The notes beneath the pieces were generated by a model that searched no databases, had not been told where the DNA came from, and saw nothing but the letters and a program-made list of their open reading frames with translations. Of a stretch of 64,000 bases of DNA, positions 1-64,000 are shown piece by piece. Position numbers and translations under genes: made by a program. Origin of the DNA: a virus. The stretch is taken from IMG/VR virus record IMGVR_UViG_3300037155_000096. The stretch is one strand, 5' to 3'. How positions within the stretch are numbered: the stretch's first letter is position 1; every line of letters begins with the position of its first letter.

Positions 1-162
1 TATGACAACCTTAAAATTCTGTGTCACTCCGCTTGTATGGTAGACATTGATTTCCCAGTTGGCTTCTGTAGAACCAGATGGGCGATAAGTTGCAAATTGC
101 GAAGATGTACAACCAACAATCACAAAAGCCAAGACGATAAGTACAGAATAAATTATTTTCAA
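1..162 (-). CDS. Lipoprotein N-terminus, runs off the window edge (not in ORF track)
   Basis: TTG start at 162 preceded by AAGGAG. Translates LKIIYSVLIVLAFVIVGC-TSSQFATYRPSG..., a signal peptide II with lipobox IVGC. Open to position 1. Confidence 0.65.
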   Translation of the reverse strand, partial: MKIIYSVLIVLAFVIVGCTSSQFATYRPSGSTEANWEINVYHTSGVTQNFKVVI

Positions 163-356
163 AATGTTTCTCCTTATGATTAAGCAATTCTATTAAATTA
201 AAGTCTGGCACTCGCCGAATTGCATTTAAACGAAATGCCTTACTATTTATTATGTTCATTAAGACAAACCTCCGCCTTCTCCATAGCTTCTTTTTCTGTA
301 TCGACATGAATATGTAGGTGTTATCCCAGGTTATTTCCTTCATCTTAAAATTACAA

Positions 357-641
357 TCAATGAATCATTTCAATTTCTTCGGGTTCGGTTCCAGTAATAG
401 GACCTGTTAAAATACCTTCTTTACCTTCCGTGAAACTCCCCGCATTTAAATTTACAGCATTACCATTCTCCCAATCCTCTTGTATCTTGTCGCTAATTTC
501 TTTCGTTATTACTATTTTTTTTAAAGGCAGGGCAGCTATTCTAACAAAATAATCTTGTCCGTTTATAACTAATTGTGTAATGCAGTTGGTTTTTCCCGAA
601 GTTCTGTAATCAGCTTCAATGATTATTTCTTTGCTTTTCAT
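357..641 (-). CDS. Hypothetical protein
   Basis: 94-aa ORF with natural composition, just downstream of the RtcB fragment; no recognisable motif. Confidence 0.5.
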   Translation of the reverse strand: MKSKEIIIEADYRTSGKTNCITQLVINGQDYFVRIAALPLKKIVITKEISDKIQEDWENGNAVNLNAGSFTEGKEGILTGPITGTEPEEIEMIH

Positions 642-723
642 AATAATGATCCCGTAAATAATTGTTTTACATTAAGATAACACATATTCCATTAATCATC
701 AATACTTGCCTCTATTCAATGGA

Positions 724-888
724 TTATCCTTTAAATACTCCTAATGGAGTTAATTCAACAAGTATTTCTACTAGATCCTTCTGGTTATCCATTACTGTTT
801 GAATATCCTTATAAGCTCCTGGAGCTTCATCAAGATCCTTTACAGTTCTGATTCCATGAACAATTCCCTGGTCGTCAAGTACCTTCAT
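724..888 (-). pseudogene. rtcB: C-terminal fragment of RtcB-family RNA ligase
   Basis: Manual translation MKVLDDQGIVHGIRTVKDLDEAPGAYKDIQTVMDNQKDLVEILVELTPLGVFKG* matches the RtcB C-terminal DEAPxAYKDI...VM..Q.DLV...KG motif. An in-frame stop lies just upstream, so the catalytic N-terminal part is missing. Confidence 0.75.
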
Positions 889-941
889 CCAGATCATCTA
901 TGTAAATTATCGCATAAGCGAACTTGCCTTTCATCTGGAAC

Positions 942-1445
942 ATGCATTCATCCTATTACTTAGAAATGGGGGATATTGTTGACGCTCTTAATGAAATGAG
1001 AAGGGGTAAAGAATTTAAACCTTCAGAAGAAGATATAAGTGCAGAAAAGGGAAAGTTGTAAAAGACAATGCAATTTCCGATATTTTAGATGATTATATCG
1101 GAAGTAATGGTTTAGATGTTGATAAAGCCATTGCAGATAGGAAACAGAACATTGAGAAAATCCAATTAGAGAATGGTGTTCATGTTTCTGATTCCGATTA
1201 CTTAAATAAAATTGATGAATTAAAAAATGCTAAAGAACCGAATGAATCTGAAATAGATAATATATTCGGTGAAGATTTAGACAATAACAGGATTGACCAT
1301 GAAACAATCAACACAGTTGCATCCTCTCCAGAAACGAAAAAATTTGAATCTATTGTCGAAGATGCTAAAGGAAAAAACGAGACTAACTCAACTCCTGAAA
1401 TCAAAAAATCAATCGAAAGAATTGACGAAGTAGTATCTCCCTATC
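942..1445 (+). pseudogene. Frameshifted plus-strand coding fragment
   Basis: Protein-like text in two frames (LEMGDIVDALNEMRRGKEFKPSEEDISAEKG, then KVVKDNAISDILDDYIGSNGLDVDKAIADRKQNIEK...) joined by a shift near 1050. No clean start. Confidence 0.4.
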
Positions 1446-1539
1446 TGCCGGTTAGTCGCATATCTTGTTTATTTTCGGAATGTGTTTGGAGTATTCGTTT
1501 GTATTCAGATGAACACATTAGTTTTAGGCTTGAGCGCCC

Positions 1540-2388
1540 TTATACGCCAAAGTGTTCGATTAGATGGGTAAATGATAGGTTTAAGCGTGAGATATTGCTT
1601 TCCGTCCGGTTCTTATTCTTGTTGACCATATTTGCTACGTCCTGATTGTCTGCATAATCTTGGTTGGACTTCTCTATCTCGGGATCTGAAAAATACCGGC
1701 CAGCATCATGCTTCACCCAGGGATATTCCAGAACCTGTGCTAATCTTTCGTCCGCCTTATCCTGCTTTACCATAAACCATGAGGGCGGTCTTACTTTCTC
1801 TTTGGTTTCCCATACGTAGATACATTTCCCTTTTGCAACTGTCAATTTGTTAACAGTCCCCCATACCTTATAATCGGTACAAATTCTTTTCCATACGTCC
1901 TTCTTGACCTTGACGATCTCATATTTATCATCGTTCGATACTTCTATTAAAGACAACTTATCTGAATCCTTCGCCCGTGTAATAATCTTCAGAACTTCGG
2001 CAGCCGGATCAAAATCGATAGGGCAGATAACCATGTCAGCTTGATAAAGGGACAGCCAGCTCTTAGGCATTTCAGATTTCGCCAGCAGCAGTACTGAATT
2101 CTTTGTGAACTTGCTTGCGAAGAACTTGATGAACGCCCCGCCGGTTTCTTTCGGTATATTCTTTTTCGGAGTAACCGTGGTAACACTACCATCGGGTTTC
2201 GATATCGTAGTCTGAAGCGAACGCAGGAACAAGTTCCCTTCCAATGCTTTAGCGAACTGCTCTTCAGTTCCCTGAACATACGAATAACCGGAAACAGGAT
2301 ACTTCCTTATCTTGAGTCCTAATTTCTCCAGTTCTTTTTTCTTGGACTGGCTGAGGTTCTTGTTATCTACGATTTTCTCTGTGTTCAT
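1540..2388 (-). CDS. Hypothetical protein
   Basis: 282-aa ORF co-oriented with the phage genes; no recognisable domain. Confidence 0.65.
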   Translation of the reverse strand: MNTEKIVDNKNLSQSKKKELEKLGLKIRKYPVSGYSYVQGTEEQFAKALEGNLFLRSLQTTISKPDGSVTTVTPKKNIPKETGGAFIKFFASKFTKNSVLLLAKSEMPKSWLSLYQADMVICPIDFDPAAEVLKIITRAKDSDKLSLIEVSNDDKYEIVKVKKDVWKRICTDYKVWGTVNKLTVAKGKCIYVWETKEKVRPPSWFMVKQDKADERLAQVLEYPWVKHDAGRYFSDPEIEKSNQDYADNQDVANMVNKNKNRTESNISRLNLSFTHLIEHFGV

Positions 2389-2427
2389 TTCATTCCTTAA
2401 AGAATATCAGCAATATGAGGGCTGCCA

Positions 2428-2811
2428 TTATTCATGCGCCCTGATAAGTTCGATGGCTTCATCGAGATCTTCGACCGTGATTGTCGCGAAGTTCTTCAGG
2501 AACTCCAGGTACCGTGGCTTGAAAGTATCATTAGCTTCCATTACAAATATTACTGTCTTACCGAGACCATAAGCGTATGCCATCTCAGCCGTCAGCCCAA
2601 GACCAACCGGATTAGTCTTTTCGAAATAAGCCAGCACTATGTCAGATTTCTTCAGATGATGCTTATTCCACACACCTATCTCATCCATGCTGAAATTCAA
2701 TTCCTGATTATCGCCCGGATTGAAGAACGTAAATCCTTCCAGATTTTCCTTTACTTTTTCTCTCCACATTGAGTGAAATCCACCTGACAGGTACACCTTA
2801 GTCGTTTCCAT
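2428..2811 (-). CDS. Nucleoside 2-deoxyribosyltransferase-like protein
   Basis: KVYLSGG...FFNP...DIVLAY...GLTAEMAYAYGLGKTVI matches the NDT/N-glycosidase family pattern, including the catalytic Glu. Confidence 0.75.
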   Translation of the reverse strand: METTKVYLSGGFHSMWREKVKENLEGFTFFNPGDNQELNFSMDEIGVWNKHHLKKSDIVLAYFEKTNPVGLGLTAEMAYAYGLGKTVIFVMEANDTFKPRYLEFLKNFATITVEDLDEAIELIRAHE

Positions 2812-2855
2812 CGAATCTTTCCTTTTGTATTATTTTTCTGATTATTCTTATTATC

Positions 2856-3620
2856 TTATAATTTCCATAAATGACCGTCGAATGCGAATGCATAGTCAAT
2901 GACTACCACATTGTAAAACGAGAAATTCCCGTTTCTCTGGACGAAGTAAATTCCGAATCCCTGGTTCGAGTTCTTGAACATGCTGTAATTCCAGTCTCTC
3001 TTGCACATACAGCCGACCGAGTAACCCTGCATGACCTTGCCTTCGATATTTCCGCTGGTTGCCGTATCGCTCTTGTGAATATGTCCCATTACGAAGTTCG
3101 CATGGAAGTCCTGAATCAAATGGGACCTTACAGCGGTGACTCCGGCTCTGAATCCATGAGTAACATTTAACTTGCCAGCCTTGTAAAAACCTTTGTATGG
3201 CAATATCATGCCGAACCCTCTTTTCTTCAGCTGCAGCTTGCTGTACCTGTGAATGCTATCATCGAAGAAATTCGGGTTCTCCGTGAAGTAATCATCCTGC
3301 CACTTATCGTGATTGCCGTCCAGCCATATCAACTCGGTCTTTCTATTCGGCAACAATTCATCTAACATTAGATTGGCTGCAACATGATCTTCATTGACTT
3401 CCTCATACGGCGTTTCATTCTTTCTTTTACCGTGACTTCCATAAGCCGCATAATTCAGAATATCTCCATCGAGTACAATCTCACCCGGTTTGAACTCCTT
3501 AATGAATTCACTCACCAGCTTTATCAGTTTCTTATCCTGATACGGCGAATGGAAATCCGCCATGACTATTCCCGTTTTCACCTGTCCGATTATGTTCATC
3601 CCAGCTCCGCTTGGTTGCAC
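2856..3620 (-). CDS. Calcineurin-like metallophosphoesterase
   Basis: Motifs DFH, GDILN, GNHD, THG and GHIH. Confidence 0.85.
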   Translation of the reverse strand: MQPSGAGMNIIGQVKTGIVMADFHSPYQDKKLIKLVSEFIKEFKPGEIVLDGDILNYAAYGSHGKRKNETPYEEVNEDHVAANLMLDELLPNRKTELIWLDGNHDKWQDDYFTENPNFFDDSIHRYSKLQLKKRGFGMILPYKGFYKAGKLNVTHGFRAGVTAVRSHLIQDFHANFVMGHIHKSDTATSGNIEGKVMQGYSVGCMCKRDWNYSMFKNSNQGFGIYFVQRNGNFSFYNVVVIDYAFAFDGHLWKL

Positions 3621-3633
3621 ATGATTTCGTTGA

Positions 3634-3870
3634 CTAGATTTTTCTTTTTGTCAGTGCACCCGATGGACTAATATCCCATTCGGATATCGGGAGGACTTCA
3701 TTGGAATTAAAACATTCGACAGTGTTGATCAGAGTAGCTAACCGCCTGGACATTTTTCTCAGACCTTCGAGAGTCTCCTTTGCGGGAACGCTCTCATCTT
3801 CAAAAAATCTTTCAATCGCCTCATTAGCTTCGTGCTGTAACAACTTGTTCGGGCTTATCGTCTGGTTCAT
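3634..3870 (-). CDS. Hypothetical protein
   Basis: 78-aa ORF packed in the operon between neighbours. Confidence 0.6.
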   Translation of the reverse strand: MNQTISPNKLLQHEANEAIERFFEDESVPAKETLEGLRKMSRRLATLINTVECFNSNEVLPISEWDISPSGALTKRKI

Positions 3871-3877
3871 ACTATTC

Positions 3878-4729
3878 TCACTTAATGAAACTACTGATTG
3901 GAACTGAGACGGAAATACCCGCCCATTTTGTGTCTGTAACTAAAAACCATGCACCAATCGCCTTATACTGGATCGTAAGACCGTAAGCTATGGAAGCTCC
4001 TGTAAGCGATACTGACTTTACCATCTCTGTGCCTGTACCGAGTAGTCCGCCGACTTTCAGATTATCTAAGAATCCGGGTTCGATGCAGTTACTAGCCGAC
4101 GGAGCAAAAAGCTTCTCATCTACTTCGGTATTCAATGTCGTCACTGTTATCCCAGGCGTCTTGGGTTCAAAGATTCCCATAACCTGCAAGGTCTCGGGAT
4201 TTCTTGCTATCTTAATCTTCCCTTCCAGTGGTCTGAATTTCAGGTTCAACTTCGTGAAGCTGTTAACCGGGGCTTTCAAATCGATGACAGTAGTTCCGCT
4301 TACACCCACCATTAGAGTATCGTATTGTGGAAACGTGTACGTAGCTTTCGTACTGTCAATGGTGGTGCTGCCACCCTTTATAATAATCGCCAAATCGTTA
4401 ATTTTTAAGCCCAGTTCCTGTATGACTGCCAGTTGATATCCTTGCTTGCGTAACGATTCTCTGAGCTGCGTGTCTGTTTGCTGTTGCAAGTCATACAAGT
4501 AACTGAGTTTCTCATATTCTGTCTTACCCTGATCGTTAATTACCTGCCTCAATGAATCCAGGCTTGCCTGAAAGTTCACATTGCTTACTTTACCAGCCCG
4601 TTCTACCTCAGCCTTCAATGACTGATTCTGCTTATATAAGTAAACGCTTACCGATACCAATGCGAGGAATACACCCACCAGAATTGCTGTGGTAATAACT
4701 TTCTGTTTCAGAGTCATTGCTAAAATCAT
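3878..4729 (-). CDS. Putative spanin-like (Rz-like) membrane protein
   Basis: Single N-terminal TM helix followed by a long coiled coil; lies downstream of the endolysin. Confidence 0.5.
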   Translation of the reverse strand: MILAMTLKQKVITTAILVGVFLALVSVSVYLYKQNQSLKAEVERAGKVSNVNFQASLDSLRQVINDQGKTEYEKLSYLYDLQQQTDTQLRESLRKQGYQLAVIQELGLKINDLAIIIKGGSTTIDSTKATYTFPQYDTLMVGVSGTTVIDLKAPVNSFTKLNLKFRPLEGKIKIARNPETLQVMGIFEPKTPGITVTTLNTEVDEKLFAPSASNCIEPGFLDNLKVGGLLGTGTEMVKSVSLTGASIAYGLTIQYKAIGAWFLVTDTKWAGISVSVPISSFIK

Positions 4730-4968
4730 TTCACCCTTCCGTGCTTGGTTCCTAAAATTATTTCCGTTCCCTCTTTGTACCAGCTATGTCCGTTCTGACA
4801 TGTTCTCTCATTTATTCTGCATTTGCAGGTACCCACATATTTTTCTTTGCATTCAGGACAGTAGTCGATATTTCCAATAAGCCCCCGAGCTTCTGCTATG
4901 CGACTGGCTTGACGCCTTGTCTCAAGTGCCACTATCGTAGCAAATAATGTCTGCCTAAGTTTTCTCAT
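4726..4968 (-). CDS. Small Cys/His-rich (zinc-binding) protein
   Basis: CPEC...CKC...CQNGHSW; 4-bp overlaps with both neighbours. Confidence 0.55.
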   Translation of the reverse strand: MRKLRQTLFATIVALETRRQASRIAEARGLIGNIDYCPECKEKYVGTCKCRINERTCQNGHSWYKEGTEIILGTKHGRVK

Positions 4969-5558
4969 TTCGCGCTCTGCTGGGTTGGTTTCTGTATCGA
5001 TGTTTTCGAATATGTCACTGGCGTGAAGTACACTATTCTGAAGTAATTAGCTGGCTGTATGTATCTTGTTCTCTTATAAACTCCATCTCCGTCTGACTGA
5101 CTGCCAGCCGTACCGGAAGACGTATTCCCTTCAACCGTGGATCCACTGGATTTATTCCAATGAAGCACAAATCCTGTATGCCCGTGTATCGTAGTTCCAT
5201 GCCGGAATATGAATATGCTTCCGTCGGGTACTTGTTTAACTCCGATAAGAACATCTTTCGCTGCGATACTGGTCTTGGTTATGTAATTCACCGCCAGACC
5301 GGATCTCATCTTGGGCAAATCGACTTGCGCAGTTGTCAGATTAAAACCGACAAACGCTCCACACCAAGAGTCTCCCTTATGGAGTCCTACCGAGTGAAGG
5401 AACATTTCTACTGCCACACCATCATTATGCCCGGTCTTTTCCTTTACGCCGACAAATGATAATGCGGACTGAATGTGCTTAGCCTGTCCGAACGTCGGAT
5501 TAGGAAGAAGCGATACAAGCAGCAGCAAGAATACAATTCGACATGAAAAATATCGCAT
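4965..5558 (-). CDS. CHAP-domain endolysin with N-terminal signal peptide
   Basis: SWCGAFV (Cys), HGHTGFV (His) and TVEGNTS CHAP motifs; hydrophobic N-terminus. Confidence 0.8.
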   Translation of the reverse strand: MRYFSCRIVFLLLLVSLLPNPTFGQAKHIQSALSFVGVKEKTGHNDGVAVEMFLHSVGLHKGDSWCGAFVGFNLTTAQVDLPKMRSGLAVNYITKTSIAAKDVLIGVKQVPDGSIFIFRHGTTIHGHTGFVLHWNKSSGSTVEGNTSSGTAGSQSDGDGVYKRTRYIQPANYFRIVYFTPVTYSKTSIQKPTQQSAK

Positions 5559-5787
5559 ATGCTATCGGTTCCTTTGTTATTAACGCCATCGTGTCTACTT
5601 CAGGACATGCGAAATGGTCAAACGCCCATACGATTGTCACTGCTATGACATACTTAAAAATGCCTACTGCAAACGAACTGTATTCGATTGCATAACTGAA
5701 CGTGAACCATACTCCCAGACCGGAGATTAAGCCCATTATCAGAAACGTCCTGAGTGCCGCAAATGCTTCCTTATTAAATGCTTTCAT
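5500..5787 (-). CDS. Holin-like membrane protein (DUF350-like)
   Basis: 95 aa with three hydrophobic segments, directly upstream of and overlapping the endolysin. Confidence 0.55.
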   Translation of the reverse strand: MKAFNKEAFAALRTFLIMGLISGLGVWFTFSYAIEYSSFAVGIFKYVIAVTIVWAFDHFACPEVDTMALITKEPIAYAIFFMSNCILAAACIASS

Positions 5788-5795
5788 TACCTATC

Positions 5796-6137
5796 CTATT
5801 TCGTTGAAAAATATTTTACTACTGCCATCGTGATTCCACCGGACAAGAGAGCCACTATGAATCCCCATACTCCCAGAATCACTTTTAATTTCAAATCCTG
5901 ATTACTGAACTTGAGTTCAACAGCTGCAACAGCCTTATTGGTTTCCTTAACCTCATCCAGAGCCGCTTTCTTGCTATCTTCGATCTTCTTTTCAAGATCA
6001 ATCCTCTGGGACTCAATTTTCTTCCATATCTCTGTCTGGGCGGTATCCAGTCTCTCCAATTCACTAAGAATCAGGCGACGGTACTCCCCAAAATGGTCTC
6101 TACTGAGATCAACTGTTTCCTGCCCGTTTTCTAACAT
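5796..6137 (-). CDS. Coiled-coil protein with C-terminal TM helix (holin/antiholin candidate)
   Basis: EYRRLILSELERL coiled coil plus a C-terminal TM segment; sits in the lysis cassette. Confidence 0.5.
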   Translation of the reverse strand: MLENGQETVDLSRDHFGEYRRLILSELERLDTAQTEIWKKIESQRIDLEKKIEDSKKAALDEVKETNKAVAAVELKFSNQDLKLKVILGVWGFIVALLSGGITMAVVKYFSTK

Positions 6138-6139
6138 TT

Positions 6140-6835
6140 CTACCCTGTTATCGTATTCTTAATGGCGAACAATATTTCCTTGGCGACTCCGCAAGTTGCA
6201 CAGTTCAATTTCGGATCTGTCAAAGCTGTCTCCAGGATACCCTTCATACTGTTTATGGCTGACGCCACTTTTTTCTCATTACGACTGTTCTTCAGATAAA
6301 AACTAATGCCCGTTGCAACCGTTCTCATAAGGTTCAGTTCATATTTGTCCCACGCCTCAGCATCTTCATAATCACTTATGCCGACGAAACCGATATATTC
6401 TTCTTTTATAAACAAGGGAATCAATAAGGATGAATTCAGTTCAAAATTCTCAAGGATGGAACTCCACGGCTCTGCACCGGGAGAGGGAACGGAATGTACG
6501 ATCTGGTTCGATGATAATTTTTCATATAACAAGTCTGCTTCATCGTAAGCAAAATGTTCTACTGCCGGTATTGTGATTTCTTCGGAAAGCCACATTCCCT
6601 GGCGGGAGGCGTATATTCTACCTTCATAAATGAGGTTCGTAAACACGAATGCCTTGGATACATGCGTGACTTCCCCAAGTTTTTTCAATGCTGCTGGAAA
6701 GACGCTCCCACCATTTGCCAGAAGTATATTCTGGATCTCTACTATTGCTCTTAAATACTTATCATGTTTTGCCAGCTCCAGATCTTTTTTATCCAGTTCC
6801 TCGGCAAGCGTCCTTAACTGTTCAAGATTCGACAT
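6140..6835 (-). CDS. Stand-alone GAF-domain protein
   Basis: ALKKLGEVTHVSKAFVF...SSLLIPLFIKEEYIGFVGISD...WDKYELNLMRTVATGI is a typical GAF pattern; N-terminal coiled coil, C-terminal CxxC. Confidence 0.8.
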   Translation of the reverse strand: MSNLEQLRTLAEELDKKDLELAKHDKYLRAIVEIQNILLANGGSVFPAALKKLGEVTHVSKAFVFTNLIYEGRIYASRQGMWLSEEITIPAVEHFAYDEADLLYEKLSSNQIVHSVPSPGAEPWSSILENFELNSSLLIPLFIKEEYIGFVGISDYEDAEAWDKYELNLMRTVATGISFYLKNSRNEKKVASAINSMKGILETALTDPKLNCATCGVAKEILFAIKNTITG

Positions 6836-6917
6836 GGTGATTTCCTTTCGGCAGGGCGTACTATCTTAATCTTATCGCTATTCATCCCAAACCCACTTTC
6901 TGATCTCTGCTAATCGG

Positions 6918-6953
6918 ACTTTACATTACCTCATCTACTTTACATTCTCATCT
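6918..6953. repeat. Tandem direct repeat upstream of the GAF/lysis cassette
   Basis: ACTTTACATTACCTCATCT (6918-6936) immediately followed by ACTTTACATTCTCATCT (6937-6953). Confidence 0.75.
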
Positions 6954-7057
6954 ATTCCGACTTCACCATAGAATTACACAACGTGAGCAAATTAAATACT
7001 ATAAGAGCCTGTTACAACGGTCACGCCCCCTTTTAAGCGTCATTATGGACATTTCGC

Positions 7058-8647
7058 TTATCTTCTTGCCAATAAGTTGAACCCTGCGGAACTGTTCGCT
7101 GCACTTACATAATACTCTCTTATGATTACTATTCCTGAACCACCCGAGCCGGGCCATCCAGCATCGCTATTAGCTCCGCCGCCAGTGGCAAATTCACCAT
7201 CTGTTGCTGCGGTGTCAGATTCTTCCGGAACTTCGCCTCCCATTTCTCCCATGCCTCCGCCACCTTGAGCGCTGTTCTGAGTGCCACCTTGATATGGTCT
7301 TCCTCCTCCCTGTCCACCACCCGAGAATAACTGTCCATCTGATTCGCCAAATGCTCTTGTCGTTGTACGCTGCCCGAGTCCCCCGAAGATTGCGCCATTC
7401 TCTCCATCATTGCCATTCCAGCCGCCACTTCCAGCTCCCCCGGCTCCACCTGAGCCCCCGTCACCGCCTTTTCCATAATTCCATACACCAATAACGACAT
7501 ACCCCGAAGAATCACGGACTATCGAACCTATGTGTTCTTTCGAAGGGACATTCTGCCACTGTTCCCAATCGGCACCTATTTGATCTGAACGGAACACACC
7601 ATAACTTTCTGTCCCGATCAAAAACCCTATCCCAGTCCATGCTACCGAGGTCACTTTAATATCGGTTAAATTCGAGTGAATCCAACTTTGTCCGGCTTCC
7701 GTAGAATAGTAGATTCCATTGCCAGTCCCTGCCAGAAGACTACGCATTCCGTCATAGAATAGAGTATAGCACGACGAAGTCCCATTCATCAAATACCAGT
7801 TAACGCCATAATCTACGGAACTGAGAATACCTTCTTGAGCTCCCGCATACAAAATTGCGCCTTGTCCAGCGATTACTTGATAAAACAGGGGTTGCCAGGC
7901 ATTAGGGTTACTATTAGCCTGCACCCATGAAGTGCCATTATCCAGAGAACGATATAGACCTGTGCCGTGTGTAGAAGCATACATATAATATTCACCGGAA
8001 GTGAATGAAGTAACTTCAAGAAATTGTGTGACTCCATTATCTTTTGTCCACGACGCCCCATTATTTATGGACGTATATATGCCCTGACGAGTGCCGACAA
8101 AGATTTTATTGCCAACGAAGAACCAGCAGTTGATATTCACTACCCCGTTAAATCCATTATTTATCTGTGTCCAGCTTGAACCGTGGTCTGAGGATCTCCA
8201 TGCTCCTTGATTATTTACTCCGACATAGATATAACCTCCGTTAGCGGCAAGAGAGTTCACTTGTGAGTATCCCAGCCATCCGTTCTGAGAGAAAGTCATA
8301 CCATCGTCATCTGATCTAAGGATTCCATATCCTCTACCGGCGCATCTTCCTCCTGCCGCGAAATATGGTCCGAACGAAGATTGAGCGCCATTTTCAGTGT
8401 CATCAGCGTATCCGCCTTCACCAACCATTGCGACATAATCTGTCGCAGGCGTGACAGGTATATTCGTGAATGTCCTTGTAAAACCACCACCGCCACCACC
8501 GCCAGGAGCAAGATTGGTTACTCCCCAGCCTCCGCAACCGCCTCCGCCAGCCAAAAATACATCAACCGAGTTAACATCTGCTGGGCACGTCCATGCGTTA
8601 TATCCAGTGCTATCAATAACCGTGGTTCTTTTTAGAACTCTGCTCAT
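7058..8647 (-). CDS. Glycine-rich virion protein with inserted BNR/YCF48-like beta-propeller
   Basis: Gly-rich phage domain halves (VFLAGGGGCGG...GGGGGGG; GGSGSGIVIIR) flank repeated Asp-box motifs (RSDDDG, RSSDHG, TSINNG, RSLDNG, SSVDYG, YSTEAG). Confidence 0.75.
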   Translation of the reverse strand: MSRVLKRTTVIDSTGYNAWTCPADVNSVDVFLAGGGGCGGWGVTNLAPGGGGGGGFTRTFTNIPVTPATDYVAMVGEGGYADDTENGAQSSFGPYFAAGGRCAGRGYGILRSDDDGMTFSQNGWLGYSQVNSLAANGGYIYVGVNNQGAWRSSDHGSSWTQINNGFNGVVNINCWFFVGNKIFVGTRQGIYTSINNGASWTKDNGVTQFLEVTSFTSGEYYMYASTHGTGLYRSLDNGTSWVQANSNPNAWQPLFYQVIAGQGAILYAGAQEGILSSVDYGVNWYLMNGTSSCYTLFYDGMRSLLAGTGNGIYYSTEAGQSWIHSNLTDIKVTSVAWTGIGFLIGTESYGVFRSDQIGADWEQWQNVPSKEHIGSIVRDSSGYVVIGVWNYGKGGDGGSGGAGGAGSGGWNGNDGENGAIFGGLGQRTTTRAFGESDGQLFSGGGQGGGRPYQGGTQNSAQGGGGMGEMGGEVPEESDTAATDGEFATGGGANSDAGWPGSGGSGIVIIREYYVSAANSSAGFNLLARR

Positions 8648-9177
8648 AAGATCAGACTCCTGTTCTCTGGAGAAACATATTCTTCCCCATAGGCTTCGAA
8701 TAATTCCTTTTCGCTGTTTACTATAATGCGTTGTCCCAACTCATCAAAGAATCCTGTGCGAGACAACCACTTGCCCTTGGCATTTATTTTAGTCATCAGA
8801 ACTTCATTATAATCACGGCTCCCGGTGATAAATTGAACCTTGTGCCACCAACCATTTTCCTCTGCAAAATAAAATTCTATTTTGTACCCAGCGGGCATGG
8901 TTATGCTGATTACATTGCCGCATGGCATAGTCTCCATTTTTGCGACGATATTATTTTCTTTCGCACTCGACATAATCTTGGTCAACACCTCCCTGTCTTT
9001 CTCCCAGATGACAATATCGCCGTCCCCGCAGGTCTCACATTTTCTTCTTATTGAGCCGACCACCAGATATTCTAACGCCGGAGTGCCCGTGTGTTCGGAA
9101 TACTCCTTAATCAAATCTTCTATGATTCTGCAGTGCGCTGCTGCTTCGGCAAGTGGAATTCTTGTTCCTCTTGACAT
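8644..9177 (-). CDS. Minimal DNA polymerase X-family nucleotidyltransferase
   Basis: VGSIRRKCETCGDGDIV, FITGSRDYN, SRTGFF and SEKELFEAYGEEYVSPENR match the PolX palm and thumb. No 8-kDa lyase or PHP domain. Confidence 0.85.
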   Translation of the reverse strand: MSRGTRIPLAEAAAHCRIIEDLIKEYSEHTGTPALEYLVVGSIRRKCETCGDGDIVIWEKDREVLTKIMSSAKENNIVAKMETMPCGNVISITMPAGYKIEFYFAEENGWWHKVQFITGSRDYNEVLMTKINAKGKWLSRTGFFDELGQRIIVNSEKELFEAYGEEYVSPENRSLIL

Positions 9178-9178
9178 C

Positions 9179-11377
9179 CTAAACCCCTACACCAACTGAC
9201 ATCAAGTTCCATTTACCTAAACTTGCAAACCATTCGAAAAGCATAGTCATATTCTTCCCAAGTGTTGTGGTCGTTGGCAGAGCGGTTCCAGCTTTTGCCA
9301 CATAATTAGTCCCAAAAGAAAGTGCCCGAGCAAACCCATTGTCCAATAATCGTATTTCCATGAGTTCCCCATCAGCAGGTATGCTATAAGAGTGATTGGC
9401 TATTGTCAATGGCTGTGACACCGCCGTTACATCGAATATATCGAATGTTGCAATCTCGGGCGTAAGACTCGCGCCTACACTATTCACAGTGTAGACTCTC
9501 GGCTGCTTTCTTTTATTTGTTAAAATATTCGTGCTTGAAATGGTCGGGACCACTATGCCACCCATCGTAATTGCATTAGTGCTTTCGATATCAGTAGCCC
9601 ATAATTTCGCTAACCTTGAGCCCGTCGCCCCTATGGTTTGCGGAGTTGCTTGAGAAACTAAAATTGCACCTGTCAGGGACGTTAAATATCCCGCGCTCGT
9701 CCAGGGCGTTCCGACTACCAGTGTTCCTGATGTCGAGGGTAACGTCAAGACAATGTCTGTTCCGGCGACCACGTTGGGCTGTAAGGATACATTCCCGGAT
9801 GTCGAACCCGCTAAACGAATCACACCTAATTTTGTGCCTGCCAGTCCTAAATCTAATAGTGCGCCCGGATTAGCGTTCCCTACGCCCAGATTACCACCAT
9901 TGAAAAACGAGCCGCCGCTTTTTGCTAACTTTATAAAATTAGTGCCGCCATCGGTCAGTGCAAAAAATGCTTCCAGAAAAGTATAATACGTAGCACCATC
10001 TCGACCGATATATAGCTGATCGTAGGCTGGCATTATGTCCCAGTAATGTGTGTCTGCGCTTTGTTCAAGTCTTAGACCGCCAGAACCATACGCCACGCTT
10101 CCTGCCTTAAAATGGAGCTTCCCTGTCGGGTTGCTTATACCGACTCCAATATTGCCGGTTGCTATGACATTACTTACATCAAGATCTGTTGCCCATAGTT
10201 TCGTTAAACGATTTGACGAGTTTCCTATGGTCTGTGGCGTAGTCTGAGCGGTTAATACGGCTCCTGCGAGGGAAGTCAGATAAACATTCGTATCTAATGC
10301 AAAAGTATTCGCACCCGTCATCTTTACAAATGATGTCGATGCGTATGTAAGTCCCGCCAATGAAGACAAACCCACCGAAACTGCTTGCCTGCCCGAGAGA
10401 TCTACTGTCAAGTGAGAAGCTGCTGTGCCCGCACCCGACAAAGGACTATCTACCACAACTCCTGTTAAATATGCACCCGTTCCCTGTTTCGTTGCCAACT
10501 GATCGTATAATAATTTTGCACTCGGATACTGAGCATCGGTGGAAGAGCCTGAAATCGAAGACACCTTCCTGGCGACATCTTCCGGAACATAAGTAATGTT
10601 CGAGTTAAGCGTATTCCAATTCGCAGCTGTCTGACCTGGGTTATTCGTATTGGCTATTATCGAGTCACCTATCTGGATTGCAGATCCGCCCAAAGTTCCG
10701 GCAGTGGAAATAACCCACATGTCGCCTTTCATAATTGCGCCAGCCACTCCTGAACCCGTGCTGGTCAGAGAAGTCGGATACGCATTCCCAGAGGCATTAT
10801 AACCGCTACGATAGTTGAGCAACCCGCCTATGAGATTATCTGCGTAATTTTTAATTGCTTTTACACTCGGGTACTTAGTATCGGAGCCACCATCCCCTGC
10901 TATATCTATTGACTTGTTGGAGAGATCTTCTTTCCCAGCGATATCACTCGCTAACAGATAAGAGCCGGCATTTTGTTTTCCATTCCAGTTTGATTTATCC
11001 GCGTCTGTTACCAGCCCATGTGTTGAGTCCGCCGTTAATTGAGACAGTGCAGTCGGCAATGTCTGATCTCCAGTGTTGCTACCGCTCAAAGTGGTTATAC
11101 CGAGCTTGCCCTTAATTGATTCTGTGGTTTCAACGTTTGCGGATATTCTGTCGTCAACTTTCTGATCAGTATAATACTTATGAGTCTCACCTTCAGTGAT
11201 GTCATCAGTATTCAGACCGTTGACCAAAATAAGGGAGTCGGCTGTGATACTACCGGATACGTTGAGATTGGCTTCAAGGAGAACGCTTTCTCCCACCATA
11301 TACATGAGTGCCGAGTTCGCATTATCCACGCTATAAAATTTTAGATGATTTCCATCGAATAATGAAACGGGCTTCAT
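9179..11377 (-). CDS. Tail fibre protein
   Basis: Ser/Thr/Gly-rich, GNIGVG/GNLGVG beta-repeats, internal 40-aa duplication, fibre-type C-terminal domain. Confidence 0.75.
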   Translation of the reverse strand: MKPVSLFDGNHLKFYSVDNANSALMYMVGESVLLEANLNVSGSITADSLILVNGLNTDDITEGETHKYYTDQKVDDRISANVETTESIKGKLGITTLSGSNTGDQTLPTALSQLTADSTHGLVTDADKSNWNGKQNAGSYLLASDIAGKEDLSNKSIDIAGDGGSDTKYPSVKAIKNYADNLIGGLLNYRSGYNASGNAYPTSLTSTGSGVAGAIMKGDMWVISTAGTLGGSAIQIGDSIIANTNNPGQTAANWNTLNSNITYVPEDVARKVSSISGSSTDAQYPSAKLLYDQLATKQGTGAYLTGVVVDSPLSGAGTAASHLTVDLSGRQAVSVGLSSLAGLTYASTSFVKMTGANTFALDTNVYLTSLAGAVLTAQTTPQTIGNSSNRLTKLWATDLDVSNVIATGNIGVGISNPTGKLHFKAGSVAYGSGGLRLEQSADTHYWDIMPAYDQLYIGRDGATYYTFLEAFFALTDGGTNFIKLAKSGGSFFNGGNLGVGNANPGALLDLGLAGTKLGVIRLAGSTSGNVSLQPNVVAGTDIVLTLPSTSGTLVVGTPWTSAGYLTSLTGAILVSQATPQTIGATGSRLAKLWATDIESTNAITMGGIVVPTISSTNILTNKRKQPRVYTVNSVGASLTPEIATFDIFDVTAVSQPLTIANHSYSIPADGELMEIRLLDNGFARALSFGTNYVAKAGTALPTTTTLGKNMTMLFEWFASLGKWNLMSVGVGV

Positions 11378-11395
11378 GTGCTTCCTCTTTATAAA

Positions 11396-11430
11396 TTAAA
11401 AGCCGGTCCGCTGGGGGAAGACAGACCGGC
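11396..11430 (-). terminator. Rho-independent terminator
   Basis: Minus strand GCCGGTC...GACCGGC stem followed by TTTT, just after the 11447..12001 stop. Confidence 0.65.
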
Positions 11431-11446
11431 ACTCATACAAGACGGC

Positions 11447-12001
11447 TTATTCAGCCACCTCGCTTTGAACTTCTTCTAATACTTCCGGAATAGGAACTAC
11501 CGGCACCACTTCAGGTAAAACCGGTTCTACCTTATCGAAAGTCACCGAAATTTTCTTTCTTTCTTTAGGTTCGGCCTCGGTATCACTCTGATCGAGGAAA
11601 TTACCAAGCTGGAAGAAGTCATCAGTGTCGAGTTCCGTTATTCCTTCGAGATCCTCTACTGTGAACGGAAAAATGTTTGAAAGCTCTATGTCATTACCGA
11701 CCAGCTCTTTCATATACTTCTGCCATTTTTCGTGGTCTATGATGTCATAGCTACCTATACCGACTTCTTGAGGTGCTTCGCCCTCTTTCACAACCTTCAA
11801 TTCGGTTTTTTCTTTACCGACTAATTCAAGGATCTTTTTCTTTTCCGTGTAATAGTCAACCAAGTCTGGCTGAATTTTCTTTATGATTCTTCCCAGCTTG
11901 TAAGTCGCCTTAAACGAAAGTTTGTGCTCCTTGCTGAGTAAATCCAATTTTGTTAAGGCTACTTCCGCCTCAATGAGTGCGCCCAGTTTCATCCTGATCA
12001 T
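11447..12001 (-). CDS. Hypothetical tail-module protein (possible fibre assembly factor)
   Basis: 184 aa with an AGGAG RBS, between fibre genes. Confidence 0.6.
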   Translation of the reverse strand: MIRMKLGALIEAEVALTKLDLLSKEHKLSFKATYKLGRIIKKIQPDLVDYYTEKKKILELVGKEKTELKVVKEGEAPQEVGIGSYDIIDHEKWQKYMKELVGNDIELSNIFPFTVEDLEGITELDTDDFFQLGNFLDQSDTEAEPKERKKISVTFDKVEPVLPEVVPVVPIPEVLEEVQSEVAE

Positions 12002-12145
12002 CGTATCATCTCCTAAGTTTTTCTTGTATGAGTTGCGCCAGAAACCTATCCGGCATTTATTATCGTAGACGACAAGTTAGAAACTGAAGATGTCCGTTAC
12101 AACGCAGGACGGCCATATTAAGTGCCAATAAGGACAGTTGGGAAG

Positions 12146-12853
12146 CTAAATGCCGAAAAACGGGGCGTAGGTTTTGGGAACTGCAGAATATGTCATGACG
12201 AGCTTTATCCTGGTCGCTTTTAACTGAATGATTTCTCCCAGCGTGGCTGGAATAAGCATGTTCAGTTTCAGATGGATCTTCCTATCGGAATACTGTGCCG
12301 CACTCGGTACGCTGATAGCGCTTCCCATAGCATGCTTCCATCCTGATGCTGGATCGCCAAGTGTCAATATGCTCGGCTCGTTCTTCCAGGCATTGCCGCT
12401 TGTTCTTACCCTTGTCGGATGCTGCACGGCGACCAAATCCGTGGTAGACGTTCCCTTGACTAACTGAAGCGGACCAATTCCCGTTTCGGAAGCATTAAAA
12501 TACAATACGCTAAGCTTACCCCTCTTATGCATATACCATCTGCCGTAAAAGGACGCAGTAACGGAAGTTACTTTGGAGCCGAAAGGCACTCCAAGATCCT
12601 CCCATATACCCTTCCACTCCCAAGATGGACTGGTACTTACTGCCGAGCCATGAGCCCCATTCTTGCCGTGCGCCGCCAGAGTTCCGTACCAGATGCCTGA
12701 ACCTTCGCCAGAACCCGGATGATCGGTTCTATGCGCTACTTTTCCCCTTCCGCTGCTTCTTTTCTTATACTCCAAGCCTATACCTTCGGTGGCATTGCCC
12801 GTCCACCCTTCGGCGTTCGCTGTAAAAAGAAACAATTTCGTTTGTGTTGACAT
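12146..12853 (-). CDS. Hypothetical virion protein
   Basis: 235 aa, Gly/Trp-rich and beta-like, in the tail module. Confidence 0.6.
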   Translation of the reverse strand: MSTQTKLFLFTANAEGWTGNATEGIGLEYKKRSSGRGKVAHRTDHPGSGEGSGIWYGTLAAHGKNGAHGSAVSTSPSWEWKGIWEDLGVPFGSKVTSVTASFYGRWYMHKRGKLSVLYFNASETGIGPLQLVKGTSTTDLVAVQHPTRVRTSGNAWKNEPSILTLGDPASGWKHAMGSAISVPSAAQYSDRKIHLKLNMLIPATLGEIIQLKATRIKLVMTYSAVPKTYAPFFGI

Positions 12854-12865
12854 AATTTAATCTCA

Positions 12866-12931
12866 TCAGGCAGTGTCCCTAACACGCGGTTCTACCGTGT
12901 TACACGGACCGCGGGTTGGGGACATTCCTGA
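12866..12931. other. Long imperfect hairpin (66 nt) filling the intergenic gap
   Basis: Nested pairings on the minus strand: TCAGG/CCTGA, TGTCCC..AAC/GTT..GGGACA, CGCGGT/ACCGCG, CCGTG-TAA-CACGG. Confidence 0.8.
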
Positions 12932-12932
12932 G

Positions 12933-15900
12933 TTAATTCACCGTATAATAACCTAAATAATTCGTTCCGTCGTATATGAACGAGCATGAGAGATTCCCAC
13001 TACTTCCATCAGGCGCTATTCCCCCCGCCCACCTAATGTTGCTTGGAAACGTGATAGCGTCTATTGATTCAGAGGCCGTGAATAGCAGGATATATCCAGC
13101 GCCCACCAAGGGGTTCTTAAACGTCAGCGAATACGTCATTCCGTCTGACGCATTAGTTATTCGCTGTTTGTTACCATTATTCCAGTCTACGATTGACGTT
13201 CCTGTGCCCATTTCGTACAGACCATCAGCATGCTGTCCTTTGAATATCACCGTTTTGGTGAACACTGCGCATACTTCCGGCTGAACATCCGTGAAGTAAT
13301 TCGAGCCCCGAGACGTTATAAACATACCTGTGTTCGTAGTGTCGATGTACTTCGAATAGTCACCATCCTCATATATGTATACTCTATATACAGAAGCTCC
13401 CGCCACAGCACCCCAACTTATATGAGCACCATGAGGGTACATGCCGAAGTTATAATTAACGCTTCCGGAAACTACTCCCCACTGACCATCTGCCGACTTC
13501 GCCTGAACCTTAATATGACCTGTCGCAAAGTTTCCCGAACCCTCTGCACCATCCGATACAATGGCTACTCCCGCCGGGGCATCCATCGAGACCACTGTAA
13601 GTCCTCTGGGCAACAAGGACGTCGTGGTAATCGCTGCATTTGTCCCCAAATTCATGGCTCCTTCGATAGCGCCGCTACTCATAAATCTTAGATCGTTTAG
13701 TCCCACGGGATTCCAGGATCTGTCATTTGTAGAACCGATAAGAATTCTCGCTCCTGCAGTTCCCGTCCACGCATCCGTCCCTATGTTAAGAATAGTATCA
13801 CCGTCTGCCCATATGTTAAACTTAACCGCCGTTCCGACCAAGAAACTAATTGCGGATGAATTCGACCAGCTCGAGCCAGCATATAACGATACGTTATTAC
13901 CTGTCATCTTTATCCTTGCACCACTACTGGCCGTCTGTATTGTTCCGCCCGTTATCGTAGCCGTCGAGGTTATACTTCCGGCAAGGTTCAAGATTCCAGT
14001 GTTGCCGTTGTAAAACAAATTTGTTCCGGTGGCACTTCCAATAAAAGCTCCGAAGGCATTATTCGATGGATCTTGACCGATGTAGAAGCCAGCTCCTAAA
14101 ACTACATTTGCAGAAATAGCCGCTGTGCCACCCTTGACGTATAGGTTGCTCGTTAAGTTCGAAAACTCAAGCAATGTTGCACCCGAGCCTGTCGATAACG
14201 TATGCGCTCCAAGGGCAAATCCACCTATCGCTCCTGCTGTAGCCGTTACACCACTGGCATTTATCGAATAATTCGTTCCCGACAATCCAGATGAATTCAG
14301 CGTGACATTACCTGCTATCAGAGAACCACCGCTGAGGGTGATACTACTTCCCGTTACTGATATTGCGCCGCTGAAAGCAGATGCACTTGTAACATTAAGA
14401 GAACCATTTACATTAGCTCCCGTTAGGGTTGCCACTCCGCTTGTACTTACACTGAAATTCGTACTTGTTATCCCAGAGGCATTGAACGTAATGCCTCCGA
14501 TGGTACCGGATGCACCTGTTATGCTTCCCGTGAACGTGCCAGATGCGCCTGATATGTCACCCCTGAACTTAGCGTTACCACTGCTGTCGATGTAGAAGTT
14601 CTTTGCTGAAATCCATCCAGACGAATTTAATATTACGCCTGCCGTTGTGTAAGCACCATCAGATCCACCTGCTAAGTTGCTTGACCATATTGACTGGTAG
14701 CTAAATGCGAAGCCAGCTAAACGGTTATACGAATGATCTCCTACTGCAGTACTCACTGTATCTGAACTTAATGCGAAGAATTCATTTCCGTTATGGTCCA
14801 TCATCTGAAGACCATAATAACCGGTTTTAACCGAGGTTGCACTTGCAGCCAGTTCTCCTAAAACCAGATGTCCCGCATTATTACTCTGTCTCCATACCTG
14901 AACTATTCCTTTCAGTATGATCTCCTGACCATAAATCGTTCCTGTCCCTGTCGTATTCGCATTATTGAAATACATCGTATTGCCGGTGTTACCAGCAGTA
15001 ACTCCATTGCGCAACATAGACGTAGTGAAATCCCAGCCCGCAATAACAGCTTTCTTGACATTGTTCAAATAGCTGAACTCGATAAACGGACTTGCATTAT
15101 TGTAATCAAATATCCCGAACCCATGCTTTCTCGTCGTCGGAGTAGAGCCGAACGTCCAGTTATTAGAGCCGTCCTTAGCAATCGGTAGTTCGCCGAAATA
15201 CATATTATATGAAACAACGCCTGTATCCACCGAGAGAGAAAGTCCCGCACTATAAATATTCTGACCATAACCAGTTCCGCCGTGTTCGTTCGCGAGCGAC
15301 ACATAGCCCGCTCCAACTCCAAGTGCAAGCGACTTATAGATTCTGCTCGCATCGATTGTCCAGCCCGCCGCCGTTACTGTTGTGCCTGACCAAGTCAGAA
15401 AGTTACTAGCTCCGAGCCATCCCGAATTTCCTGTTATCTGGGCATAATTCGATACCAACGTAACCGTACCATCACTTGCGTATGAGATTCTATTGCCCGC
15501 CGTTGTACCTGCCCTAAAGTTTCCGCCACCGTCTAACCACAAACCTGTTCCTGTGCCGAAAGCTGTTGCTGAGCCAAGCGCTATCGAACCAGTTGACGCG
15601 CTTGAGATTACAATCGTCGATGTGGACAAATTAAACGTGCTCGCTTTCATGCTGAGTGCGCCGGACACGTATTTCAAGTAAGACGCATCTGAAGCAGTCC
15701 CGACATAGAAATCAGTTCCATTTATCCATAAGCCCGCATTGGTCGTATCGGAGGCTACGGTTTTCCCACTTGCCAAAGTAAAACTTGACGTTTTAATAGA
15801 CACGACACCTGTGCTGATAAATTTAAGATATGAATTTGCATCCCCGGCATAGAATTCCGTTACACCCGAGTTCCTGGCAATCCAGAATCCCGCTGTGGTA

Positions 15901-18900
15901 TCTGAATACGAGGTCTTACCTGTACTTATACTTGCTAAATTGGTATCTCCATAAAGCTGGATCTTGCTACCGGCCGTCGGACCTACCGTAACAACTGAAC
16001 ACGTTGCTGAAACACCGCCGTCCAATACTATTGCACCTGCCGCTAAAGAAATTTTCTTACTTACAGAGTCAATGACCAGATCATCCGTGTTGGCGATCAG
16101 ACTAAATACACTGGCTTTAATAGTCGTAGCTATCGGCGTAACTTTTATGAAGTCCGTTCCTGACGACGTGGCCATGCCCGCCCTGAAATTACCATTGCCA
16201 TCTGCATAAATCCCTACTCCGGCATCAACTGAAGCGGCTGAACCGATTAGTATAGTCCCCGTTGACAAACCAGACAACGAAATGGAAGAACCTACGAAGA
16301 TTCGTGTGTCGGCAGCATCAATCTTAATTGTATCCACAGCAGCTGTCTGAGCTGCCGTCGATATGAAAACCTTGCTTGCCGATGACAGAGTGGCTGTATC
16401 AAAGTCCCATCCCGCTAAACTTGCTGTACCATTTAATCTAAGTGCAAAAGATTCACCACCACCTGACGTGTAGCCAAACAATCCTGATGTCAGGGGAACG
16501 CCTGTATTCGTGAGCTTTAACGCAGAGACTGCTGTTCCCGTGATATTCCCTATCATGATTGAACCGTCCGCCAAACCGATAGTATGCTCTGCGCTTCTTA
16601 TTCTCAATCCATAATCTGCTATCGACACGACCGGGTTCTGCATCGTACCGCCTATGCCGCCGGCGCATACCCACATTCCGTATTCCTCATCATTCTCTGT
16701 GATTTCTTTAAGAGACGCTTCATCTATCTCAAGCCATGAACCAGCAAACGAAGTTAAGCATACTCCCATGAAGAACCCTGGACTTGTCGCAATGAACGTG
16801 CCGGTTGCACTTTGGCAACTACCAGTATTCACCGGATAGTTGACATATACTGCACCTCCCTGTGCTTGAATACACATTGGATAGGACGACCTGTATTTCA
16901 TTGAAAACGAGTATTTCTTGCCTACCGTTAGTTGGTTCGTCGGACCATTCATTATGCCCCACCAGCCTCCTGCTCCGCCTGAAGTGCTGGTATCAAGATG
17001 AACCCTTTGCGCATTTCCGGTAAAACCATTACCTGACGTGAGACTATAGGTGACAGTAAATTTTGCGCTATCGTATGTAGCTACAAATCCATCAGCCAGT
17101 CCTGGCGTCACGTTAGTACTATGCACCCAGTCTGTGCCATTCGTAATTAGCTCGGGACCATAAGTTATTGCACTACCTGCATCGGTCGGCTGAAACTGTG
17201 ACGGGATTTTCTGTATCGTTCCGGTTATATCTTCGACCTGAAAACCGCAGGAATAAACGCTGAGCGGTAGAATCGCATCTTCATATAAAATCGCTCTATT
17301 CTGGTAAATACCAGTATCCGAGGACGAAGCGAAGTATGTTCTATAAAATCTCTTCCACTCAGTAGTGATCGAAAGCGGAGTGGTGCCTGACTTGTAAACG
17401 TTGTCGGCGATTCTATTCAGTCCCAGCATCTGCCCATCTGTATCAGTATATGCACTCGACGCTTTAAGCCAGCAACTTATAAGATACGTTCTGCCCGAAT
17501 AAATCTGGATGCCTGGTGAGGAATCAAGATAAATTCCGCCTGTTCCGCCCGTAGTTTTATTTAACACCTTATAAGGCAGATCCGAGTAGCCGCCATTAGC
17601 ATAACAGACTGCGGTTCCTGTGTCACCACCCCAGCCGAATCCCGTTGACGGATCACATGTATAAACCGTACCATAAACGTGGTTCGAATAATCTGAATAA
17701 GGGGCGAGATTTCTCGTAATCCTTCCCGCCATGAAAGTATTACCTACGCCCCTGATGTCTCCCGCTGTCAACGTACCGGATATACTTACATTTTTTTCCG
17801 CAAAGAGATTTTGCGTCCATAGACCATAGTCCTTCAAGGCTCCAAATACAGGGGACGTTAAACCCGCCAGATTTCCCAATCTTGACTGTACGGTGGGACT
17901 CATTAGCGTATTCCACTCTTCATCATAATCGTAATCCCAAGTCACTATCTGGGAATAAGGACTATTGCTACCATTATTACCATCGATGGCTGACACTTCA
18001 TAATAACCGTTTCCCGCGGCACCATAGTCAAGAGCCAGCGAACCCTTCATAAACGTTATTGCAGATGTGGGGTACTGGAACGGTTGAAAAAGATATGTCT
18101 GCGTCCAGGGTTTCGGATCTGCGCCACTTCCATATCTGCTATCGAAGAATACCCACCCATACATATCGGTGACATTCAATCCGCCACTTATCCGCGACTG
18201 GACTCTGAATCTGACCACATCATTGTCTTCAAAAACATTTCCTATAAAGCCGTCGAACTCTTCCACAGTGACGTAATAATCGCCCCAACCATCATCTCCA
18301 TCTCCAGGAACATAGACAAAATTAACAGCTAGTTTCGCGACTGATTTGCATATCATTTGTTCGCCTGCCAATGTCTGCTCTAAATCGGCGATAAAACTTT
18401 TGACGTGCAACTGATCAGCATAAATCGACCTGAAATCGGCATCACCATGCTGGGTTATGCGATAACCCGTTGTCTGGGAAGCGAAATCATTCTTGCTAAT
18501 TCCGCCACAATTTGTTAACGCTGAGTCTGCGGTACTCTTAATCGTTACGATGCCCGCACTACTAATGGTCAGCAACTGGTCGGTATCATTCGCCGCACCT
18601 ATATAAAAATCACTGCTATGCAGACCAATACGCCACATCCAGCCGCCTGTATCGGTGTTATACAGTCTTATGTATGGAACCGCTGAAGTGCCTGTCGCTT
18701 GTGATACTCTAAGATCTCCATTGACATCCAGCTTAGAGCCCGGATTCCTGCCAATACCGACATTGCCAGTATTATCTATTGATATCCTTGCCACACCAGC
18801 TGTCTCATCATTTATCGTGTAATACGAGGCGGTCGGATACATTGACCAGTTATGCCCTGACGTATTGTCCATACGGATTGCAGATGCCCACCCACCATTT

Positions 18901-21900
18901 CCGGAAATATGGATCTTGGCTGTTGCTGCTATAATTCCCAGACCGAAATTACCTGTCGATGTAAGCGCTGCTAATACCGTCCCTGCCAGACCACTAAAAC
19001 TATTTGACGTGTCCGTAGCGAAAAGCAAATTGCCTGTACTAGCTTGAACAAGTAACGAATATCTTCTTGCTGCTAAACTTCCATCCTGAATCAAATTTAT
19101 TCCGGCATCATAAGCACCCTTGTAGTTCTTTGCGGAGAAGACTCCATTATAACTATCTGCCTTCATACAGAACGACGCACCTGAGCCATCTGATGCATTA
19201 TTCCCCTCGAAAAGTGCCACATTACCGCCTGCCGAGCCACCCCTAACTTCCAAATGATAGGTGGGGCCGGAGAGTCCAACGCCTACGTTGCCACCATTCG
19301 CATTCAGATATGAATTGGCGGTACTTCCACTTATCCAGCTACCTATGTTTGCTGTGCCGCCATCATAAATTCTTAGCCCGCCCGAACCGTTTCCATAGCC
19401 GACGAAGACTGAGCCAGTGCCTTTTGCTCTCACTATTATATTATCATTGGCAGAGGGACTTATCGTTCCAATATACCCGCCACCAGTTATACTAACCCGA
19501 GTGGCGCCAGGTACTCCGAAATAAGAAGTTCCATTTACCTCCAAGGTAACTGCCGGAATACAGCCGATACCTATATATCCTGCATTCGTAACCGTAACCA
19601 GCTGGGTGTCCTGTGCTGTGTTAAAAATCTCGATATTCGAGTTGAAGCCTGTCAGCAATCTTAAATTGTTCGAAGCCGTCAGCCTAATCAGGGGGACTAC
19701 GGTTCCCGATGTATTCTTGGATAGCAAAGCATTGTTATTCGGAATAAATATCTCACCATTAACATCCAGCTTGTTATCTGGAGTCATTCCGATTCCAACT
19801 TTACCAGCATTCGTAATCGTAATGTTCGCCCCTGCAATAATGGTTGCATCATTGTAGTTGGCTAATCCGCTCGCATTTCCGATATATAAACTTCCCGCTG
19901 TCTGAGCAATGAATCCTTCCCTATTACCATAATTGAATAACGATACAACCGCCGCTTTATTTGCACCATGCCCCATTACCCTTACAGTATTCTGAGAGTC
20001 ATTATCTCCTACATGTAATCTGGTCGCAGCATCTGGACGCCCTATGCCCACACCAGTATTGACGATTGTCAGTCTATAGTCCGTACCCTCGGCATTGTGA
20101 AAATAATGAGCCTCACTTTTATAATGTATCTCGTCGTCGCCGAGCGTAATCGTGTCCGACCAGCCCGAGATCGTGACATTCCCGCTGTTCCCATTACCCC
20201 CAAGGTCATGCACTTCTAAATATCCCGATAGTCGAATGCCACCGTCGACATCCAGGGCTACAGCTGGCGACATCACATTGATGCCGACACACTCGCCTTG
20301 TACGATAAGCGTTGGCACGTCGCCATTAGTTCCGAATAAAAGTCTTCCCGATGTATTCCGATATGCTATGTCTCCGGCTTCAGAATCTGTGAACCAATGT
20401 CCTGGGATTTGCACATAAGCAATCCATGCATCTGCACCCGCTCCGCCACTGCCTATGCCGGATGGGCCGGTTATCGGCATGTCTATCCACATGGCATTGC
20501 CGTTAAACATTGAAACTGTCAACTTGTGCGTATCAGTGCCGAATACAGCATCCCCTGCAACCGCCAATGAAGTCAAGACTCCGACCGAAGTCAGATAGGA
20601 TGCCAACACGCCATTTCCCAAAGCGGTTGCGCTTAATACCTGGACGTTGTTTATCTTGAATACTTTTCCGGTTAATAAGTTCCAGTTCTCACTCGCGGTC
20701 CAGTTGACATTCGGACTGTCCCATGTAATCGTTTTATCTATCGTGCCCTTTAATGTCAGACCGCCGCCATTTGCTGTCCCATCAGTAGGCGTATTAACTG
20801 AACCGATCTCAATGTTCTTGTCATCAACCGTTAAGGTCGTAGCATTGATCGTTACCGTAGTACCATTGACAGTAAAACAGCCACCTATGGTCAAATCATT
20901 TGTAATCGTCAGCGCGGAAAATGTCGGACTGCTCGTGGTGAGCAATGCTTGGTTCAAATCAAATCCATCCACCTGATCGGCGTTCAACCCCGTTACCAGA
21001 TGTCCCCGTGCATTAGAATTCAGGACGAAGGGCGCAACAGGAGACGGCGGGTTTACATTTACAATTCCATTTATCGTAGCATCGTGCGCGGTAGTTAAAT
21101 ACGAAAAGGTGACGATACTTGTTGTAGCAAGTGCCTGGTTAATTGCATCCAGATACGTCTTATTACTATGAACGTGATGAATCGTCGCATCGCCTGTTGT
21201 GGCTATATGCGTGTCTATTACTGAGTGTGCGTTCGTACCGACCCCGGATAAGTCCGAGTGATTTCTCGTAGCCATATCAGTCAGATTCGAGCCGGACTTA
21301 CTTATCTTAGTCCATGCTATTGCCGCAGCACTTGCGATGTCCGCGTTACTCAGCTGAGCTAACGTTGAGAGCACGCCGCTTGCGTCGGCTTTCAGAAATC
21401 CACTTACAAGACTGCTTAGCGTTATGCCGCCTGATACCGAAAGACCTCTTGACAGGCTGAAGATCGTTCCGTTGTAAGACAATATGCCCTGAACGGTGTT
21501 ATCAAAAATCAATTTGGTCAGAGAACTACCGCCTACACCTATTGTAAATATCGGACTCGTAGTCCCCATTAAATTGCTTGCCGCAGCGTAAGTGCTGCCT
21601 GCCAGGTAGATATTGCCTCTTACCGTGAGGGATTCCACTTCCACGTCCATTCCCTTAAAGACAAATTCGCTGGCACTCATCTTAAAATAACTTTGCGGCG
21701 TCTGATAAACCAGAAGTCCTTGTCCACTCAGAATAACTTTCGGTGCATACGCTGTCAGATATATCTGATCGACAAACAGTTCATTGTCAAAGTCACAGTC
21801 CTCTCCATAAACCGCATCTCCGCTACGGACCACAAATTCGAGCTTGAAGGCATTGGACGTGTGCTGAAAACTTATGGTGACATTATTCCAGTCGCTCATT

Positions 21901-23786
21901 ATGTTCGAATACTCGTATTCGGCTAGATACGGATCTATAACGACCGTATGGAGCGTTCCATAGTTTAATCCCACCTTCTTTAACAACGTTCCGGTAGCCG
22001 AGTCCTTTATGTTTACATAAGCTTCGCCAGCCTGAGCACCGATAGCATTTGACTTCGCCCTGAACGAAAGGACATAAGTGCTCGCTGTTCCCGGAACACC
22101 TTCAGGCACCGTGGCTCCAGTCTTCAGCGCAACCGTTGTCAAATCATACGCTGCTTGTTCTTTTCCTGTACTCAAGTCCAAAGCGCCACCCGTAATCGTC
22201 GCACCACCCAAAACAAGAGCTGTTACATTCCAATACGTAGCAAGCGGGGAGAAAACTGGCAGAGCATTGGCACCCCTGAGAGCTGTCGGATCATCGAATA
22301 TCGTTGTCGAGTCCGTAATTACTATCTTATTGCCGACTGTTATTCCGGTGGAGTTCAGAGCAATCGAGGGAGTCAGAAATGAGCCACCAAATCCACCTGA
22401 ATTTGCCCATAACTTGCCTTGCTGTAATATAAAATTGGCGCTCTGCACCTGTATGTCCGAGCCATCCCAGTAAATTCCTTTACTCAGCGCGCCCGAGACT
22501 ACCGAGCCTACTCTGAAAATTCCATTTGTCGAGTCGGACATAAAAAGACCATTACCAGCCAAAGCGGCTGTGGCATTAGCTGAGCGTAGGATTCCGCTGT
22601 AAGCTCCATCTGTACCCAATGTCAGGCAATGAGTTATAACCGCATCATCTGTTAAGAGCAGTCCCGTTGCTACTGTCTCGAAATATGCAAGGGCTGTCCA
22701 GTGTGTCAGATCGAATGTTCCGGTCGAGTTATCAACCTTGCAGAAATAATAAACCCAAGGATCTGTTATTAAAACTCTGTATCTAGCTACATCTCTGAAA
22801 TCATTAGTCGCGCGGTATGTTTTCGTCGGATCGTAAGTTCCCCTATAAGTTACGCCTGGTCCGTTAATTCCGTTAGCTCCTGCCGCACCTGTCGCCCCCT
22901 GTTTGGACTTTACAAAACTGAATCGTTTCGTAGTTACATACGTAGAACCATCCAGAATGACAATATCCGCATAGCCCGTGTCGGCCATAAACATGTCAAT
23001 GGTTATCCGGGAGCCGTCTTCAGGTATGGCTGCGTTACAGCCGTAGGCAGACGAATCTTCCTCTGAGAATGTCGGCGTTATTTCATTGATGCCCTTGAAA
23101 AGCTGAACATCTGTGTAACCTGATGACGGTACCGGGTTATTGCCATCTTTATCAGTAGCAATGACCAGAACTTCATTTGAGAGAATTACTGAATAGGCTC
23201 CGGAGCCATCCGTTAACCGCGTAAGCGTTAGAACATCCATCATCGGAGTCATAACTCTTCCATCCAGCAATCCTTCTACCGTACAAGTTATTACAATCAG
23301 ATCGCTGCTGAAATCCGTTGCCAGAACAGTTAGCGTTGACGTGTGTCCCGATTGAGTGACACCATTCTTTGTCCATATAAAATTTGTGGGCGAGATGTTC
23401 GTAACAGAACATGTAACAATCGTGGAACTTGGTGTTATCGAGCCATCTTCATAACGCTTGAAAATGCCGCCACAGTTCGAATTCAGTGCAATCGCCCCGA
23501 AACTCGTACCGCTTCCTACCTGGAATGATTCCCAATCTCCATCCGGTACTAACTTAGGCAGATACCCGCCACCGTAGAATCTTAATTCATATTTACCGTC
23601 GGGTATCTCGTCTTTCGGGACCACCAGGGAATACTTGCCATATAGTCTGGTTACGTCCCTTGCGACCACTTTCGCGAGGGCAGGATCATATATGACTACC
23701 TCTACGCCAACGTCCGGCAATCCATTGGAACCGAACTTCTGACCATAGATAATAACGGAATCGTCATTATACGTAATGCCTATCAT
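12933..23786 (-). CDS. Giant (3617 aa) tail fibre / host-specificity protein
   Basis: Continuous 10.8-kb ORF after the baseplate genes. Many GNVGIG..P...LDV.G repeats, probable carbohydrate-binding modules, Gly/Ser/Thr-rich shaft. Confidence 0.85.
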   Translation of the reverse strand: MIGITYNDDSVIIYGQKFGSNGLPDVGVEVVIYDPALAKVVARDVTRLYGKYSLVVPKDEIPDGKYELRFYGGGYLPKLVPDGDWESFQVGSGTSFGAIALNSNCGGIFKRYEDGSITPSSTIVTCSVTNISPTNFIWTKNGVTQSGHTSTLTVLATDFSSDLIVITCTVEGLLDGRVMTPMMDVLTLTRLTDGSGAYSVILSNEVLVIATDKDGNNPVPSSGYTDVQLFKGINEITPTFSEEDSSAYGCNAAIPEDGSRITIDMFMADTGYADIVILDGSTYVTTKRFSFVKSKQGATGAAGANGINGPGVTYRGTYDPTKTYRATNDFRDVARYRVLITDPWVYYFCKVDNSTGTFDLTHWTALAYFETVATGLLLTDDAVITHCLTLGTDGAYSGILRSANATAALAGNGLFMSDSTNGIFRVGSVVSGALSKGIYWDGSDIQVQSANFILQQGKLWANSGGFGGSFLTPSIALNSTGITVGNKIVITDSTTIFDDPTALRGANALPVFSPLATYWNVTALVLGGATITGGALDLSTGKEQAAYDLTTVALKTGATVPEGVPGTASTYVLSFRAKSNAIGAQAGEAYVNIKDSATGTLLKKVGLNYGTLHTVVIDPYLAEYEYSNIMSDWNNVTISFQHTSNAFKLEFVVRSGDAVYGEDCDFDNELFVDQIYLTAYAPKVILSGQGLLVYQTPQSYFKMSASEFVFKGMDVEVESLTVRGNIYLAGSTYAAASNLMGTTSPIFTIGVGGSSLTKLIFDNTVQGILSYNGTIFSLSRGLSVSGGITLSSLVSGFLKADASGVLSTLAQLSNADIASAAAIAWTKISKSGSNLTDMATRNHSDLSGVGTNAHSVIDTHIATTGDATIHHVHSNKTYLDAINQALATTSIVTFSYLTTAHDATINGIVNVNPPSPVAPFVLNSNARGHLVTGLNADQVDGFDLNQALLTTSSPTFSALTITNDLTIGGCFTVNGTTVTINATTLTVDDKNIEIGSVNTPTDGTANGGGLTLKGTIDKTITWDSPNVNWTASENWNLLTGKVFKINNVQVLSATALGNGVLASYLTSVGVLTSLAVAGDAVFGTDTHKLTVSMFNGNAMWIDMPITGPSGIGSGGAGADAWIAYVQIPGHWFTDSEAGDIAYRNTSGRLLFGTNGDVPTLIVQGECVGINVMSPAVALDVDGGIRLSGYLEVHDLGGNGNSGNVTISGWSDTITLGDDEIHYKSEAHYFHNAEGTDYRLTIVNTGVGIGRPDAATRLHVGDNDSQNTVRVMGHGANKAAVVSLFNYGNREGFIAQTAGSLYIGNASGLANYNDATIIAGANITITNAGKVGIGMTPDNKLDVNGEIFIPNNNALLSKNTSGTVVPLIRLTASNNLRLLTGFNSNIEIFNTAQDTQLVTVTNAGYIGIGCIPAVTLEVNGTSYFGVPGATRVSITGGGYIGTISPSANDNIIVRAKGTGSVFVGYGNGSGGLRIYDGGTANIGSWISGSTANSYLNANGGNVGVGLSGPTYHLEVRGGSAGGNVALFEGNNASDGSGASFCMKADSYNGVFSAKNYKGAYDAGINLIQDGSLAARRYSLLVQASTGNLLFATDTSNSFSGLAGTVLAALTSTGNFGLGIIAATAKIHISGNGGWASAIRMDNTSGHNWSMYPTASYYTINDETAGVARISIDNTGNVGIGRNPGSKLDVNGDLRVSQATGTSAVPYIRLYNTDTGGWMWRIGLHSSDFYIGAANDTDQLLTISSAGIVTIKSTADSALTNCGGISKNDFASQTTGYRITQHGDADFRSIYADQLHVKSFIADLEQTLAGEQMICKSVAKLAVNFVYVPGDGDDGWGDYYVTVEEFDGFIGNVFEDNDVVRFRVQSRISGGLNVTDMYGWVFFDSRYGSGADPKPWTQTYLFQPFQYPTSAITFMKGSLALDYGAAGNGYYEVSAIDGNNGSNSPYSQIVTWDYDYDEEWNTLMSPTVQSRLGNLAGLTSPVFGALKDYGLWTQNLFAEKNVSISGTLTAGDIRGVGNTFMAGRITRNLAPYSDYSNHVYGTVYTCDPSTGFGWGGDTGTAVCYANGGYSDLPYKVLNKTTGGTGGIYLDSSPGIQIYSGRTYLISCWLKASSAYTDTDGQMLGLNRIADNVYKSGTTPLSITTEWKRFYRTYFASSSDTGIYQNRAILYEDAILPLSVYSCGFQVEDITGTIQKIPSQFQPTDAGSAITYGPELITNGTDWVHSTNVTPGLADGFVATYDSAKFTVTYSLTSGNGFTGNAQRVHLDTSTSGGAGGWWGIMNGPTNQLTVGKKYSFSMKYRSSYPMCIQAQGGAVYVNYPVNTGSCQSATGTFIATSPGFFMGVCLTSFAGSWLEIDEASLKEITENDEEYGMWVCAGGIGGTMQNPVVSIADYGLRIRSAEHTIGLADGSIMIGNITGTAVSALKLTNTGVPLTSGLFGYTSGGGESFALRLNGTASLAGWDFDTATLSSASKVFISTAAQTAAVDTIKIDAADTRIFVGSSISLSGLSTGTILIGSAASVDAGVGIYADGNGNFRAGMATSSGTDFIKVTPIATTIKASVFSLIANTDDLVIDSVSKKISLAAGAIVLDGGVSATCSVVTVGPTAGSKIQLYGDTNLASISTGKTSYSDTTAGFWIARNSGVTEFYAGDANSYLKFISTGVVSIKTSSFTLASGKTVASDTTNAGLWINGTDFYVGTASDASYLKYVSGALSMKASTFNLSTSTIVISSASTGSIALGSATAFGTGTGLWLDGGGNFRAGTTAGNRISYASDGTVTLVSNYAQITGNSGWLGASNFLTWSGTTVTAAGWTIDASRIYKSLALGVGAGYVSLANEHGGTGYGQNIYSAGLSLSVDTGVVSYNMYFGELPIAKDGSNNWTFGSTPTTRKHGFGIFDYNNASPFIEFSYLNNVKKAVIAGWDFTTSMLRNGVTAGNTGNTMYFNNANTTGTGTIYGQEIILKGIVQVWRQSNNAGHLVLGELAASATSVKTGYYGLQMMDHNGNEFFALSSDTVSTAVGDHSYNRLAGFAFSYQSIWSSNLAGGSDGAYTTAGVILNSSGWISAKNFYIDSSGNAKFRGDISGASGTFTGSITGASGTIGGITFNASGITSTNFSVSTSGVATLTGANVNGSLNVTSASAFSGAISVTGSSITLSGGSLIAGNVTLNSSGLSGTNYSINASGVTATAGAIGGFALGAHTLSTGSGATLLEFSNLTSNLYVKGGTAAISANVVLGAGFYIGQDPSNNAFGAFIGSATGTNLFYNGNTGILNLAGSITSTATITGGTIQTASSGARIKMTGNNVSLYAGSSWSNSSAISFLVGTAVKFNIWADGDTILNIGTDAWTGTAGARILIGSTNDRSWNPVGLNDLRFMSSGAIEGAMNLGTNAAITTTSLLPRGLTVVSMDAPAGVAIVSDGAEGSGNFATGHIKVQAKSADGQWGVVSGSVNYNFGMYPHGAHISWGAVAGASVYRVYIYEDGDYSKYIDTTNTGMFITSRGSNYFTDVQPEVCAVFTKTVIFKGQHADGLYEMGTGTSIVDWNNGNKQRITNASDGMTYSLTFKNPLVGAGYILLFTASESIDAITFPSNIRWAGGIAPDGSSGNLSCSFIYDGTNYLGYYTVN

Positions 23787-25939
23787 AACGCACTATTCTC
23801 CCTTACTGAAGTGCTTAGCGGAATCGCATATATCGTTAATCGGCCACTGATGCCGCCTCTATTAAGCCCAGCTACTGCGTCCCATACATCTGCAATTAAA
23901 TTTCTTTCTCCGTGAGTCTGCGAGATTATCAAGTCCGCGTCATTAGTGAATACGCTGTCACTTGCATTGATCGTTGGTATCGAATCATACTGAGCCTCGT
24001 TTCCTTCCTGATATACCCTGAGCGTAACGTCCTCTCCCATGTGAGCATCGCAGTCAAAGTCGATTTTGATGAGCTGATAGTCAATGGGTAACTTATTTAC
24101 TCTCAGGATCTGTCTCCCTCTTTTAGAACCGGCTATCAGAGCATCATGCGCACCTGTTGACGGCCATGTCGTTACACCGTTCATACTTCCAAGCTGAATA
24201 GTATTTCCATCCGCATACATTATCATGTAGTCTATCAATGTGCCTGATACGTTAATGCTGATGACTTCTCCGACCACTGCGCCGGGTAGGCTCGTGACAC
24301 TATAACCGCCTGTACCAGGCACCATCTGAACCGTCACGGCTGAGATCACTCCTACATAATCATGAATCATTGTAATTACGCATGCGTAGCTTCTGATGTC
24401 AATATAAGACGATACGATAGGAACTGCATTGGGCGGTATTCCTGCCGAACCAGAGGTAACTGAACCTACGAGCGATGCCCCGACCTGCTGACCTGATATT
24501 AGCGGACGCACCTTGCAGCTATAAGTCGCAGATGCATTAGTCGATATCTGACATGTTTTTCCCGAGAACACCTGAGTCAGGTGATTCGCATTCGCAAAAT
24601 CGGCCACTCCCGAGGTGGTGAAACATGCTTCGTATTTCTCAGCCGCATCCCATCCTGTAATCGCGATATCAAAACCATTCTTGCTCTGGGTAAGAGTCAG
24701 GGCTGCGCCCGCGCTGTCAATATCCGGGAACTTAGCTAAAAATCTTCCTGCCGGCAGCATAATGTAATTTCCAGGGAGTCCGTTTTTTACACCACGTATA
24801 TAAATGTCATACAAAGTCGCTACTTCCAGCTCAAGCCATGTTTCCATTTTCGTATGATCGGTAGCATAGTCGGTGGTTCTCTCCACTCTGTCAGTAATCT
24901 GAGGCACTCCGCCTACTACCGGGACTGCTGCAATCTCATAATGATCTGCATTGAAATGTATCGTCGCAAACTTTGTTCCGGTTATACTTTTCGTCCCGAG
25001 ACTTATCGGATCTCCATTCTCATCTTCCAAAACTAAATCGGTTGTTCCGTGTTCGGTTGCCCCGCTGGTCGTTACTTTTGCAGATAACGTGAAACCGCTT
25101 TCCATATAGTAAACCCATGCGCCCATAAAGGCATCATCCAGAACTTCCACGCCGGTTATCTGAAATAAATCACCTGTCAGGACACCCTGAACAGTTCCCT
25201 CATAACCCCATGCCAGTTTCACCCTCAATCTGTTGGAATATGCCGATACCAAATCTCTTGCTACCAGCAGTCTATTTATATCATCGACATTCACAAGCTT
25301 AGTTCCTATGATACTCGTAACTCTGAAATTAAAAATGTCTACAGGCGGAGTAGGTTTTAGTACTACTTCGACTCCGGTTCCCGCAGGACCGCCTACATAA
25401 AACTTCTTTGCCGAAGTGAACGTATCCGTATTCGGAAGGTGCATCTGACTCCAGATCTCTGCGACCAGACTTGTATTCGTAGTGTGCGGTACCGACCATT
25501 GAATAGCTCCGCTTACTACACTTGCTATTTGCAGGTGAAACACCGTGGACGTATCTGCTGGCATCGTAGCATTTCTTGAAAGGACTCCTGAACAAGTCTT
25601 TCCACTCACAGTAAACGTTGCAAAAATCTTATCTCCGTTTACCGCCGTACCAGATAGTGTCTGCGTAACGACATCAAGGTACATGTTCTTATACAGGATT
25701 CTTCCCGCCTGCGTAACCGTCACGGCTCCGGGGATTGCCAGATCTACACCGACGGACATTCCTCCCAATGCTTTATGGAATATCTCCTTAAACAGACTTT
25801 GACCAGCGTTAATGGCGTACTCGGCATTGTCTGCCGCATCTTTCGCTAGCAAATTGATGAAGGCATCATTTAACGGATCTCCATCAGCCAGTTTGGATAA
25901 CGGATTATGGTACGTATTATTCGGTGTGTAGGTATTCAT
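23783..25939 (-). CDS. Baseplate/tail-fibre attachment structural protein
   Basis: 718 aa, beta-sandwich-like composition, follows the gpI-like gene; 4-bp overlap with the giant fibre. Confidence 0.6.
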   Translation of the reverse strand: MNTYTPNNTYHNPLSKLADGDPLNDAFINLLAKDAADNAEYAINAGQSLFKEIFHKALGGMSVGVDLAIPGAVTVTQAGRILYKNMYLDVVTQTLSGTAVNGDKIFATFTVSGKTCSGVLSRNATMPADTSTVFHLQIASVVSGAIQWSVPHTTNTSLVAEIWSQMHLPNTDTFTSAKKFYVGGPAGTGVEVVLKPTPPVDIFNFRVTSIIGTKLVNVDDINRLLVARDLVSAYSNRLRVKLAWGYEGTVQGVLTGDLFQITGVEVLDDAFMGAWVYYMESGFTLSAKVTTSGATEHGTTDLVLEDENGDPISLGTKSITGTKFATIHFNADHYEIAAVPVVGGVPQITDRVERTTDYATDHTKMETWLELEVATLYDIYIRGVKNGLPGNYIMLPAGRFLAKFPDIDSAGAALTLTQSKNGFDIAITGWDAAEKYEACFTTSGVADFANANHLTQVFSGKTCQISTNASATYSCKVRPLISGQQVGASLVGSVTSGSAGIPPNAVPIVSSYIDIRSYACVITMIHDYVGVISAVTVQMVPGTGGYSVTSLPGAVVGEVISINVSGTLIDYMIMYADGNTIQLGSMNGVTTWPSTGAHDALIAGSKRGRQILRVNKLPIDYQLIKIDFDCDAHMGEDVTLRVYQEGNEAQYDSIPTINASDSVFTNDADLIISQTHGERNLIADVWDAVAGLNRGGISGRLTIYAIPLSTSVRENSAL

Positions 25940-25973
25940 CTCTCAATATTCCTTAGCATTAAATTTCGTTAAA

Positions 25974-26657
25974 TTATAAGAGCCGTGGACGTGTCGTCCT
26001 TAGCGTCTCAAAGGGCACGCTATCAATCAGTATATGTATCGGCGTGATTCTTTTTACTGCTTCTTCAAGCGATTTATTAAATATCGTATCGGTGGAATCA
26101 TATCCCTCCACCTTTATTCTAAGAAGACTTTTAATCTCAGATAACGGACTCAGAAGATGGCTTTCCGCCAATAGATTCGAGCCGGCCTTCATGGGTACTC
26201 CCTCTGACTCCCCATCCATTCCACAAGTAAGTTGAATCAGTGTCGTTCCGAGTATATAATGATCGCCGCACTTGGGCCAGTATTCGTAAATTTCCGTAAT
26301 GTCCGAATTTTTATCGTAACTGCTTATCAGGGTTTGAAAGGCGAGTCGCGTGCCTTTTCTATCAATCCATTTCGAAGCCAACTGAACAAATGCCTTTTGC
26401 TTGTCCATGAAATTTCTATCAACCTGGATATTAAAGTTCTCCGCCATATCCGCTAATTCGCTATCTCTTACCGTGGATCCTCTTTTGGACGCCAGAAGGT
26501 CATCTGCCGCTAGCTTGAACATCGCCTGTGCTTCCGCCATGACATAAATAAACTTCTTCATGTTATCATCAGCCGCATGATGAGCTGGTATCTGAGACAT
26601 CATGGACTGTGCGATTTCTTCCGTACCCTTGCTATAAACAATATCCATCTGTTCCAT
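25974..26657 (-). CDS. Baseplate protein (P2 gpI / T4 gp7-like)
   Basis: KWIDRKGTRLAF (the KGT motif) and AVKRITPIHILI are typical of gpI-like wedge proteins. Confidence 0.65.
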   Translation of the reverse strand: MEQMDIVYSKGTEEIAQSMMSQIPAHHAADDNMKKFIYVMAEAQAMFKLAADDLLASKRGSTVRDSELADMAENFNIQVDRNFMDKQKAFVQLASKWIDRKGTRLAFQTLISSYDKNSDITEIYEYWPKCGDHYILGTTLIQLTCGMDGESEGVPMKAGSNLLAESHLLSPLSEIKSLLRIKVEGYDSTDTIFNKSLEEAVKRITPIHILIDSVPFETLRTTRPRLL

Positions 26658-27301
26658 TACATCCTCCCCGTAAAATGTATTCCGGTTTCATCCTGACACG
26701 ATTCTTCAATGGTGACCGTCAGACTTGCTTTCTTAGGCGTTCCGTCCATGAAGAACTTCTGATATTCAATCTGGGCATCTTTTACTATGCCCGTAATGAC
26801 GTTGTTCACTTTTCCTACTCTCGATAAGAACTTCATGAGATTCATGGTCTCCGGAAATATTACTCTCACCTGCGGAGGCGGCTCTACGGAGGTATCGGAA
26901 TACTTTGGATAAGTCAATGCCCTCAGCCAGCCCAATGCTCGATCAATGTCTATATTGTAGTTATCAACCTTTTTTATCGTGTCTGCCCCACTGTCCTTGT
27001 AATCGAATGCGTTTGTGTCAGACGGCTGGGGAAGCAATGCATTATTCACCGAGCCAAGAGACTCCCTGAAAAGCGTTATTGCAAAACTTATTGTCCTGCC
27101 GCCACCTGACTGCCACATCTGTAAAGGATGCGAACCACCAGGTGTCTGCTTGCTGTCCCAATTCGTAGAGTTTCCATCAGAGATCGTCTCCGGAAAGAAC
27201 TGAAGGATCATACGATTGACGCCCTCGATGTTTCCCTTGACCATCTTAATCTTGATATTCGCCTTCTGACTTCTGTCCATGAATTCGATTTTGGTCGACA
27301 T
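26657..27301 (-). CDS. Tube-initiator-like protein (contractile system tube family)
   Basis: LQFFPETISD...PLQMWQSGGGRTISFAITL...PPPQVRVIF...GTPKKASLTVTIEE. Confidence 0.7.
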   Translation of the reverse strand: MSTKIEFMDRSQKANIKIKMVKGNIEGVNRMILQFFPETISDGNSTNWDSKQTPGGSHPLQMWQSGGGRTISFAITLFRESLGSVNNALLPQPSDTNAFDYKDSGADTIKKVDNYNIDIDRALGWLRALTYPKYSDTSVEPPPQVRVIFPETMNLMKFLSRVGKVNNVITGIVKDAQIEYQKFFMDGTPKKASLTVTIEESCQDETGIHFTGRM

Positions 27302-28053
27302 TACAATACCTCAACCGTAAATACTTCATCCAACGAACCAACCCCCTTACTGATTATATGCTCACTCCTGGCTAACAAAAGATTGCCGTACTCATCGATT
27401 CCACTTTGAGAGTTCTCCACGTAACTGTCGCCACTTGGAAGGTTAATACTTACATTGGCGCTTGAGAGTCCATCTACCAGCTGTATAGCCTCATATATCT
27501 CCGAAAGATATAACGACTGATTGAAATCCCTTCCCCTGACCAGATCAATCATAACCTGCTGAACGTTCCGCCTGACCTCATCCGCCACATAACCTTTTTT
27601 TACCCTGATGATCGCATCTAAACAGCACTCCACAATCATACCCATTCCCGATGTACTCTCATGCGTTACATTTATAAGCCTTCTTTCATCCAGGTATCCC
27701 GATAACTCTTCAAGCAAATCATTTCCAGGGGCTACATAAAAACCGTCCTTATCGTATGTCAATGCATAGACGACAACATGGTTAGCATTGCCAGTCGCGG
27801 AAATTATTCCGCTTACATATGATTTTATCTTTCCCACATCAAAACTTGCGGTCTGCAGGAATGTCTTGATCTCATTTAAGTCAGATTGCATCACCGTTAA
27901 TTTCGCTGCATACATATCCCTGAAATTCTTTAAGGTCGATATGGCTGTATTCATCGCACTTACTGAAGTTGCGGCTCTAAGTTTCAGAGCGGAGATCATC
28001 GCTTGCGCATTATTCATCCTCACCGTGAGTTCTATATTTGTCATAATATTCAT
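27301..28053 (-). CDS. Baseplate wedge (gpJ/gp6-like), C-terminal part
   Basis: HVVVYAL...LSGYLDERRL...LYLSEIYEAIQLVDG matches the baseplate J C-terminal domains. Confidence 0.7.
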   Translation of the reverse strand: MNIMTNIELTVRMNNAQAMISALKLRAATSVSAMNTAISTLKNFRDMYAAKLTVMQSDLNEIKTFLQTASFDVGKIKSYVSGIISATGNANHVVVYALTYDKDGFYVAPGNDLLEELSGYLDERRLINVTHESTSGMGMIVECCLDAIIRVKKGYVADEVRRNVQQVMIDLVRGRDFNQSLYLSEIYEAIQLVDGLSSANVSINLPSGDSYVENSQSGIDEYGNLLLARSEHIISKGVGSLDEVFTVEVL

Positions 28054-29792
28054 TATAATATTGCCTCTGATTGCTGTATGTTCGTAGATACAAGTTTGAG
28101 CGCATTTTCAATGGCTGTCAGCTGATCCCTTGTCGCCTGAACCTCACCCAACGCTGCTGTCATCACATCTATTAACTCTCCATACTGGTTTTCAAAATCA
28201 TTATCCAGAATAATTTCATTTGCCCTGCCATCAATGACAGTCGAGATTGTCGCCACATCATTTATAAAACTTCCGATTATCGTCGCCAATGGTGAACCGT
28301 CATCGAGTCCTCTGATAACCTTAGCCTTGGCTTTGGCTATCCTCCCATAAGCTCCCGAGAATGTCGTAGCCAGCGTATCCCAGTCTTCCTGTGTAACCGC
28401 CCTATCAGAGGTACTGAAAAACTTCGGAGCATTAGCCTTGATCGATTCAAGTGATTCTGCATCTCCGCCACCGACTGCTTCCACTATGTTTGTTACCGTG
28501 AATTTCACCGTTCCTATTCCCCCTGGACCTGCAACTGTATCAACTGCTTTCGTAATTACGTTAGAAGCCACATTACCAGTCTTGCCCACTCCGATCCTCT
28601 TATATACTGTAATGACACTTCCTGCTTCAGGCACCATACCGGTGAGTCCGCTTCCGAAGATAACTGCCGGACTTTCACCGAGATAGTCTACCTCGAATTG
28701 TGCGAGACTTCCGAACTCCAGAGTATCGACCTCCGGCCATTCAGTTTCGCCCACAAACACCTTCACTCCCTTTAACATCCCCTTGCCCTTCGGAATTCCG
28801 CCAAGAATCATTATCTGATTCGATTGTCCCGAGCCTACAAAGGTTTCTACGATGGTCTCTCCCTGAATAACCGCAACATCAGCATAAATATCTTTGAGTA
28901 GCGAGGTCATAACGACATCTGCTGCGGTCTCGAATATAATGCCATTGTCCGTTTTGCATTTCAAACCTTTTGGGAAGGTCACCGTGCCGTGTCCATCACC
29001 GATCTGCTCAGAGAGCGTCACTCTTATTTTAGAACCTGACGCCACCATCGGGGAGGGCTTATAATTCAAATAGCGTGACAAATCTGAAGCGCTTGAAACA
29101 AGTTTTGCGTCCTTCATTCTCAGTTCGTTTGCAATGAAATTCAGATACCAGGTCATTCCCTCCGACTGATATGACAACACCTCTACCAATAACATTCCTA
29201 AATCACTTGTAACGAAATTGTTGAAATCATCACCGAAATTTTTCTTTATCAGACTCATTGCCTCATCAGTATAAGTCCACATATCCTTGGCTAAGAAATT
29301 CTTTCTTAGAAACGAATCTCCTGTCATTCTGGAGGAGTCGCTGATTATGCTTCGGTCTTCATACACCTGCCAGTTTGCTATCTGATAATCAAGGACGCCC
29401 GCCTCTGCATGTGTGCCGTCAAAATCATCTGAGGTCGGAGCAATCGTAAATGTACCTCTGCCCATACCTTCATTTGAAGCACCGCCCACTATGACATACA
29501 CTCCCTTATTAAGTCCGCTGAGCACATGTAATATCTGCCCGATATATTGATCCGCCTCCGAAACTCCATACGTGGCGACTATAAACGAACCGCTCGATAT
29601 ATCCGTGAAGGTTAGTCCCGTGTAACCGTGTCCGCTGGCTACTCCACCACCGAGTCCGAGACATATGTAAGCCTTGTCGCCCTGGAAGCCTTGGTTCTTC
29701 AGGTTACTATGTAAGTTCATGGTAAGTCCGCATAATGCATACACAACCGGAGCCTGAACAAACGTGGTGTCTTCTACTATTGTTAAAATCAT
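28053..29792 (-). CDS. Baseplate wedge (gpJ/gp6-like), N-terminal part
   Basis: SDLGMLLVEVLSY, LSRYLNYKP, GGGDAESLESIKANAP and RAVTQEDW are gp6/J motifs. Confidence 0.8.
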   Translation of the reverse strand: MILTIVEDTTFVQAPVVYALCGLTMNLHSNLKNQGFQGDKAYICLGLGGGVASGHGYTGLTFTDISSGSFIVATYGVSEADQYIGQILHVLSGLNKGVYVIVGGASNEGMGRGTFTIAPTSDDFDGTHAEAGVLDYQIANWQVYEDRSIISDSSRMTGDSFLRKNFLAKDMWTYTDEAMSLIKKNFGDDFNNFVTSDLGMLLVEVLSYQSEGMTWYLNFIANELRMKDAKLVSSASDLSRYLNYKPSPMVASGSKIRVTLSEQIGDGHGTVTFPKGLKCKTDNGIIFETAADVVMTSLLKDIYADVAVIQGETIVETFVGSGQSNQIMILGGIPKGKGMLKGVKVFVGETEWPEVDTLEFGSLAQFEVDYLGESPAVIFGSGLTGMVPEAGSVITVYKRIGVGKTGNVASNVITKAVDTVAGPGGIGTVKFTVTNIVEAVGGGDAESLESIKANAPKFFSTSDRAVTQEDWDTLATTFSGAYGRIAKAKAKVIRGLDDGSPLATIIGSFINDVATISTVIDGRANEIILDNDFENQYGELIDVMTAALGEVQATRDQLTAIENALKLVSTNIQQSEAIL

Positions 29793-30169
29793 TATTTCCT
29801 CGGTAGTGTAAATGTTTCTTCAGTCTGTCCTTTTTCGCCCAGGTACTCGTAGTTAATCGTAACCACGACCTCTCCATCCTCACTTTCGATTACTATATCA
29901 TCTGGCATTACTTTCGCTCTTGGCTCATATTTCTGAATTGCACCAAGAATTTCTGACTTCAATTCGGATTGCAGAAATTCCCCATCATTTTCAAAAATCA
30001 GTTCAAGTATATTCGTTCCAAAATCGGGGCGCATTATTCTCTCCCCTTTCTGGGTAAGCAGAATCTCCCTGATGGACTCACCGATCAAATCAGTATCGAC
30101 ATAAAACGGTGGTATCCCGCTTACGCCTGCATCGAACGTACTTCCAAAACCTTTTATTATACAGTCCAT
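29792..30169 (-). CDS. Baseplate wedge subunit, gp25/GPW-like
   Basis: ILLTQKGERIMRPDFGT...AIQKYEPRA. Confidence 0.85.
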   Translation of the reverse strand: MDCIIKGFGSTFDAGVSGIPPFYVDTDLIGESIREILLTQKGERIMRPDFGTNILELIFENDGEFLQSELKSEILGAIQKYEPRAKVMPDDIVIESEDGEVVVTINYEYLGEKGQTEETFTLPRK

Positions 30170-30212
30170 GCCCTTACAAAACAGTTTATTTACTTAATGC
30201 AATCAATTTCAC

Positions 30213-30536
30213 TTAACTAATTCTTCCCGCCGAACCCTTTATCGTACCTGTCGCTTTTCCTGGCGCTGACGTACTCCCGGCTTGTGCCGCAGCTGAACCA
30301 GTTGTCGTAACCGCTATGCCCGCTGGGACCGATATGTCCGCTGGATTTACTTCGATCTCCATTGCCGCCGTAACATGTTCAATGACCGCTTTTGCTATCG
30401 CATTGCTATCCGCTTTCAATCTTGCCTTGACAGCTGCTTTAGTCCCTGCATCTTCTACAGCATCTATTTCACTCTGCATAGCTGCAAGTCTGTTGTCCAA
30501 AATCATCGTCGTTAGCTTAGAAACATCGAGAGCCAT
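30213..30536 (-). CDS. Small baseplate/spike-associated protein
   Basis: 107 aa between the spike and gp25 genes. Confidence 0.55.
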   Translation of the reverse strand: MALDVSKLTTMILDNRLAAMQSEIDAVEDAGTKAAVKARLKADSNAIAKAVIEHVTAAMEIEVNPADISVPAGIAVTTTGSAAAQAGSTSAPGKATGTIKGSAGRIS

Positions 30537-30540
30537 TTCA

Positions 30541-31338
30541 TTAACCTTCTTTATTCGATAAAAACTTATCTTTCATAGACTTGAACTTCTGAACAAATAC
30601 TGTAAGAGCTGCTGGGAACATTGGAACTGGCGCTGCCATATTGCCTACTCCGATGTTCGCCTTGTTCTCATCTACCCATTGTAGATACTCTTCCCTGACG
30701 ATATACTGACCATTCAGCTTCACTCCGTCCTTAGCCATAATAAACGTATTTCCATTGTTATCTGCAATCTTAATTCCATCTTTATCCGACATATACGCAT
30801 TACCAAATTTGTCTGTGAGCGAAACGCATTCTGCGTCCTTTTTATCATCCAATTTTAACTCATGTCCCTTCGGCGATTTGATGTGCATGAAGTTCAGTTC
30901 ATTATCATCATTCTTCTCCGAAAACAAGATCTCGTAGCCGGTTGTCGTTTTAATTCCCCTTACCGAGGGCTTCTTCGTCTGAACATCCTTAAAGGGGACA
31001 TCAGCATCACCGTTCCAGAATCCTCCATCATAAAACGGTCTGCCATAATCACCATCGATGAAGGTGACAAATACGTATGCGCCCACTTCCGGAGGGAAAA
31101 ACTGCCCCGAGCTATTGCCCACGAAATTACTTTTCGGCGGTATCCATAAATCATAGGGATTGCTGGAATCGTTTGTACTTCCAGGGAAAATCATTCCACA
31201 GAGCTTTACACAACCGGTCTTCATCGGATCTTCATTGTCGGTCACTATACACATATAATGACCATAGTACCTGCCCGTAACATGTCCTAAGCCATATTTT
31301 CCTATCTCACCTACAAACTGTCTAATTAGTTCTAACAT
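30541..31338 (-). CDS. Baseplate spike (gpV / gp5 OB-fold)
   Basis: DNEDPMKTGCVK...FPPEVGAYVFVTFIDGDYGRPFYDGG followed by beta-helix repeats. Confidence 0.85.
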   Translation of the reverse strand: MLELIRQFVGEIGKYGLGHVTGRYYGHYMCIVTDNEDPMKTGCVKLCGMIFPGSTNDSSNPYDLWIPPKSNFVGNSSGQFFPPEVGAYVFVTFIDGDYGRPFYDGGFWNGDADVPFKDVQTKKPSVRGIKTTTGYEILFSEKNDDNELNFMHIKSPKGHELKLDDKKDAECVSLTDKFGNAYMSDKDGIKIADNNGNTFIMAKDGVKLNGQYIVREEYLQWVDENKANIGVGNMAAPVPMFPAALTVFVQKFKSMKDKFLSNKEG

Positions 31339-32591
31339 GTTTCAAATCCATTTATCGTCAGCTCCATATCGTAACTACCTACTAATGAGTATTTGACTCC
31401 TCTAACAAGATGCGGTCTGTTAGTCAGATCTTCCGAGGGAGACAGGAATCTTGCATTCCATCCATAGGGGAAAATTCCCGGATACATAAGCGTAGTGATC
31501 TTTACTTCGAATGCTCCGACTTTGGTGTCCAGCGGAATCGTTTTCTTTTCATCTACAGCCACATAGGACTGCCCGCTGACTGTGGGCGCCACCCTGGGCA
31601 CTCTGTTCAAGCGTTCATCATAACTTTTTTTCGCTCCACCACCGCCGAGCATATCGTTCTGAATTTCAGGCATCCTCGTGACTTCGTCAATCTTTACTTG
31701 CGCATCTATTTTCTTTCTGTCTGCCGCTAACTGACTGATGGCTATGGCATCATATGAATAATTCAGGATCGGCAGAATAATCGCATCTGACTTGCCGAAC
31801 TTCAGGTTGGCGGGCATAAGTTCTCTATCCACCAACGTCAGCTCCTTATTCGCTTTGTAATTTCCAGACAGACTAAGGTCCATCAGTGTCACTTCCAGTT
31901 TTCCCTTCGGTTTTACCGTGACGTTATATCCGATATTAGCTTTTTTCAGGATGTCTTTGAACCACGCAGACAATGTAGTCGCGACAGGCGTACTCGCTGC
32001 AAGCGGCTTTATCTGGGCTAAGTCCTGACTCATGGGCGAGAACGTAAGGTCATAACCCCTTCCTCCGAACTGCCATCTGAATAATTGCTCTATCGTCGTA
32101 CTTTTAGGGAATACAAATTCGTTTACAAACGGAACCTGCACCCGCGTTGTTACATTTTTCTCTAAATCGCCCAGAAAGCCACCAACTCCACCGAACGCCT
32201 GAATAGCCATAGAGCCTTCGAAGCCTCCTGTAATCTTCGGGAGAGCTGTGAGCGTGAATCCTATTAACTCGGACATGATCTCAGGGTAGTAGCCAAACTG
32301 GACATATACATACTGGCAAAATTCGGGATTATTATTAACGAACAATTTCTTCGCTCTGTGGATTGCCTTCATCGGAAGTTCCATCGTGAAGTTCAGCTCC
32401 GGTACTTTCTCAGACTGAAAATCCATATCCATACTCGTGACGAAGGGAGCGACCTGAAACGTCTGGGGATTAAGTTTCTGCCCCATGTAATCGAAGCCAT
32501 CCATGTCCCTGAGAACCTCATACAACAGTTTCGGAACTTCTGTCGCGGTCTTAGCCACATAGAGATATACCATCGGCATCGACATTATCAT
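31332..32591 (-). CDS. Baseplate hub (gpD / gp27-like)
   Basis: Position between the LysM and spike genes; VQFGY motif. Confidence 0.65.
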   Translation of the reverse strand: MIMSMPMVYLYVAKTATEVPKLLYEVLRDMDGFDYMGQKLNPQTFQVAPFVTSMDMDFQSEKVPELNFTMELPMKAIHRAKKLFVNNNPEFCQYVYVQFGYYPEIMSELIGFTLTALPKITGGFEGSMAIQAFGGVGGFLGDLEKNVTTRVQVPFVNEFVFPKSTTIEQLFRWQFGGRGYDLTFSPMSQDLAQIKPLAASTPVATTLSAWFKDILKKANIGYNVTVKPKGKLEVTLMDLSLSGNYKANKELTLVDRELMPANLKFGKSDAIILPILNYSYDAIAISQLAADRKKIDAQVKIDEVTRMPEIQNDMLGGGGAKKSYDERLNRVPRVAPTVSGQSYVAVDEKKTIPLDTKVGAFEVKITTLMYPGIFPYGWNARFLSPSEDLTNRPHLVRGVKYSLVGSYDMELTINGFETC

Positions 32592-32887
32592 TGTTTCAAC
32601 TCCATTAAATAACTGACCAGGGTTTCAAAAGCCGGTATCCGGATCTTCAAGCCAGCATATAATTCTGTATTTTCTAATTTGATATCATTAGCAAGCGCAA
32701 TGAACCAGTTAAAGTCAGGCGTGTTATAAAACTTCTGCGATATCTTTCCCAGATTATCATGTGGGCCTACGCCATAATAAGTATCAGCATCGTTTATCTT
32801 GACATCCGGATAAACTCTAAATGGTCTGAACTGATAGCCTTCCAGTTGCACTCCATCGTTATATGCTAACTGCGATGTATAATTCAT
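32588..32887 (-). CDS. LysM / gpX-like tail protein
   Basis: DNLGKISQKFYNTPDFNWFIALANDI...GLKIRIP. Confidence 0.8.
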   Translation of the reverse strand: MNYTSQLAYNDGVQLEGYQFRPFRVYPDVKINDADTYYGVGPHDNLGKISQKFYNTPDFNWFIALANDIKLENTELYAGLKIRIPAFETLVSYLMELKQ

Positions 32888-35800
32888 TATTTTACTCCAT
32901 TCATGATAGCATCTTGTTTCTGATTCTTGGCATCAGTTCTGATTGCCTTTAGTAATCCTTTTTCATCTATCGTAATCGAGAGGGACATTCCATTCTGAAG
33001 TCCTTTCAACGTGTTCGTTAAATCCAACATCATCTGCTTGGTCTGTGGATCGGTCTCTTGCTGATGGAACGCATTACCTTGCACTCCAACAATCGCTGGG
33101 GAACCATCCGGGGGCGGAGCGGTACTCGTAGTCGTTACAGTTCCAGAACCGGTGGTCATTGTGCCCGAGGTTTTCGTTGCATCTGCCGAAGCCGTATTGA
33201 TTGTCGGATCTGGCGGTGTACTGAAATTGTAATCGCTCAGATTCTTGTATACAGCGTCCCGCCTTTTAGTCGTAGAACCGTCTTTATAATCGTCTCTAAG
33301 GTGTACAAGGTCATTCATTTTCTGAATCGTCAGCTGAGAGGCTCCACCTGGCGTAGCGTCACTCATACTTTTGATAATGTCCGTTGCTCTGCCATCGCCA
33401 TACTGATTAGCTAAGTCCGCAAAGTACATTATCGCTTTCTCATCATTTAGTCCAAGACTTTTACCCAGCTTGACATATCTGTCTACATACTGAGTTTGCA
33501 GATTGTCTTGTACTTTCGAATACTTACTCGCCATGTTCTTATCATCGAACAGAGACTTATAATTGGCCGTCTCACTTTCAGAGAATGTTTTCTTACTCCA
33601 ATCACCGTCCAGAAATCCCTTACCCATCTTATTATCAAAATACGTCGGATCTTGATCGCGCATTTGCCCCATAAGATATCTAGCATTATTGCCGTGCCAT
33701 TGCAATTTTCCAAGTGATACGGACTGCTTGCCTTCCTTGCCATCGTTGGGATTAACGGAATCTATGCCACCTTCCATCTTGGAAATCAATGCTGAAGTGT
33801 CGGTTATATTCACATTAGTTGTTCCGCTTGGGCCAGTCGAGATTCCTAGCATCTTCTTTACCCACTCTGGCATAACATCAACAACCCATTGGAATGCTTT
33901 TACAAACATTCCCTTTATGTTCGACCAGCTGAATATTCCACTGATCGTATCCCATGCTGTCTGGAAGGGGGATGCTATTGCATTCGCTATCACTGAGCCT
34001 ATCGACTTTATGCCCTCCCAAATGCCATTGAAAAACGTAGATATCTTAGTCCAGGTGAACATGCCTTTGTCACCGAACAAGAAATTGAAAATGTCTACCC
34101 ACGGCTGTATGTAGAAATCATAAAATATGCCGCAACCAACCTTAATCCAGTTCCACAGAGTATCGAGACCTATCTTAATTCCATCCCATATATCGGAGAA
34201 GAACTTCGAGACTACGTCCCAATGTTTTATTAGTTCGTATGCTCCTACTCCAAGAGCCACAACCGCGGCTATTACTGCAGCTATCGCTATTGCTACCCAT
34301 CCCATCGGACTTGCTAAGAATGCTGTGGTCTGCGCCCACAATGCTGTTACAGACGCCCACACGCCCCCTACGAAGGTCGTGATACCTTCCCATGCAGTCG
34401 TTGCCATCGAAATTCCCCAGGCAATTATTTTCTTTGCATTGTCTAATATCATTCCACCGAACTTTCCTACTGCAGACCATGCATCTCCAATCGCACCCGA
34501 GAATCTATTCAACGCTCCCATACCCCTGAGAACTGCTCCGCCTAAATTATCCACGATACTTCCGGCTAACTGAACCACCGCACCTGAAGCTTTCTCAGCG
34601 AATGCCACTGTGCTTGCGATTCCTGCCGATATAACTGACGCCGTGTAAGCAATAATCGCCGGCGTTAGCACCAACGTGATGAATCCAGCCAACACTTTTG
34701 CCGCTGTCCACCATCCACCAAACATTTCCGATAATTTCTTGTCGATCTCAGTGAACATGCCGGCTATCGTCTGGAATCCAGCATTAACTGCTGCTATCAG
34801 TAGATTCCAAATAGCTGTAGCTGCCGCTCCCCAATTAACCTTTTCAAACCATTTAATTACTATTTCTGTTAGTAAGCCAGCTCCGATGACAATCAACTTG
34901 AGCGCAAGGAATAGACCATCCACCAGAAGTTTACCTACATTACTCCAGTCCACACCGGAGATCCATGTGGCAATCGCTCCTGCGAACCCTATGGCTGCAT
35001 TTGCCGCTCCCGCTAGCCCATCAGAGATCATCTCAACAAGAGTGTTCCCTACTTTCTTCCAATCTATCGACTTGAACCAGCCTATTGCTGCGTCAACTGT
35101 GGGAGAGAACATCTTCCATATATCTGTAAATACACCATTATTCCCGCCAAGCGAGGCGAATGCTTTCGTAAAGAATGTTTTCCAGTCTACCTTTGCAAGA
35201 TCCGCCAATGCCTTGTCTGGCTTCAAGAAATTCCAGAAATCCGATAACTTGGTGCTAACCCAGACAGCCACTCCCGTCATAGCTGCAAGTACCTGCTGAC
35301 CGATGCCATCCCAATCAACACTTTTTCTCCAATCGCCGAATGCATCCCATAATCCGGATAGGGACTTGTCTACATCCTTGCTCTTAAAGGCATCTGCGAG
35401 CATCTGGGGGATTCCAAAGAACATATCATTGAACGTATCCCAGACGACCTTACCGACTCGTTCCATCGAAGCAGTTACTTTCTGTTCCAGACTCTTGGAA
35501 GAATCGTTCCATATCTTCGTAAGGTCTCCTACCGAGCCGATTATATTCCTAATTCCGTAATAGACCAATGACACCCAAAAGAATATCTTACCAAGACCTT
35601 TCAGAAATCCACCCGCAAAAGCATTCTTGAGGAACGGAGATAACTTATCGCCGATCTTACCCAGAATATTGATAACAGGCTTACCCGCCACTACTATTCC
35701 AGCCAATGCCATGAATGCATCGCTAAAAGTTATTCCCAGACCATCCATCATGGTGCCCAGTGGCTTTAATATCTTCGCAAGCGGTGGGAATATTTCGCCC

Positions 35801-37239
35801 AATTTTATTAAGCCCGCTCCCATTCCACCCATCTTGAATGACGAGAAGACTTCAAGGAATCCTCTTTCGGCTTTCGATGCCCAATCTGTCTTCCCCTTCA
35901 GAGCTTCAATACTTTTGGTGAGCGATATTACTGCGGCCTCTCTGATTCCAAGAGATTTTCTATATGAGTCCGCCCCATCCGATCCCATCGCTAACATCAT
36001 GTTGTTACGAGCTGATTCCAGATGTTTTTCCATTTTATCTGTGGACTGCTGAACCATATCCGAAGTCTTCTGTACCATCCCACCTGAATTTACCATCGCT
36101 TTATTAGTCTGGACGACTATATCTGCAATTCCCTTCACTCCCTTCTCTAAAGTAAAACCGACACCCTTTGCATTATCTCCAAAGTATTCTGCCAGCACAG
36201 TGTTATACATCTTGGTCTTATTAGTATCTCCGTTCAGATTTTCCCGGATTTGAGCTAACTTCTCAATCATAGCTTCCGGACCTTTCTGAATGATCTTCTT
36301 ATAGTCATCCACAGAGCCGAACATGCTTATCATCATCGCATCCCCGTTCTTCATCCCGGTCAACGAATTGTAACTGTTAGTCATCTGCGCAAAGAACTGG
36401 TTGGCATCTTTCGTAGCATTCATCATGCCCTGAACCGCCGTTAATGATTCAGCCGCGCTCATTTGTCCAGCTTGCTGGAAAACACTCTGAGCCTTTAAGG
36501 ACTGATCCATCAGATCGCTTACCATTTCCTTGGAAACGTTATTCGCCCCCCACATACCAACCAGTTGATCTTCTACGAACTTAGTCTGCGCACCAAACTG
36601 GGCAACATACTCCTGACCAGCATTGTTCAGCTTACCGACCGCAGCCTGCTTGTCATATAACTGTTTGATTTCTTTTTCGGAGAACTTGTACGAAGCTGAA
36701 GACAGGTTTCCTATGGAGTCCGCGACGTCATCAGCTGTCAGACCATACGTTTCCTTTAACTGTACGGCAAAATCAGTCATATCTTTTAACATCTTAGGAT
36801 TCTTAACTGTCTGGGAGAGCTTCGTATAGATATCGGCTACATCTTCTTGGGCGATGCCATATTTTACGGATAGACCGGACATTATTCCGGATATAGAACT
36901 TGCTGAGAAGCTTGTGAATGCAACTATTTTGGTTTGCGCATTATTGACGCCCTTTACCATGTCTGCCATCCCCTCAATCTTGAAGGTATTGCCAGCGAGT
37001 CCTTCTGCTTTGTCGGTAAGTGCGGTAAGGTGAGTCGTCATTCTTTCGATCTTGACGTTCTGAAATGCATTGGCAACAAGGTTCAGCCCATGGATCAGAC
37101 TGTTAGTCGGCCTCTTGGCGACTTTTTCCATAGTATTACCCATCTTATCGACAGATTTTTGAATCGTATCGACAGTAGAGGCGGTGTTAACATCCTTAGC
37201 CTTGAAGCTGAACCCAAACCCGTTGAAATTGAACGCCAT
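32887..37239 (-). CDS. Tape measure protein with C-terminal lysozyme-like domain
   Basis: 1450 aa, helical with Trp-spaced repeats, follows the chaperone; SLGKLQWHG...NQYG near the C-terminus. Confidence 0.9.
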   Translation of the reverse strand: MAFNFNGFGFSFKAKDVNTASTVDTIQKSVDKMGNTMEKVAKRPTNSLIHGLNLVANAFQNVKIERMTTHLTALTDKAEGLAGNTFKIEGMADMVKGVNNAQTKIVAFTSFSASSISGIMSGLSVKYGIAQEDVADIYTKLSQTVKNPKMLKDMTDFAVQLKETYGLTADDVADSIGNLSSASYKFSEKEIKQLYDKQAAVGKLNNAGQEYVAQFGAQTKFVEDQLVGMWGANNVSKEMVSDLMDQSLKAQSVFQQAGQMSAAESLTAVQGMMNATKDANQFFAQMTNSYNSLTGMKNGDAMMISMFGSVDDYKKIIQKGPEAMIEKLAQIRENLNGDTNKTKMYNTVLAEYFGDNAKGVGFTLEKGVKGIADIVVQTNKAMVNSGGMVQKTSDMVQQSTDKMEKHLESARNNMMLAMGSDGADSYRKSLGIREAAVISLTKSIEALKGKTDWASKAERGFLEVFSSFKMGGMGAGLIKLGEIFPPLAKILKPLGTMMDGLGITFSDAFMALAGIVVAGKPVINILGKIGDKLSPFLKNAFAGGFLKGLGKIFFWVSLVYYGIRNIIGSVGDLTKIWNDSSKSLEQKVTASMERVGKVVWDTFNDMFFGIPQMLADAFKSKDVDKSLSGLWDAFGDWRKSVDWDGIGQQVLAAMTGVAVWVSTKLSDFWNFLKPDKALADLAKVDWKTFFTKAFASLGGNNGVFTDIWKMFSPTVDAAIGWFKSIDWKKVGNTLVEMISDGLAGAANAAIGFAGAIATWISGVDWSNVGKLLVDGLFLALKLIVIGAGLLTEIVIKWFEKVNWGAAATAIWNLLIAAVNAGFQTIAGMFTEIDKKLSEMFGGWWTAAKVLAGFITLVLTPAIIAYTASVISAGIASTVAFAEKASGAVVQLAGSIVDNLGGAVLRGMGALNRFSGAIGDAWSAVGKFGGMILDNAKKIIAWGISMATTAWEGITTFVGGVWASVTALWAQTTAFLASPMGWVAIAIAAVIAAVVALGVGAYELIKHWDVVSKFFSDIWDGIKIGLDTLWNWIKVGCGIFYDFYIQPWVDIFNFLFGDKGMFTWTKISTFFNGIWEGIKSIGSVIANAIASPFQTAWDTISGIFSWSNIKGMFVKAFQWVVDVMPEWVKKMLGISTGPSGTTNVNITDTSALISKMEGGIDSVNPNDGKEGKQSVSLGKLQWHGNNARYLMGQMRDQDPTYFDNKMGKGFLDGDWSKKTFSESETANYKSLFDDKNMASKYSKVQDNLQTQYVDRYVKLGKSLGLNDEKAIMYFADLANQYGDGRATDIIKSMSDATPGGASQLTIQKMNDLVHLRDDYKDGSTTKRRDAVYKNLSDYNFSTPPDPTINTASADATKTSGTMTTGSGTVTTTSTAPPPDGSPAIVGVQGNAFHQQETDPQTKQMMLDLTNTLKGLQNGMSLSITIDEKGLLKAIRTDAKNQKQDAIMNGVK

Positions 37240-37249
37240 TGACGAATCC

Positions 37250-37402
37250 TTATTTTTTGTATTTCTTTGCTATCAGGTCGAACAGCCGTTTTCTTCTACT
37301 GCTCGGCATTTTCATCACGGATTCGTACTCTATCCCAACATCACCTATTATATTTAATACTTCTGATTCTAGTCTACCAATATCTCCGAGGGGAAGAAAA
37401 AA
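37250..37402 (-). CDS. -1 frameshift extension of the tail assembly chaperone (G-T type)
   Basis: The -1 frame reads ...FLPLGDIGRLESEVLNIIGDVGIEYESVMKMPSSRRKRLFDLIAKKYKK* and is open across the slippery site. Confidence 0.7.
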   Translation of the reverse strand, partial: FFLPLGDIGRLESEVLNIIGDVGIEYESVMKMPSSRRKRLFDLIAKKYKK

Positions 37403-38136
37403 CTTGCCTGCATCAGCTGCAGATCTGTATCGAAATCTTTTCCATCTAACGGATCTGTTGCTGTAATCGTGGTATCCACACCTACGTCCCATTTCTGAGT
37501 GGCAGTTCGGATTGTGTTCCTATTTCTCAATGATAATTTCTGAACATCTTCAATCGAGGCTGGCTTTCCGTTCAGAGATTCAATTCTGATCATCATACCG
37601 GAAGTAAGCCTTGTCTTGCTATTCTTAATAGTCGAAAGGAGTCCTTCATCATGACCAGTCGCCAATTTCAATACCACTTCACCGCCATCTGTTAATGGAA
37701 CGGTCATGGTTCTTATATTCTTATCTTCCAATTTCTTGAGTTCAAGAGTATTCAGATCCACCGTTGCTTTGAATGGTACTTTTTCATCGCTTGGACATTG
37801 CAGGTCCATTACGAAATTCTGATCGAGTGAAAGAACTCTCAACCGGATGAACAGAAATATTCTATCGCCCATCGCAAGGTTCTTGACAATCGCTTTCAAA
37901 TGGTTATTATCTGTAATCGGCTTTGTATCAGGTACTGAACTTTCCAGAGATATGATACAATTTGCCAATACTCTTGTTATTTTGTCTGAAGCCGAGGCAT
38001 TCTCTTCTGCCAGGATATCTTCTTCTTTTCCACTGATTTCTGTGAGCTGCACTTTATCGTAAAGGATTTTGTCAACCATTACTCCTGCTAATAATTCTTC
38101 CATAGCCGTTGGGCTTTTTATGTTATCTACTGACAT
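37369..38136 (-). CDS. Tail assembly chaperone
   Basis: Between tube and TMP; GDRIFLFIRLR; ends in SFFFP. Confidence 0.8.
   Translation of the reverse strand: MSVDNIKSPTAMEELLAGVMVDKILYDKVQLTEISGKEEDILAEENASASDKITRVLANCIISLESSVPDTKPITDNNHLKAIVKNLAMGDRIFLFIRLRVLSLDQNFVMDLQCPSDEKVPFKATVDLNTLELKKLEDKNIRTMTVPLTDGGEVVLKLATGHDEGLLSTIKNSKTRLTSGMMIRIESLNGKPASIEDVQKLSLRNRNTIRTATQKWDVGVDTTITATDPLDGKDFDTDLQLMQASFFFPSEILVD
37396..37402 (-). promoter_or_regulatory. -1 ribosomal frameshift slippery heptamer T TTT TTC
   Basis: Chaperone codons agT TTT TTC are correctly phased as X XXY YYZ. Confidence 0.7.
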
Positions 38137-38162
38137 ACGTACTCCTAAGTTTTATAATCAAT

Positions 38163-38765
38163 TTATAATGCTACATTTACACCGATGAGAGCCCCTAAAT
38201 CCAGGAGTCCCAATTCATCTATATCTCTTGGTGCCAACTCAAGCTCCTGAATGGAAATCGCCGATGAGTTTGCGTCAAAGTCTGCACCCGGCTTGTATCT
38301 TACCGGGATCGTGTCTTTCAAGTACCACGCCTTAAATGGTACTCTCGGATTATCGACCATGCCAATGCCCGTGTGAGCGCCCGTGCTAACGCCTATCGCG
38401 TTGTGAAACCAAACCAGAACCAAATCTCTGCGGAACACTTCTGAATTAGCTTTTCCGCTTGCCGTCATTCGGATCCAATTAAAGAACTCTTTGTCCACCA
38501 CATAAACTGCTCTAGTGAGCGTTATGTTATTAACTGCTGCGCCAATGACCACCCTGATCGCCGTATCCAGCGTTCCTTCGTTTATCTCATCTAACGTCAA
38601 CGTATATTCGGGCATGGTTATCGACTGCGCACCGAGCACCGCCGAATAAGGAAGCCTCAGAGGCAGTAACGCCTCTGAAGCATCATAACCATTTCCAAAT
38701 GACGGGACATCGAAGATCATAAACTTGCTCGACTGAGCAGGATCTGTCAGGTTAGCCCTTGCCAT
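38163..38765 (-). CDS. Second tail tube-like protein (gp19 family)
   Basis: NNITLTRAV...FFNW...RRDLVLV...PVRYKPGADFDANSSAISIQELEL. Confidence 0.8.
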   Translation of the reverse strand: MARANLTDPAQSSKFMIFDVPSFGNGYDASEALLPLRLPYSAVLGAQSITMPEYTLTLDEINEGTLDTAIRVVIGAAVNNITLTRAVYVVDKEFFNWIRMTASGKANSEVFRRDLVLVWFHNAIGVSTGAHTGIGMVDNPRVPFKAWYLKDTIPVRYKPGADFDANSSAISIQELELAPRDIDELGLLDLGALIGVNVAL

Positions 38766-38767
38766 TG

Positions 38768-39256
38768 TTATCCTGTTGCTCTAATGAAGGTTGCGCCACC
38801 ATCATTGCTGAAGCTAAAATCTTCATACTGAATATCCATTTCTTCAACTGAGACGTCATTACCATTCGCATCGAGATCTGCGCCCATCTTAGCGCGGAGT
38901 CCAAACGCTTCATGCAGTATGTACGGCATTTTCGTTCCATCTCTGTGAGTCAACGTGATTGTTACATCAGTCCTGTAAGCTTGTCCAAGGATTGACTTCT
39001 GGACCAAATCAAATAAAGCTGAATCTTTCTTCATCAGCCCTCTTGTCAGGGTACAGTCGTTAACGCCCGGATTACCAGGATATTTCTGTTTAATTTTCAT
39101 TAAACCGGTTTTGTACTCCGCAGCTTCTACCGTAAGCTCGGGGAGCGCGCAGGTCATGAAACCCGCGCTTATCATTTCTCCACTTCCGTCAGGGTTCGGT
39201 ATGCTTACCGAAAACTTGAAGGTCTGGTAGGGATCTGTTGCCAATGCTCTAGCCAC
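38768..39256 (-). CDS. Tail tube protein (T4 gp19-like)
   Basis: DPYQTFKFSV...KYPG...TLTRG...DLDANGNDVSVEEMDIQYE. Confidence 0.9.
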   Translation of the reverse strand: MARALATDPYQTFKFSVSIPNPDGSGEMISAGFMTCALPELTVEAAEYKTGLMKIKQKYPGNPGVNDCTLTRGLMKKDSALFDLVQKSILGQAYRTDVTITLTHRDGTKMPYILHEAFGLRAKMGADLDANGNDVSVEEMDIQYEDFSFSNDGGATFIRATG

Positions 39257-39285
39257 TATTTTATCTCCTTCTACTAATTAAAAAA

Positions 39286-40746
39286 TTATTTCAATGTTTT
39301 CTGTCTTAACCTGTGTCTGATGAATTCAGCGGGTTTCGATGGAGCGATACCATAGTCGATGATAAGCTCGCCGTCGCCTTCCGAATCTTCAGTGTTATTG
39401 CTACCGTCGCATACTATGAAGAAAGACTCTGCTGGTGTTTTGCCTGCAAAATATTTCTCATTATGCCATCCAAGGAACAATGAGTACATCTGAGTGAACA
39501 CTTGCAACTGAAGGTCAGCTGTGTTGTTCTCAAAGTTTACCCACATAGAACCGTTTCCGACCTTTTTCTCAACGAATTGGAAAAGTCTTTCGTGGTTCAC
39601 GTAGATCCACTGAGGATCAAGCGATGTAGTTCTGCAACCCCATACGCATGTGCCGTGAGCACTATCAGAAACAAGTGGATTAACTCTGTTGACGTACAAT
39701 GTACCAACGTCTCCTGGAGTCGTATTGGTTGCCATGGTCGGTGTGAAGCTGAGACCAGTTATACCTCTTATAGCACCATCGATGATTCCTGCAGGGTTCT
39801 TGCCAACGTTCTTGTTAGCATCAGTCCTTGCATAAATACCGGCTATATGTCCGATTGGACTCATGGTCTTTGTTCTTCCCTGGAGTAAATCGTAAACCTT
39901 TACGAACGGCCAGTAACAAGCTGATTTCTGAGAATTGGTTACTGTTTTCCTGAAAGCCACAGCTGCTGCAACTGTAGAAGTGACCAATGTCGGAGAATAA
40001 GGAACAAATACATCCCGTCTTCCTTCTGCGTATGTAATCAATGCACTTGTAGTAGCTGCATCGGTTGCGTCAGGAGCGATCAGTAAATAATTCGAATCTA
40101 CACAAGCATCAAATCTGCTTGCGCCGACTACCAAAGCAGCCTGGATTTCGGTTAAGCCGATTGCTGCACCATCGTTTCCGTTCGCCAAGGTATATACTGC
40201 CGCTACTGCTGAGCCTGTACCGGTTATATTTACTATCTGGCAAGCTGGATTCAGGAGATTCGCTACATAATTTGCCGCAGTGGTTTCACCGGACTCAAAT
40301 GTTACGTTCTCATACTTGTCTGCGACATTTCCGGAAGCATCCTTGATAGTGACATCAAAATGTGCGGATGTGTCGGCATTGGCAACAAGCGTAACGGTGT
40401 AGCCATTATACTTAGTACCTTTATTAACGGCTTTAATTGTCCAGCCTGTCATGGCTGTTGAATCAGCCTGTCTGGCGCCAACAGATGTTATTCTGAGGGG
40501 CAGAACTGTCTGACCGCCGTTATCAAAAAATCCTTTAATGGCATAGCCATTTTCAGATGTAGTGTTCAGACCGCCGTAATTTCTGTCGAATTCAGCCCAA
40601 CTGTTTACTGCTACGGGGACACCACTGTCCGGACCGTCAGTAAAATAGCCGGGAACCATTAAGGTTGCAGTCGCTACTCCCTGGACAGGTGTTGAGCCAC
40701 CAGGAAGCCTTTCGAAATATTGACCTGCGCCAAGATACTTACTCAT
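39286..40746 (-). CDS. Tail sheath protein
   Basis: YWPFVKV, SPIGHIAGIYARTD, CVWGCRT and PSKPAEFI sheath motifs. Confidence 0.95.
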   Translation of the reverse strand: MSKYLGAGQYFERLPGGSTPVQGVATATLMVPGYFTDGPDSGVPVAVNSWAEFDRNYGGLNTTSENGYAIKGFFDNGGQTVLPLRITSVGARQADSTAMTGWTIKAVNKGTKYNGYTVTLVANADTSAHFDVTIKDASGNVADKYENVTFESGETTAANYVANLLNPACQIVNITGTGSAVAAVYTLANGNDGAAIGLTEIQAALVVGASRFDACVDSNYLLIAPDATDAATTSALITYAEGRRDVFVPYSPTLVTSTVAAAVAFRKTVTNSQKSACYWPFVKVYDLLQGRTKTMSPIGHIAGIYARTDANKNVGKNPAGIIDGAIRGITGLSFTPTMATNTTPGDVGTLYVNRVNPLVSDSAHGTCVWGCRTTSLDPQWIYVNHERLFQFVEKKVGNGSMWVNFENNTADLQLQVFTQMYSLFLGWHNEKYFAGKTPAESFFIVCDGSNNTEDSEGDGELIIDYGIAPSKPAEFIRHRLRQKTLK

Positions 40747-41282
40747 GTTGTTTCTCCATTATTTATTAGATTATTCTCTTTTAGCCATTTCGTCAGGACC
40801 TCTACCATCCCCGCCTTATTGGCGCCGGGCTGAAAAGTAATTCCCTTCAATTCTGCAAATTCTTTCAGAGTATTTTTTGTCTCTCTCACGAAGAACTGTT
40901 CCCACTCTTCCTGAGTCTTTGCCAGAAACACTTCTGGCTCTTTAATTTCTTTTTCTTCTGCATTCACAACTTCATTCAGTGCTTCTGCTGCTTCGAATGT
41001 CTCATCAATCAGGATCTCTTCAGCTTTAGGGACGATTATCAACCTTGGCGGATTGTCCTTGATTTCAACTGGCTGCGGCACGGGTTCGATTGTTATCGCA
41101 TTCGCGTCAAACTCACCCGAGATTACTACGTAATGTTTTCCGTTGCTGTAGTCCGGATTCAATTCCTCGAATGACACCTGATTCGTTTTAACATGGATCA
41201 CTCCATTCAGTCCAACCGGAATCCCCTTCTTGTCCATAGTATTTACGAACAGCGCGGAATCACTTATATTCATTATCTTCAT
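40743..41282 (-). CDS. Hypothetical protein with C-terminal HeH/Rho-N-like motif
   Basis: TKNTLKEFAELKGI...KAGMVEVL helix-extension-helix pattern. Confidence 0.55.
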   Translation of the reverse strand: MKIMNISDSALFVNTMDKKGIPVGLNGVIHVKTNQVSFEELNPDYSNGKHYVVISGEFDANAITIEPVPQPVEIKDNPPRLIIVPKAEEILIDETFEAAEALNEVVNAEEKEIKEPEVFLAKTQEEWEQFFVRETKNTLKEFAELKGITFQPGANKAGMVEVLTKWLKENNLINNGETT

Positions 41283-41291
41283 TGCATATCC

Positions 41292-42254
41292 TTATATAAT
41301 CACGAAGTCTATTTCTGTACCCGCCGGAATGTCCATGTGGAACGAAACATGCGAGGTATCTTCTTCTTTATAATCGCCGAGCTTGCCAGCACTATCTGGT
41401 CTCAGGTATTCATTGTCCACAAATACAAGCAGTGACGTTTTCAGACCAGCCGATAGCTGGTAGTCCATTGGGACAGTAACTAAGGTATCTTGTCTGATCG
41501 GTTCCAGAACTTCTATCCTGGCTCTGCTTCCCGAACCTCCTATTACTCCCCGATTAGCTTTGACTACATAGGGTAAACGTGGCGGGGTTACTCCTGGCTG
41601 AGCTGGATCCATCAGACCGCCTCTTAAAGCAACCTGTCTGATAATCTTACCCTCGACTTCTTCGTCCCATATATCAACTTCTGCCTGCACCATAACTGTA
41701 ATGCCCCATCCGATGACTCTGTTCGTAAGGCTTGCTACTTCATCCAGTTTACTGCTTCCAGTATAGAACGCTGAATAAGTTCTGCCTATTCCCAAACTGT
41801 CAACAACCGATATGCTAACGTCCCTCAGTATCGGTTTCATTACTGAACTATAAAACTTCTGCGCCAGATCCCTATAACGGTCGTACACATTGATCGTATA
41901 CGTAATGTCGCAGGCTGATGCTGCCTTCTTCGATAGATAAGACGTATATCCTATCTGACCGCCTATAGCTATTGCCTCAGCTCCTGGAGACGGAACCCTG
42001 TATTCAAGTTTCCCGCGATTAGATCTCGCAGGACTGAAATCAGGATCATCTCTGGATATGGTCATGCATGGAATTATTCCAGCCTTCAACATCTGCTCTG
42101 GATTCTCAAACGAAACGGGTATATTCGGCGTGAGACCGTCAATGTTCAGCACGAAGGATTTCCCGAGGACCGTTGCCCCCAGAGATTTCACCAAACCGAC
42201 ATCGAAGGTCTCAAGTCCCACATAACCGATTCTATTTCCAAATACAGTGCTCAT
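41292..42254 (-). CDS. Tail terminator / completion protein
   Basis: Position before the sheath; CDITYTINVY-type fold pattern. Confidence 0.55.
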   Translation of the reverse strand: MSTVFGNRIGYVGLETFDVGLVKSLGATVLGKSFVLNIDGLTPNIPVSFENPEQMLKAGIIPCMTISRDDPDFSPARSNRGKLEYRVPSPGAEAIAIGGQIGYTSYLSKKAASACDITYTINVYDRYRDLAQKFYSSVMKPILRDVSISVVDSLGIGRTYSAFYTGSSKLDEVASLTNRVIGWGITVMVQAEVDIWDEEVEGKIIRQVALRGGLMDPAQPGVTPPRLPYVVKANRGVIGGSGSRARIEVLEPIRQDTLVTVPMDYQLSAGLKTSLLVFVDNEYLRPDSAGKLGDYKEEDTSHVSFHMDIPAGTEIDFVII

Positions 42255-43018
42255 TATCCGTTCAGTTTCTCAATTATTTTTCCAAAATTTTCCAGTACAT
42301 TTTCAAAATTTGAAGCTGCTGCTGTAACTGTCTTAGCAAACTTTCCCTTTACTCTCTGCTGTGCCCTATTCGGTGAGCCCCATTTCTTATGGTTCGCATT
42401 GATGCTCTTCAAATAAAGCTTGCCGGTCTTAGGATGCTTCTTTATCCATCTACGTTTTCCATACAATGACCATACTGTCGCATTAGGCTTGCCTAGAACG
42501 GGGAATCTTCCATTAGCTCCGTGCCATGGATTATCTTCACCCAGCTTATTTTTTGCTAATTTTTCTTTGACTTTTTTTTTATCAATTTTGCATTCAGCCA
42601 CGCCTTCAGGAACGATGTTATATTCGTTGCCGTCTTCATCTGTAGCGATACAGAAGGTTGCTTTGCATGAGCTGACAGTCAGCATAGTGTCATCATCCAG
42701 TTCAATTTCATCGCCGACCTGAAGTGTCAGATAGTCTTCCTGGCTGATCTGCAGTGTTTCTTCATCGACCTCATCATCGTTAGGATCTACGTCTGAAACA
42801 ATCTGGACTTCATCCCCGTCCTCATCTTCCGCCGTAATAGTGTCATCCTCGACTTTCTTTACGGTAAGAATCGTTCCGTCGTCCAATTCAACTCCGTCGC
42901 CTACTCCTAACTGTTCAAAATCTTCTGCCGGGATCGACATGGTTAATTCGTCCAACGCTTTTCTGTTTTTGAGTTCTGCAAAGTTCATCTCATTTCTCCT
43001 AAATAATTTTCTTTTCAA
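42254..43018 (-). CDS. Hypothetical virion protein with duplicated acidic domain and basic tail
   Basis: Two ~46-aa repeats (..GDGVELDDGTILTV..; ..GDEIELDDDTMLTV..) then NPWHGANGRF and a Lys-rich region. Confidence 0.7.
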   Translation of the reverse strand: MKRKLFRRNEMNFAELKNRKALDELTMSIPAEDFEQLGVGDGVELDDGTILTVKKVEDDTITAEDEDGDEVQIVSDVDPNDDEVDEETLQISQEDYLTLQVGDEIELDDDTMLTVSSCKATFCIATDEDGNEYNIVPEGVAECKIDKKKVKEKLAKNKLGEDNPWHGANGRFPVLGKPNATVWSLYGKRRWIKKHPKTGKLYLKSINANHKKWGSPNRAQQRVKGKFAKTVTAAASNFENVLENFGKIIEKLNG

Positions 43019-43739
43019 AGTCTTTTAATTCTTCCACCTTCTTCTCGTCGATGGTGTTGAGCATCTTGGCTCTATTTAACTTACCTTCACCAAATAATTC
43101 GTTGTTCGTGACCGCCTTATCCGCAAACCGCTTAATCTCTTTTGCCACCTTCGCCCAATGAGGTCTGTGAGGATACCCAGGCAAGCCGTATTCGAGCCTT
43201 AGCAGAGAGAACAGTACATCTACATGCACTTCCTTGATTCTATTCAGCTGACCGTCATGCTTAACTCTTAATTCGTTCAGCGTCTCCCTGGTTGTCAGGT
43301 TATCTTCGAGCACCTCTTCTCTTTCGAACTTGGTAGCTCTTCTCATAACCGGCTCAATGCCTTCTGGAATCTCCGTTACAAATCCAATTACAAAGGGACT
43401 GTTGACTATCAGGAAATCACCGTATGGTGAAACTTTGTTCGGATCTTTCTGAACGAATACGAGAACATCTATCTCTTTATTCAAGTTTCCGGAACTCATT
43501 ATCAGCTCATTCGAGATCAGAGCTGAGTCATTCGTTCCTTCCACACTTACCACTTCCAATGTTTCCAAGTAATGCTTGAACTCTGGATCTAACACTGATC
43601 TGAATACCTCTTCCATCGCCATTTCGGCAACGTCTTGTGTCACTAATTGTAAGAACTGATCCATCCTTTTATCGAACTTCTTAGCGAAGTCCTTAAACCG
43701 CCTGACCTCTTTCTGGTCAAGTTTCATTTCAAATTTCAA
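42999..43739 (-). CDS. Neck / tail completion protein
   Basis: LRLEYGLPGYPHRPHW motif of neck proteins. Confidence 0.55.
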   Translation of the reverse strand: MKFEMKLDQKEVRRFKDFAKKFDKRMDQFLQLVTQDVAEMAMEEVFRSVLDPEFKHYLETLEVVSVEGTNDSALISNELIMSSGNLNKEIDVLVFVQKDPNKVSPYGDFLIVNSPFVIGFVTEIPEGIEPVMRRATKFEREEVLEDNLTTRETLNELRVKHDGQLNRIKEVHVDVLFSLLRLEYGLPGYPHRPHWAKVAKEIKRFADKAVTNNELFGEGKLNRAKMLNTIDEKKVEELKDFEKKII

Positions 43740-43741
43740 TG

Positions 43742-44248
43742 CTATTTCGCCAGATATTTTGCGTAAACTTTATCTCTGATCGCTTTAATGAACTCCGCTC
43801 CCTGCAACTGCATCAACGGGGCCAGAGCTTTATTAAGTCCGCTTATCTTTGATAGCTGACCAGCTGCCGAGGAACTACCGCTTTTCATCCCCATGGACAT
43901 TTCTTTCTTGGCATCCTTAACAACATCGCCAGCTTTGGCATCTTTACCGTTGGCTGCTTTAATGTCATCGACACTGTAGCCGGTGGCTCTTTTCAAATAC
44001 GCTTTGAATACCTGAGTAACTCCGCCGTATGCTTTGCCGTCGCCCTTGATTGTATCGGGATCTTTATCACCGACATATCTTGCAACTGCTGCCCACCATA
44101 TAGCTTCATAGCCCTTTACCCATGATGGAGGCTTTATTTCACTTTTAATTTCTTCCGCTAAGGACTTGCGTAGTTTGATACCTGCTATGGTATCTTCAAG
44201 TATTACGTTTAGCCCAGCCGTCGCACTCAATGCTTCGAATTCCTTCAT
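43742..44248 (-). CDS. Hypothetical (possible internal head protein)
   Basis: 168 aa, Lys/Ala-rich, with ILE/LAE sites near the N-terminus. Confidence 0.6.
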   Translation of the reverse strand: MKEFEALSATAGLNVILEDTIAGIKLRKSLAEEIKSEIKPPSWVKGYEAIWWAAVARYVGDKDPDTIKGDGKAYGGVTQVFKAYLKRATGYSVDDIKAANGKDAKAGDVVKDAKKEMSMGMKSGSSSAAGQLSKISGLNKALAPLMQLQGAEFIKAIRDKVYAKYLAK

Positions 44249-44802
44249 CTCAATTTCTCCGATATGTTTTCAATGACCTCGGTAAGCGCAATATTCAATT
44301 TCAGTATCGAACGGTCCTCATCAATTTTTCTTAATCTCATCAGGGAATTCTGTAAGTACGTTAACAGTCTTTCTGAGCTCTCCATTCTGGAGATTCTCTT
44401 GAGGGCTTTATTCTTTGTGAAGTTATCTACCTTGCTCTCCTGTAAAACATTCATAGACGCCGAAACAATCGCTTGTGGGGCAGCTCCTTCCTTAGCCAAC
44501 TGAGAACTGATCTTCCAAAGGCTCTCAAAAGCATTCAAATGGGTTTGCAGACTTTCTACTTCGACTTTAGCAATGAAGCTATTCGCATCCATTTTAATAA
44601 ACTGATCTATTCCGACCGCCTTGAACGTGTCGAGAATATGCTTGCTTTCGAATTCTTCTTTTTCTACTGGCCTGATTTCAAACTCTGAGAAACCGCCTAC
44701 TTCCTTGCCGGATTCAAACTTTGCAGCCAATCGGTTGAACTTGTCTGACCTGCAGACGACTCCATACCCATATTTACCGTGATGAACTACCGTTCCTATC
44801 AT
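44245..44802 (-). CDS. Hypothetical protein
   Basis: 185-aa ORF overlapping its neighbour. Confidence 0.65.
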   Translation of the reverse strand: MIGTVVHHGKYGYGVVCRSDKFNRLAAKFESGKEVGGFSEFEIRPVEKEEFESKHILDTFKAVGIDQFIKMDANSFIAKVEVESLQTHLNAFESLWKISSQLAKEGAAPQAIVSASMNVLQESKVDNFTKNKALKRISRMESSERLLTYLQNSLMRLRKIDEDRSILKLNIALTEVIENISEKLR

Positions 44803-44818
44803 ACCATTACTCTCCTTG

Positions 44819-45328
44819 TTACCAAGAAATATTATCTATTTTGGTTTTTCCGTATGCCGAGACGGCTTTTGTAATTACTTTTGTTATTTGCTTTTTCGCT
44901 TTCAGAAGTGCTTTCTTCAAGTCTCCCTCAAAATCCAGATCTATTCTCTCAAGAATATTTATGCTTCTGCCGCCATAGGACGGGGAACTCATCTTGGGAT
45001 TGCTTGGACCGGATATTCCATCTACTGCTCTTAGATCCGCATATTGAAACGCTTGGTTAGCTTGCGTACTGTAAGGTGTGTCGGCAGCTCCCTTGATATA
45101 CAACTGTCCGCCTATTTTGATTGGCTTAACGAAGCCCGTGCCGGTGAAATCATAGCCGTCTTTTTTCATGCTGTAACAGAAATCCGCATACATGCTTCTG
45201 ACTATGAATGCCTCAAAGTCCCGGTAGGATTCGACCCCCGAAGAGTCCATACTTGAAACGGCTTTAGCCATATCGCATTCAACTAATGCTATGGCATCTC
45301 CGAGCTTCTTGTTCAATTCTTCTAACAT
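44819..45328 (-). CDS. Hypothetical protein
   Basis: 169-aa ORF at the start of a sub-operon. Confidence 0.65.
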   Translation of the reverse strand: MLEELNKKLGDAIALVECDMAKAVSSMDSSGVESYRDFEAFIVRSMYADFCYSMKKDGYDFTGTGFVKPIKIGGQLYIKGAADTPYSTQANQAFQYADLRAVDGISGPSNPKMSSPSYGGRSINILERIDLDFEGDLKKALLKAKKQITKVITKAVSAYGKTKIDNISW

Positions 45329-45514
45329 CGCGCTGTCCCTGTAAATCGTTAACTTATCGTTCGCATATATTCGTTCTTCGCTATAACAAAATTGATTAAA
45401 TGCTATTGCTTACGCAACGAAACCATGACTGATGTTGCCACTATGTCTCTTAACATTGACCATAATCGGTCATCCATGACAAAAAGGAAAATGTTCAGTC
45501 CGAAATTGATTGCA

Positions 45515-46003
45515 CTATGGATTTACTCTAAGTGCAGGTACAAACTTGCCGTTGAATACTAAACTGATGTCATAAAACGTGAAACAATCATCATCATCAG
45601 CGTAAAATCCACTTCTTGACACATCATCTATATCCCAATAACCGAAAGTTGCATTGGAAATTATATCCCCTCGTTTCGGCGCTGGTATTATATTCTCGGG
45701 ATCAGCCAGCAGGAACTTTCTTGCTATTTGTACTGATAAACTCTTGGAAAACTGAGCACCATTCTCATCGGGCATCTGATCGCTTGACGGATTCTGAAAC
45801 AGTGCCGGGATGCCTTCATACGGTGTCGTCTTCCAGTCCGCGCTCCTCGATGACTCTCCATACAAAATGGAAACCTCGTCTACGCCGATACTCTCCTGAA
45901 TATTAACCGAGTGAAGAGTGCAGAAATCTCCGGACAGTCTGATTATCTCATCTGCCAGGTCATTTCTATACGCTCTTTCGAAGTCAGTTACTAGCCTGCC
46001 CAT
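45515..46003 (-). CDS. Head closure / neck protein (gp14-like)
   Basis: LYGE...PKRGDII...GYWDIDDV. Confidence 0.65.
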   Translation of the reverse strand: MGRLVTDFERAYRNDLADEIIRLSGDFCTLHSVNIQESIGVDEVSILYGESSRSADWKTTPYEGIPALFQNPSSDQMPDENGAQFSKSLSVQIARKFLLADPENIIPAPKRGDIISNATFGYWDIDDVSRSGFYADDDDCFTFYDISLVFNGKFVPALRVNP

Positions 46004-46136
46004 TGTTCATGCTCTGGATTATTCTCGTTAATTCTTTAGATAGCTTGCGTATCTTTTTTCTTCTCAATCCTGGTCCTTTAATCGGCATGACCACACCAGG
46101 AGCGATTGTCATGCTTATATCTTCTGTCGTTTTCAT
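45984..46136 (-). CDS. Small basic protein (50 aa, not in ORF track)
   Basis: MKTTEDISMTIAPGVVMPIKGPGLRRKKIRKLSKELTRIIQSMNNGQASN*; fills the gap exactly between the neck genes. Confidence 0.6.
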   Translation of the reverse strand: MKTTEDISMTIAPGVVMPIKGPGLRRKKIRKLSKELTRIIQSMNNGQASN

Positions 46137-46137
46137 A

Positions 46138-46881
46138 TTAACCTATCATTATTGGCATTGGATCTTGCGTATTGAAGACATCTTGCTCTAACTGTTCAAG
46201 TGAAGCGCGTGCTTCATCCAGTAATGCCTGTCCGTCCATACTCGTTCCGCCACCGGGAAGAGCCATGTCCCCGAACTTGCTTCTTTTCCTTCCCACAATT
46301 TGTTTTCCAAATGCTTCCACCACATCAAGCAGGATCTCCTGATCTCTTGCCTGAAGCACATCCCAGTTATCATTGGCAGTGAAGCTGTTGGAGACGTATT
46401 TCAATTCAGCTAAACCCTGTACTGTCGGAACCGGATGCAGTATCATCTCTCCTGGGGAGTTTTCACTTCTTCTTGTCAGGTCAATCTTAATTTCCGGATC
46501 GCAGCCGTAAGCGATTTGTCTGATCCTCGATGCCTGACTGAATAAAATCATATCAGATGCATTTCCTGGTAGCATATCATAGTCACTCATAAGAGCAAAA
46601 GGCATGGTAATCGGGTTTAGGTCGAGTCCGAGTTTCGGGGGGATCCAGTCTTCCATAGTTTTGAAGTCTGCTGGCAACTTATAATTAGTCACTCCCACCA
46701 TGACTAATACATGGGCGGTCTTGGTGACTCCCTTTCTGGCAATCCACCAACGATACGTATCATCGAGGATCTCAGTCCAGTCATCATCATCTATCTCCAC
46801 CTTAACTAACTGATTTCCCAGTCTCCTTAAAACCTTGGTTTTAATCCACGCTTCTGTGGTAGGAACTTCTTCATCTGCCAT
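46138..46881 (-). CDS. Head-tail adaptor / neck protein (gp13-like)
   Basis: VLRRLG..LVKVEI...GRKRSKF..MALPGGGTSMDGQALLDEA. Confidence 0.8.
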   Translation of the reverse strand: MADEEVPTTEAWIKTKVLRRLGNQLVKVEIDDDDWTEILDDTYRWWIARKGVTKTAHVLVMVGVTNYKLPADFKTMEDWIPPKLGLDLNPITMPFALMSDYDMLPGNASDMILFSQASRIRQIAYGCDPEIKIDLTRRSENSPGEMILHPVPTVQGLAELKYVSNSFTANDNWDVLQARDQEILLDVVEAFGKQIVGRKRSKFGDMALPGGGTSMDGQALLDEARASLEQLEQDVFNTQDPMPIMIG

Positions 46882-46926
46882 GATTTCTCCGTAAAATGAA
46901 ATGGCTCGTCCAGCGAGCCACTTTAA

Positions 46927-47379
46927 TTATCTGTTTCTTTTGGCTTTGGTAATCTTTGTCTTGATTACTTCAGTTACTGCCGGATCGGCAATCACTTCAG
47001 GGGAATCCAGAACTTCTTTCAGAATTCTTTCATCTTCTTCTTCAAGTATACTCTGAACGCTTGTTTCAGGTACTTCATCAGCTGGGACAATCACGTCGGC
47101 TGAAACGACTACAGGAACTTCCACTGGAATTTCAATAGGCGATTCGACTACTTCAACCACTACGGGTTCTTCAGTAATGACAATCCCTGTACCTGTTTCA
47201 GGAAGATCTTCTGTGAGCAACTTGCTCTGATCCTCATCTTTCACTTCCTCAAGGAACTCCGGGCAATATCTTGCAAACCTTGCACCGGTTAAAACTCTAT
47301 TCGGATCGGTTAGTGTTGAGCCATCAGGCAGATACACTATTCCAGCTAGATCTCTTCTTTTTCTATATTGATTGCTCAT
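46927..47379 (-). CDS. Hypothetical protein, acidic Val/Pro-rich tail
   Basis: 150-aa ORF after the capsid terminator. Confidence 0.6.
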   Translation of the reverse strand: MSNQYRKRRDLAGIVYLPDGSTLTDPNRVLTGARFARYCPEFLEEVKDEDQSKLLTEDLPETGTGIVITEEPVVVEVVESPIEIPVEVPVVVSADVIVPADEVPETSVQSILEEEDERILKEVLDSPEVIADPAVTEVIKTKITKAKRNR

Positions 47380-47417
47380 TATTCTTTTCCTTCAATTTAT
47401 TATCATATTATTTCCGA

Positions 47418-47450
47418 TAAAAAAAATGGACGGAGGTTTAGCTCCGCCCA
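47418..47450 (-). terminator. Rho-independent terminator after the major capsid gene
   Basis: GGGCGGAG-CTAAAC-CTCCGTCC followed by a T8 tract. Confidence 0.85.
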
Positions 47451-47471
47451 TCTGCACGAACGAAGTAACGA

Positions 47472-48869
47472 TTAGAACGGCATATTCGTAACGGTTACTT
47501 TTCCGAAATAGTTGTTGCTAAGAATCTTAGCAGCATACCTTGTTCTTATACCCTTGCTCATTTGGAACGAAGAAGGATTGAAGAATGTCGGTGTCAACTG
47601 GATTGGAATGTATGGCGCATAGCAGATACCAGAATCAGCAAATCCAGGACCTTTGTAACCAACGAGGATTACGTTAGAGGTCAAGAACGGATCTGAGTAC
47701 ACTAACCATTTACCATTCAAAGTTCCAGCTTTCTGGATGCCTAACTGAAATTCAAGATTTCCAAGGGTGGAAACGAATTCAGGAAGCTGATCCAAGAATG
47801 CTATGATTTCAGGACTGGTGATTATCCAGTTCGCCTGCTGTTTCAGAGTAGCTTTGTAGACTTTCTGAGACATAGAGCTAATACGGGCAATCAGAGTTCT
47901 GATGTGATCTTGCAATGTGATCTGACTTGTGGTCGGATCGTAGACGTAATCCCAAGTGGTCGAATGAGCTGCTTTAACGTTGGCATAGATCATACCAACA
48001 AGTTCTCTATCGACTTCAAGAGCAACCTGTGAACCGGAAGCAGAAACTAAATCAGCTTCAGCATCAGTTCCCCAGAGAGCTTTCATGTCTTCAGCTGTCT
48101 CAACCGAGTATAAACTGACAAGTTTCCTTGAACCAGCTCTTACAGGTATGATGTCAAGATCGCCTTCAACAGAGGAAATACCTTGGTCGGTATTCTCAAC
48201 TGGGTAGGAATAACTTGCGGTGACAGGAGTTCCAACTGAAGGACCAGTCACGAACACTACTGTCATAACGCCAGTTTCATAGTTCACAACACCGGCAACA
48301 ACACCCTCTCCAACAAGTCCGCCATTTCCATCATCAATAGCAGTAACTGAGCCAGCTGTAACTGACAGAGTTCCTGGATTGATTTTACCACGGCTTAACT
48401 GTTTGAAGAATGTGGTGACTCTTGCACTGGTGTCTCCGGTTCCGAGTAATTCGTTTTCTACAAATGTTTCGGCTTTGGAGTAGGTCGGATCAAAATGATC
48501 GACTTTAGGGAACACGTCGCCTTTTGTGATGGTGCCTTTTGTGGTACCATAAATATTCTTATAAAAAGCGATTGCGCCGATTGGTCCGTCCATTGGTTGA
48601 ACAGAGGCAACGTTATTTGCTATCAAATTCGGCCATACGTTGCGGATGAGAGGGAAAATGAACTTGGTATACTCAGCTACTGCTGTAGTAGACATTGCTT
48701 CGTTCATCATACCTTTCATGTGAACCATTTGGTTCTCAAGAATCATGGCAGTGTTCTCGGCATTTCTTTTGCCGTTAACATCTTTTACCATACCTTTCCA
48801 TTTGTCTAAAAGCTGTGCTCTTAAACCGGGCGCAAGGTTGCCCTCAAGGAACATTTCGCGAGCTTCCAT
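47472..48869 (-). CDS. Major capsid protein (T4 gp23-like) with inserted beta domain
   Basis: ILENQ, VQPMDGP, EVDRE, YAPYIP and KGIRTRYA motifs. Confidence 0.95.
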   Translation of the reverse strand: MEAREMFLEGNLAPGLRAQLLDKWKGMVKDVNGKRNAENTAMILENQMVHMKGMMNEAMSTTAVAEYTKFIFPLIRNVWPNLIANNVASVQPMDGPIGAIAFYKNIYGTTKGTITKGDVFPKVDHFDPTYSKAETFVENELLGTGDTSARVTTFFKQLSRGKINPGTLSVTAGSVTAIDDGNGGLVGEGVVAGVVNYETGVMTVVFVTGPSVGTPVTASYSYPVENTDQGISSVEGDLDIIPVRAGSRKLVSLYSVETAEDMKALWGTDAEADLVSASGSQVALEVDRELVGMIYANVKAAHSTTWDYVYDPTTSQITLQDHIRTLIARISSMSQKVYKATLKQQANWIITSPEIIAFLDQLPEFVSTLGNLEFQLGIQKAGTLNGKWLVYSDPFLTSNVILVGYKGPGFADSGICYAPYIPIQLTPTFFNPSSFQMSKGIRTRYAAKILSNNYFGKVTVTNMPF

Positions 48870-48903
48870 TTGGATGCATCTCCTACTTAGTTAATGAATT
48901 CTG

Positions 48904-50364
48904 TTATTTTTTTCGGCTTTCGTCGCTGATTCTAATCAGTTCTTCCATCGATACTCCGCACACATCTGTGCCTTTCTTGCTTGGAACTCTGTTATTCTCA
49001 CCTACATTGCCGACGACTTCTTCTGTCAAAGACAAATTCTTATTCGCCTTCAACCTCCTCTGAACATCTTCAAACAGCCCATTCTTGTGGGATACATCCT
49101 TTTTAATTTGCGCTTGACGCCCTCTATCCTTGAGGAAATTGTCTAACGTACCATAGACTTCCTCTTCGCTATCGACCAGCTCTTCAATCATGGCTACTTC
49201 GAGAAGCTCAAGCTCCCCAGCAGTTATGCCTGATTTCATCGCCAGACTACCAGCGTAGTTTTGTAAAGCACTGTTCTCCCCATAAGGTAGCGGATCTTCA
49301 TTCTCTACCGTGAGGGCAGGTACTGGTGCTCTTTCAGTTCTGCCAGATTTCCTCTCAGCTATTTTGCTAGCCAGAAGATCTCTCTTAGTTGATACAATAT
49401 TTTCAACGACCTTCGGTTTTACCGCAGGTACAGGAGCCATTACTATTTTGGCTTTAATTTTTTCAATTACTTCTTTTAGTTTCGTGGATAACGATGCGAG
49501 ATCCTCGAACAGAGATACATCCCCAATGAGTCCGAGAACTTCTTCCCTTACTTCCGAAGTTACGCCCCTTAATGTTTTTTCAGTAAACAACTCGTAGCCA
49601 GCTCTTTTAGCTGCACCAGCGAAAGTCAACATCTTCAGCGTTAATGCTGTATCTTCCTCAACATGCTGTCCGATTTCTAAATTCAATCTTGTTATCTCGG
49701 ACTCTAAGAACTCGTTTCTTGTAATGAGGACCTGCTGAGCTTCTTTCATACCGTTGAGTTCCAAATCAGGATCTTCAGCGGTCTCTACATCAGGCAATAT
49801 GATCGGATTGCCCGTTTCGTCAACACCTTCCTTGGTGTATACTGGTTCTGCAAATTCTCCGGCAGCGCCTTCATCTACGCAGTCCCATGTTTTCAAACTG
49901 TAATCGCTCTGCACTATCTGGAGAGGACGACCATCAGGTAATTTCTCTTCCGATAACTTTACTGAGCCAAATCCTCGGCTTGAGACATCCACCGGTACTC
50001 TTGCGCCGATTAAAGCCGACAAATCCTGACCATTATGGGTAGGTAATACTTCCAGCCCGCCAGTGATTATGCCATCTTCCCCGATACTTAGCTCCGTGAT
50101 GATATGCGATACTCTTGTCAATTTTGTTTTGCCGTCGCCAGGATGGTCTAATTCGCCCTTTAATTTTCTTGCTTTAATGGCGGGTTGAAGCTTGGCAACT
50201 TCCCTTTCCATTATCGGTCTGGGATAAACTCTGCCGTTCGCAGTAGGTCTATCGCATTTACCGAACGGACCTCTTCCCTTTATAACGCCAGGAAAATCTT
50301 TATCTTCATATAGTTCGAAAATAACAGTCTGGCTATCGGTCAATAATTCTCTTAAATAACTCAT
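48904..50364 (-). CDS. Prohead protease (T4 gp21-like) fused to a scaffold-like coiled coil
   Basis: NGRVYP, GELDHP, RVSH and VSSRGFGS protease motifs, followed by ~290 aa of coiled coil. Confidence 0.9.
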   Translation of the reverse strand: MSYLRELLTDSQTVIFELYEDKDFPGVIKGRGPFGKCDRPTANGRVYPRPIMEREVAKLQPAIKARKLKGELDHPGDGKTKLTRVSHIITELSIGEDGIITGGLEVLPTHNGQDLSALIGARVPVDVSSRGFGSVKLSEEKLPDGRPLQIVQSDYSLKTWDCVDEGAAGEFAEPVYTKEGVDETGNPIILPDVETAEDPDLELNGMKEAQQVLITRNEFLESEITRLNLEIGQHVEEDTALTLKMLTFAGAAKRAGYELFTEKTLRGVTSEVREEVLGLIGDVSLFEDLASLSTKLKEVIEKIKAKIVMAPVPAVKPKVVENIVSTKRDLLASKIAERKSGRTERAPVPALTVENEDPLPYGENSALQNYAGSLAMKSGITAGELELLEVAMIEELVDSEEEVYGTLDNFLKDRGRQAQIKKDVSHKNGLFEDVQRRLKANKNLSLTEEVVGNVGENNRVPSKKGTDVCGVSMEELIRISDESRKK

Positions 50365-50386
50365 TTCAAATCCTTCTCATCGTTAC

Positions 50387-50659
50387 TTATGCTCTGATAC
50401 CCTTGTCCGTGAGCTTGAACGCTCTTTTCTGCTTGTGCTTTTTCTTCAACGGACTGTGCTTAGATCTCAGTGCCTTAACTTTGTTTCTTAAAATATCTTT
50501 GCCTGTTTTAATCCTTATAGAGAGCCCCTTCTTACCTCTTCGTGCAATTAGAACTTTGGATTTCCCCTTCAGAGTAAGAGTGTGCCGTACTTTTACAGCT
50601 CTCAAACTCTGAAGGGTTCTCCCTTCCAATATCAACCCCTTTAGTTCTCCTGACAGCAT
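50387..50659 (-). CDS. Small highly basic prohead core protein
   Basis: 90 aa, Lys/Arg-rich, in the head operon. Confidence 0.55.
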   Translation of the reverse strand: MLSGELKGLILEGRTLQSLRAVKVRHTLTLKGKSKVLIARRGKKGLSIRIKTGKDILRNKVKALRSKHSPLKKKHKQKRAFKLTDKGIRA

Positions 50660-50665
50660 GGCGTA

Positions 50666-51463
50666 TTAAACGACTGCTGCTGGTTCTACAGCGGGAACAA
50701 CCGCGGGAACTACTGCAGGAACGACCGCAGGAACTACTGCTGGGACAACCGCAGGAACAACTTCAGGATCTGCATCCTCGTTGATTGCGATTAAGTCGGC
50801 ATAGGTATCGAGCATTTCGTATACTTCCTCTGCGAGTTCGTATAATACTTCTTCAACTGCTTCTTCGTCGAGTTCCTCGGTAGCTTCCTCGATTTCAGTT
50901 TCGAGATCTTCGATGACTTCAGATATTTCTTCTGAGCCGTCAGCTATGAACTCAATATATTCCTGAACCAATGCATCTTCACTTTCAAACAATGGTGTCA
51001 CATTTTCCTCAACAAGAGCGAGTATCTGGGACATTTTTTGTAAAACTTCTAATGCTTCATCCTGGACGGAAGCTGCAAGAGAGATTCTTTTTCCGGATTT
51101 GTGAATTGCGGTGATTTTAGCAATGCCTAATCTTTTGATTGCTTTCGCTCTTTTGAATAGACTTTTTTTACCGGCAGAAGAGTGTCTGAATTTCTTTGCT
51201 TTAGATTTCAGTTTGCTTCTGTTCTGTTTGTAGTATCTCTTAGCTTTTTTCTTAGCTAAACGAGCTGCCGAGCCGGTCTTCAATTTGAGTATCTTGATTT
51301 CATCAAGATTTGAAGCTGGTTCAACTGCTGGAACTACTGCGGGGACTACTGCGGGAATAACTGCGGGGACTACTGCGGGAACAACTGCTTCCACGATTGG
51401 AGTAACCAGACCTAATGCTATTAAGTCTTCGTCCAATGAGGTTAGAACATGTGTTTTTTTCAT
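50666..51463 (-). CDS. Prohead core/scaffold protein with VVPA repeats
   Basis: (VVPA)n at both ends, a basic block and an acidic block; first gene of the head operon. Confidence 0.65.
   Translation of the reverse strand: MKKTHVLTSLDEDLIALGLVTPIVEAVVPAVVPAVIPAVVPAVVPAVEPASNLDEIKILKLKTGSAARLAKKKAKRYYKQNRSKLKSKAKKFRHSSAGKKSLFKRAKAIKRLGIAKITAIHKSGKRISLAASVQDEALEVLQKMSQILALVEENVTPLFESEDALVQEYIEFIADGSEEISEVIEDLETEIEEATEELDEEAVEEVLYELAEEVYEMLDTYADLIAINEDADPEVVPAVVPAVVPAVVPAVVPAVVPAVEPAAVV
50678..50762 (-). repeat. 12-nt-unit coding tandem repeat (VVPA), C-terminal
   Basis: About seven units, degenerate at third positions. Confidence 0.9.
51314..51390 (-). repeat. 12-nt-unit coding tandem repeat (VVPA), N-terminal
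   Basis: About six units. Confidence 0.9.
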
Positions 51464-51589
51464 TCTGATCTTCTCCTAACTTTTGATTTATAGTAATTTT
51501 CTTTCTCACTTAACACGAACCACTTACTTAAATCATCAGTTAGAGCACTTACAGAATTAAAGGCATAAGCCTTGCACAATCTTAAAACA

Positions 51590-51619
51590 AGTTTACGAAC
51601 ATCGAATCCCTATTGTCAA
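51590..51619 (-). promoter_or_regulatory. Sigma70-like promoter candidate for the head operon
   Basis: TTGACA (51619-51614), 18-nt spacer, TAAACT (51595-51590) in the intergenic region. Confidence 0.5.
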
Positions 51620-51650
51620 TGGAACGGACGTCCTTATGGCATCTGTGTCC

Positions 51651-51890
51651 CTAAATGCAGGGGATTGCCGTAGCTTCAGTTAATCGCTTGTTAGCATATT
51701 CGACAAACGAACTTTCGCTTATCCGTGTATTACGGGGAGTCTTTCTTATAGCTTTCAGTTCTCCCGTTTCGATTAGACGGTACACAGTCCTTGTACTGCA
51801 TCCGAGCTTGGATGCTACCGAGTGAACATGTAGTCTATAGTCTTGCAAATTAGTCATGATATCATTCATCTGGTTTATCAATTCTTTCAT
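51651..51890 (-). CDS. Excisionase-like (HTH_17/MerR-type) DNA-binding protein
   Basis: VHSVASKLGCSTRTVYRLIETGELKA...RISESS. Confidence 0.85.
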   Translation of the reverse strand: MKELINQMNDIMTNLQDYRLHVHSVASKLGCSTRTVYRLIETGELKAIRKTPRNTRISESSFVEYANKRLTEATAIPCI

Positions 51891-51951
51891 ACATTTCTTA
51901 CAAATAGATTTATAATCGTTGCGAAATTGTGTGCACTTAGCTTAATCATCA

Positions 51952-53712
51952 TCATTCGAAATACTTCGATGCATCTACTCTACCTTCTGAATCATCTTCC
52001 ACGCCACCACCGAAACTTGACCTCTTTCCTGAAATCTTGATACCTTTCTGCATCTCAAGGATCTGAGACATGAGCTTTTTCATATCCTTAAATTTTTCAC
52101 CATTGACATAGTTACTGTCCATGATTTCATTTAATCTCTTGTCGAGATTTTTCTCCCTTACCGCCCATTCGCGGGAATTACGTAATTTATCCTCTCTACC
52201 AACCAACATCGCTTCCCTTAACATGTTGCCACGAGTGTATGTGGATTCTTCTGCTGGTGGGCTTGCCTGTAATGCAGCGTTTTGAGCCTTCAGATCCGCA
52301 CTTACCTCACTGGTCTTCTGTCTGAGCACTACCTTAGCATCTGCTTCCGCCATACCCAGTATCCTTGTTAAAATCCATTCCTTAGAGACGAACGGATCTA
52401 ATTGAGCGGCAAGAGCCACCTTGGTATTTTCTACTTCCAGATTGGCTATCTCAAATGCCGTCGATGGGACAGCCATTTTAAGAGTATAGTCCAATTTTCT
52501 GTAGTCGACGCCCCTTATCGAGTAATCTACACCGATAATCTTATTATAACCGACCAGCAGCTCCCTCTGAAGCCTTAATACCGTTCTTGCGAAACGGATA
52601 TCTTCGTTGGAACCGGCTGTTCTGGAATCTGCCGTTTCATCGTAGGTCAGGAATCTCTTGGGAATCTTTAATCCCGCGAATTCTTTATTCCTGTAATACG
52701 ACAATTCATCAAGGCTCTGGTAATCCAGTGCTGGAAGATTCTCTATTCTGGTCGGATCTTTCGAGTCGCGTACACCAACCCAGATATCTTCCTGCTGAGC
52801 GAGCGGATTCGTTGAGAACTCCAACTTGCCCGTTCTTGGATTGATATAACTCTTCTTTCGATACTCTCTCTGAAGTTCTTTCATGAAGGCTTTGGATTCC
52901 TTCGGTGACTTGTTGCCAGTATTTACATAATAAACCAGTCTGTTGGGAGATCTCGTAATCTTATACAGTATCGTGGCGTCCTCTAACAACTGTAACCGTT
53001 TCCATGCCCATCTTGCGTTCTCGGCTAATCCGAATCCATATCTGCTTCCGCGATTCTTGGTCCTGAGTCTGAAATGAATCATCTCCCAGTTATCGAAGAA
53101 GGTCGAGGACTCCTGATGTCTGACATTCCCGGCTACCGCATCAATAACTTCCTGATCTTTGTAATTGAACTTGCCCTGGTAATCGACACCAAATGCTGTC
53201 TTCCCACCGACTTCATATCTCCTGGCAATAGCTGGACTAATAAAGTCAAGACCATTAACGCCCTTATCATCATACAGGATGGCTTCAAAATCATTACCGT
53301 ATTTTGCAATCGTTCTGGCTTGTTCCCAAATATTCTCTTCTACCTTCAGGGTATTATCAAGGAAGTTATTCAGGTACGTCCTCGTAGTATCATCAAGCGA
53401 GTCCACCCACATGGTTTTCTTCAGCTTATAATCCATCTGGGTTGCATCATCAGCGTAAATATCGTATGCGCTTCCTATGATGGGATCGCTATCATCCATA
53501 TTTTCGTAATCGATATATCGGGTGATCAGATCCTGACTTACCTTCAAATGTTCATACAAGTCTTCATAGCCGTGTCTGACATACAACGATGACGCTGCTC
53601 CGCCTGCTGCTACTCGTACTGGAGCTTGACCTGTTTTTGGATCTATTGCCGGCGTGTCAGTCTGATCGCTGAACAGTAACTTTATAAAGCCTAAATTCTT
53701 AATTCCTGCCAT
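51952..53712 (-). CDS. Portal protein (T4 gp20-like)
   Basis: YENMD.SDP.I..AYDIYADD, IHFRL, WKRLQLLEDA.ILYKITRSP.R and LKIPK motifs. Confidence 0.95.
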   Translation of the reverse strand: MAGIKNLGFIKLLFSDQTDTPAIDPKTGQAPVRVAAGGAASSLYVRHGYEDLYEHLKVSQDLITRYIDYENMDDSDPIIGSAYDIYADDATQMDYKLKKTMWVDSLDDTTRTYLNNFLDNTLKVEENIWEQARTIAKYGNDFEAILYDDKGVNGLDFISPAIARRYEVGGKTAFGVDYQGKFNYKDQEVIDAVAGNVRHQESSTFFDNWEMIHFRLRTKNRGSRYGFGLAENARWAWKRLQLLEDATILYKITRSPNRLVYYVNTGNKSPKESKAFMKELQREYRKKSYINPRTGKLEFSTNPLAQQEDIWVGVRDSKDPTRIENLPALDYQSLDELSYYRNKEFAGLKIPKRFLTYDETADSRTAGSNEDIRFARTVLRLQRELLVGYNKIIGVDYSIRGVDYRKLDYTLKMAVPSTAFEIANLEVENTKVALAAQLDPFVSKEWILTRILGMAEADAKVVLRQKTSEVSADLKAQNAALQASPPAEESTYTRGNMLREAMLVGREDKLRNSREWAVREKNLDKRLNEIMDSNYVNGEKFKDMKKLMSQILEMQKGIKISGKRSSFGGGVEDDSEGRVDASKYFE

Positions 53713-53713
53713 A

Positions 53714-54829
53714 TTAGCTTAACCTCTTTTTCAGGTCTTCGAAGACCGCTATCAAATGTTTACAAACTTTCTTTTTCATTCCTGGGTTGGTCTTTAACGG
53801 TGGCTCCATGATCGAATTTACTATATGGCTTGCGTTGGTCTTCCATAAACTGTATTCATTTTCAAATGTGAAATTTTCGCAGTTGCAATGCAGTATTACA
53901 TTCTGGCTGATCGTAGTTAATCCCTTAACATTCGGCAGAGGCTTTATATACTGTCTGTGAACGTGATGGTTACTTTCTGTAACCGTCTTATAAATTAACT
54001 TGCCAGCTTGGGTGATGTTCAGAAGTGTCGGTTTAATATCTTCCGCCCGCAGCTTAAAACGCCTGGGCGTTGTTTTCATTAACTGAGCTATACTTCTTTC
54101 TTCCATCATAGCTTGAATCAAGGACTCTACCAGTCCCCATTTACCGTCAGCATATTTCTGAAGATTCTTGAGCTTAATATCTTTCTGTTTCTTCAGACGT
54201 TCGCTCTGAATGGTCGTGATAAGCCCAGCAATCTTATATTTCAGATTCTTGACAGCTTCCTTATCGGAAGATGCTGTAGTCTCGATATAACCGTCTTTGT
54301 TGGGAGTCTCATCAGTGCGGACTGCATTAGTGAACGCTTTATACATGACTACTTCTTCCTCCACGGCATTCTTCTTCAGAATGTAAGTCATATACTCTAT
54401 CCCCTTACTGGTATGCATTTCAGTTTTGTCCAGCTTGAAGCCTTCGTTCTCTGCGAACTTATCGATTAACGCTTTATAAAGCTTGGCTCTGGAGTTCTTG
54501 CCGCCCTCTTCATACTTCGCGATAATCCAGATCTCCTCAATGGTCTTCACCTTCTTCACATAATCTTTTGCGATCTGGATTACCGTGGATAGTATTCGGA
54601 ATGCATCACCCTTTCCTGTAACTTCAGCCGAGCCCGCATCATCATCAAAATGAATTGCGAACGACTTACCGTTATCCCTGATTTTCGTTAAGACTTTGAA
54701 TGGCTCTCTACCGTCCGGCTGGAAGGCGAGAGTACGAGTACCGTCTCCGGGCAGTAAATTCCCCAGATACTTGTAGGGCTTCGCAAGAACCTCTATCAAC
54801 AGATCTAATTCTGAACTCATCGTTAACAT
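53714..54829 (-). CDS. Multi-domain protein with C-terminal SWIM-like zinc finger
   Basis: N-terminal TGKGDAFRILSTV...SRAKLY domain; C-terminal CNCENF...VCKHL. Confidence 0.7.
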   Translation of the reverse strand: MLTMSSELDLLIEVLAKPYKYLGNLLPGDGTRTLAFQPDGREPFKVLTKIRDNGKSFAIHFDDDAGSAEVTGKGDAFRILSTVIQIAKDYVKKVKTIEEIWIIAKYEEGGKNSRAKLYKALIDKFAENEGFKLDKTEMHTSKGIEYMTYILKKNAVEEEVVMYKAFTNAVRTDETPNKDGYIETTASSDKEAVKNLKYKIAGLITTIQSERLKKQKDIKLKNLQKYADGKWGLVESLIQAMMEERSIAQLMKTTPRRFKLRAEDIKPTLLNITQAGKLIYKTVTESNHHVHRQYIKPLPNVKGLTTISQNVILHCNCENFTFENEYSLWKTNASHIVNSIMEPPLKTNPGMKKKVCKHLIAVFEDLKKRLS

Positions 54830-54955
54830 ATTTTATTTCACATAAAGTCATATCGTTGACATCCGTTCTTGCTTGCCTTATCCCATTCAAATCTTTACTT
54901 ATAATCACTGCATAATACGTGTCGTGTTATATAACACCAATAACCGTTCCAAGAT

Positions 54956-55045
54956 TTACTTCGCTGGTACCGGCTCTGGTTTCTTTTCTAACTGCTGGAT
55001 GATTTCGTCCAGCTCTACAGTTAGGTCTTTCAGTTCAGTTGCCAT
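54956..55045 (-). CDS. Micro-ORF (29 aa, not in ORF track)
   Basis: AAGGAG RBS; MATELKDLTVELDEIIQQLEKKPEPVPAK*. Confidence 0.6.
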   Translation of the reverse strand: MATELKDLTVELDEIIQQLEKKPEPVPAK

Positions 55046-55061
55046 AACATTTCTCCTTATT

Positions 55062-56225
55062 TTAATCTACTTGAACAAACCCATCAAAACCTGAATCGCC
55101 CTCATCGTCAGCCTCCGCCGAAGCACTTATTCTTTCGCCCGGCTTACTTCTCGATGACTCCGAATAAAATGAAGTCCCTTCACCTGGGTATTTCGTCGCC
55201 AGCGTGAATACTACCGCAGCGATTGCGTCGCTTACATCCTTTGAATAATCATCGGGATGGTCGACTTTTCCCTTATATGCATTAAATTCTAATCTTCTTA
55301 ATTCTTCCTGAGCCGGCTGATACGGGTACATTTTTAATCTGTCTTCATATAATGTTTGCTTCAATGTATCATAAGCCTTCATCGGACGGTCTACCGACAC
55401 TACTTCCGACTCGTATCCGCGGGCTTTGAACGCCTGGATGCTGTCCGCAGACTGGTACGAATCCATCGATATGTATCTTATGGGCATTCCCATTTCATGC
55501 AAAGCGTATATCAACTTCCTGATATCCTGGAAAATTATATCTTCTCCCATCCTTGGATGAATCCTTAACATCAGGTCGATTTGAATCAGCGGGCGTGTTT
55601 CCACCGTTACTATCGGACCGACCTTTTTCCGGATCTCTTTGTATCCGTAAATGTGCCCTATTGCTAAACCCGTGGCATCTCCCCTCAATGAAGCGTCAAT
55701 ATGGACATGACGGGATGCCTCTGGGTGAAATCTTGGTACTCTTTCACCAAACTCGTTAATCTTAAATAATGCTTCTGTCAGGAACTTACCTCTGTCAGTC
55801 ATATCCCAGACTTCCTGAGTAAACGGATGCTGATAACTGTCATCGACTGCATCCATGATCTTCTTGCGGTTCCTTATGAACGGCGTAATAGCCACCGTAC
55901 TTACTCCGGCAAGATCTCTCAATGCTGTATCGGTATCTCTCATAAAATCATCATAGAAGTCCATGGGTACATCGATAATCTGAACTTCTTCCATACCCTC
56001 GTATTCAGTGACATCTTCTCCATCTTCCAATACCTTAGAAGATAATACTGAATTACCGACCAGCACCTTAAACCTCTCAGGCATGAATATCTTAGCATCC
56101 TTAGCTCCCCACTGACTGTTATGGACTACTAATCCATTCGCCAGCGTGAAATTATGGCAACTGTCTTCCTCGATATCATAGACATCTTCATTACCATCAA
56201 ATTCTATCTTTGCGATACGCTTCAT
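55062..56225 (-). CDS. terL: Terminase large subunit C-terminal part, preceded by split-intein C-fragment
   Basis: Starts with a 36-aa IntC ending VVHN|S. Then an RNase H-like nuclease: HVHIDASLRGDATG, ISMDSYQS, SKDVSDAIA. Confidence 0.92.
   Translation of the reverse strand: MKRIAKIEFDGNEDVYDIEEDSCHNFTLANGLVVHNSQWGAKDAKIFMPERFKVLVGNSVLSSKVLEDGEDVTEYEGMEEVQIIDVPMDFYDDFMRDTDTALRDLAGVSTVAITPFIRNRKKIMDAVDDSYQHPFTQEVWDMTDRGKFLTEALFKINEFGERVPRFHPEASRHVHIDASLRGDATGLAIGHIYGYKEIRKKVGPIVTVETRPLIQIDLMLRIHPRMGEDIIFQDIRKLIYALHEMGMPIRYISMDSYQSADSIQAFKARGYESEVVSVDRPMKAYDTLKQTLYEDRLKMYPYQPAQEELRRLEFNAYKGKVDHPDDYSKDVSDAIAAVVFTLATKYPGEGTSFYSESSRSKPGERISASAEADDEGDSGFDGFVQVD
56118..56225 (-). mobile_element. 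Split intein C-fragment (IntC, 36 aa)
   Basis: Block F VYDIEE and block G HNFTLANGLVVHN; Ser+1 nucleophile at 56115-56117. Confidence 0.93.
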
Positions 56226-56226
56226 G

Positions 56227-56556
56227 TTATTTCAAGAATCCCGCTATTGCCTTGAGTTCTTTCGCAGAGAATATCCATTGCGATTGCTTGCCATTGAATT
56301 CCCCAATGAACCTGATACTGCCATCCTTTAATTTCTCCATGGTAGCATTGTCCAATACCAATACTTCTATAGTGCCGGCGTTCAACACTGGTTTCCCATC
56401 ATCACCAACGATAGTATCGCCCAGTTTCAATTTCGAATAAACTCCTTTCTCCGCCAATCTCTTTTCCTCCATAATCGAAGGGATCAAATCTTCCGGAACT
56501 TTCCCACCCAGTATTTCAAAATCTTCTGCCAGCGAACTTATTTTAACCTCTTTCAT
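56227..56556 (-). CDS. Hypothetical protein between the terminase halves
   Basis: 109 aa; N-terminus ISSLAEDFEILG resembles LTSLDEDLIALG of the prohead core protein. Confidence 0.7.
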   Translation of the reverse strand: MKEVKISSLAEDFEILGGKVPEDLIPSIMEEKRLAEKGVYSKLKLGDTIVGDDGKPVLNAGTIEVLVLDNATMEKLKDGSIRFIGEFNGKQSQWIFSAKELKAIAGFLK

Positions 56557-56565
56557 AACTTCTCC

Positions 56566-57057
56566 TTATGCTGCTTCTTTTTTAATAAATAACTTGTAAT
56601 ACGCCTTCAGATAGCCACCATACGTGCCTGTCGCTACCGCCAACTTGTTCATTTCGCTGTGGCTATACGTTATAACCTTGAAATAAACGTCCTTCTCAAC
56701 TTCTCTTTTCAATACCAGCTCGCCCGTCACATCGAAATACTGACCTTTGTAGACGTTGAAAGCATGGTCAATCGGTATTCCGACTATATCTGCGAAGCCC
56801 TCGACATATTCGACTCCCGATATGTGCGAAGCCACCTGATAAGCATTCTGGTAACACTGCTTCGCCTGGAACATTTTGATCAGCCTATAAACGTCATTGG
56901 CTATTTCAGGGATCTTCTCTACCGAGACAACCTTCACCGCCTTCACTAATTTCGCCTGCCATGCATACAGATCTGAATCGCCAGTATAAAGTTTCGATAT
57001 CATTTCCAGATGGCTCTTGGGCGACTCTTCCGCTATATTAAAAGCTGAACAATTCAT
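56566..57057 (-). CDS. Transglutaminase/papain-like Cys-His-Asp protein between the terminase halves
   Basis: KQCYQNA (Cys), YVEGFA, IPIDHAF (His), YFDVT (Asp). Confidence 0.7.
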   Translation of the reverse strand: MNCSAFNIAEESPKSHLEMISKLYTGDSDLYAWQAKLVKAVKVVSVEKIPEIANDVYRLIKMFQAKQCYQNAYQVASHISGVEYVEGFADIVGIPIDHAFNVYKGQYFDVTGELVLKREVEKDVYFKVITYSHSEMNKLAVATGTYGGYLKAYYKLFIKKEAA

Positions 57058-57331
57058 CGCCCACCTTTAAGTTCTGAAGTTCCACATAAGTTAAATCGTT
57101 CATAAGGAACGGATGCTCCTTCGTAGCTCTCACTACAGAGCCATCTTCCATCGTGATTTTATAAACAGGGACATTAACTCCTGTCCGCTGAGCTGAATGC
57201 CCTTTACCCAGAACGCCCTGACCCGTGGCTGGATCTACCGATACGGTCCTAAAATTCTCAACGCCGACTAAATCTTTAATAGCAATTATGCCCTTCAGCG
57301 GGATCTTAATCGGAGTGTCGCCAGTTAAGCA
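57038..57331 (-). mobile_element. Split intein N-fragment (IntN, 97 aa)
   Basis: Block A CLTGDT, block N2 VYKITMEDG, block B ATKEHPF, ending LKVGDELFSF*. Confidence 0.93.
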
Positions 57332-58225
57332 ATATTCTCTTACGAATACGTTGGGATCTTCTCTTGCCTCAGCAATTCTTCTTTCAGTAAAATCGGTCGT
57401 GGTTCTTTTGGATGAAACCAGAAACAATTTCCCTGGCATTTTTCCAAACTTGTTAAACCGGGACTTGATTCTACGACTTACCTGAGCATATAGTAACTCT
57501 GCATTATCTACATGACCATGACGGGCATGTGAAGCCTTCATTTCCTTGCTCATAGCTCCCAAGAAGTTCGACTCATCCATGATTGCACCGATTGCGTTAC
57601 TTCCTATACCTGCATTTGCCGTACTGGAAGCTGGAGTCGCCCATACGTTATTCGGGAATCTTATTTCCTTCTGAGTCAGTTTCGGTTTGAACTTCTCATT
57701 GAAATACGGACTCATCGTGAGCATACCCTGAAGATCTTCGAAGATTACTTTACGAGCAGTCTGCTCTGACAATGAAATCGCCAGGAATGCTATCAGGGAA
57801 TCAGGAGCCAATCCAAAAGACTTCTGCGGATTGCGTAAACAGCTCATCTCATAGAACACTCTGCAGGCAGCTATTTTAGCCATGTAGGTCTTGCCCCAGC
57901 CGAGTGAACCAGTTAAAATAACTTCATAATACTCTCCATTGAAGAGTTCTATCATGTCGTCAATTAGCTTCGGCCATAGATTATGCACCTTCCCGAAGTG
58001 GTACGGATCTGTCAACCATGTTTCGATATCCACCATAGGTTCTTGGAACTCTAATTCGTTCATTAGTTCAAGTAACCCAGTTTTACCGCCGGTCATTTCA
58101 GCCATAATAAGTTGCATCACTTCCATCTCTTCAGGTGAAAGTGACCTTACATCCCTCTTTAGAAGTTTCTGTACCTCCTCCGGAGTCTGTTTACTTATAT
58201 TACGACCATCAATGAGTTCTATCAT
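57038..58225 (-). CDS. terL: Terminase large subunit N-terminal ATPase part, ending in split-intein N-fragment
   Basis: Walker A GSLGWGKT, Walker B AIMDESNF, motif LVSS, then EY|CLTGDT. Confidence 0.92.
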   Translation of the reverse strand: MIELIDGRNISKQTPEEVQKLLKRDVRSLSPEEMEVMQLIMAEMTGGKTGLLELMNELEFQEPMVDIETWLTDPYHFGKVHNLWPKLIDDMIELFNGEYYEVILTGSLGWGKTYMAKIAACRVFYEMSCLRNPQKSFGLAPDSLIAFLAISLSEQTARKVIFEDLQGMLTMSPYFNEKFKPKLTQKEIRFPNNVWATPASSTANAGIGSNAIGAIMDESNFLGAMSKEMKASHARHGHVDNAELLYAQVSRRIKSRFNKFGKMPGKLFLVSSKRTTTDFTERRIAEAREDPNVFVREYCLTGDTPIKIPLKGIIAIKDLVGVENFRTVSVDPATGQGVLGKGHSAQRTGVNVPVYKITMEDGSVVRATKEHPFLMNDLTYVELQNLKVGDELFSF

Positions 58226-58230
58226 TGGGA

Positions 58231-58305
58231 CTATTTCTTTTTATTAGTCGCGATTCTTTCAAGACTTTGAATAATCTCAGTCATTTCTTTTATTAGGTCT
58301 TTCAT
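58231..58305 (-). CDS. Micro-ORF (24 aa, not in ORF track)
   Basis: AAGGAAG RBS; MKDLIKEMTEIIQSLERIATNKKK*; ends 5 nt before the terL start. Confidence 0.55.
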   Translation of the reverse strand: MKDLIKEMTEIIQSLERIATNKKK

Positions 58306-58314
58306 AGTACTTCC

Positions 58315-58443
58315 TTATTTTATTAGTTCATTTAATGTCGAATAATGCGTTGCAATAGCTATCAGAATTAGAACCATCGAAAACAAACCGACAGCCCCAA
58401 TCGTTGTTAGCCCAAACCCTATAACCCGTAAAGACTTGTTCAT
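58315..58443 (-). CDS. Small single-TM membrane protein (42 aa)
   Basis: The ATG overlaps the stop of the T9SS gene (ATGA); MNKSLRVIGFGLTTIGAVGLFSMVLILIAIATHYSTLNELIK. Confidence 0.55.
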   Translation of the reverse strand: MNKSLRVIGFGLTTIGAVGLFSMVLILIAIATHYSTLNELIK

Positions 58444-59207
58444 TTCAGTAACACCATTTTGATTGCTGCCGTATGCTGATTTCCGTTTGCCCGCTTGGTC
58501 GTCATTGCGAGGATATACACGCCGGCGTACCGACCGCGCCATTTGACCTCGTAACTGCCCTGTGTGCGCATTTCATCTGGGAATGACTCTATCTTACTCC
58601 CGATGACATTATAGACCGTCAGTCTTACCTTACAGTCATAGGGGAGCGAATATCTGATCGTCGTCTCTTGATTAAATGGATTCGGGTAGTTCGACACGGT
58701 AAATTCCTTGGGTAACATTGACACCACGATAATATTCGAATGCACCGAGCCACCATCGTTGTCCACCTGATTCAGGCGATAAGCAATAACCCCTGCCATG
58801 GAGAGCTTATCTGAGAACATATACTCTTTACCCTTATTGCTATTCCCTTGGGCCGCCACGAAGCCGATCTTCTCCCAGGGACTGCCCATCCAAAGTTTTC
58901 TTTCTATCTCAAATCCATGAAAATTTACTTCCGTCGCTGTCACCCACACAAGCTCAACGTAATTGTCTCTTAAAGTTTTCCCCTTAAAAGAGATCAGTTG
59001 CACTGGTAGCGGCTCCTGATACTGATAAGCTCCAAGATCCGGATGATTATAAGGCACTGGATTTCCCAGTATATCCGTCTTAATCCGTTGTCCATTTACC
59101 TTTACGGTATCGCCAGCACCTCTACATGGGCTATTCCACTGAAGCTGCTGCGAAAACATCTGGCACGACAAAACAACTATTAGCCATATCCATATCATCC
59201 TTTTCAT
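58440..59207 (-). CDS. Secreted protein with type IX secretion (type A) C-terminal sorting domain
   Basis: Signal peptide; a choice-of-anchor-Q-like remnant (SPCRGAG...TDILG...PDLGAYQY); a PLPVQLISF...YRLNQVDNDG Ig domain; CTD NYPNPFN..TTIRYSL...YNVIG...GVYIL...KMVLLK. Confidence 0.9.
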   Translation of the reverse strand: MKRMIWIWLIVVLSCQMFSQQLQWNSPCRGAGDTVKVNGQRIKTDILGNPVPYNHPDLGAYQYQEPLPVQLISFKGKTLRDNYVELVWVTATEVNFHGFEIERKLWMGSPWEKIGFVAAQGNSNKGKEYMFSDKLSMAGVIAYRLNQVDNDGGSVHSNIIVVSMLPKEFTVSNYPNPFNQETTIRYSLPYDCKVRLTVYNVIGSKIESFPDEMRTQGSYEVKWRGRYAGVYILAMTTKRANGNQHTAAIKMVLLK

Positions 59208-59986
59208 ACGCCTACGTTCTCCAATACTTCTTCATTCTTTTCTGTTACTTGCAATTCTATCATCGCCGGCTTTTCTTCTGCCTGGACTTCCGCAAGAAGA
59301 CCTGCCACATCCCCAGCCCTTATGGACTTGAATAAACTCTCAGCCACTCCTAATACCTTGGAAACTGCTCTTGGATCGTTAAGCACTTTGGCTACCGAGT
59401 CTTTCCCATACTTCAAACCGAAATCGGTTATTAACTTTTTTCTTACTGCCGCTTCTTCACCCGGATTACCCTTGTTCACTCCCAGATCTCCCATTATCGC
59501 AGCAAGATCTCTTAACAGAGCTGCGGCTATCGCAATTTCATTTCCTGTTGTCTTAAACAACTTGTTTAATTTCTTTTCTGTACCGACATCAATATTGATA
59601 CGCCCCTTCTGGATCGCATAAAGCTCCTGCATCTCAGCCATGATATCCAGACCTGCATCAATCTTCTCTTTTGCCTTGATTACTTCAGCCGGCATACGAA
59701 TAGCCACCGTCTCCAGTGGCGTCAATGCTTTTCTGAACGAATTCAGGTGATCGATTAACTCTCCCTTAGCCATGCCCAGACCTGCATATTCCGCCGGGTA
59801 AGTAGTCTCGATGTAGTCAGCCACTCTTGTTGACGGCCAGCCCGCCTGTATTCTGGCTTTCAGCTCGGGGAAACACGTCAAAGTTTCCAGGGACGCCTGA
59901 TGGCTCTCCGGTTTCTTCGCAGACGGTCTCCTGAACACTCCGTTAAAACTTGGCAATCCACTGCCTTCTGGGTTAATCTTTACCAT
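59204..59986 (-). CDS. Probable terminase small subunit
   Basis: Helical 260-aa protein with an N-terminal HTH-like region and coiled coil, upstream of terL. Call rests mainly on position. Confidence 0.5.
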   Translation of the reverse strand: MVKINPEGSGLPSFNGVFRRPSAKKPESHQASLETLTCFPELKARIQAGWPSTRVADYIETTYPAEYAGLGMAKGELIDHLNSFRKALTPLETVAIRMPAEVIKAKEKIDAGLDIMAEMQELYAIQKGRINIDVGTEKKLNKLFKTTGNEIAIAAALLRDLAAIMGDLGVNKGNPGEEAAVRKKLITDFGLKYGKDSVAKVLNDPRAVSKVLGVAESLFKSIRAGDVAGLLAEVQAEEKPAMIELQVTEKNEEVLENVGV

Positions 59987-59994
59987 TGACTTAT

Positions 59995-60345
59995 TTATTC
60001 ATCCCCGGTGGGTTCATCTTCGTCAAAGACTCCGCTTTTTTCCAAGTCATCTGCTAATTTCTGTTCATCAGCATCATGCCCCTGTCTTCTTTTGAAGTCG
60101 GCGAGGGAAGTACCTAATACATCCTGTGCTTTTTCGGGATCTACTACGTTGAATATGAGCATAGCCTGGCTCCTCGTATCATAGTAAGCAGCCAAATCCT
60201 CAAAACTTGTATATTCGGTATTCATCGGCTTAACCCCTTCATCGGTGTCGATGTAGTTCACGACGACGCCGTCCTGCAGTCTGAAATATTCACTGCACAC
60301 CACTTCGTTATCGCTATTAAAATACAAGAACGCTATTTTTTCCAT
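59995..60345 (-). CDS. Hypothetical acidic protein
   Basis: 116-aa ORF in the operon. Confidence 0.65.
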   Translation of the reverse strand: MEKIAFLYFNSDNEVVCSEYFRLQDGVVVNYIDTDEGVKPMNTEYTSFEDLAAYYDTRSQAMLIFNVVDPEKAQDVLGTSLADFKRRQGHDADEQKLADDLEKSGVFDEDEPTGDE

Positions 60346-60354
60346 AAACCAACC

Positions 60355-62940
60355 TTATTTTTTCAATACGTTATTCATTATCTCGGATTTGTATTTCATA
60401 ATCGCACCCTCAAAACCCACGTCCATCATGTTCCTCAAATTCAGCCTGATGGCTTCTTTGATATTCGGTCTTGTGCCGGTCGGACAGAAGGAATCCAGCA
60501 TCCCATCTTCGTTGTCGCTGAACTCTGTCAACATTCCAATTATCTCGGGTTCGTAGTTGACGCCGACTTCACCATAAGTTCTGTAATCGAACGCAGGCAT
60601 GAATACTCTTTCAACCCAGCTATAACAGCGTTCATCTTTTGCATACTTCTTGGGGGGATCAAGCGCCAGTTCCCTTATCATAAATGACAGGATCGGTTTG
60701 CGGTCCATGAATCCGAAAGCCAAGTCGTTATCGAGGGCAATCAGTTTACCACTGTCTTTAATTATTCCTACGTTGTCAGTGAACCTGTCCTGCTGATAGG
60801 ACATGAAGTCCGCTACTACCAGCCTTTTTATGTCATCGCCGGAGATCTTCTGGATTATCGCCATTGCTGCGTCCTGCCCCTTAGCCTTTGGCTTGGCCAA
60901 ATCCTGACATACGATGAAGCTCGGTAAGAATTCAGCCATCTCAGCATCGAATATCTGGTTCTGTTTCTTTTCGTTTCTAACTTCCACGCCCTTGACATTT
61001 AACTCCCCTCCGCTAAGCTTGATCTGCTTGACCATCGGAGTGCCTACGCCGACTCTATTAAAGAAATCAGCTGTGCTTTGACTTATCGGACCGGTTTCAG
61101 TCTGACTGTGATGTCTTATCTTAAAAAAGAAATCTGTTCCGCCTAATTCAGCTTTGAACGTTGTATTCGCCCCACCGTTGACAATCTTGATTTTCTCAAA
61201 GCTGCCGGCTCCATCGGTACAAACCAGTTCGGCTGCTTTTGCAAATTTTAATTGTTCATCCAGAGGAATATCCATCTTGACGCCCGCCTTCATAACATCC
61301 AGAGTCGCCGCTGTAACTATTTTATCAGCATCCACCGAACCATCTTTTACGGAGGAAATCAACCCGAGGAAATTCACCTTGAATTCTTTACCGTTGATAT
61401 CTCCCTTAGCGTCCGCTTCTTCCTCCTTCTGCATCTGGTCTGTTAGGAACTGTGTGAACAAGTCCTCTGTTTTGAACGGAGAGACCTTGATGGCTTCATT
61501 TAATATGCGCTGCACACTGTTTTCAGCCAGAGTGGGATTCATCTCCTTCAATTTGGCTGAATAAAGTATCTTCATAAATTTGATTTTCTGGATCGGCATT
61601 ACTGTCGGCGTGACTCTCAAAGGCAGATTGTAATTCTTCAGGAAATCCGTAAGCTGTTTTACCGGATAAAGCAGTTCGACTGTCTTCGTAACCCACGTAT
61701 TATAGAGAGCAGGATTATCTGCGAGTAACTCAGTGAAGTATCTGGTCGCTGAACCTAACGGGATCTCAAGGAACGCCAGCCACCCATATCTGGACTGGTT
61801 GAAGGATGTTTCCTTCAGGTAGTTAATCATCTTGTCCTGGATAACTCTTGGGAACATCTTTCCCCAGTACAGAGCTATTGCATAAAACAAAACACCCCTA
61901 TTTTTATCTCCCTTCAGACCTGAGAAATCGAATTTTTCAAACTTCTCCTGATGCGCTGCTATTACCTTCTCGGCATGAGCATTGTCGCTGACCAGATCCA
62001 AAGCTGTCATCTCTTTGTTTTTCTTGGACAATGCGAAATAAGTATTCTTATCCCCCTTGAAATACAGTGGTACGTCCTCTGCGCTCCATAACGAGTTAAT
62101 CTGGTCTGCCAGTGTTTTGTCAGATATTCCCCGTGACATTACATTTTTACCTGGTGTCACCGGAACTTCATCTTTCGGATCCACTATGTCCAGAGCCGTA
62201 TCGATAACATCGCCGAAATATGGCTTGTAAACGTCCTTCCTTAGTTGCTCCCACTTGTCTTTGAACCCAGTATACCGGCTCGTACCCTGTGTGGATTCAT
62301 CTGAGGCATTGTTAATCGCGAGGTAAGCTGACGAATTGGCAATATCGTAGAACGTGAACGTATTCGGATCTCCTATAAACCCCTTTTTCTTAGCTTTCAG
62401 TACGAATAATCTGTGTTCGAAGCCAAATCTCCCCATTCTTCTATCCAAGCCGCCCACTGTCCGGAGCATTTGCTTGGTGGTCGTTATCCACGTGCCGTAA
62501 CTCTTGCCTGAAACCCTCAACTGGACTCCATTCATCTCGATAACTTTGCCCCTGACATTGACGTTCTGGGTAAAACAATGAATTCCCGTTGCCAGGAATG
62601 CGTCCATGTACTTCTTGAAGACAGGACTCTTAATCTTTATATAATCATCATTTAGCAGGAATCCGAAGTCATACAACTTTAATACATTCAGGACTCGATT
62701 TGAATTGGCTGATACGCCACCGTTTTTCTCCGCGAATTGCACTACGGCATTCGGGAATCTTTTCTTGAACTCCTCAAGGAGAGCATATTTCTCTTTGTTA
62801 CCGGAAGCATCTTCCACCACTATGATTTTGTCGCAACTGTTGACATCCGCGCATGCCGCCAGCGTGTCCATGAATTCCTTAAATACTGCCGGTCTGCTCC
62901 ACGTAATAATGCCTATAGCCCACTTCAACCCTCTATACAT
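60355..62940 (-). CDS. GT2 glycosyltransferase fused to HipA/PI3-PI4-kinase-like domain
   Basis: N-terminal IGIITWSRP..VVEDAS..NGGVSANSN..LLNDD..GGLD (GT-A fold). C-terminal FFFK...DFMSYQQDRFTDN...LIALDNDLAF (kinase). Confidence 0.8.
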   Translation of the reverse strand: MYRGLKWAIGIITWSRPAVFKEFMDTLAACADVNSCDKIIVVEDASGNKEKYALLEEFKKRFPNAVVQFAEKNGGVSANSNRVLNVLKLYDFGFLLNDDYIKIKSPVFKKYMDAFLATGIHCFTQNVNVRGKVIEMNGVQLRVSGKSYGTWITTTKQMLRTVGGLDRRMGRFGFEHRLFVLKAKKKGFIGDPNTFTFYDIANSSAYLAINNASDESTQGTSRYTGFKDKWEQLRKDVYKPYFGDVIDTALDIVDPKDEVPVTPGKNVMSRGISDKTLADQINSLWSAEDVPLYFKGDKNTYFALSKKNKEMTALDLVSDNAHAEKVIAAHQEKFEKFDFSGLKGDKNRGVLFYAIALYWGKMFPRVIQDKMINYLKETSFNQSRYGWLAFLEIPLGSATRYFTELLADNPALYNTWVTKTVELLYPVKQLTDFLKNYNLPLRVTPTVMPIQKIKFMKILYSAKLKEMNPTLAENSVQRILNEAIKVSPFKTEDLFTQFLTDQMQKEEEADAKGDINGKEFKVNFLGLISSVKDGSVDADKIVTAATLDVMKAGVKMDIPLDEQLKFAKAAELVCTDGAGSFEKIKIVNGGANTTFKAELGGTDFFFKIRHHSQTETGPISQSTADFFNRVGVGTPMVKQIKLSGGELNVKGVEVRNEKKQNQIFDAEMAEFLPSFIVCQDLAKPKAKGQDAAMAIIQKISGDDIKRLVVADFMSYQQDRFTDNVGIIKDSGKLIALDNDLAFGFMDRKPILSFMIRELALDPPKKYAKDERCYSWVERVFMPAFDYRTYGEVGVNYEPEIIGMLTEFSDNEDGMLDSFCPTGTRPNIKEAIRLNLRNMMDVGFEGAIMKYKSEIMNNVLKK

Positions 62941-62985
62941 AGCCCAATCCCATCGTTAGTTCAAAAATCTGCCCATCGTTTCGGC

Positions 62986-63723
62986 CTAGCTATTGCCGGC
63001 TGCCTTCTGCAATACTTCTAATAATTTTCCGTTCAACTGCGCTGGATCTTCGTTGATCTGCATCTCATCAAAAAACTTGAATACTTTCTTGTCCACATCC
63101 ATGAAAAACATCTTGCTCCCCTCGAAATCGAATATCATGTAGCCACGGCTATTCAGGGTTTCCCCGTTCTCTGAAAATATCCCATTCAGGATGCGACTTA
63201 AATTCTCTATGGACTTATCTTCGCCAGCTTCTTCCCATGCCTTGTCAATTTGCTCTTCCGTGAAGCCGTTATCTTTTAATTCTCTCTTAATAGCCTTGGT
63301 TACCGCCTCCCATTCAGTCTCATCAGTGAATCCGAAGAGGTCCTGTAACGATTCTTCTCCGTACTTCTCAGCCATTTCCTCATATAAGATTCGGAATTTG
63401 TCAGGATCTAATTCTCCCGACAGCATGTTAAGTTTCACTGTCAAGAATTTTTGTACGTCCTCTGACTTGAACTGAGCATCTGCCAGCACCACGCAGGGAA
63501 GTTCATGAAAACCCAGTTTCAGGGCGGCTTTATATCGGTGTGCTCCGCCTATAATCCTGAATTTCCCATTATCCAACGGTACGACCTGTATGGCTGCAAT
63601 AAATCCGGATGTCTGTATTTCTTTAAGTAATCTCTCGAATGCCTTGCCATCCATGGAATTCGGATTAAATTCGTTCTCCTCTATCTGTGTTATCGCTACA
63701 AATCGTATATCGTGGTCAATCAT
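62986..63723 (-). CDS. ParB/Srx-like N-terminal domain protein
   Basis: ENEFNPN...GF..AIQV...FRIIGGAHRYKAA; the ATG at 63723 is the likely start. Confidence 0.85.
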   Translation of the reverse strand: MIDHDIRFVAITQIEENEFNPNSMDGKAFERLLKEIQTSGFIAAIQVVPLDNGKFRIIGGAHRYKAALKLGFHELPCVVLADAQFKSEDVQKFLTVKLNMLSGELDPDKFRILYEEMAEKYGEESLQDLFGFTDETEWEAVTKAIKRELKDNGFTEEQIDKAWEEAGEDKSIENLSRILNGIFSENGETLNSRGYMIFDFEGSKMFFMDVDKKVFKFFDEMQINEDPAQLNGKLLEVLQKAAGNS

Positions 63724-63878
63724 ATTATCCTGCAATCAATTTCGTCGTGTGAATAAATCTATTTGTCAGTATTATCATTGAGGCTTGCAGGTATCAGACC
63801 GGTAAGAACACCGGGAAGGGCTGGCTAAATCAAGAAGACGCAATCCACGGGAATATGCGTCTTTCGAATCTAAGTGCA

Positions 63879-64000
63879 TTACATAGCTTTATCAAGAATT
63901 TCATCCATCTTGATGTCGGTAGTGTCAGCTATAGACTTTAACTTCTGTAAAGCTCCCCATATTTCATCATCTATGGAGAAGTATACGACCTTACCGCCAC
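63879..64000 (-). CDS. 3' end of a probable second ParB-like paralogue (frame broken at an A4 run)
   Basis: GGKVVYFSIDDEIWGALQKL, then SIADTTDIKMDEILDKAM* after a one-base shift. Aligns by eye with GSKMFFMDVDKKVF of the downstream ParB protein. Confidence 0.45.
   Translation of the reverse strand, partial: GGKVVYFSIDDEIWGALQKLKSIADTTDIKMDEILDKAM

Follow-up and report, generated by a model that had tools for sequence, protein, structure and literature searches.

Gene Layout of the Locus

The window analyzed here is a 64-kb stretch of viral DNA (IMG/VR record IMGVR_UViG_3300037155_000096). Between positions 55062 and 58225 it carries four genes on the same strand. The two outer genes each encode a part of a large terminase (TerL) attached to one half of an intein, IntN or IntC. 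The two inner genes occupy the gap between these halves. The features are as follows, with a slash marking each junction between extein and intein or between the two exteins.

57038..58225, minus strand: TerL-N + IntN gene, 395 aa, ending ...NVFVREY/CLTGDT...GDELFSF and a stop codon (open reading frame list)
57332..58225, minus strand: TerL N-extein, 298 aa, with Walker A GSLGWGKT, Walker B ..MDE and the C-motif strand, ending ...NVFVREY
57041..57331, minus strand: IntN, 97 aa, with Cys1 (CLTGDT) and block B T70-x-x-H73; the TAA stop comes next, at 57038-57040
56566..57057, minus strand: gap gene 1 (ORF2), 163 aa, or 145 aa with an ATG start at 57003
56227..56556, minus strand: gap gene 2 (ORF3), 109 aa, with its own AGGAG ribosome-binding site
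55062..56225, minus strand: IntC + TerL-C gene, 387 aa, beginning MKRIAKIEFDGNEDVYDIEEDSCHNFTLANGLVVHN followed by SQWGAKDAK (open reading frame list)
56118..56225, minus strand: IntC, 36 aa, with block F VYDI..CHNF and block G VVHN (penultimate His, terminal Asn)
55062..56117, minus strand: TerL C-extein, 351 aa plus stop, with Ser+1 as its first residue (SQWGAKDAK) and the nuclease motifs HIDAS..D, DSYQS and VDHP..KDVSDA

This is the arrangement of a fractured gene. IntN ends in a stop codon, IntC has its own start codon, and both genes lie on the same strand. Cys1 of IntN is residue 299 of the 395-aa protein. The distance between the TAA of the N gene (57038-57040) and the ATG of the IntC gene (56223-56225) is 812 nt, and the stop codon of gap gene 2 falls 1 nt before that ATG. 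Splicing in silico gives a TerL of 649 aa with the junction VREY/SQW. A T4-type portal gene is found two genes downstream of the TerL fragments.

Much of this anatomy had been described in an original prediction made from the DNA letters and their open reading frames. It placed a 97-aa IntN (C1 in CLTGDT, TKEH) at the end of an ATPase gene, a 36-aa IntC (VYDI, VVHN, Ser+1) at the start of a downstream gene, a gap of ~810 nt between them, and a spliced TerL of ~649 aa joined at VREY/SQW. Each of these elements is borne out, the two halves by the reading frames and by the intein models discussed below, and the junction by its match in an intein-less homologue, P0003.

The four tightly packed same-strand genes most likely share transcription. 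A scan for promoters and terminators is uninformative on transcription units, with counts no higher than in shuffled sequence. Contigs from RNA libraries bridge the stop of the N gene and the start of ORF2, as well as the stop of ORF3 and the start of IntC. Such contigs may stem from contaminating DNA, and a single transcript is not provable from them. They miss parts of both TerL genes, a lack that has no bearing on expression.

The Fractured Gene Encodes a Large Terminase

The identity of the exteins is provided by fold. Curated families match TerL only weakly (PHROG 9, E 2e-4; GpA_ATPase, E 0.06-0.13), the precomputed Pfam assignment is PF27249 (MJ0330_N), and a search of PDB sequences with the TerL family profile returned nothing useful. 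The homologue P0003 is a 652-aa protein that carries no intein, is 62% identical, and has the exact junction FVREYSQWGAKDAK. Its AF2 model (pLDDT 82) finds the large terminases of HK97, D6E, Sf6, and T4 (gp17) as its top Foldseek matches, with E values of 1e-12 to 1e-15. The model also matches isolated ATPase and nuclease domains, the latter including 5m1f and 5tge. By the evidence of this predicted fold, which supports the original identification, the exteins are a genuine large terminase of a divergent family.

The two exteins are also collinear with intein-less homologues, and the insertion is in frame at a conserved site. When the spliced 649-aa product is aligned with 15 unsplit homologues, there is no gap at the junction, a check that had been proposed with the original prediction. 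In a profile of unsplit homologues, positions 1-300 match the N-extein and positions 295-628 match the C-extein. Nine residues from Walker A, Walker B, and the acidic set of the nuclease (G106, G109, G111, K112, E218, D439, D517, D584, and D592) do not vary among 19 homologues, and together the two fragments in the window contain all of them.

Within the ATPase domain, Walker B and the C-motif are followed by a strand, and the cut lies after it. The remainder of this domain is thus encoded by the second gene, together with an RNase H-like nuclease. The original division into an ATPase gene and a nuclease gene therefore holds for the nuclease, but not for the ATPase, part of which lies beyond the cut. 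Because the cut is inside the ATPase domain, neither fragment should work alone. A TerL profile detects no second TerL in the 64-kb window or in the nearest 78-kb record; one could still lie elsewhere in the genome of this phage, which is probably ~180 kb.

A Naturally Split Class 1 Intein

Both halves score above the curated cut-offs of intein models, as the original prediction would lead one to expect. Residues 299-374 of the first gene match NCBIfam TIGR01445 (intein_Nterm) with 33.7 bits (E 5e-8, cut-off 24.5), and residues 14-37 of the second gene match TIGR01443 (intein_Cterm) with 21.2 bits (cut-off 15.6). The Pfam model PF14890 (Intein_splicing) gives 27.0 bits for IntN, over model positions 11-92 of 155, and 19.0 bits for IntC, over positions 122-155 of 155. 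Scores below the gathering score of 35.8 are expected here, because each half represents only its own part of the model.

The class 1 catalytic set is complete. It consists of C1, T70, H73, VYDI, CHNF, H35, N36, and S+1, with block B formed by T70-K-E-H73 of IntN, and these residues are invariant across the variants of the phage. Both halves have DnaE split inteins as their closest solved relatives. IntN aligns to 7qil and 1zde, and IntC aligns over its full length to Npu DnaE IntC (4lx3_B) and to 7qil. The charge of the two halves differs. IntC is net acidic, with 8 D/E and 3 K/R, the same counts that had been given originally, whereas IntN has 11 D/E and 10 K/R.

The two halves are predicted to associate. 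Prediction of the IntN-IntC complex gives a score of 0.75, against 0.00 for the best control. It thereby passes a mark that 51 of 78 solved complexes reach, as do 2 of 108 mismatched pairs. The runs share no fewer than 95% of contacts, with a partner pLDDT of 76 or more. Solved split-intein complexes exist, and the pass may mirror likeness to them or memory of them. Taken as a whole, the element is a genuine class 1 intein that is split in nature, and its break falls in the canonical endonuclease-insertion loop.

Conservation of the Layout

The order of genes encoding 395, 163, 109, and 387 aa is fixed in the lineage. At least 27 contigs, drawn from JGI, ENA, and Logan assemblies, share it at 92-98% nucleotide identity. 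The stretch, whole or in part, occurs in runs of about 15 studies of peat, soil, and permafrost, and DNA contigs from independent soil and permafrost runs span the region with no joint or indel. Such a layout is far beyond chance and is no assembly artefact. The phage is an uncultured one of peat and soil, and its host probably belongs to the Bacteroidota. Among 5.8 billion proteins, no close intein-less allele was found.

Both the intein halves and the exteins are under purifying selection. Between variants, IntC shows 3-7 synonymous and 0 non-synonymous changes. IntN shows 3-5 synonymous changes and 1 non-synonymous change, the sole replacements being R366K or N324K. In the exteins, pN/pS is 0.02-0.18 (0.03-0.09 in the C-extein).

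Divergence across the region is patchy, and long stretches have zero differences. This is the pattern of a recombination mosaic.

Genes between the Halves

Gap gene 1 belongs to a large family, with 391 representative clusters at E<=1e-3. Across 40 sequences, the residues C68, H98, and D109 do not vary. Its AF2 model has a pLDDT of 93, and VIA-align gives moderate structural matches (Z 4-5.7) to LapG, PeiW/PeiP, TglA, protein-glutaminase, and arylamine N-acetyltransferases. Because of these matches and the invariant Cys, His, and Asp, the protein is predicted to be a papain/transglutaminase-like Cys-His-Asp protein of a large phage family. A Foldseek search of the PDB with the model returned nothing at E<=0.001, and the protein has no match in Pfam, NCBIfam, or PADLOC. 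The copy in the ESM Atlas begins at residue 19.

The family gives no sign of travelling with inteins in the contexts of three homologues, whose flanks, where present on short contigs, are without intein halves. A recent spread of gap gene 1 was also considered, since its copies are 99.5-99.8% identical while their flanks are 89-98% identical. This was rejected, as the patchy divergence is that of a recombination mosaic.

Gap gene 2 is an orphan protein. Its relatives lie solely within the phage lineage, at 92-97% identity, and it has no family match in Pfam, NCBIfam, or PADLOC, no match in the Atlas, and no relative beyond the lineage. Its pN/pS of 0.03-0.11 (for instance, 24.5 synonymous versus 10.5 non-synonymous differences) indicates purifying selection.

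Neither gap gene is recognizable as a free-standing homing endonuclease. Around the insert, only short repeats were found; they include an exact repeat of 10 nt with a spacing of 824 nt, and a match of this size is roughly expected by chance in 1.5 kb. The gap genes are best read as passengers at the former site of a free-standing homing endonuclease. Alternately, they could form a nuclease-free module for the maintenance or mobility of the split intein, or act on the terminase itself, for example by timing or proofreading its trans-splicing. This is quite unlikely, but if true it would account for the fixation of the four-gene unit and for the selection on it in all variants of the phage. On the passenger reading, the locus indicates that ordinary phage genes can occupy the gap after fracture, in place of a homing endonuclease.

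Origin of the Split

A relative of the fractured terminase suggests how the split evolved. The protein P0002 (locus L008, Logan SRR19193838) has a contiguous mini-intein of 137 aa at the site FVREY/C...HN/S. Its insertion site is that of the window phage, and the C-terminal part of its TerL is 61% identical. Unlike in the window phage, the intein at VREY/S is a single piece, with no stop codon and no gap genes. IntN and IntC together align with it over the full length; they are 47% identical to it, and a single 4-aa gap falls directly after the split point. The halves of 97 and 36 aa thus fit a contiguous mini-intein and S+1 is present, in agreement with the conventional split and Ser nucleophile that had been proposed.

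The TerL of P0002 is itself fractured at a second site, Walker B DE/TNF, by another split intein. Relatives fractured at this Walker B site, P0002 included, have NUMOD3/TnsA-like endonuclease genes in the gap.

The split in the window phage most likely arose by interruption of the loop of an intein at the VREY/S site. The interrupted loop is the usual place of an endonuclease domain.

Proposed Assembly of the Terminase

The model proposed for the assembly of the terminase is trans-splicing. In this model, IntN (97 aa) and IntC (36 aa) would pair post-translationally into a single HINT fold. A thioester would then form between Cys1 and Tyr298, and the acyl group would be transferred to the hydroxyl of Ser+1. 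Next, the terminal Asn36 would cyclise with the help of the penultimate His35. Finally, an O-to-N shift would leave an ordinary peptide bond in ...VREY-SQW... of the 649-aa terminase.

Trans-splicing of TerL is the most likely outcome to judge from sequence. It is highly probable that the split class 1 intein fractures the only TerL gene detectable in this phage and that trans-splicing joins the enzyme. If so, this step would presumably be essential to the phage.

Three other explanations can be considered. One is that the intein halves no longer splice and have become a high-affinity docking pair, so that the terminase is a non-covalent two-chain enzyme. The association of the halves is predicted, and the purifying selection acting on them fits docking as well as splicing. 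There is also a reported precedent in a fragmented ribonucleotide reductase that is assembled via protein interaction domains of mobile-element origin (PMC3045599). However, the residues that serve only the chemistry are all kept, namely Cys1, T-x-x-H, the Asp and His of block F, the penultimate His, the terminal Asn, and Ser+1. In addition, a HINT domain of 133 aa that stayed in the ATPase core, immediately behind a conserved strand, would be likely to disturb the motor. Docking without splicing is thus improbable, though it is the strongest of these rivals.

Another explanation is that the gap is removed or bypassed in the nucleic acid, by an intron or by translational bypassing, giving a single chain with a contiguous intein. 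The gap does lie exactly where contiguous inteins have their endonuclease domain. Against this, a search of 54800-58500 on both strands with Rfam (E<=1) yields no intron or other credible RNA family; the one match, to a snoRNA, is at chance level. The N gene ends in TAA, and the IntC gene has an ATG of its own, directly behind the stop codon of gap gene 2. The gap ORFs are both genuine protein genes; purifying selection acts on ORF3, and ORF2 belongs to a large conserved family. RNA-library contigs retain the gap, with no joints seen. A bypass is accordingly very unlikely. The break might finally be a misassembled insert, or the locus part of a defective element in which an intein-bearing terminase pseudogene is decaying, an explanation worth considering because the sequence is a metagenome assembly. 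No support for it was found. Gene order and lengths recur unchanged in the at least 27 contigs, which come from several assemblers and sets of samples, and the borders are covered in DNA contigs of other independent runs without joints or indels, which disposes of the misassembly that the original prediction had listed as a risk. A dead gene is at odds with the extein pN/pS of 0.02-0.18 and with the intein halves being kept, and the occurrence of variants across peat, soil, and permafrost samples over years fits a replicating phage. Artefact or decay is therefore barely conceivable, and trans-splicing stands as the preferred explanation.

Significance

With this locus, the natural repertoire gains a canonically split Cys1/Ser+1 pair that is well supported and comes from a mesophilic phage of peat and soil. 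Its contiguous allelic relative aids the study of how inteins split and the screening for orthogonal ligation tools. Within one divergent terminase family, two sites are seen to be occupied by inteins, some split and some in one piece. The picture of phage DNA packaging is unchanged by the finding.

Comparison with Known Split Inteins

The pairing of Cys1 with Ser+1 is that of gp41-1, NrdJ-1, and IMPDH-1. A table in a review lists it for the MCM2 split intein too (PMC11766414).

Fractured terminases have been known in phages since 2009 (PMC2677866). Dassa, London, Stoddard, Schueler-Furman, and Pietrokovski 2009 described “fractured genes” that include a gp17-like terminase, and their ranges are 88-105 aa for IntN and 33-54 aa for IntC (PMC2677866). 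The window IntN (97 aa) and IntC (36 aa) fall inside these ranges. In gp41-1 and gp41-8, the interacting strands are positive in the N-part and negative in the C-part (PMC2677866), while in the window phage the whole IntC is net acidic. A gp17-like fractured terminase, a Cys1/Ser+1 pair, and a negative C-part had thus already been described (PMC2677866, PMC11766414), so that the novelty claimed in the original prediction was overstated. The unusual detail is the presence of two ordinary-looking passenger genes and no homing nuclease. In this the locus resembles that of gp41-7, the gap of which is also without an endonuclease (PMC2677866). It differs from the fractured genes of 2009 in its host gene, which is of a divergent terminase family (PF27249), and in its gap, which contains two genes, neither of them a GIY-YIG nor a Vsr-like endonuclease.

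Among the split inteins characterised in phage large terminases are AceL-TerL, GOS-TerL, and the engineered Cat-TerL. These are atypically split, having an IntN of 25-37 aa and an IntC of 104-122 aa, with Cys1/Cys+1 or Ser1/Cys+1 (PMC11766414). The same kind of intein is found at the GOS terminase locus of Dassa 2009. The window intein is like AceL-TerL and GOS-TerL in being a natural split intein in the TerL of an uncultured phage from metagenomes. It is unlike them in its canonical 97/36-aa split and its Cys1/Ser+1 pair, and its IntN is not of the short type. The terminase family also differs from that of the GOS locus, which is gp17-like.

The nearest solved sequences to both window halves are those of the cyanobacterial DnaE split inteins (Npu, Ssp; 4lx3, 1zde, 7qil). 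They share the split point, an IntC of 35-36 aa, and the motif VYDI..HNF, though the similarity is weak (E 0.002-0.04). Block G has the canonical HN in the window IntC, compared with SN in the aligned DnaE inteins. The +1 residue of DnaE inteins is Cys. In the window phage it is Ser, and IntC is net acidic, a charge that the original prediction set against a basic IntC in DnaE-type split inteins. The window halves are adjacent, whereas DnaE halves lie far apart in the genome.

A further comparison is provided by the terminase inteins of actinobacteriophages. TerL is a frequent intein host in phages, and non-canonical arrangements of the endonuclease part have also been described (Gosselin, Arsenault, and Gogarten, preprint, 10.1101/2025.01.02.630785). 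Unlike the window intein, they are mostly one-piece, carry LAGLIDADG or other endonucleases, and are found in other terminase families and hosts.

Architecture of the Terminase Locus

Every gene in the window lies on the minus strand, in an arrangement like that of a phage structural module. The large terminase (TerL) gene is divided between the first and last of four tightly packed genes, each piece carrying one half of an intein (IntN or IntC).

Genes of the fractured terminase locus
57038..58225, minus strand: gene 1, 395 aa; a 298-aa terminase N-part ending NVFVREY, then the 97-aa IntN (CLTGDT...GDELFSF) and TAA
56566..57057, minus strand: gene 2 (ORF2), 163 aa; shares 20 nt with gene 1
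56227..56556, minus strand: gene 3 (ORF3), 109 aa; own AGGAG site, with its stop one base ahead of the next ATG
55062..56225, minus strand: gene 4, 387 aa; a 36-aa IntC ending GLVVHN, then 351 aa from SQWGAKDAK...

The true start of gene 2 may be the ATG at 57003, since the corresponding ESM Atlas protein begins at residue 19. The original prediction described a TerL fractured by a naturally split intein, with halves of 97 and 36 aa, a gap of about 810 nt, and a 649-aa product joined at VREY|SQW. All of these figures are reproduced, as is the IntC charge count of 8 D/E against 3 K/R.

A misassembled insert of about 810 nt would give the same appearance, but this explanation is not borne out. 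At least 27 contigs in JGI, ENA and Logan assemblies share the 395/163/109/387-aa order, with 92–98% nucleotide identity. The stretch is found, whole or in part, in 20 runs from 15 studies (metagenomes of peat, soil and permafrost; wetland samples contain small parts of it). In independent soil and permafrost runs, DNA contigs read through the gene borders without joints or indels. Contigs from two RNA libraries, in which DNA carry-over is possible, span the stop of gene 1 with the ORF2 start and the stop of ORF3 with the IntC start. No close intein-free allele was found in searches of 5.8 billion proteins, and because of this the split looks fixed in this phage lineage.

Identity of the Intein

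Both halves pass the curated NCBIfam intein models: the N-terminal splicing model at 33.7 bits (cut-off 24.5) and the C-terminal splicing model at 21.2 bits (cut-off 15.6). Each half also matches the correct range of Pfam PF14890 with a score under the gathering threshold, as expected when each query is half a domain. The nearest solved sequences for IntN and IntC alike are cyanobacterial DnaE split inteins, and IntC aligns along its full length with the 36-aa Npu IntC. The class 1 catalytic positions are complete: Cys1, T70-x-x-H73, block F (VYDI and CHNF), His35-Asn36, and Ser+1.

The predicted complex of IntN and IntC scores 0.75, against 0.00 for the best control. Of 78 solved complexes, 51 attain this mark, as do 2 of 108 mismatched pairs. 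The runs agree in at least 95% of contacts, with a partner pLDDT of at least 76. Since split-intein complexes have already been solved, the modeled score speaks for a resemblance to them and is no independent proof. Judged from sequence, trans-splicing of the terminase halves is very likely, and the reading of the locus as a TerL fractured by a split intein is supported overall.

The Exteins as One Terminase

Dozens of one-piece homologues of 600–690 aa were recovered in the same protein searches. When the product spliced in silico is aligned with 15 of them, there are no gaps at the junction. The closest, P0003 (652 aa, 62% identical), lacks the intein and reads FVREYSQWGAKDAK, exactly the predicted ligation product.

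Sequence models scarcely identify the family as terminase. The AlphaFold model of P0003 (pLDDT 82) has as its top matches the solved large terminases of HK97, D6E, Sf6, and T4 (gp17), with E values of 1e-12 to 1e-15. Isolated ATPase and nuclease domains are among its matches as well. Throughout the family, the Walker A and Walker B motifs and the acidic residues of the nuclease do not vary. Two genes downstream of the terminase is a T4-type portal gene.

The original prediction placed IntN at the end of the ATPase gene and the nuclease domain on the second gene. The nuclease is where it was placed; the cut, however, falls after the strand following Walker B and the C-motif strand, and therefore within the ATPase domain rather than at the ATPase/nuclease boundary. 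Searched with a terminase-family profile, the window and the nearest 78-kb record yield the two fragments, split at profile position ~298, and no other match.

Between phage variants, the exteins show pN/pS ratios of 0.02–0.18. IntC has 3–7 synonymous and no non-synonymous changes, and IntN has 3–5 synonymous changes plus one conservative non-synonymous change (R366K or N324K). Divergence between variants is very uneven along the sequence: there are between 0 and 48 differences per 150 nt, and long stretches are identical (window 53000–60400 against the related loci L001, L002, L003, and L010–L012). This pattern indicates frequent recombination among co-occurring phage variants.

Just upstream of the terminase, a 255-aa protein (58440–59207, minus strand) has a weak precomputed match to a type IX secretion sorting domain (Por_Secre_tail), which points to a Bacteroidota host. 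In L010, a second gene of this type stands beside the first. Further upstream (60355–63735, minus strand) are an 861-aa protein without a recorded family and then two ParB_N-domain genes, as in related contigs.

Relatives of the Intein

At the same VREY|S site, a related locus, L008, has an uninterrupted mini-intein of 137 aa. Aligned with the joined IntN and IntC, it shows 47% identity and a single gap, of 4 aa, which comes just after the split point. On this alignment and shared site, the window intein appears to be an allelic split version of the mini-intein, broken in the loop usual for endonuclease domains.

In L008 and a further locus, L009, the terminase is fractured at a second site, DE|TNF in Walker B. 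A different split intein occupies that site; its IntN is acidic and its IntC basic. In the gap lies an endonuclease gene of NUMOD3 plus TnsA-like/PD-(D/E)XK type, the classical "fractured gene" layout. The L008 terminase (1852–5619) would thus need two splicing events, in trans at DE|TNF and in cis for the mini-intein.

An N-terminal terminase fragment, P0060 (222 aa, three contigs), is 66% identical to that of the window. It ends ...ILDE-TIKLIIN just past Walker B, and its tail has neither Cys1 nor an intein start. It may reflect another type of break at Walker B, or the gene call may have been cut short.

The Genes in the Gap

The family of ORF2 is large and unnamed, with 391 representative clusters at E<=1e-3. 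It consists mostly of phage proteins of ~160 aa that stand alone, but some members form a domain within 900–1800-aa proteins that also contain NUDIX, Zeta-toxin, or zincin domains; these giants resemble polyvalent phage or plasmid proteins. All 40 sequences compared have Cys68, His98, and Asp109. The confident ORF2 model (pLDDT 93) has its best structural neighbours, at moderate Z scores of 4–5.7, in LapG, PeiW/PeiP, TglA, protein-glutaminase, arylamine N-acetyltransferases, and SseI, all with a papain/transglutaminase-like Cys-His-Asp fold. ORF3 is an orphan confined to this phage lineage, with pN/pS of 0.03–0.11 between variants.

Neither gene resembles a nuclease, and both are read as passengers in place of a lost homing endonuclease. 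Less probably, they are functionally linked to the intein or terminase. In the flanks examined, no intein halves stand beside ORF2 homologues elsewhere.

Comparison with Known Split Inteins

Split-intein fractured phage genes, a gp17-like terminase among them, were described by Dassa et al. 2009 (PMC2677866), including one fractured locus without an endonuclease. The characterised terminase split inteins AceL-TerL and GOS-TerL are atypically split, into 25–37 and 104–122 aa (PMC11766414). Set against these and the Dassa loci, the window differs in having a canonical split within a terminase from another, divergent family, and a gap that lacks a nuclease.

Neither an acidic IntC nor a Ser+1 nucleophile, both pointed out in the original prediction, is new. 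In gp41-1 and gp41-8, the interacting strands are positive in the N-part and negative in the C-part (PMC2677866), and the window IntC is likewise acidic. The main value of the locus is that it adds one more natural split-intein pair, for which an allelic relative in one piece exists.

Follow-up and report, generated by a model that had tools for sequence, protein, structure and literature searches.

A split terminase gene encloses two further genes

We analyzed a window of 64,000 nucleotides (IMG/VR record IMGVR_UViG_3300037155_000096) from an uncultured T4-like phage. Within its large terminase (TerL), at VREY|S, sits a class-1 split mini-intein (IntN, 97 amino acids; IntC, 36 amino acids). 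Four closely packed minus-strand genes make up the locus (TerL-N+IntN, ORF163, ORF109, and IntC+TerL-C), with these features:

57038-58225, minus strand: TerL-N+IntN ORF
57332-58225, minus strand: TerL N-extein, 298 amino acids; Walker A GSLGWGKT, Walker B IMDES; C-terminal VREY
57038-57331, minus strand: IntN, 97 amino acids plus stop; block A CLTGDT, block B TKEHP
56566-57057, minus strand: ORF163, Cys68-His98-Asp109 thiol enzyme of predicted transglutaminase/papain-like fold, from an unnamed phage family
57028-57057, minus strand: putative leader of ORF163, residues 1 to 10 (MNCSAFNIAE), with I8 and E10; resembles the T4 capsid-targeting sequence; its initial 20 nt are shared with the 3' end of IntN
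56227-56556, minus strand: ORF109, orphan protein of pI 5.2; putative leader MKEVKISSLAE, ending in L9-A10-E11
55062-56225, minus strand: IntC+TerL-C ORF
56118-56225, minus strand: IntC, 36 amino acids; ends in GLVVHN, followed by Ser+1
55062-56117, minus strand: TerL C-extein, 351 amino acids plus stop; nuclease domain

The start of ORF163 and the end of IntN, stop codon included, share 20 nt. ORF109 starts 9 nt past the ORF163 stop, preceded at 6 nt by an AAGGAG site, and IntC+TerL-C starts 1 nt past the ORF109 stop. ORF163 and ORF109, on the same strand as the terminase halves, fill the whole intein spacer and leave no unoccupied DNA. We found no internal promoter or terminator signals above chance level across the locus. 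The T4 late promoter TATAAATA had two matches in the window, which is the chance number, and neither lies close to the split terminase. The cargo genes probably share a transcript and translational coupling with the terminase halves.

A recent foreign origin of the cargo found no support, as its GC content (0.42 to 0.44) is that of the flanking DNA. We rejected the idea that the cargo is decaying in contig L165, where single-base indels are spread across all six parts, a pattern typical of assembly error.

The terminase is predicted to be assembled by protein trans-splicing

In P0156, an intact terminase homologue (62% identical), the sequence over the junction is VREY|SQWGAKDAK, and thus the phage gene is split exactly at the intein insertion point. 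A second terminase, P0155 (61% identical), carries a contiguous mini-intein at the same VREY|S site. When IntN and IntC were joined, 63 of 134 residues were identical to this mini-intein, and the alignment placed the break (...GDELFSF | MKRI...) in the endonuclease-insertion loop. This loop is the usual place of the homing endonuclease within inteins. The splicing motifs CLTGDT, TKEHP, and VVHN|S (HN plus the Ser nucleophile) are present. Matches to PF14890 were partial and under the curated cut-off for both IntN (E value, 4e-6) and IntC (positions 122 to 155), and IntC also matched phrog_28563 (E value, 1.8e-8). The pN/pS of IntN is 0.10. Judged from the sequence, the large terminase is made from two ORFs by protein trans-splicing.

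The contiguous mini-intein of P0155 at the same site fits a tolerated slot that was later colonized by cargo; the split may have come earlier than the insertion or have been produced by it. We saw the split intein with cargo only in one nearly identical lineage, and the VREY|S site is uninterrupted in each of 80 distant relatives of TerL.

The spacer contains no recognizable homing endonuclease

The earlier note had proposed that the genes between the intein halves are not homing endonucleases. Consistently with this, we found no match to Pfam or PHROG endonuclease families on either strand when we searched ORF163, ORF109, and two antisense ORFs, and there is no GIY-YIG, Vsr-like, HNH, or LAGLIDADG gene in the spacer. 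In addition, the predicted model of ORF163 matches thiol enzymes almost exclusively. By these profile searches, the spacer is free of any recognizable homing endonuclease. We infer that the original endonuclease, if any existed, was lost or replaced.

ORF163 belongs to a widespread family of predicted thiol enzymes

The QCYQNA, IDHAF, and YFDVT motifs noted earlier in the 163-amino-acid ORF are all present, as is its overlap with the IntN stop. The triad codons lie at 56854-56856 (Cys68), 56764-56766 (His98), and 56731-56733 (Asp109). Word-index homologue searches returned only near-identical copies, and an exhaustive search revealed a family of 391 cluster representatives (E value of ≤1e-3; clusters at 50% identity), with 198 IMG/VR loci, almost exclusively from phages. 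In an alignment of 80 homologues (about 30% identity), which begins only at about residue 13, C68, G87, H98, and D109 are the sole invariant columns. The triad is thus conserved in 80 of 80 homologues, and the motifs are far from chance.

ORF163 was modeled with a pLDDT of 93. In the model, the Cys lies at the start of helix 68-78, the His lies in strand 94-103, and the Asp lies just past strand 106-108. Structure-search matches at a Z score of ≥3 came almost all from one Cys-His-Asp superfamily. The Z scores are modest, reaching 6.3 at most for the best match, LapG (root mean square deviation, 3.6; 89 residues aligned). LapG was followed by PeiW and PeiP (5.7 to 5.8), TglA (5.7), N-acetyltransferases (4.9), and protein glutaminase (4.5), and further matches included SpvD, SseI, VASH, and TG2/3/FXIII. 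Foldseek against the PDB gave no match at an E value of ≤0.001. ORF163 matched nothing at threshold among Pfam, NCBIfam, and PDB sequences and profiles, including the curated families Transglut_core and peptidase clan CA, and a profile of the family alignment found no PDB sequence. The invariant triad and the predicted-structure matches bear out the proposed Cys-His-Asp enzyme: as modeled, ORF163 is a thiol enzyme of transglutaminase/papain-like fold. Its chemistry would be that of a peptidase, isopeptidase, deamidase, or transamidase, with attack on an amide bond of a protein or peptide and a thioacyl intermediate.

About 80% of the family, including ORF163 itself, stands alone as a single domain without a conserved partner. 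The stand-alone copies lie between tail tube and baseplate hub genes, precede gp25-like genes, or adjoin lysis cassettes. Other members are proteins of 400 to 1,800 amino acids in which the domain is joined to NUDIX, zeta-toxin kinase, NT5C, GNAT, zincin, or C39 domains. The relatives that we inspected are labeled only "hypothetical" or "uncharacterized." The only match in a cultured phage is in Alistipes phage AS73P1, where all the neighbors are annotated as "hypothetical." We discarded eight apparent stretches of the domain in P0032 (1,822 amino acids), since the family HMM recovered none of them and they are probably compositional.

Intein halves flank none of the 79 other family loci. The cargo is therefore unrelated to splicing, in agreement with the earlier suggestion of unrelated cargo, and the accompanying idea that ORF163 regulates splicing found no support.

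ORF109 is an orphan with a short leader

ORF109 differs from its counterpart in the sister contig by 8 synonymous changes and 1 nonsynonymous change (pN/pS, 0.03). By this substitution pattern, it is a real, lineage-restricted gene under purifying selection. We found no relatives by phmmer among 4,459 ORFs around ORF163 family members and no usable match in Atlas, and local alignment to the intein gave trivial scores only.

The earlier note had called ORF109 prohead core-like because its N terminus mirrors that of the core/scaffold-like protein encoded at 50666-51463. A likeness over 12 residues does exist (6 of 12 identical), but it is not significant. It ranks third among the N termini of the other 243 ORFs in the window, its score was reached by 35 of 2,000 shuffles before multiple-test correction, and BLASTP reported no match between the two proteins. 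We therefore rejected homology to the core protein; the common part is a short leader. The likeness looks like a capsid-targeting and gp21 cleavage signal rather than a sign of common descent.

Both cargo proteins carry a candidate capsid-targeting leader

An N-terminal leader ending in (L/I)xE is common to ORF109, the 50666-51463 protein, ORF163, p90, and p371. In the cargo proteins it is 10 to 11 residues long and ends in (I/L)-A-E (I8-A9-E10 in ORF163), and three head-module proteins near the cargo have the same leader type. The leader occurs in 5 of 10 head-module genes versus 4 of 52 other genes (Fisher P = 0.004, in a test picked post hoc). The three-residue motif also occurs on about 11 to 15% of unrelated N termini.

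The gp21 protease cuts the leader of T4 internal proteins after Glu. The T4 capsid-targeting sequence has 10 residues, and processing needs residues 8 and 10 (PMC9026906). A gp21 homologue is encoded at 48904-50364 in the window; its N-terminal portion of about 250 residues shares about 30% identity with gp21 from T4-like cyanophages, and 712 phage records match this ORF.

Within the ORF163 family, 17 of 80 members have a leader ahead of the conserved domain, with Glu at residue 10 in 8 of them. The (L/I)xE motif as such occurs in 30 members; in 13 of these it lies within the conserved first helix and hence is not a leader. The leader of ORF163 is specific to this lineage. We tried the presence of gp21 as a predictor of leader type and dropped it, as it did not discriminate among ten phage records: a gp21 homologue is present in 2 of 5 records with leader-type ORF163 homologues and in 2 of 5 without.

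The leader layout, the gp21-type protease, and the leaders on neighboring head proteins point to packaging and ejection as the most likely mechanism. Judging by these leaders, both cargo proteins may enter the capsid and leave it together with the DNA.

Proposed model and alternatives

In the model that we favor, and which we hold to be somewhat probable, a trans-spliced TerL has a spacer with two late genes, neither a recognizable endonuclease and one of them encoding the thiol enzyme ORF163, and the products are putatively packaged, trimmed by gp21, and ejected. ORF163 and ORF109 would be made alongside the head proteins and loaded into proheads, where the prohead protease would trim their leaders. 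They would then be ejected together with the phage DNA, and ORF163 would modify or cleave a host target. The intein slot would be merely a tolerated site in the late operon. A bolder version strikes us as doubtful. According to it, what was an endonuclease slot in a split intein now serves as an expression slot for capsid-targeted, ejected effectors, and ORF163 stands for a large, unnamed family of injected Cys-His-Asp enzymes, many with T4-like leaders or within polyvalent effectors.

The target of ORF163 might instead be the envelope and not the cytoplasm if the protein is a virion or lysis cell wall peptidase or isopeptidase. The pseudomurein endoisopeptidases PeiW and PeiP are among its best structural matches. 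Some homologues are encoded between tail tube and baseplate hub, others form the N-terminal part of large proteins before gp25-like genes, and endolysin-like and spanin-like genes occur within 4 kb upstream in 33 to 40 loci of a 46-locus phage group. However, the Z scores of PeiW and PeiP are tied with those of LapG and TglA, and some fusion partners of the domain are nucleotide enzymes of the cytoplasm. In ORF163, neither an obvious signal peptide nor a Pfam domain for wall binding turned up, and we regard a wall enzyme as unlikely. The adjoining, translationally coupled ORF163 and ORF109 could also be a papain-fold toxin and its cognate inhibitor, an addiction pair inside an essential gene. 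Such a pair would suit the family domains found at the extreme C terminus of several large proteins, like polymorphic toxin domains. It would also suit a match to "Papain fold toxin 1" viral models and weak structural matches to papain-like toxin/immunity entries (9l5u, 8ssm, and 9jdd; Z scores, 3.0 to 3.4). These scores, however, are below those for non-toxin enzymes, and most of the family has no conserved partner. A relative of ORF109 adjoins none of the 79 other family genes, and the genes downstream of these are structural, lysis, and replication genes. We find a toxin-immunity pair quite improbable.

Two further alternatives tie the cargo to the intein itself. ORF163 might assist or regulate terminase trans-splicing, for example via thioester intermediates. 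Its location and a common thiol chemistry favor this, and nothing else does; split inteins of this kind as a rule need no helper, and besides the missing intein flanks at other family loci, the family contexts are tail, lysis, and nucleotide metabolism. We consider a splicing helper extremely improbable. Alternatively, ORF163 or ORF109 might be a novel homing endonuclease or a DNA-targeting subunit that mobilizes the intein locus. The cargo occupies the exact place of free-standing endonucleases in fractured genes (PMC2677866), and novel types of intein-associated endonuclease are still appearing (bioRxiv 10.1101/2025.01.02.630785). The model of ORF109 has no confident fold (pLDDT, 46), which leaves a nuclease or DNA-binding fold formally possible. 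Against this, ORF109 has no His or Cys and no profile match even at an E value of 10, and ORF163 has a predicted thiol enzyme fold in a family not tied to inteins. Active homing should also spread the locus, yet we found one near-identical lineage only. A new endonuclease is thus very unlikely.

Implications

With maintained non-nuclease genes as its spacer, the gap of a split, self-sufficient intein acts as an ordinary intergenic site of an essential late operon. Such a gap can fix accessory genes once the intein is split, and the locus represents an intermediate step from "fractured genes" to intein halves that lie far apart. ORF163 also flags a widespread phage thiol enzyme family that had no curated family match here. 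The fusion partners and leaders in this family point to early host manipulation, which makes it a tractable candidate for the biochemistry of counter-defense and host takeover.

Comparison with known systems

The locus resembles the fractured genes described by Dassa et al. in 2009 (PMC2677866): a phage gene lies in two ORFs, IntN and IntC have typical lengths, the endonuclease-insertion loop is where the intein is broken, and the genes in between share the strand of the two halves. It differs in that the spacer holds a thiol enzyme gene and an orphan gene and no recognizable free-standing endonuclease. One locus in that study (gp41-7) has an empty gap between the halves, and none has non-nuclease cargo. 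All the intein-internal or spacer genes in that study and in bioRxiv 10.1101/2025.01.02.630785 are endonucleases. The terminase example in PMC2677866 is broken at an unusual point, whereas the terminase described here is broken at the usual loop. Non-nuclease cargo in an intein spacer is a new variation on the fractured-gene arrangement.

ORF163 shares with LapG, PeiW/PeiP, TglA, protein glutaminase, arylamine N-acetyltransferases, and SseI/SpvD a Cys at a helix N terminus, followed by His and Asp around a beta-hairpin. Its predicted fold aligns with transglutaminase/papain-like enzymes over residues 47 to 160, which hold the invariant triad. It has no detectable sequence similarity to those enzymes, however, and its domain is only about 115 residues long and follows an N-terminal part of two helices that is specific to the family. 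The nearest named clusters in a protein language model search were YunG (PF24585) and Phage_YunG-like (PF24591), with scores of 0.87 to 0.88. ORF163 itself matched neither profile. Weak hits in its relatives (PF24585 in 11 of 80 and PF24591 in 6 of 80) were all under the curated cut-offs, and PF24591 had no match in five phage records with ORF163 homologues.

Like the T4 internal proteins and Alt, the cargo proteins have a 10- to 11-residue leader with L or I at position -2 and Glu at the putative cut. They are likewise encoded by late head-module genes alongside a gp21-type protease, with mature portions that either vary greatly or are orphan. The cargo proteins have no homology to IPI to IPIII or Alt, and ORF109 is acidic, whereas the T4 internal proteins are basic.

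The ORF163 family also recalls the polyvalent proteins of Iyer et al. (2017; PMC5512222). The peptidase section of that paper describes no thiol peptidase superfamily. ORF163 differs from polyvalent proteins in having a single domain; its relatives resemble them in lying within multienzyme proteins with NUDIX, zeta-toxin kinase, GNAT, and zincin peptidase domains. Phage proteins of polyvalent-type architecture are predicted to be injected (PMC5512222).

At the terminase locus, the minus strand carries four tightly packed ORFs arranged head to tail. The middle two are cargo genes lying between the halves of the terminase (TerL) intein.

Genes of the split terminase locus
57038-58225, minus strand, TerL-N plus N-terminal intein half (IntN), 395 aa
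56566-57057, minus strand, ORF163, 163 aa; ATG overlaps the IntN stop by 20 nt, AAAGGTGGG precedes the start
56227-56556, minus strand, ORF109, 109 aa; AAGGAG 6 nt upstream, start 9 nt past the ORF163 stop
55062-56225, minus strand, C-terminal intein half (IntC) plus TerL-C, 387 aa; start 1 nt past the ORF109 stop

We found no promoter-like or terminator-like signal above shuffle expectation at the four-gene locus. Thus, the genes are most simply viewed as a single late transcript with coupled translation. The GC content of the cargo genes equals that of the flanks, which argues against a recent foreign arrival. One public gene call places the ORF163 start at Met19 (57003-57057 region). The longer reading from 57057 is, judged by conservation, the better call because a start at Met19 would cut off K14 and L17, which are conserved in the family.

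The terminase intein is split at the endonuclease loop

In profile searches, the N half hits terminase PHROGs together with the beginning of the Pfam intein-splicing domain; the C half covers the final 34 positions of that Pfam model. The intact TerL homologue P0156 (652 aa, 62% identical) reads VFVREY/SQWGAKDAK across the junction point (slash), where the window has VREY followed by CLTGDT and VVHN followed by SQWGAKDAK. This reading gives an N-extein of 298 aa, an IntN of 97 aa, an IntC of 36 aa, and Ser as the +1 nucleophile. At precisely the window's site, another relative, P0155 (61% identical), has a contiguous 137-aa mini-intein, and the joined window halves are identical to it at 63 of 134 residues. 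Aligned with P0155, the window's intein is broken after GDELFSF and before MKRI, in the loop that carries the endonuclease domain of inteins. We concluded that the split intein originated at this loop.

Compared with the sister contig L001 (97.9% nucleotide identity), which was used for the selection tests, intein halves and exteins are all under purifying selection (pN/pS 0 to 0.10). We saw the arrangement in no contigs other than near-identical ones, which came from several samples. A further sister contig, L165 (Ga0182022_1289141), has 14 single-base indels across the intein halves, cargo, and TerL-C; these are most likely assembly errors, and they account for the truncated proteins P0004 and P0158.

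At least four insertion sites make the TerL family a hot spot for inteins (proteins P0155 and P0157; IMG/VR loci L085, L101, L117, L124, L128, L130, L137/L139, L119, and L111). None of 80 distant IMG/VR TerL relatives is interrupted at the VREY/S site, and 8 of the 80 have an interruption of ~1 to 1.25 kb at the P-loop site, with an in-frame LAGLIDADG intein in all six interrupted loci whose frames were inspected. At the Walker-B site, L119 carries a mini-intein, and L111 shows the classical endonuclease arrangement, being fractured with an out-of-frame ORF that has many NUMOD3-like repeats. Both P0155 and P0157 begin with an IntC at this same site (split intein); P0155 has two inteins together, one split and one contiguous. 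L137 and L139 show a fourth site, around residue 525.

The spacer holds no recognizable endonuclease

The earlier note had claimed that no homing endonuclease lies between the intein halves, and we found no recognizable one there. The spacer has no unoccupied DNA able to hide a decayed endonuclease gene. ORF109 is known only as near-identical copies, with no usable Atlas match and no profile match even at an E value of 10. Its model is unusable (pLDDT 46), with secondary structure hints of two helices, a small beta-sheet, and a C-terminal helix. It differs from the L001 copy by 8 synonymous changes and 1 non-synonymous change (pN/pS 0.03), a sequence pattern that shows a real gene under purifying selection. 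The protein (pI 5.2) contains no His and no Cys, which rules out the HNH family as well as every zinc-dependent nuclease family; no GIY-YIG or PD-(D/E)xK motif was seen by eye. A free-standing endonuclease may have split the intein first and then given way to the cassette, or the cassette may have been the cause of the split.

ORF163 represents a new phage family with a predicted thiol-enzyme fold

Word-index searches and searches of Pfam, PHROGs, NCBIfam, and PDB sequences with ORF163 returned nothing useful. An exhaustive phmmer search found 391 cluster representatives at an E value of ≤1e-3 (103 at ≤1e-10). Among 80 stand-alone relatives (~30% identity), just four alignment columns are invariant, namely C68, G87, H98, and D109; Y84, N101, and T111 are nearly so, and the consensus motifs are KxCYxNA, YVEG, GIPIxHAWN, and GxYFDxT. 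The Cys-His-Asp triad that had been read from the single sequence is thus borne out by C68, H98, and D109. The nearest named clusters are the Pfam families YunG and Phage_YunG-like. ORF163 could not be placed in either because every line of evidence was sub-threshold. The family is a new, unnamed phage family of probable thiol enzymes, with no above-threshold matches to named families.

A confident AlphaFold model built on the 80-relative alignment (pLDDT 93, pTM 0.87) places Cys68 in the first turn of helix 68-78, His98 within strand 94-103, and Asp109 right after strand 106-108. Foldseek found no significant match to this model in the PDB. In alignment-based structure searches, model residues 47-160 matched almost solely thiol enzymes that belong to the transglutaminase/papain-like superfamily: LapG (Z 6.3, rmsd 3.6, 89 residues aligned), PeiW/PeiP (Z 5.7 to 5.8), TglA (Z 5.7), the MOA/PSL protease domain (Z 5.1 to 5.4), arylamine N-acetyltransferases (Z 4.9), protein glutaminase (Z 4.5), and, lower still, SpvD, SseI, staphopain, VASH, and TG2/TG3/factor XIII. 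These Z values are modest and alone could reflect a common arrangement. Taken together, the uniform match list, the invariant triad, and its correct placement on the secondary-structure elements of the model suggest that ORF163 very probably has a transglutaminase/papain-like fold of the thiol-enzyme class.

Relatives are encoded on 198 IMG/VR stretches. One narrow pattern run against 185,579 species genomes matched only two short MAG contigs; the family is essentially phage-borne. About one-fifth of the top representatives are multidomain proteins of 320 to 1,844 aa, with the domain N-terminal, in the middle, or C-terminal, and with NUDIX, zeta-toxin kinase, NT5C nucleotidase, GNAT, DUF5661, zincin-like peptidase, or C39 peptidase partners. 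Such architectures have been named polyvalent proteins and predicted to be injected; the peptidase section of that paper describes no thiol peptidase superfamily (Iyer et al., PMC5512222). In a 181-kb complete phage record (L012:5393-7329), a 187-aa homologue lies between gp19-like tail tube and T4-type baseplate hub genes, which suggests a virion link in that lineage. Elsewhere, the domain is the N-terminal part of 700- to 1,800-aa proteins directly before gp25-like wedge genes, or a stand-alone copy follows a ThyA-DHFR fusion. In 46 loci of 40- to 48-kb phages (L034-L082), stand-alone homologues always take the same place, with a lysis cassette (endolysin-like, spanin-like) on one side and an exonuclease/replication module on the other; at 30 of these loci, they are flanked on either side by free-standing HNH endonuclease genes. 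At 79 other loci of the family, we found no intein-half-like flanking ORFs and no relatives of the window's terminase, intein, or ORF109. The family therefore has no general connection with inteins and, from its gene neighborhoods, behaves as a mobile accessory gene.

Both cargo proteins carry leaders resembling capsid-targeting signals

The ORF at 48904-50364 is, by sequence, a gp21-type prohead protease (~30% identical to gp21 of T4-like cyanophages; 712 phage records match). Nine of the 62 likely window genes have [LI]xE ending at residues 8 to 13, five of them among the ten head-module genes (48904-58225); Fisher's test gave a P value of 0.004, or 0.015 with a wider module definition, both tests having been picked after the data were viewed.

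Leaders of head-module proteins, the two cargo proteins included
50387-50659, p90, MLSGELKGLILE; very basic, pI 12
50666-51463, p265, MKKTHVLTSLDE; scaffold-like, acidic, PAVV repeats
53714-54829, p371, MLTMSSELDLLIE
ORF109, MKEVKISSLAE
ORF163, MNCSAFNIAE

The leaders of p90, p265, and p371 end in (L/I)xE at residues 12 to 13. These three are candidate substrates of the gp21-type protease and may be core or internal proteins. The earlier note had linked ORF109 to p265; the shared N-terminal pattern stands and also occurs in other proteins, and we rejected homology between the two.

T4 internal proteins are loaded into the prohead through the 10-residue capsid-targeting sequence MKTYQEFIAE, and processing by gp21 requires its residues 8 and 10; such loading has been proposed as a general route by which T4-like phages load diverse proteins (PMC9026906). 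I8-A9-E10 of ORF163 are in the same register. The first 12 residues of ORF163 fall outside the family alignment and are thus a lineage-specific addition. Such a leader precedes the conserved domain in 17 of the 80 aligned relatives (for example, MKHLKNYINE, MKKYTDYIKE, and MKLFEEVINE), with Glu at residue 10 in 8, and a viral-locus homologue has MVKKYIEFITE. In 13 other relatives, the motif lies merely within the conserved first helix, and across ten phage records gp21 presence did not discriminate between leader types. Capsid targeting of both cargo proteins by their leaders, drawn by analogy with T4, is a tentative and rather doubtful proposal.

We propose that the two cargo genes are accessory and late, and that they became fixed at a place in an essential operon that tolerates them. 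The ORF163 protein would carry out thiol acyl transfer on a protein or peptide amide, and both proteins would perhaps be capsid targeted, trimmed by the prohead protease, and ejected.

Comparison with known split-intein loci

The spacers described by Dassa et al. (PMC2677866) contain GIY-YIG or Vsr-like genes, with one locus empty, and a 2025 survey of actinobacteriophage inteins (bioRxiv 10.1101/2025.01.02.630785) adds HNH, antisense LAGLIDADG, antisense Vsr-like, and out-of-frame EndoVII-like genes. In contrast to those two surveys, in which every spacer gene is a nuclease gene, the window's spacer holds two genes with no recognizable nuclease features. In cyanobacterial dnaE, the intein halves lie far apart, and unrelated DNA can separate them; thus, the principle is not new. 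What is new here is a compact, co-directional spacer wholly filled by maintained, apparently non-nuclease genes, together with an unnamed phage family of probable thiol enzymes.

What the first reader, a model, noticed from the sequence alone, without database searches (positions are those of the whole stretch)
58315..59207. Phage-encoded type IX secretion substrate with its passenger domain deleted, inserted in the terminase operon
Seen: signal peptide, then only the last ~45 aa of a choice-of-anchor-Q-like segment, the PVQLISF Ig domain and an intact type A T9SS sorting domain, translationally coupled to a 42-aa TM peptide. Known: T9SS CTDs route host proteins to the cell surface in the FCB group, and the PVELxSF+CTD architecture is typical of Ignavibacteria/Bacteroidota secreted proteins. 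Inference: a cargo-less T9SS substrate could jam or decoy the translocon or coat the surface, for superinfection exclusion or receptor masking. It also points to the host group.
Basis: partly seen in the sequence, partly recalled or inferred. Interest (0 to 1): 0.82.

Follow-up and report, generated by a model that had tools for sequence, protein, structure and literature searches.

The report
Phage-encoded passenger-less type IX secretion cargo
A large T4-like phage, probably of Ignavibacteria, carries just before its terminase gene a small, well-conserved gene with both labels for export through the host's type IX secretion system but almost no cargo; it sits in a swap-prone gene slot and is a stripped-down example of an already reported kind of phage gene.

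Summary
ORF 58440..59207 (-) encodes 255 aa. It has a signal peptide ending before Gln, a 46-aa piece resembling the end cap of beta-helix passengers, an FN3-fold domain and a type A T9SS sorting domain (TIGR04183 25.4 bits, cutoff 23). Its stop overlaps (ATGA) the start of a 42-aa hydrophobic ORF, which lies upstream of a split-intein large terminase.

It is not a decaying fragment:
- All near-identical phage copies recovered from independent metagenome samples keep it.
- Polymorphism over nine DNA copies is 4 synonymous to 1 non-synonymous site.
- A second signal-peptide allele, different in sequence but still signal-like, lies on at least 8 contigs.
- dN/dS against a paralog is about 0.1.

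In two of the five close relatives first recovered, that 350-aa paralog, with a roughly 140-aa passenger, sits in tandem, flanked by a 74-nt direct repeat. The site is therefore a cassette slot.

The closest cellular relatives (36-46% identity) are Ignavibacteria, whose genomes encode PorU and SprA. Their passengers are nearly always large.

Phage T9SS cargo in variable islands is published (Bellas 2020), and this scan has noted other cases on other DNA. The new element is the lack of a passenger. The "jam or decoy" idea is untested and not favoured. Moderate interest; new variant of a known kind.

The parts
59151..59207 (-). Signal peptide, residues 1-19 (MKR, hydrophobic core, predicted cut S19|Q20)
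   Evidence: Sequence. Mean Kyte-Doolittle hydropathy is 2.17 over residues 4-18. An alternative allele replaces nt 7-72 only and keeps the same n/h/c layout and Gln at +1; it occurs on at least 8 contigs.
59010..59150 (-). Residues 20-66: short N-terminal piece resembling the end cap of beta-helix / choice-of-anchor Q passengers
   Evidence: NF041518 scores 19.6 bits, below its cutoff of 25, covering profile positions 16-58 of 58. Residues 42-64 align to the end of the PF13229 passenger of P0056. AF2 pLDDT is about 45-65.
58710..59009 (-). Residues 67-166: FN3-fold domain (PVQLISF...YRLNQVDNDG), not matched by any Pfam model at the thresholds searched
   Evidence: AF2 pLDDT is about 90. Z 11.4, rmsd 2.4 A over 100 residues against Ihog FN3. 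The homologue HMM matches at E 2e-37. Pfam lists only the CTD at E up to 0.1.
58443..58709 (-). Residues 167-255: type A T9SS C-terminal sorting domain (NYPNPFN ... GVYIL ... KMVLLK), followed by the stop at 58440-58442
   Evidence: TIGR04183 scores 25.4 bits against a cutoff of 23; PF18962 scores 26.5 against 27. The best Foldseek hit is PorU 6za2. Z 10.3, rmsd 2.1-2.5 A over 87 residues as an Ig-like sandwich. The domain is invariant across population variants except G229A in one copy.
58315..58443 (-). 42-aa ORF with one hydrophobic span; its start overlaps the stop of the 255-aa gene (ATGA)
   Evidence: It is present in all close relatives with 1 synonymous and 2 non-synonymous polymorphic sites. 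It matches no family. Whether it is coding and what it does remain open.
59190..59263 (-). 74-nt segment (3' end of the 260-aa gene plus the first codons of the T9SS gene) that occurs twice in L001 and L003, flanking the extra 350-aa paralog
59204..59986 (-). Upstream 260-aa gene of unknown function; its stop overlaps the start of the T9SS gene (ATGA)
   Evidence: It has no Pfam or NCBIfam hit, matches phrog_35167 (function unknown), and has no PDB relative.
57038..58225 (-). Downstream large terminase N-terminal part ending in an intein N-terminal piece
   Evidence: TIGR01445 scores 33.7 bits; matches phrog_9 (terminase large subunit).

Best explanation
This is a functional, selectively maintained accessory gene of a roughly 180-kb T4-like phage. 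It encodes a minimal type A cargo for the host's type IX secretion system.

Inferred route: Sec export and signal-peptide cleavage before Gln20; folding in the periplasm; recognition of the C-terminal sandwich by the host T9SS (a PorV/SprA-type translocon); removal of the CTD by a PorU-type sortase. This would leave an FN3 module of about 150 residues on, or released from, the surface of the infected cell.

The gene occupies a recombination-prone cassette slot between a 260-aa gene and the split-intein large terminase. It is tightly packed against its neighbours, and no sigma-70-type promoter or intrinsic terminator of its own was found, so it is probably transcribed with the late genes. Sister phages carry a second cassette here with the same signal peptide, FN3 and CTD chassis but a roughly 140-aa passenger.

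The most likely role is remodelling of the infected cell surface, for example masking a receptor or blocking adsorption of further or progeny phage.

Shown: the domain anatomy, conservation, purifying selection, cassette behaviour and host group. Inferred: actual secretion, surface attachment and the biological role.
For: - Domains.
- Phage context.
- Conservation: the same gene is kept in every near-identical phage contig recovered from many independent samples.
- Polymorphism: over nine DNA copies, codons 26-255 show 4 synonymous and 1 non-synonymous site. The non-synonymous site is only in L002, an assembly with several broken genes nearby.
- Signal peptide: an alternative allele with unrelated sequence but the same layout and Gln at +1 lies on at least 8 contigs.
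- Paralog: dN/dS against the 350-aa paralog is about 0.09-0.16 over the signal peptide, FN3 and CTD, with dS saturated.
- Cassette: the paralog lies in tandem in L001 and L003, flanked by a 74-nt direct repeat.
- Composition: GC and codon usage match the rest of the phage.
- Operon: ATGA overlaps at both ends; no sigma-70-type promoter or intrinsic terminator on the coding strand at the gene.
- Host group: the closest cellular relatives are Ignavibacteria, and five such genomes have full-length PorU and SprA.
- Precedent: phage T9SS cargo in variable islands is published (PMC7468147).
Against: - No experiment or expression data.
- The host is not identified directly.
- Pfam PF18962 is 0.5 bits under its cutoff.
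- No SignalP-type prediction could be run.
- The low dN/dS against the paralog mostly reflects time before the passenger was lost, and the within-population counts are small.
- A surface role for a bare FN3 module is a guess.
- Late co-transcription with terminase genes is an odd time to start superinfection exclusion.
- The promoter scan does not cover Bacteroidota-type promoters.
Confidence: 0.6

Rival explanations
1. Adaptor or regulator: the mini cargo does not act alone. Either its short N-terminal piece plus FN3 binds a CTD-less partner and carries or anchors it at the surface (piggy-back), or its CTD acts on host T9SS regulation, as the small CTD protein PorA does through PorY.
For: - The only well-supported short cellular homologue, P0013 (273 aa), overlaps the end of a Peptidase_S74 fibre-like gene that has no Por_Secre_tail hit. 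Earlier notes of this scan describe that pairing as recurrent in Bacteroidota (unchecked leads).
- PorA of P. gingivalis (246 aa, a small beta domain plus CTD) regulates T9SS genes via its CTD (PMC7712824, PMC12152298).
Against: - The four large window proteins scanned have no S74 domain; the other window proteins were not scanned.
- The upstream 260-aa protein has no signal peptide, so it cannot meet the cargo in the periplasm.
- There is no sequence match to any PDB chain. PorA's N-terminal domain has a crystal structure (PMC7712824) but was not compared directly.
- No partner was identified.
Confidence: 0.13
2. Neutral remnant: an in-frame deletion derivative of a full-length cargo cassette that persists only because it is harmless and recent.
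For: - The N-terminal piece looks like the leftover end of a beta-helix passenger.
- The locus gains and loses cassettes.
- Diversity in the gene is low: 5 variable sites in 690 nt against 25 in 1188 nt of the terminase N-terminal part. This would fit a recent origin.
- A related viral ORF (L012) has lost its CTD.
Against: - It is the short gene that is kept in every close relative, while the full-length paralog is the variable one.
- Polymorphism is 4 synonymous to 1 non-synonymous site.
- The signal peptide was exchanged for another working-looking one rather than degraded.
- None of the nine DNA copies compared has a frameshift or stop.
Confidence: 0.12
3. Decoy or jam: a cargo-less substrate made in bulk occupies PorV/SprA/PorU and shuts down host T9SS traffic, or titrates the attachment sites.
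For: - An intact CTD with almost no passenger.
- Placement among what are probably highly expressed late genes.
Against: - A blocker would need only the CTD, yet the FN3 domain is equally conserved.
- The sister cassette in the same slot carries a passenger.
- To my knowledge, small reporter-CTD fusions are simply secreted by T9SS without blocking it (background knowledge, not tested here).
- Short SP-FN3(-CTD) proteins also occur in other viral contigs and in cells.
Confidence: 0.08
4. Virion decoration: the FN3 and Ig-like sandwiches are a Hoc-like capsid or tail ornament, and the N-terminus is not used as a signal peptide.
For: - The gene lies in the structural and packaging region.
- Related FN3-bearing ORFs follow gp23-like capsid genes in other viral contigs.
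- Foldseek also lists phage tail FN3 domains.
Against: - Two different alleles both keep a classical signal peptide with Gln at +1.
- The CTD motifs typical of secreted cellular proteins are conserved.
- No other window protein carries these domains.
Confidence: 0.03

Closest known systems
Phage-encoded T9SS cargo proteins of 'Cryophage' (Bellas et al. 2020, Nat Commun, PMC7468147); also T9SS sorting domains next to crAss-BACON ORFs (de Jonge et al. 2019, PMC6949934)
   Same: The gene is phage-encoded, carries a type A sorting domain, and sits in a spot that differs between otherwise near-identical phage genomes.
   Different: The published cases carry enzymes or a PA14 domain (endoglucanase, GH39). 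This one has no passenger beyond a 46-aa stub and an FN3 spacer. It lies directly before a split-intein terminase, and the likely host group is Ignavibacteria.
Cellular Ignavibacteria/Melioribacteraceae proteins with the FN3 plus type A CTD C-terminal cassette
   Same: They share 36-46% identity over residues ~66-255, the same PLPVEL...YRLKQID...NYPNPFNP...KKMVLLK motifs, and a signal peptide followed by Gln.
   Different: The cellular proteins carry passengers. The median length before the FN3 domain is about 390 aa in the 80 best GTDB hits, with peptidase, chitinase, beta-helix, FG-GAP, BNR and other domains. The two phage paralogs are much closer to each other (71%) than to any cellular protein.
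PorA (PGN_0123) of Porphyromonas gingivalis, a 246-aa CTD protein that regulates PorXY-SigP (PMC7712824, PMC12152298)
   Same: It is of similar size, with a small non-enzymatic beta domain plus a CTD. It shows that a 'cargo-less' CTD protein can have a role of its own.
   Different: No sequence match to any PDB chain was found; PorA was not compared directly. PorA's N-terminal domain is FimH-lectin-like, not FN3. Nothing indicates that the phage protein meets a PorY-type kinase.
Phage accessory genes for envelope proteins that block adsorption or superinfection (T5 Llp, lambda Bor/Lom; background knowledge, not checked here)
   Same: These are small exported proteins encoded among phage genes that change the host envelope.
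   Different: They use different export routes (lipoprotein or beta-barrel pathways), have no sequence or fold relation, and have experimentally shown roles.

Membership tests
T9SS type A C-terminal sorting domain cargo (TIGR04183 / PF18962) | Match to the curated CTD model above its cutoff | tested here: met
   TIGR04183 scores 25.4 bits against a cutoff of 23. PF18962 scores 26.5 against 27, marginally below. The paralog P0002 passes both models.
T9SS type A C-terminal sorting domain cargo (TIGR04183 / PF18962) | The domain lies at the extreme C-terminus and has a beta-sandwich fold | tested here: met
   Homologue alignments run to the last residue, K255. AF2 gives pLDDT about 90 for residues 170-255. 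PorU 6za2 is the top Foldseek hit. Z 10.3 over 87 residues.
T9SS type A C-terminal sorting domain cargo (TIGR04183 / PF18962) | N-terminal Sec signal peptide | tested here: met
   Judged by inspection and hydropathy only; no SignalP-type tool was available. Two unrelated alleles and the paralog all keep the basic start, hydrophobic core and Gln at +1.
T9SS type A C-terminal sorting domain cargo (TIGR04183 / PF18962) | The host possesses the T9SS translocon and sortase | tested here: inconclusive
   The host is unknown. Five Ignavibacteria genomes holding the closest cellular homologues all have PorU (917-980 bits) and SprA (762-961 bits).
T9SS type A C-terminal sorting domain cargo (TIGR04183 / PF18962) | Secretion, CTD cleavage and surface attachment | not testable with these tools
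   Needs expression in a T9SS host.
Choice-of-anchor Q domain (NF041518) | Match above the curated cutoff over the whole 58-position profile | tested here: not met
   It scores 19.6 bits against a cutoff of 25 and covers profile positions 16-58 only. It resembles the domain but is not a member by the curated rule.
Phage-encoded T9SS cargo in flexible genomic islands (Bellas 2020) | Encoded in a phage genome and variable between near-identical phage genomes | tested here: met
   Phage hallmark genes. Presence or absence of the 350-aa paralog and a signal-peptide allele swap, within 97-99% identical flanks.
Phage-encoded T9SS cargo in flexible genomic islands (Bellas 2020) | Carries an enzymatic or adhesin passenger | tested here: not met
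   There are only 46 residues between the signal peptide and FN3, and no family hit for them above cutoff.
Mini T9SS protein paired with a CTD-less S74 fibre gene (earlier notes of this scan) | Adjacent fibre gene with a Peptidase_S74 domain | tested here: not met
   The flanking genes are a 260-aa unknown and a 42-aa ORF. The four large window proteins scanned have no S74 hit. The cellular short homologue P0013 does have such a neighbour.
PorA-like regulatory CTD protein | Sequence or fold relation to PorA; binding to PorY | tested here: inconclusive
   No PDB chain matched by sequence at E up to 1. PorA does not appear among the fold matches listed, which does not exclude it. Binding is not testable here.

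The most novel reading that the evidence does not exclude
Passenger-less T9SS proteins may be a functional class of their own, shared by phages and cells. In this reading the FN3-CTD chassis plus a short N-terminal peptide works as an adaptor or signal. It would either carry or anchor a CTD-less partner at the surface, or tune the secretion system itself in a PorA-like way. The phage would use it to reprogramme host T9SS output during infection, drawing on a slot of interchangeable cassettes.
Probability: 0.15. Interest if true: 0.75.

Novelty: new variant of a known kind. Interest (0 to 1): 0.45.

Why it matters
Phage use of the host's type IX secretion system has been reported only in passing and never tested. 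This locus offers a clean case to test:
- a minimal cargo under purifying selection;
- a natural sister cassette with a passenger;
- two natural signal-peptide alleles;
- a defined recombination junction.

It also narrows the likely host to Ignavibacteria, a group for which my literature searches turned up no relevant phage work. If the small protein does reach the surface, it would show that lytic-type T4-like phages redecorate the cell envelope through T9SS. It would also give a compact natural FN3-CTD tag for surface display in this group.

Tried and rejected
- PHROGs gave no hit for the 255-aa protein, the 42-aa ORF or the paralog.
- The PDB sequence search found nothing for the 255-aa protein and only chance-level hits for the 260-aa neighbour. 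The neighbour therefore could not be called a small terminase.
- GenBank phages (INPHARED, tblastn) held only two weak FN3-only hits, both in huge uncultured phages.
- A search for more diverged phages of the same lineage, using the terminase extein, returned only the near-identical contigs. No deeper comparison of the short architecture was possible.
- The paralog's passenger is an orphan: three relatives in 5.8 billion proteins, plus one viral ORF. Its AF2 model is all-beta with middling confidence. Its only passenger-spanning fold alignments are loose ones to the N-terminal sugar-binding region of GH2 enzymes, with rmsd above 13 A. I give it no fold name.
- Scans found no sigma-70-type promoter or intrinsic terminator on the coding strand at the gene; the method does not cover Bacteroidota promoters.
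- No integrase was found in the 77.8-kb related record, which is only about 42% complete, so lifestyle is undecided.
- The window's own assembly is not held, so whole-genome searches were limited to that related record.
- No complex prediction was run, because I make no binding claim.

Full report
**What is there**

On the minus strand, ORF 58440..59207 encodes 255 aa. Its start overlaps the stop of an upstream 260-aa gene (ATGA at 59204-59207). Its stop overlaps the start of a 42-aa ORF (58315..58443, ATGA). A 25-aa micro-ORF and the large terminase gene follow.

The window is a phage. All genes lie on one strand. They include a Gp23-type capsid protein, a T4-type portal, an S77 prohead protease and a tail sheath. 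The large terminase is split into an N-terminal part ending in an intein N-terminal piece and a C-terminal part starting with an intein C-terminal piece. Contigs of 179 and 185 kb carry the same gene, so the genome is probably about 180 kb.

**Anatomy**

- Residues 1-19 read as a signal peptide: MKR, ten hydrophobic residues, then S19|Q20. No dedicated predictor was available.
- Residues 19-64 give a sub-threshold match to choice-of-anchor Q: 19.6 bits against a cutoff of 25, covering positions 16-58 of a 58-position profile. Residues 42-64 also align to the end of the right-handed beta-helix passenger of the cellular protein P0056, immediately before its PLPVEL motif.
- AlphaFold2 with a 49-sequence alignment gives low confidence for residues 1-66 and two confident sandwiches.
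- Residues 67-166 have an FN3 fold (Z 11.4, rmsd 2.4 A over 100 residues). Residues 166-255 form an Ig-like sandwich (Z 10.3). PorU, which ends in a CTD, is the best Foldseek hit.
- TIGR04183 is passed (25.4 against 23). Pfam PF18962 is missed by half a bit.
- No other ORF in the window carries either domain.

**Cellular relatives and host**

The FN3-CTD pair is a common C-terminal cassette of Ignavibacteria and Melioribacteraceae proteins. These share 36-46% identity and carry many kinds of passenger: peptidases, chitinase, beta-helix, FG-GAP, BNR and cytochromes.

In the 80 best GTDB matches, the median length ahead of the FN3 domain is about 390 aa. Only about three ORFs are as short as the phage protein. 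Another short one, P0013 (273 aa), lies in a cellular contig and overlaps the end of a Peptidase_S74 gene.

Five Ignavibacteria genomes with the closest homologues all encode full-length PorU and SprA. This supports an Ignavibacteria host with a working T9SS but does not prove it.

**Evidence that the gene is used**

- The same 255-aa protein occurs on many contigs from independent samples.
- Over nine DNA copies, codons 26-255 show four synonymous sites and one non-synonymous site. The non-synonymous change occurs only in L002, an assembly with several broken genes nearby. The terminase N-terminal part shows 22 synonymous and 3 non-synonymous sites in the same comparison.
- One allele replaces only nucleotides 7-72 with unrelated sequence that again encodes a basic start, a hydrophobic core and ...VCA|Q. 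This allele is on at least eight contigs.
- GC content and codon usage match the rest of the phage.

**A cassette slot**

In L001 and L003, which are 97-99% identical in the flanks, an extra 350-aa gene (P0002) sits between the 260-aa gene and the 255-aa gene. A 74-nt direct repeat brackets it. The repeat consists of the 3' end of the 260-aa gene and the first codons of the T9SS gene.

P0002 has a similar signal peptide. Its FN3-CTD is 71% identical to that of the 255-aa protein, far closer than to any cellular protein. It carries an orphan all-beta passenger of roughly 140 aa. dN/dS between the two paralogs is about 0.09-0.16, with dS saturated. The paralog is also common in the population. 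The locus thus holds one or two interchangeable cargo cassettes built on one chassis.

**Wider picture**

A pattern scan of IMG/VR found 56 viral loci with this FN3 domain. Nearly all the complete ORFs start with a signal peptide and carry variable passengers. Among them:
- Some are also nearly passenger-less (L032, 221 aa; L034, 160 aa).
- Some have full CTDs (L008-L011, L057).
- Many end in a short tail of about 40 residues.
- Several follow gp23-like capsid genes.

Bellas et al. 2020 reported phage-encoded T9SS cargo in variable islands and suggested roles in competition or superinfection. de Jonge et al. 2019 noted T9SS sorting domains beside crAss-BACON ORFs. Earlier reports of this scan describe further phage T9SS cargo on other DNA, and 'mini' T9SS proteins paired with S74 fibre genes in cells. 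I used these only as leads.

**Reading**

The best-supported account is a genuine minimal T9SS cargo that puts an FN3 module on or outside the infected cell. It is expressed with late genes and belongs to a swap-prone accessory slot. Its role is unknown; surface remodelling is the most economical guess.

The jam or decoy idea is possible but not favoured. The FN3 domain is as constrained as the CTD, and the sister cassette delivers a passenger.

An adaptor or regulator role deserves testing. The precedents are the small CTD protein PorA, whose CTD activates PorXY, and the S74-linked short homologue P0013.

A neutral remnant is unlikely, given that the short gene is retained everywhere, the signal peptide was swapped rather than degraded, and most polymorphic sites are synonymous. 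The counts are small, however.

**Verdict**

The kind of gene is known; the lack of a passenger and the clear cassette mechanics are new details. Interest is moderate.

Noticed in passing
window 55062-58225 (-): The large terminase is split. The N-terminal gene ends in an intein N-terminal piece (TIGR01445), and a separate gene starts with an intein C-terminal piece (TIGR01443). Two ORFs of 163 and 109 aa lie between them. The arrangement is the same in L004 and L143-L146.
   Followed up: partly
L001 4030-5082; L003 about 2200-3232: An extra 350-aa T9SS cargo paralog with an orphan all-beta passenger (QTITFDNQGWNAN...). The passenger is otherwise found only in P0141, P0142 and the viral ORF L012 4317-5336. 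The L012 ORF adds an extra segment between the passenger and FN3 and has lost the CTD.
   Followed up: partly
L013 4398-5429, L019 4398-5417, L018 4518-5414 and other IMG/VR loci: Many viral ORFs with a signal peptide, a passenger and this FN3 domain end in only about 40 residues. These look like the second half of a type A CTD (...YYN[IL]xGQ...G[FV]YIK...), a possible shortened sorting tag.
   Followed up: no
L043 1264-5411; L011 2161-5642: In other phages with a gp23-like capsid protein (32-41% identical to the window's), the secreted FN3-bearing gene lies directly, or one gene, downstream of the capsid gene on the same strand.
   Followed up: no
window 58710-59009 and homologues: The FN3-fold domain with the motifs PLPVELxSF ... 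W.TATE.NN.GF ... YRLKQID.DG had no Pfam hit at the thresholds searched (E up to 0.1-1).
   Followed up: partly
L006 6781-8822: In a cellular contig, a 407-aa Peptidase_S74 (fibre chaperone) protein overlaps a 273-aa signal peptide-FN3-CTD protein (P0013), and two more CTD proteins lie upstream. This is the same kind of pairing that earlier scan notes describe.
   Followed up: partly
window 58231-58305 (-): A 25-aa micro-ORF with an AAGGAAG Shine-Dalgarno-like site lies between the 42-aa ORF and the start of the terminase gene.
   Followed up: no
window 60355-62940 (-) and 62986-63735 (-): An 861-aa protein has an N-terminal match to a PHROG glycosyltransferase family and an uncharacterised remainder. 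A ParB_N protein lies next to it. Related contigs place a PIG-L deacetylase and a second ParB gene upstream.
   Followed up: no
window 57038-59207: Nucleotide diversity among the copies is lower in the T9SS gene (5 variable sites in 690 nt) than in the adjacent terminase N-terminal part (25 in 1188 nt). This could mean the cassette spread recently through the phage population.
   Followed up: partly
window 12933-23786 (-): A 3617-aa ORF has no Pfam hit at E up to 0.001. The 1450-aa and 718-aa ORFs nearby also have none.
   Followed up: no
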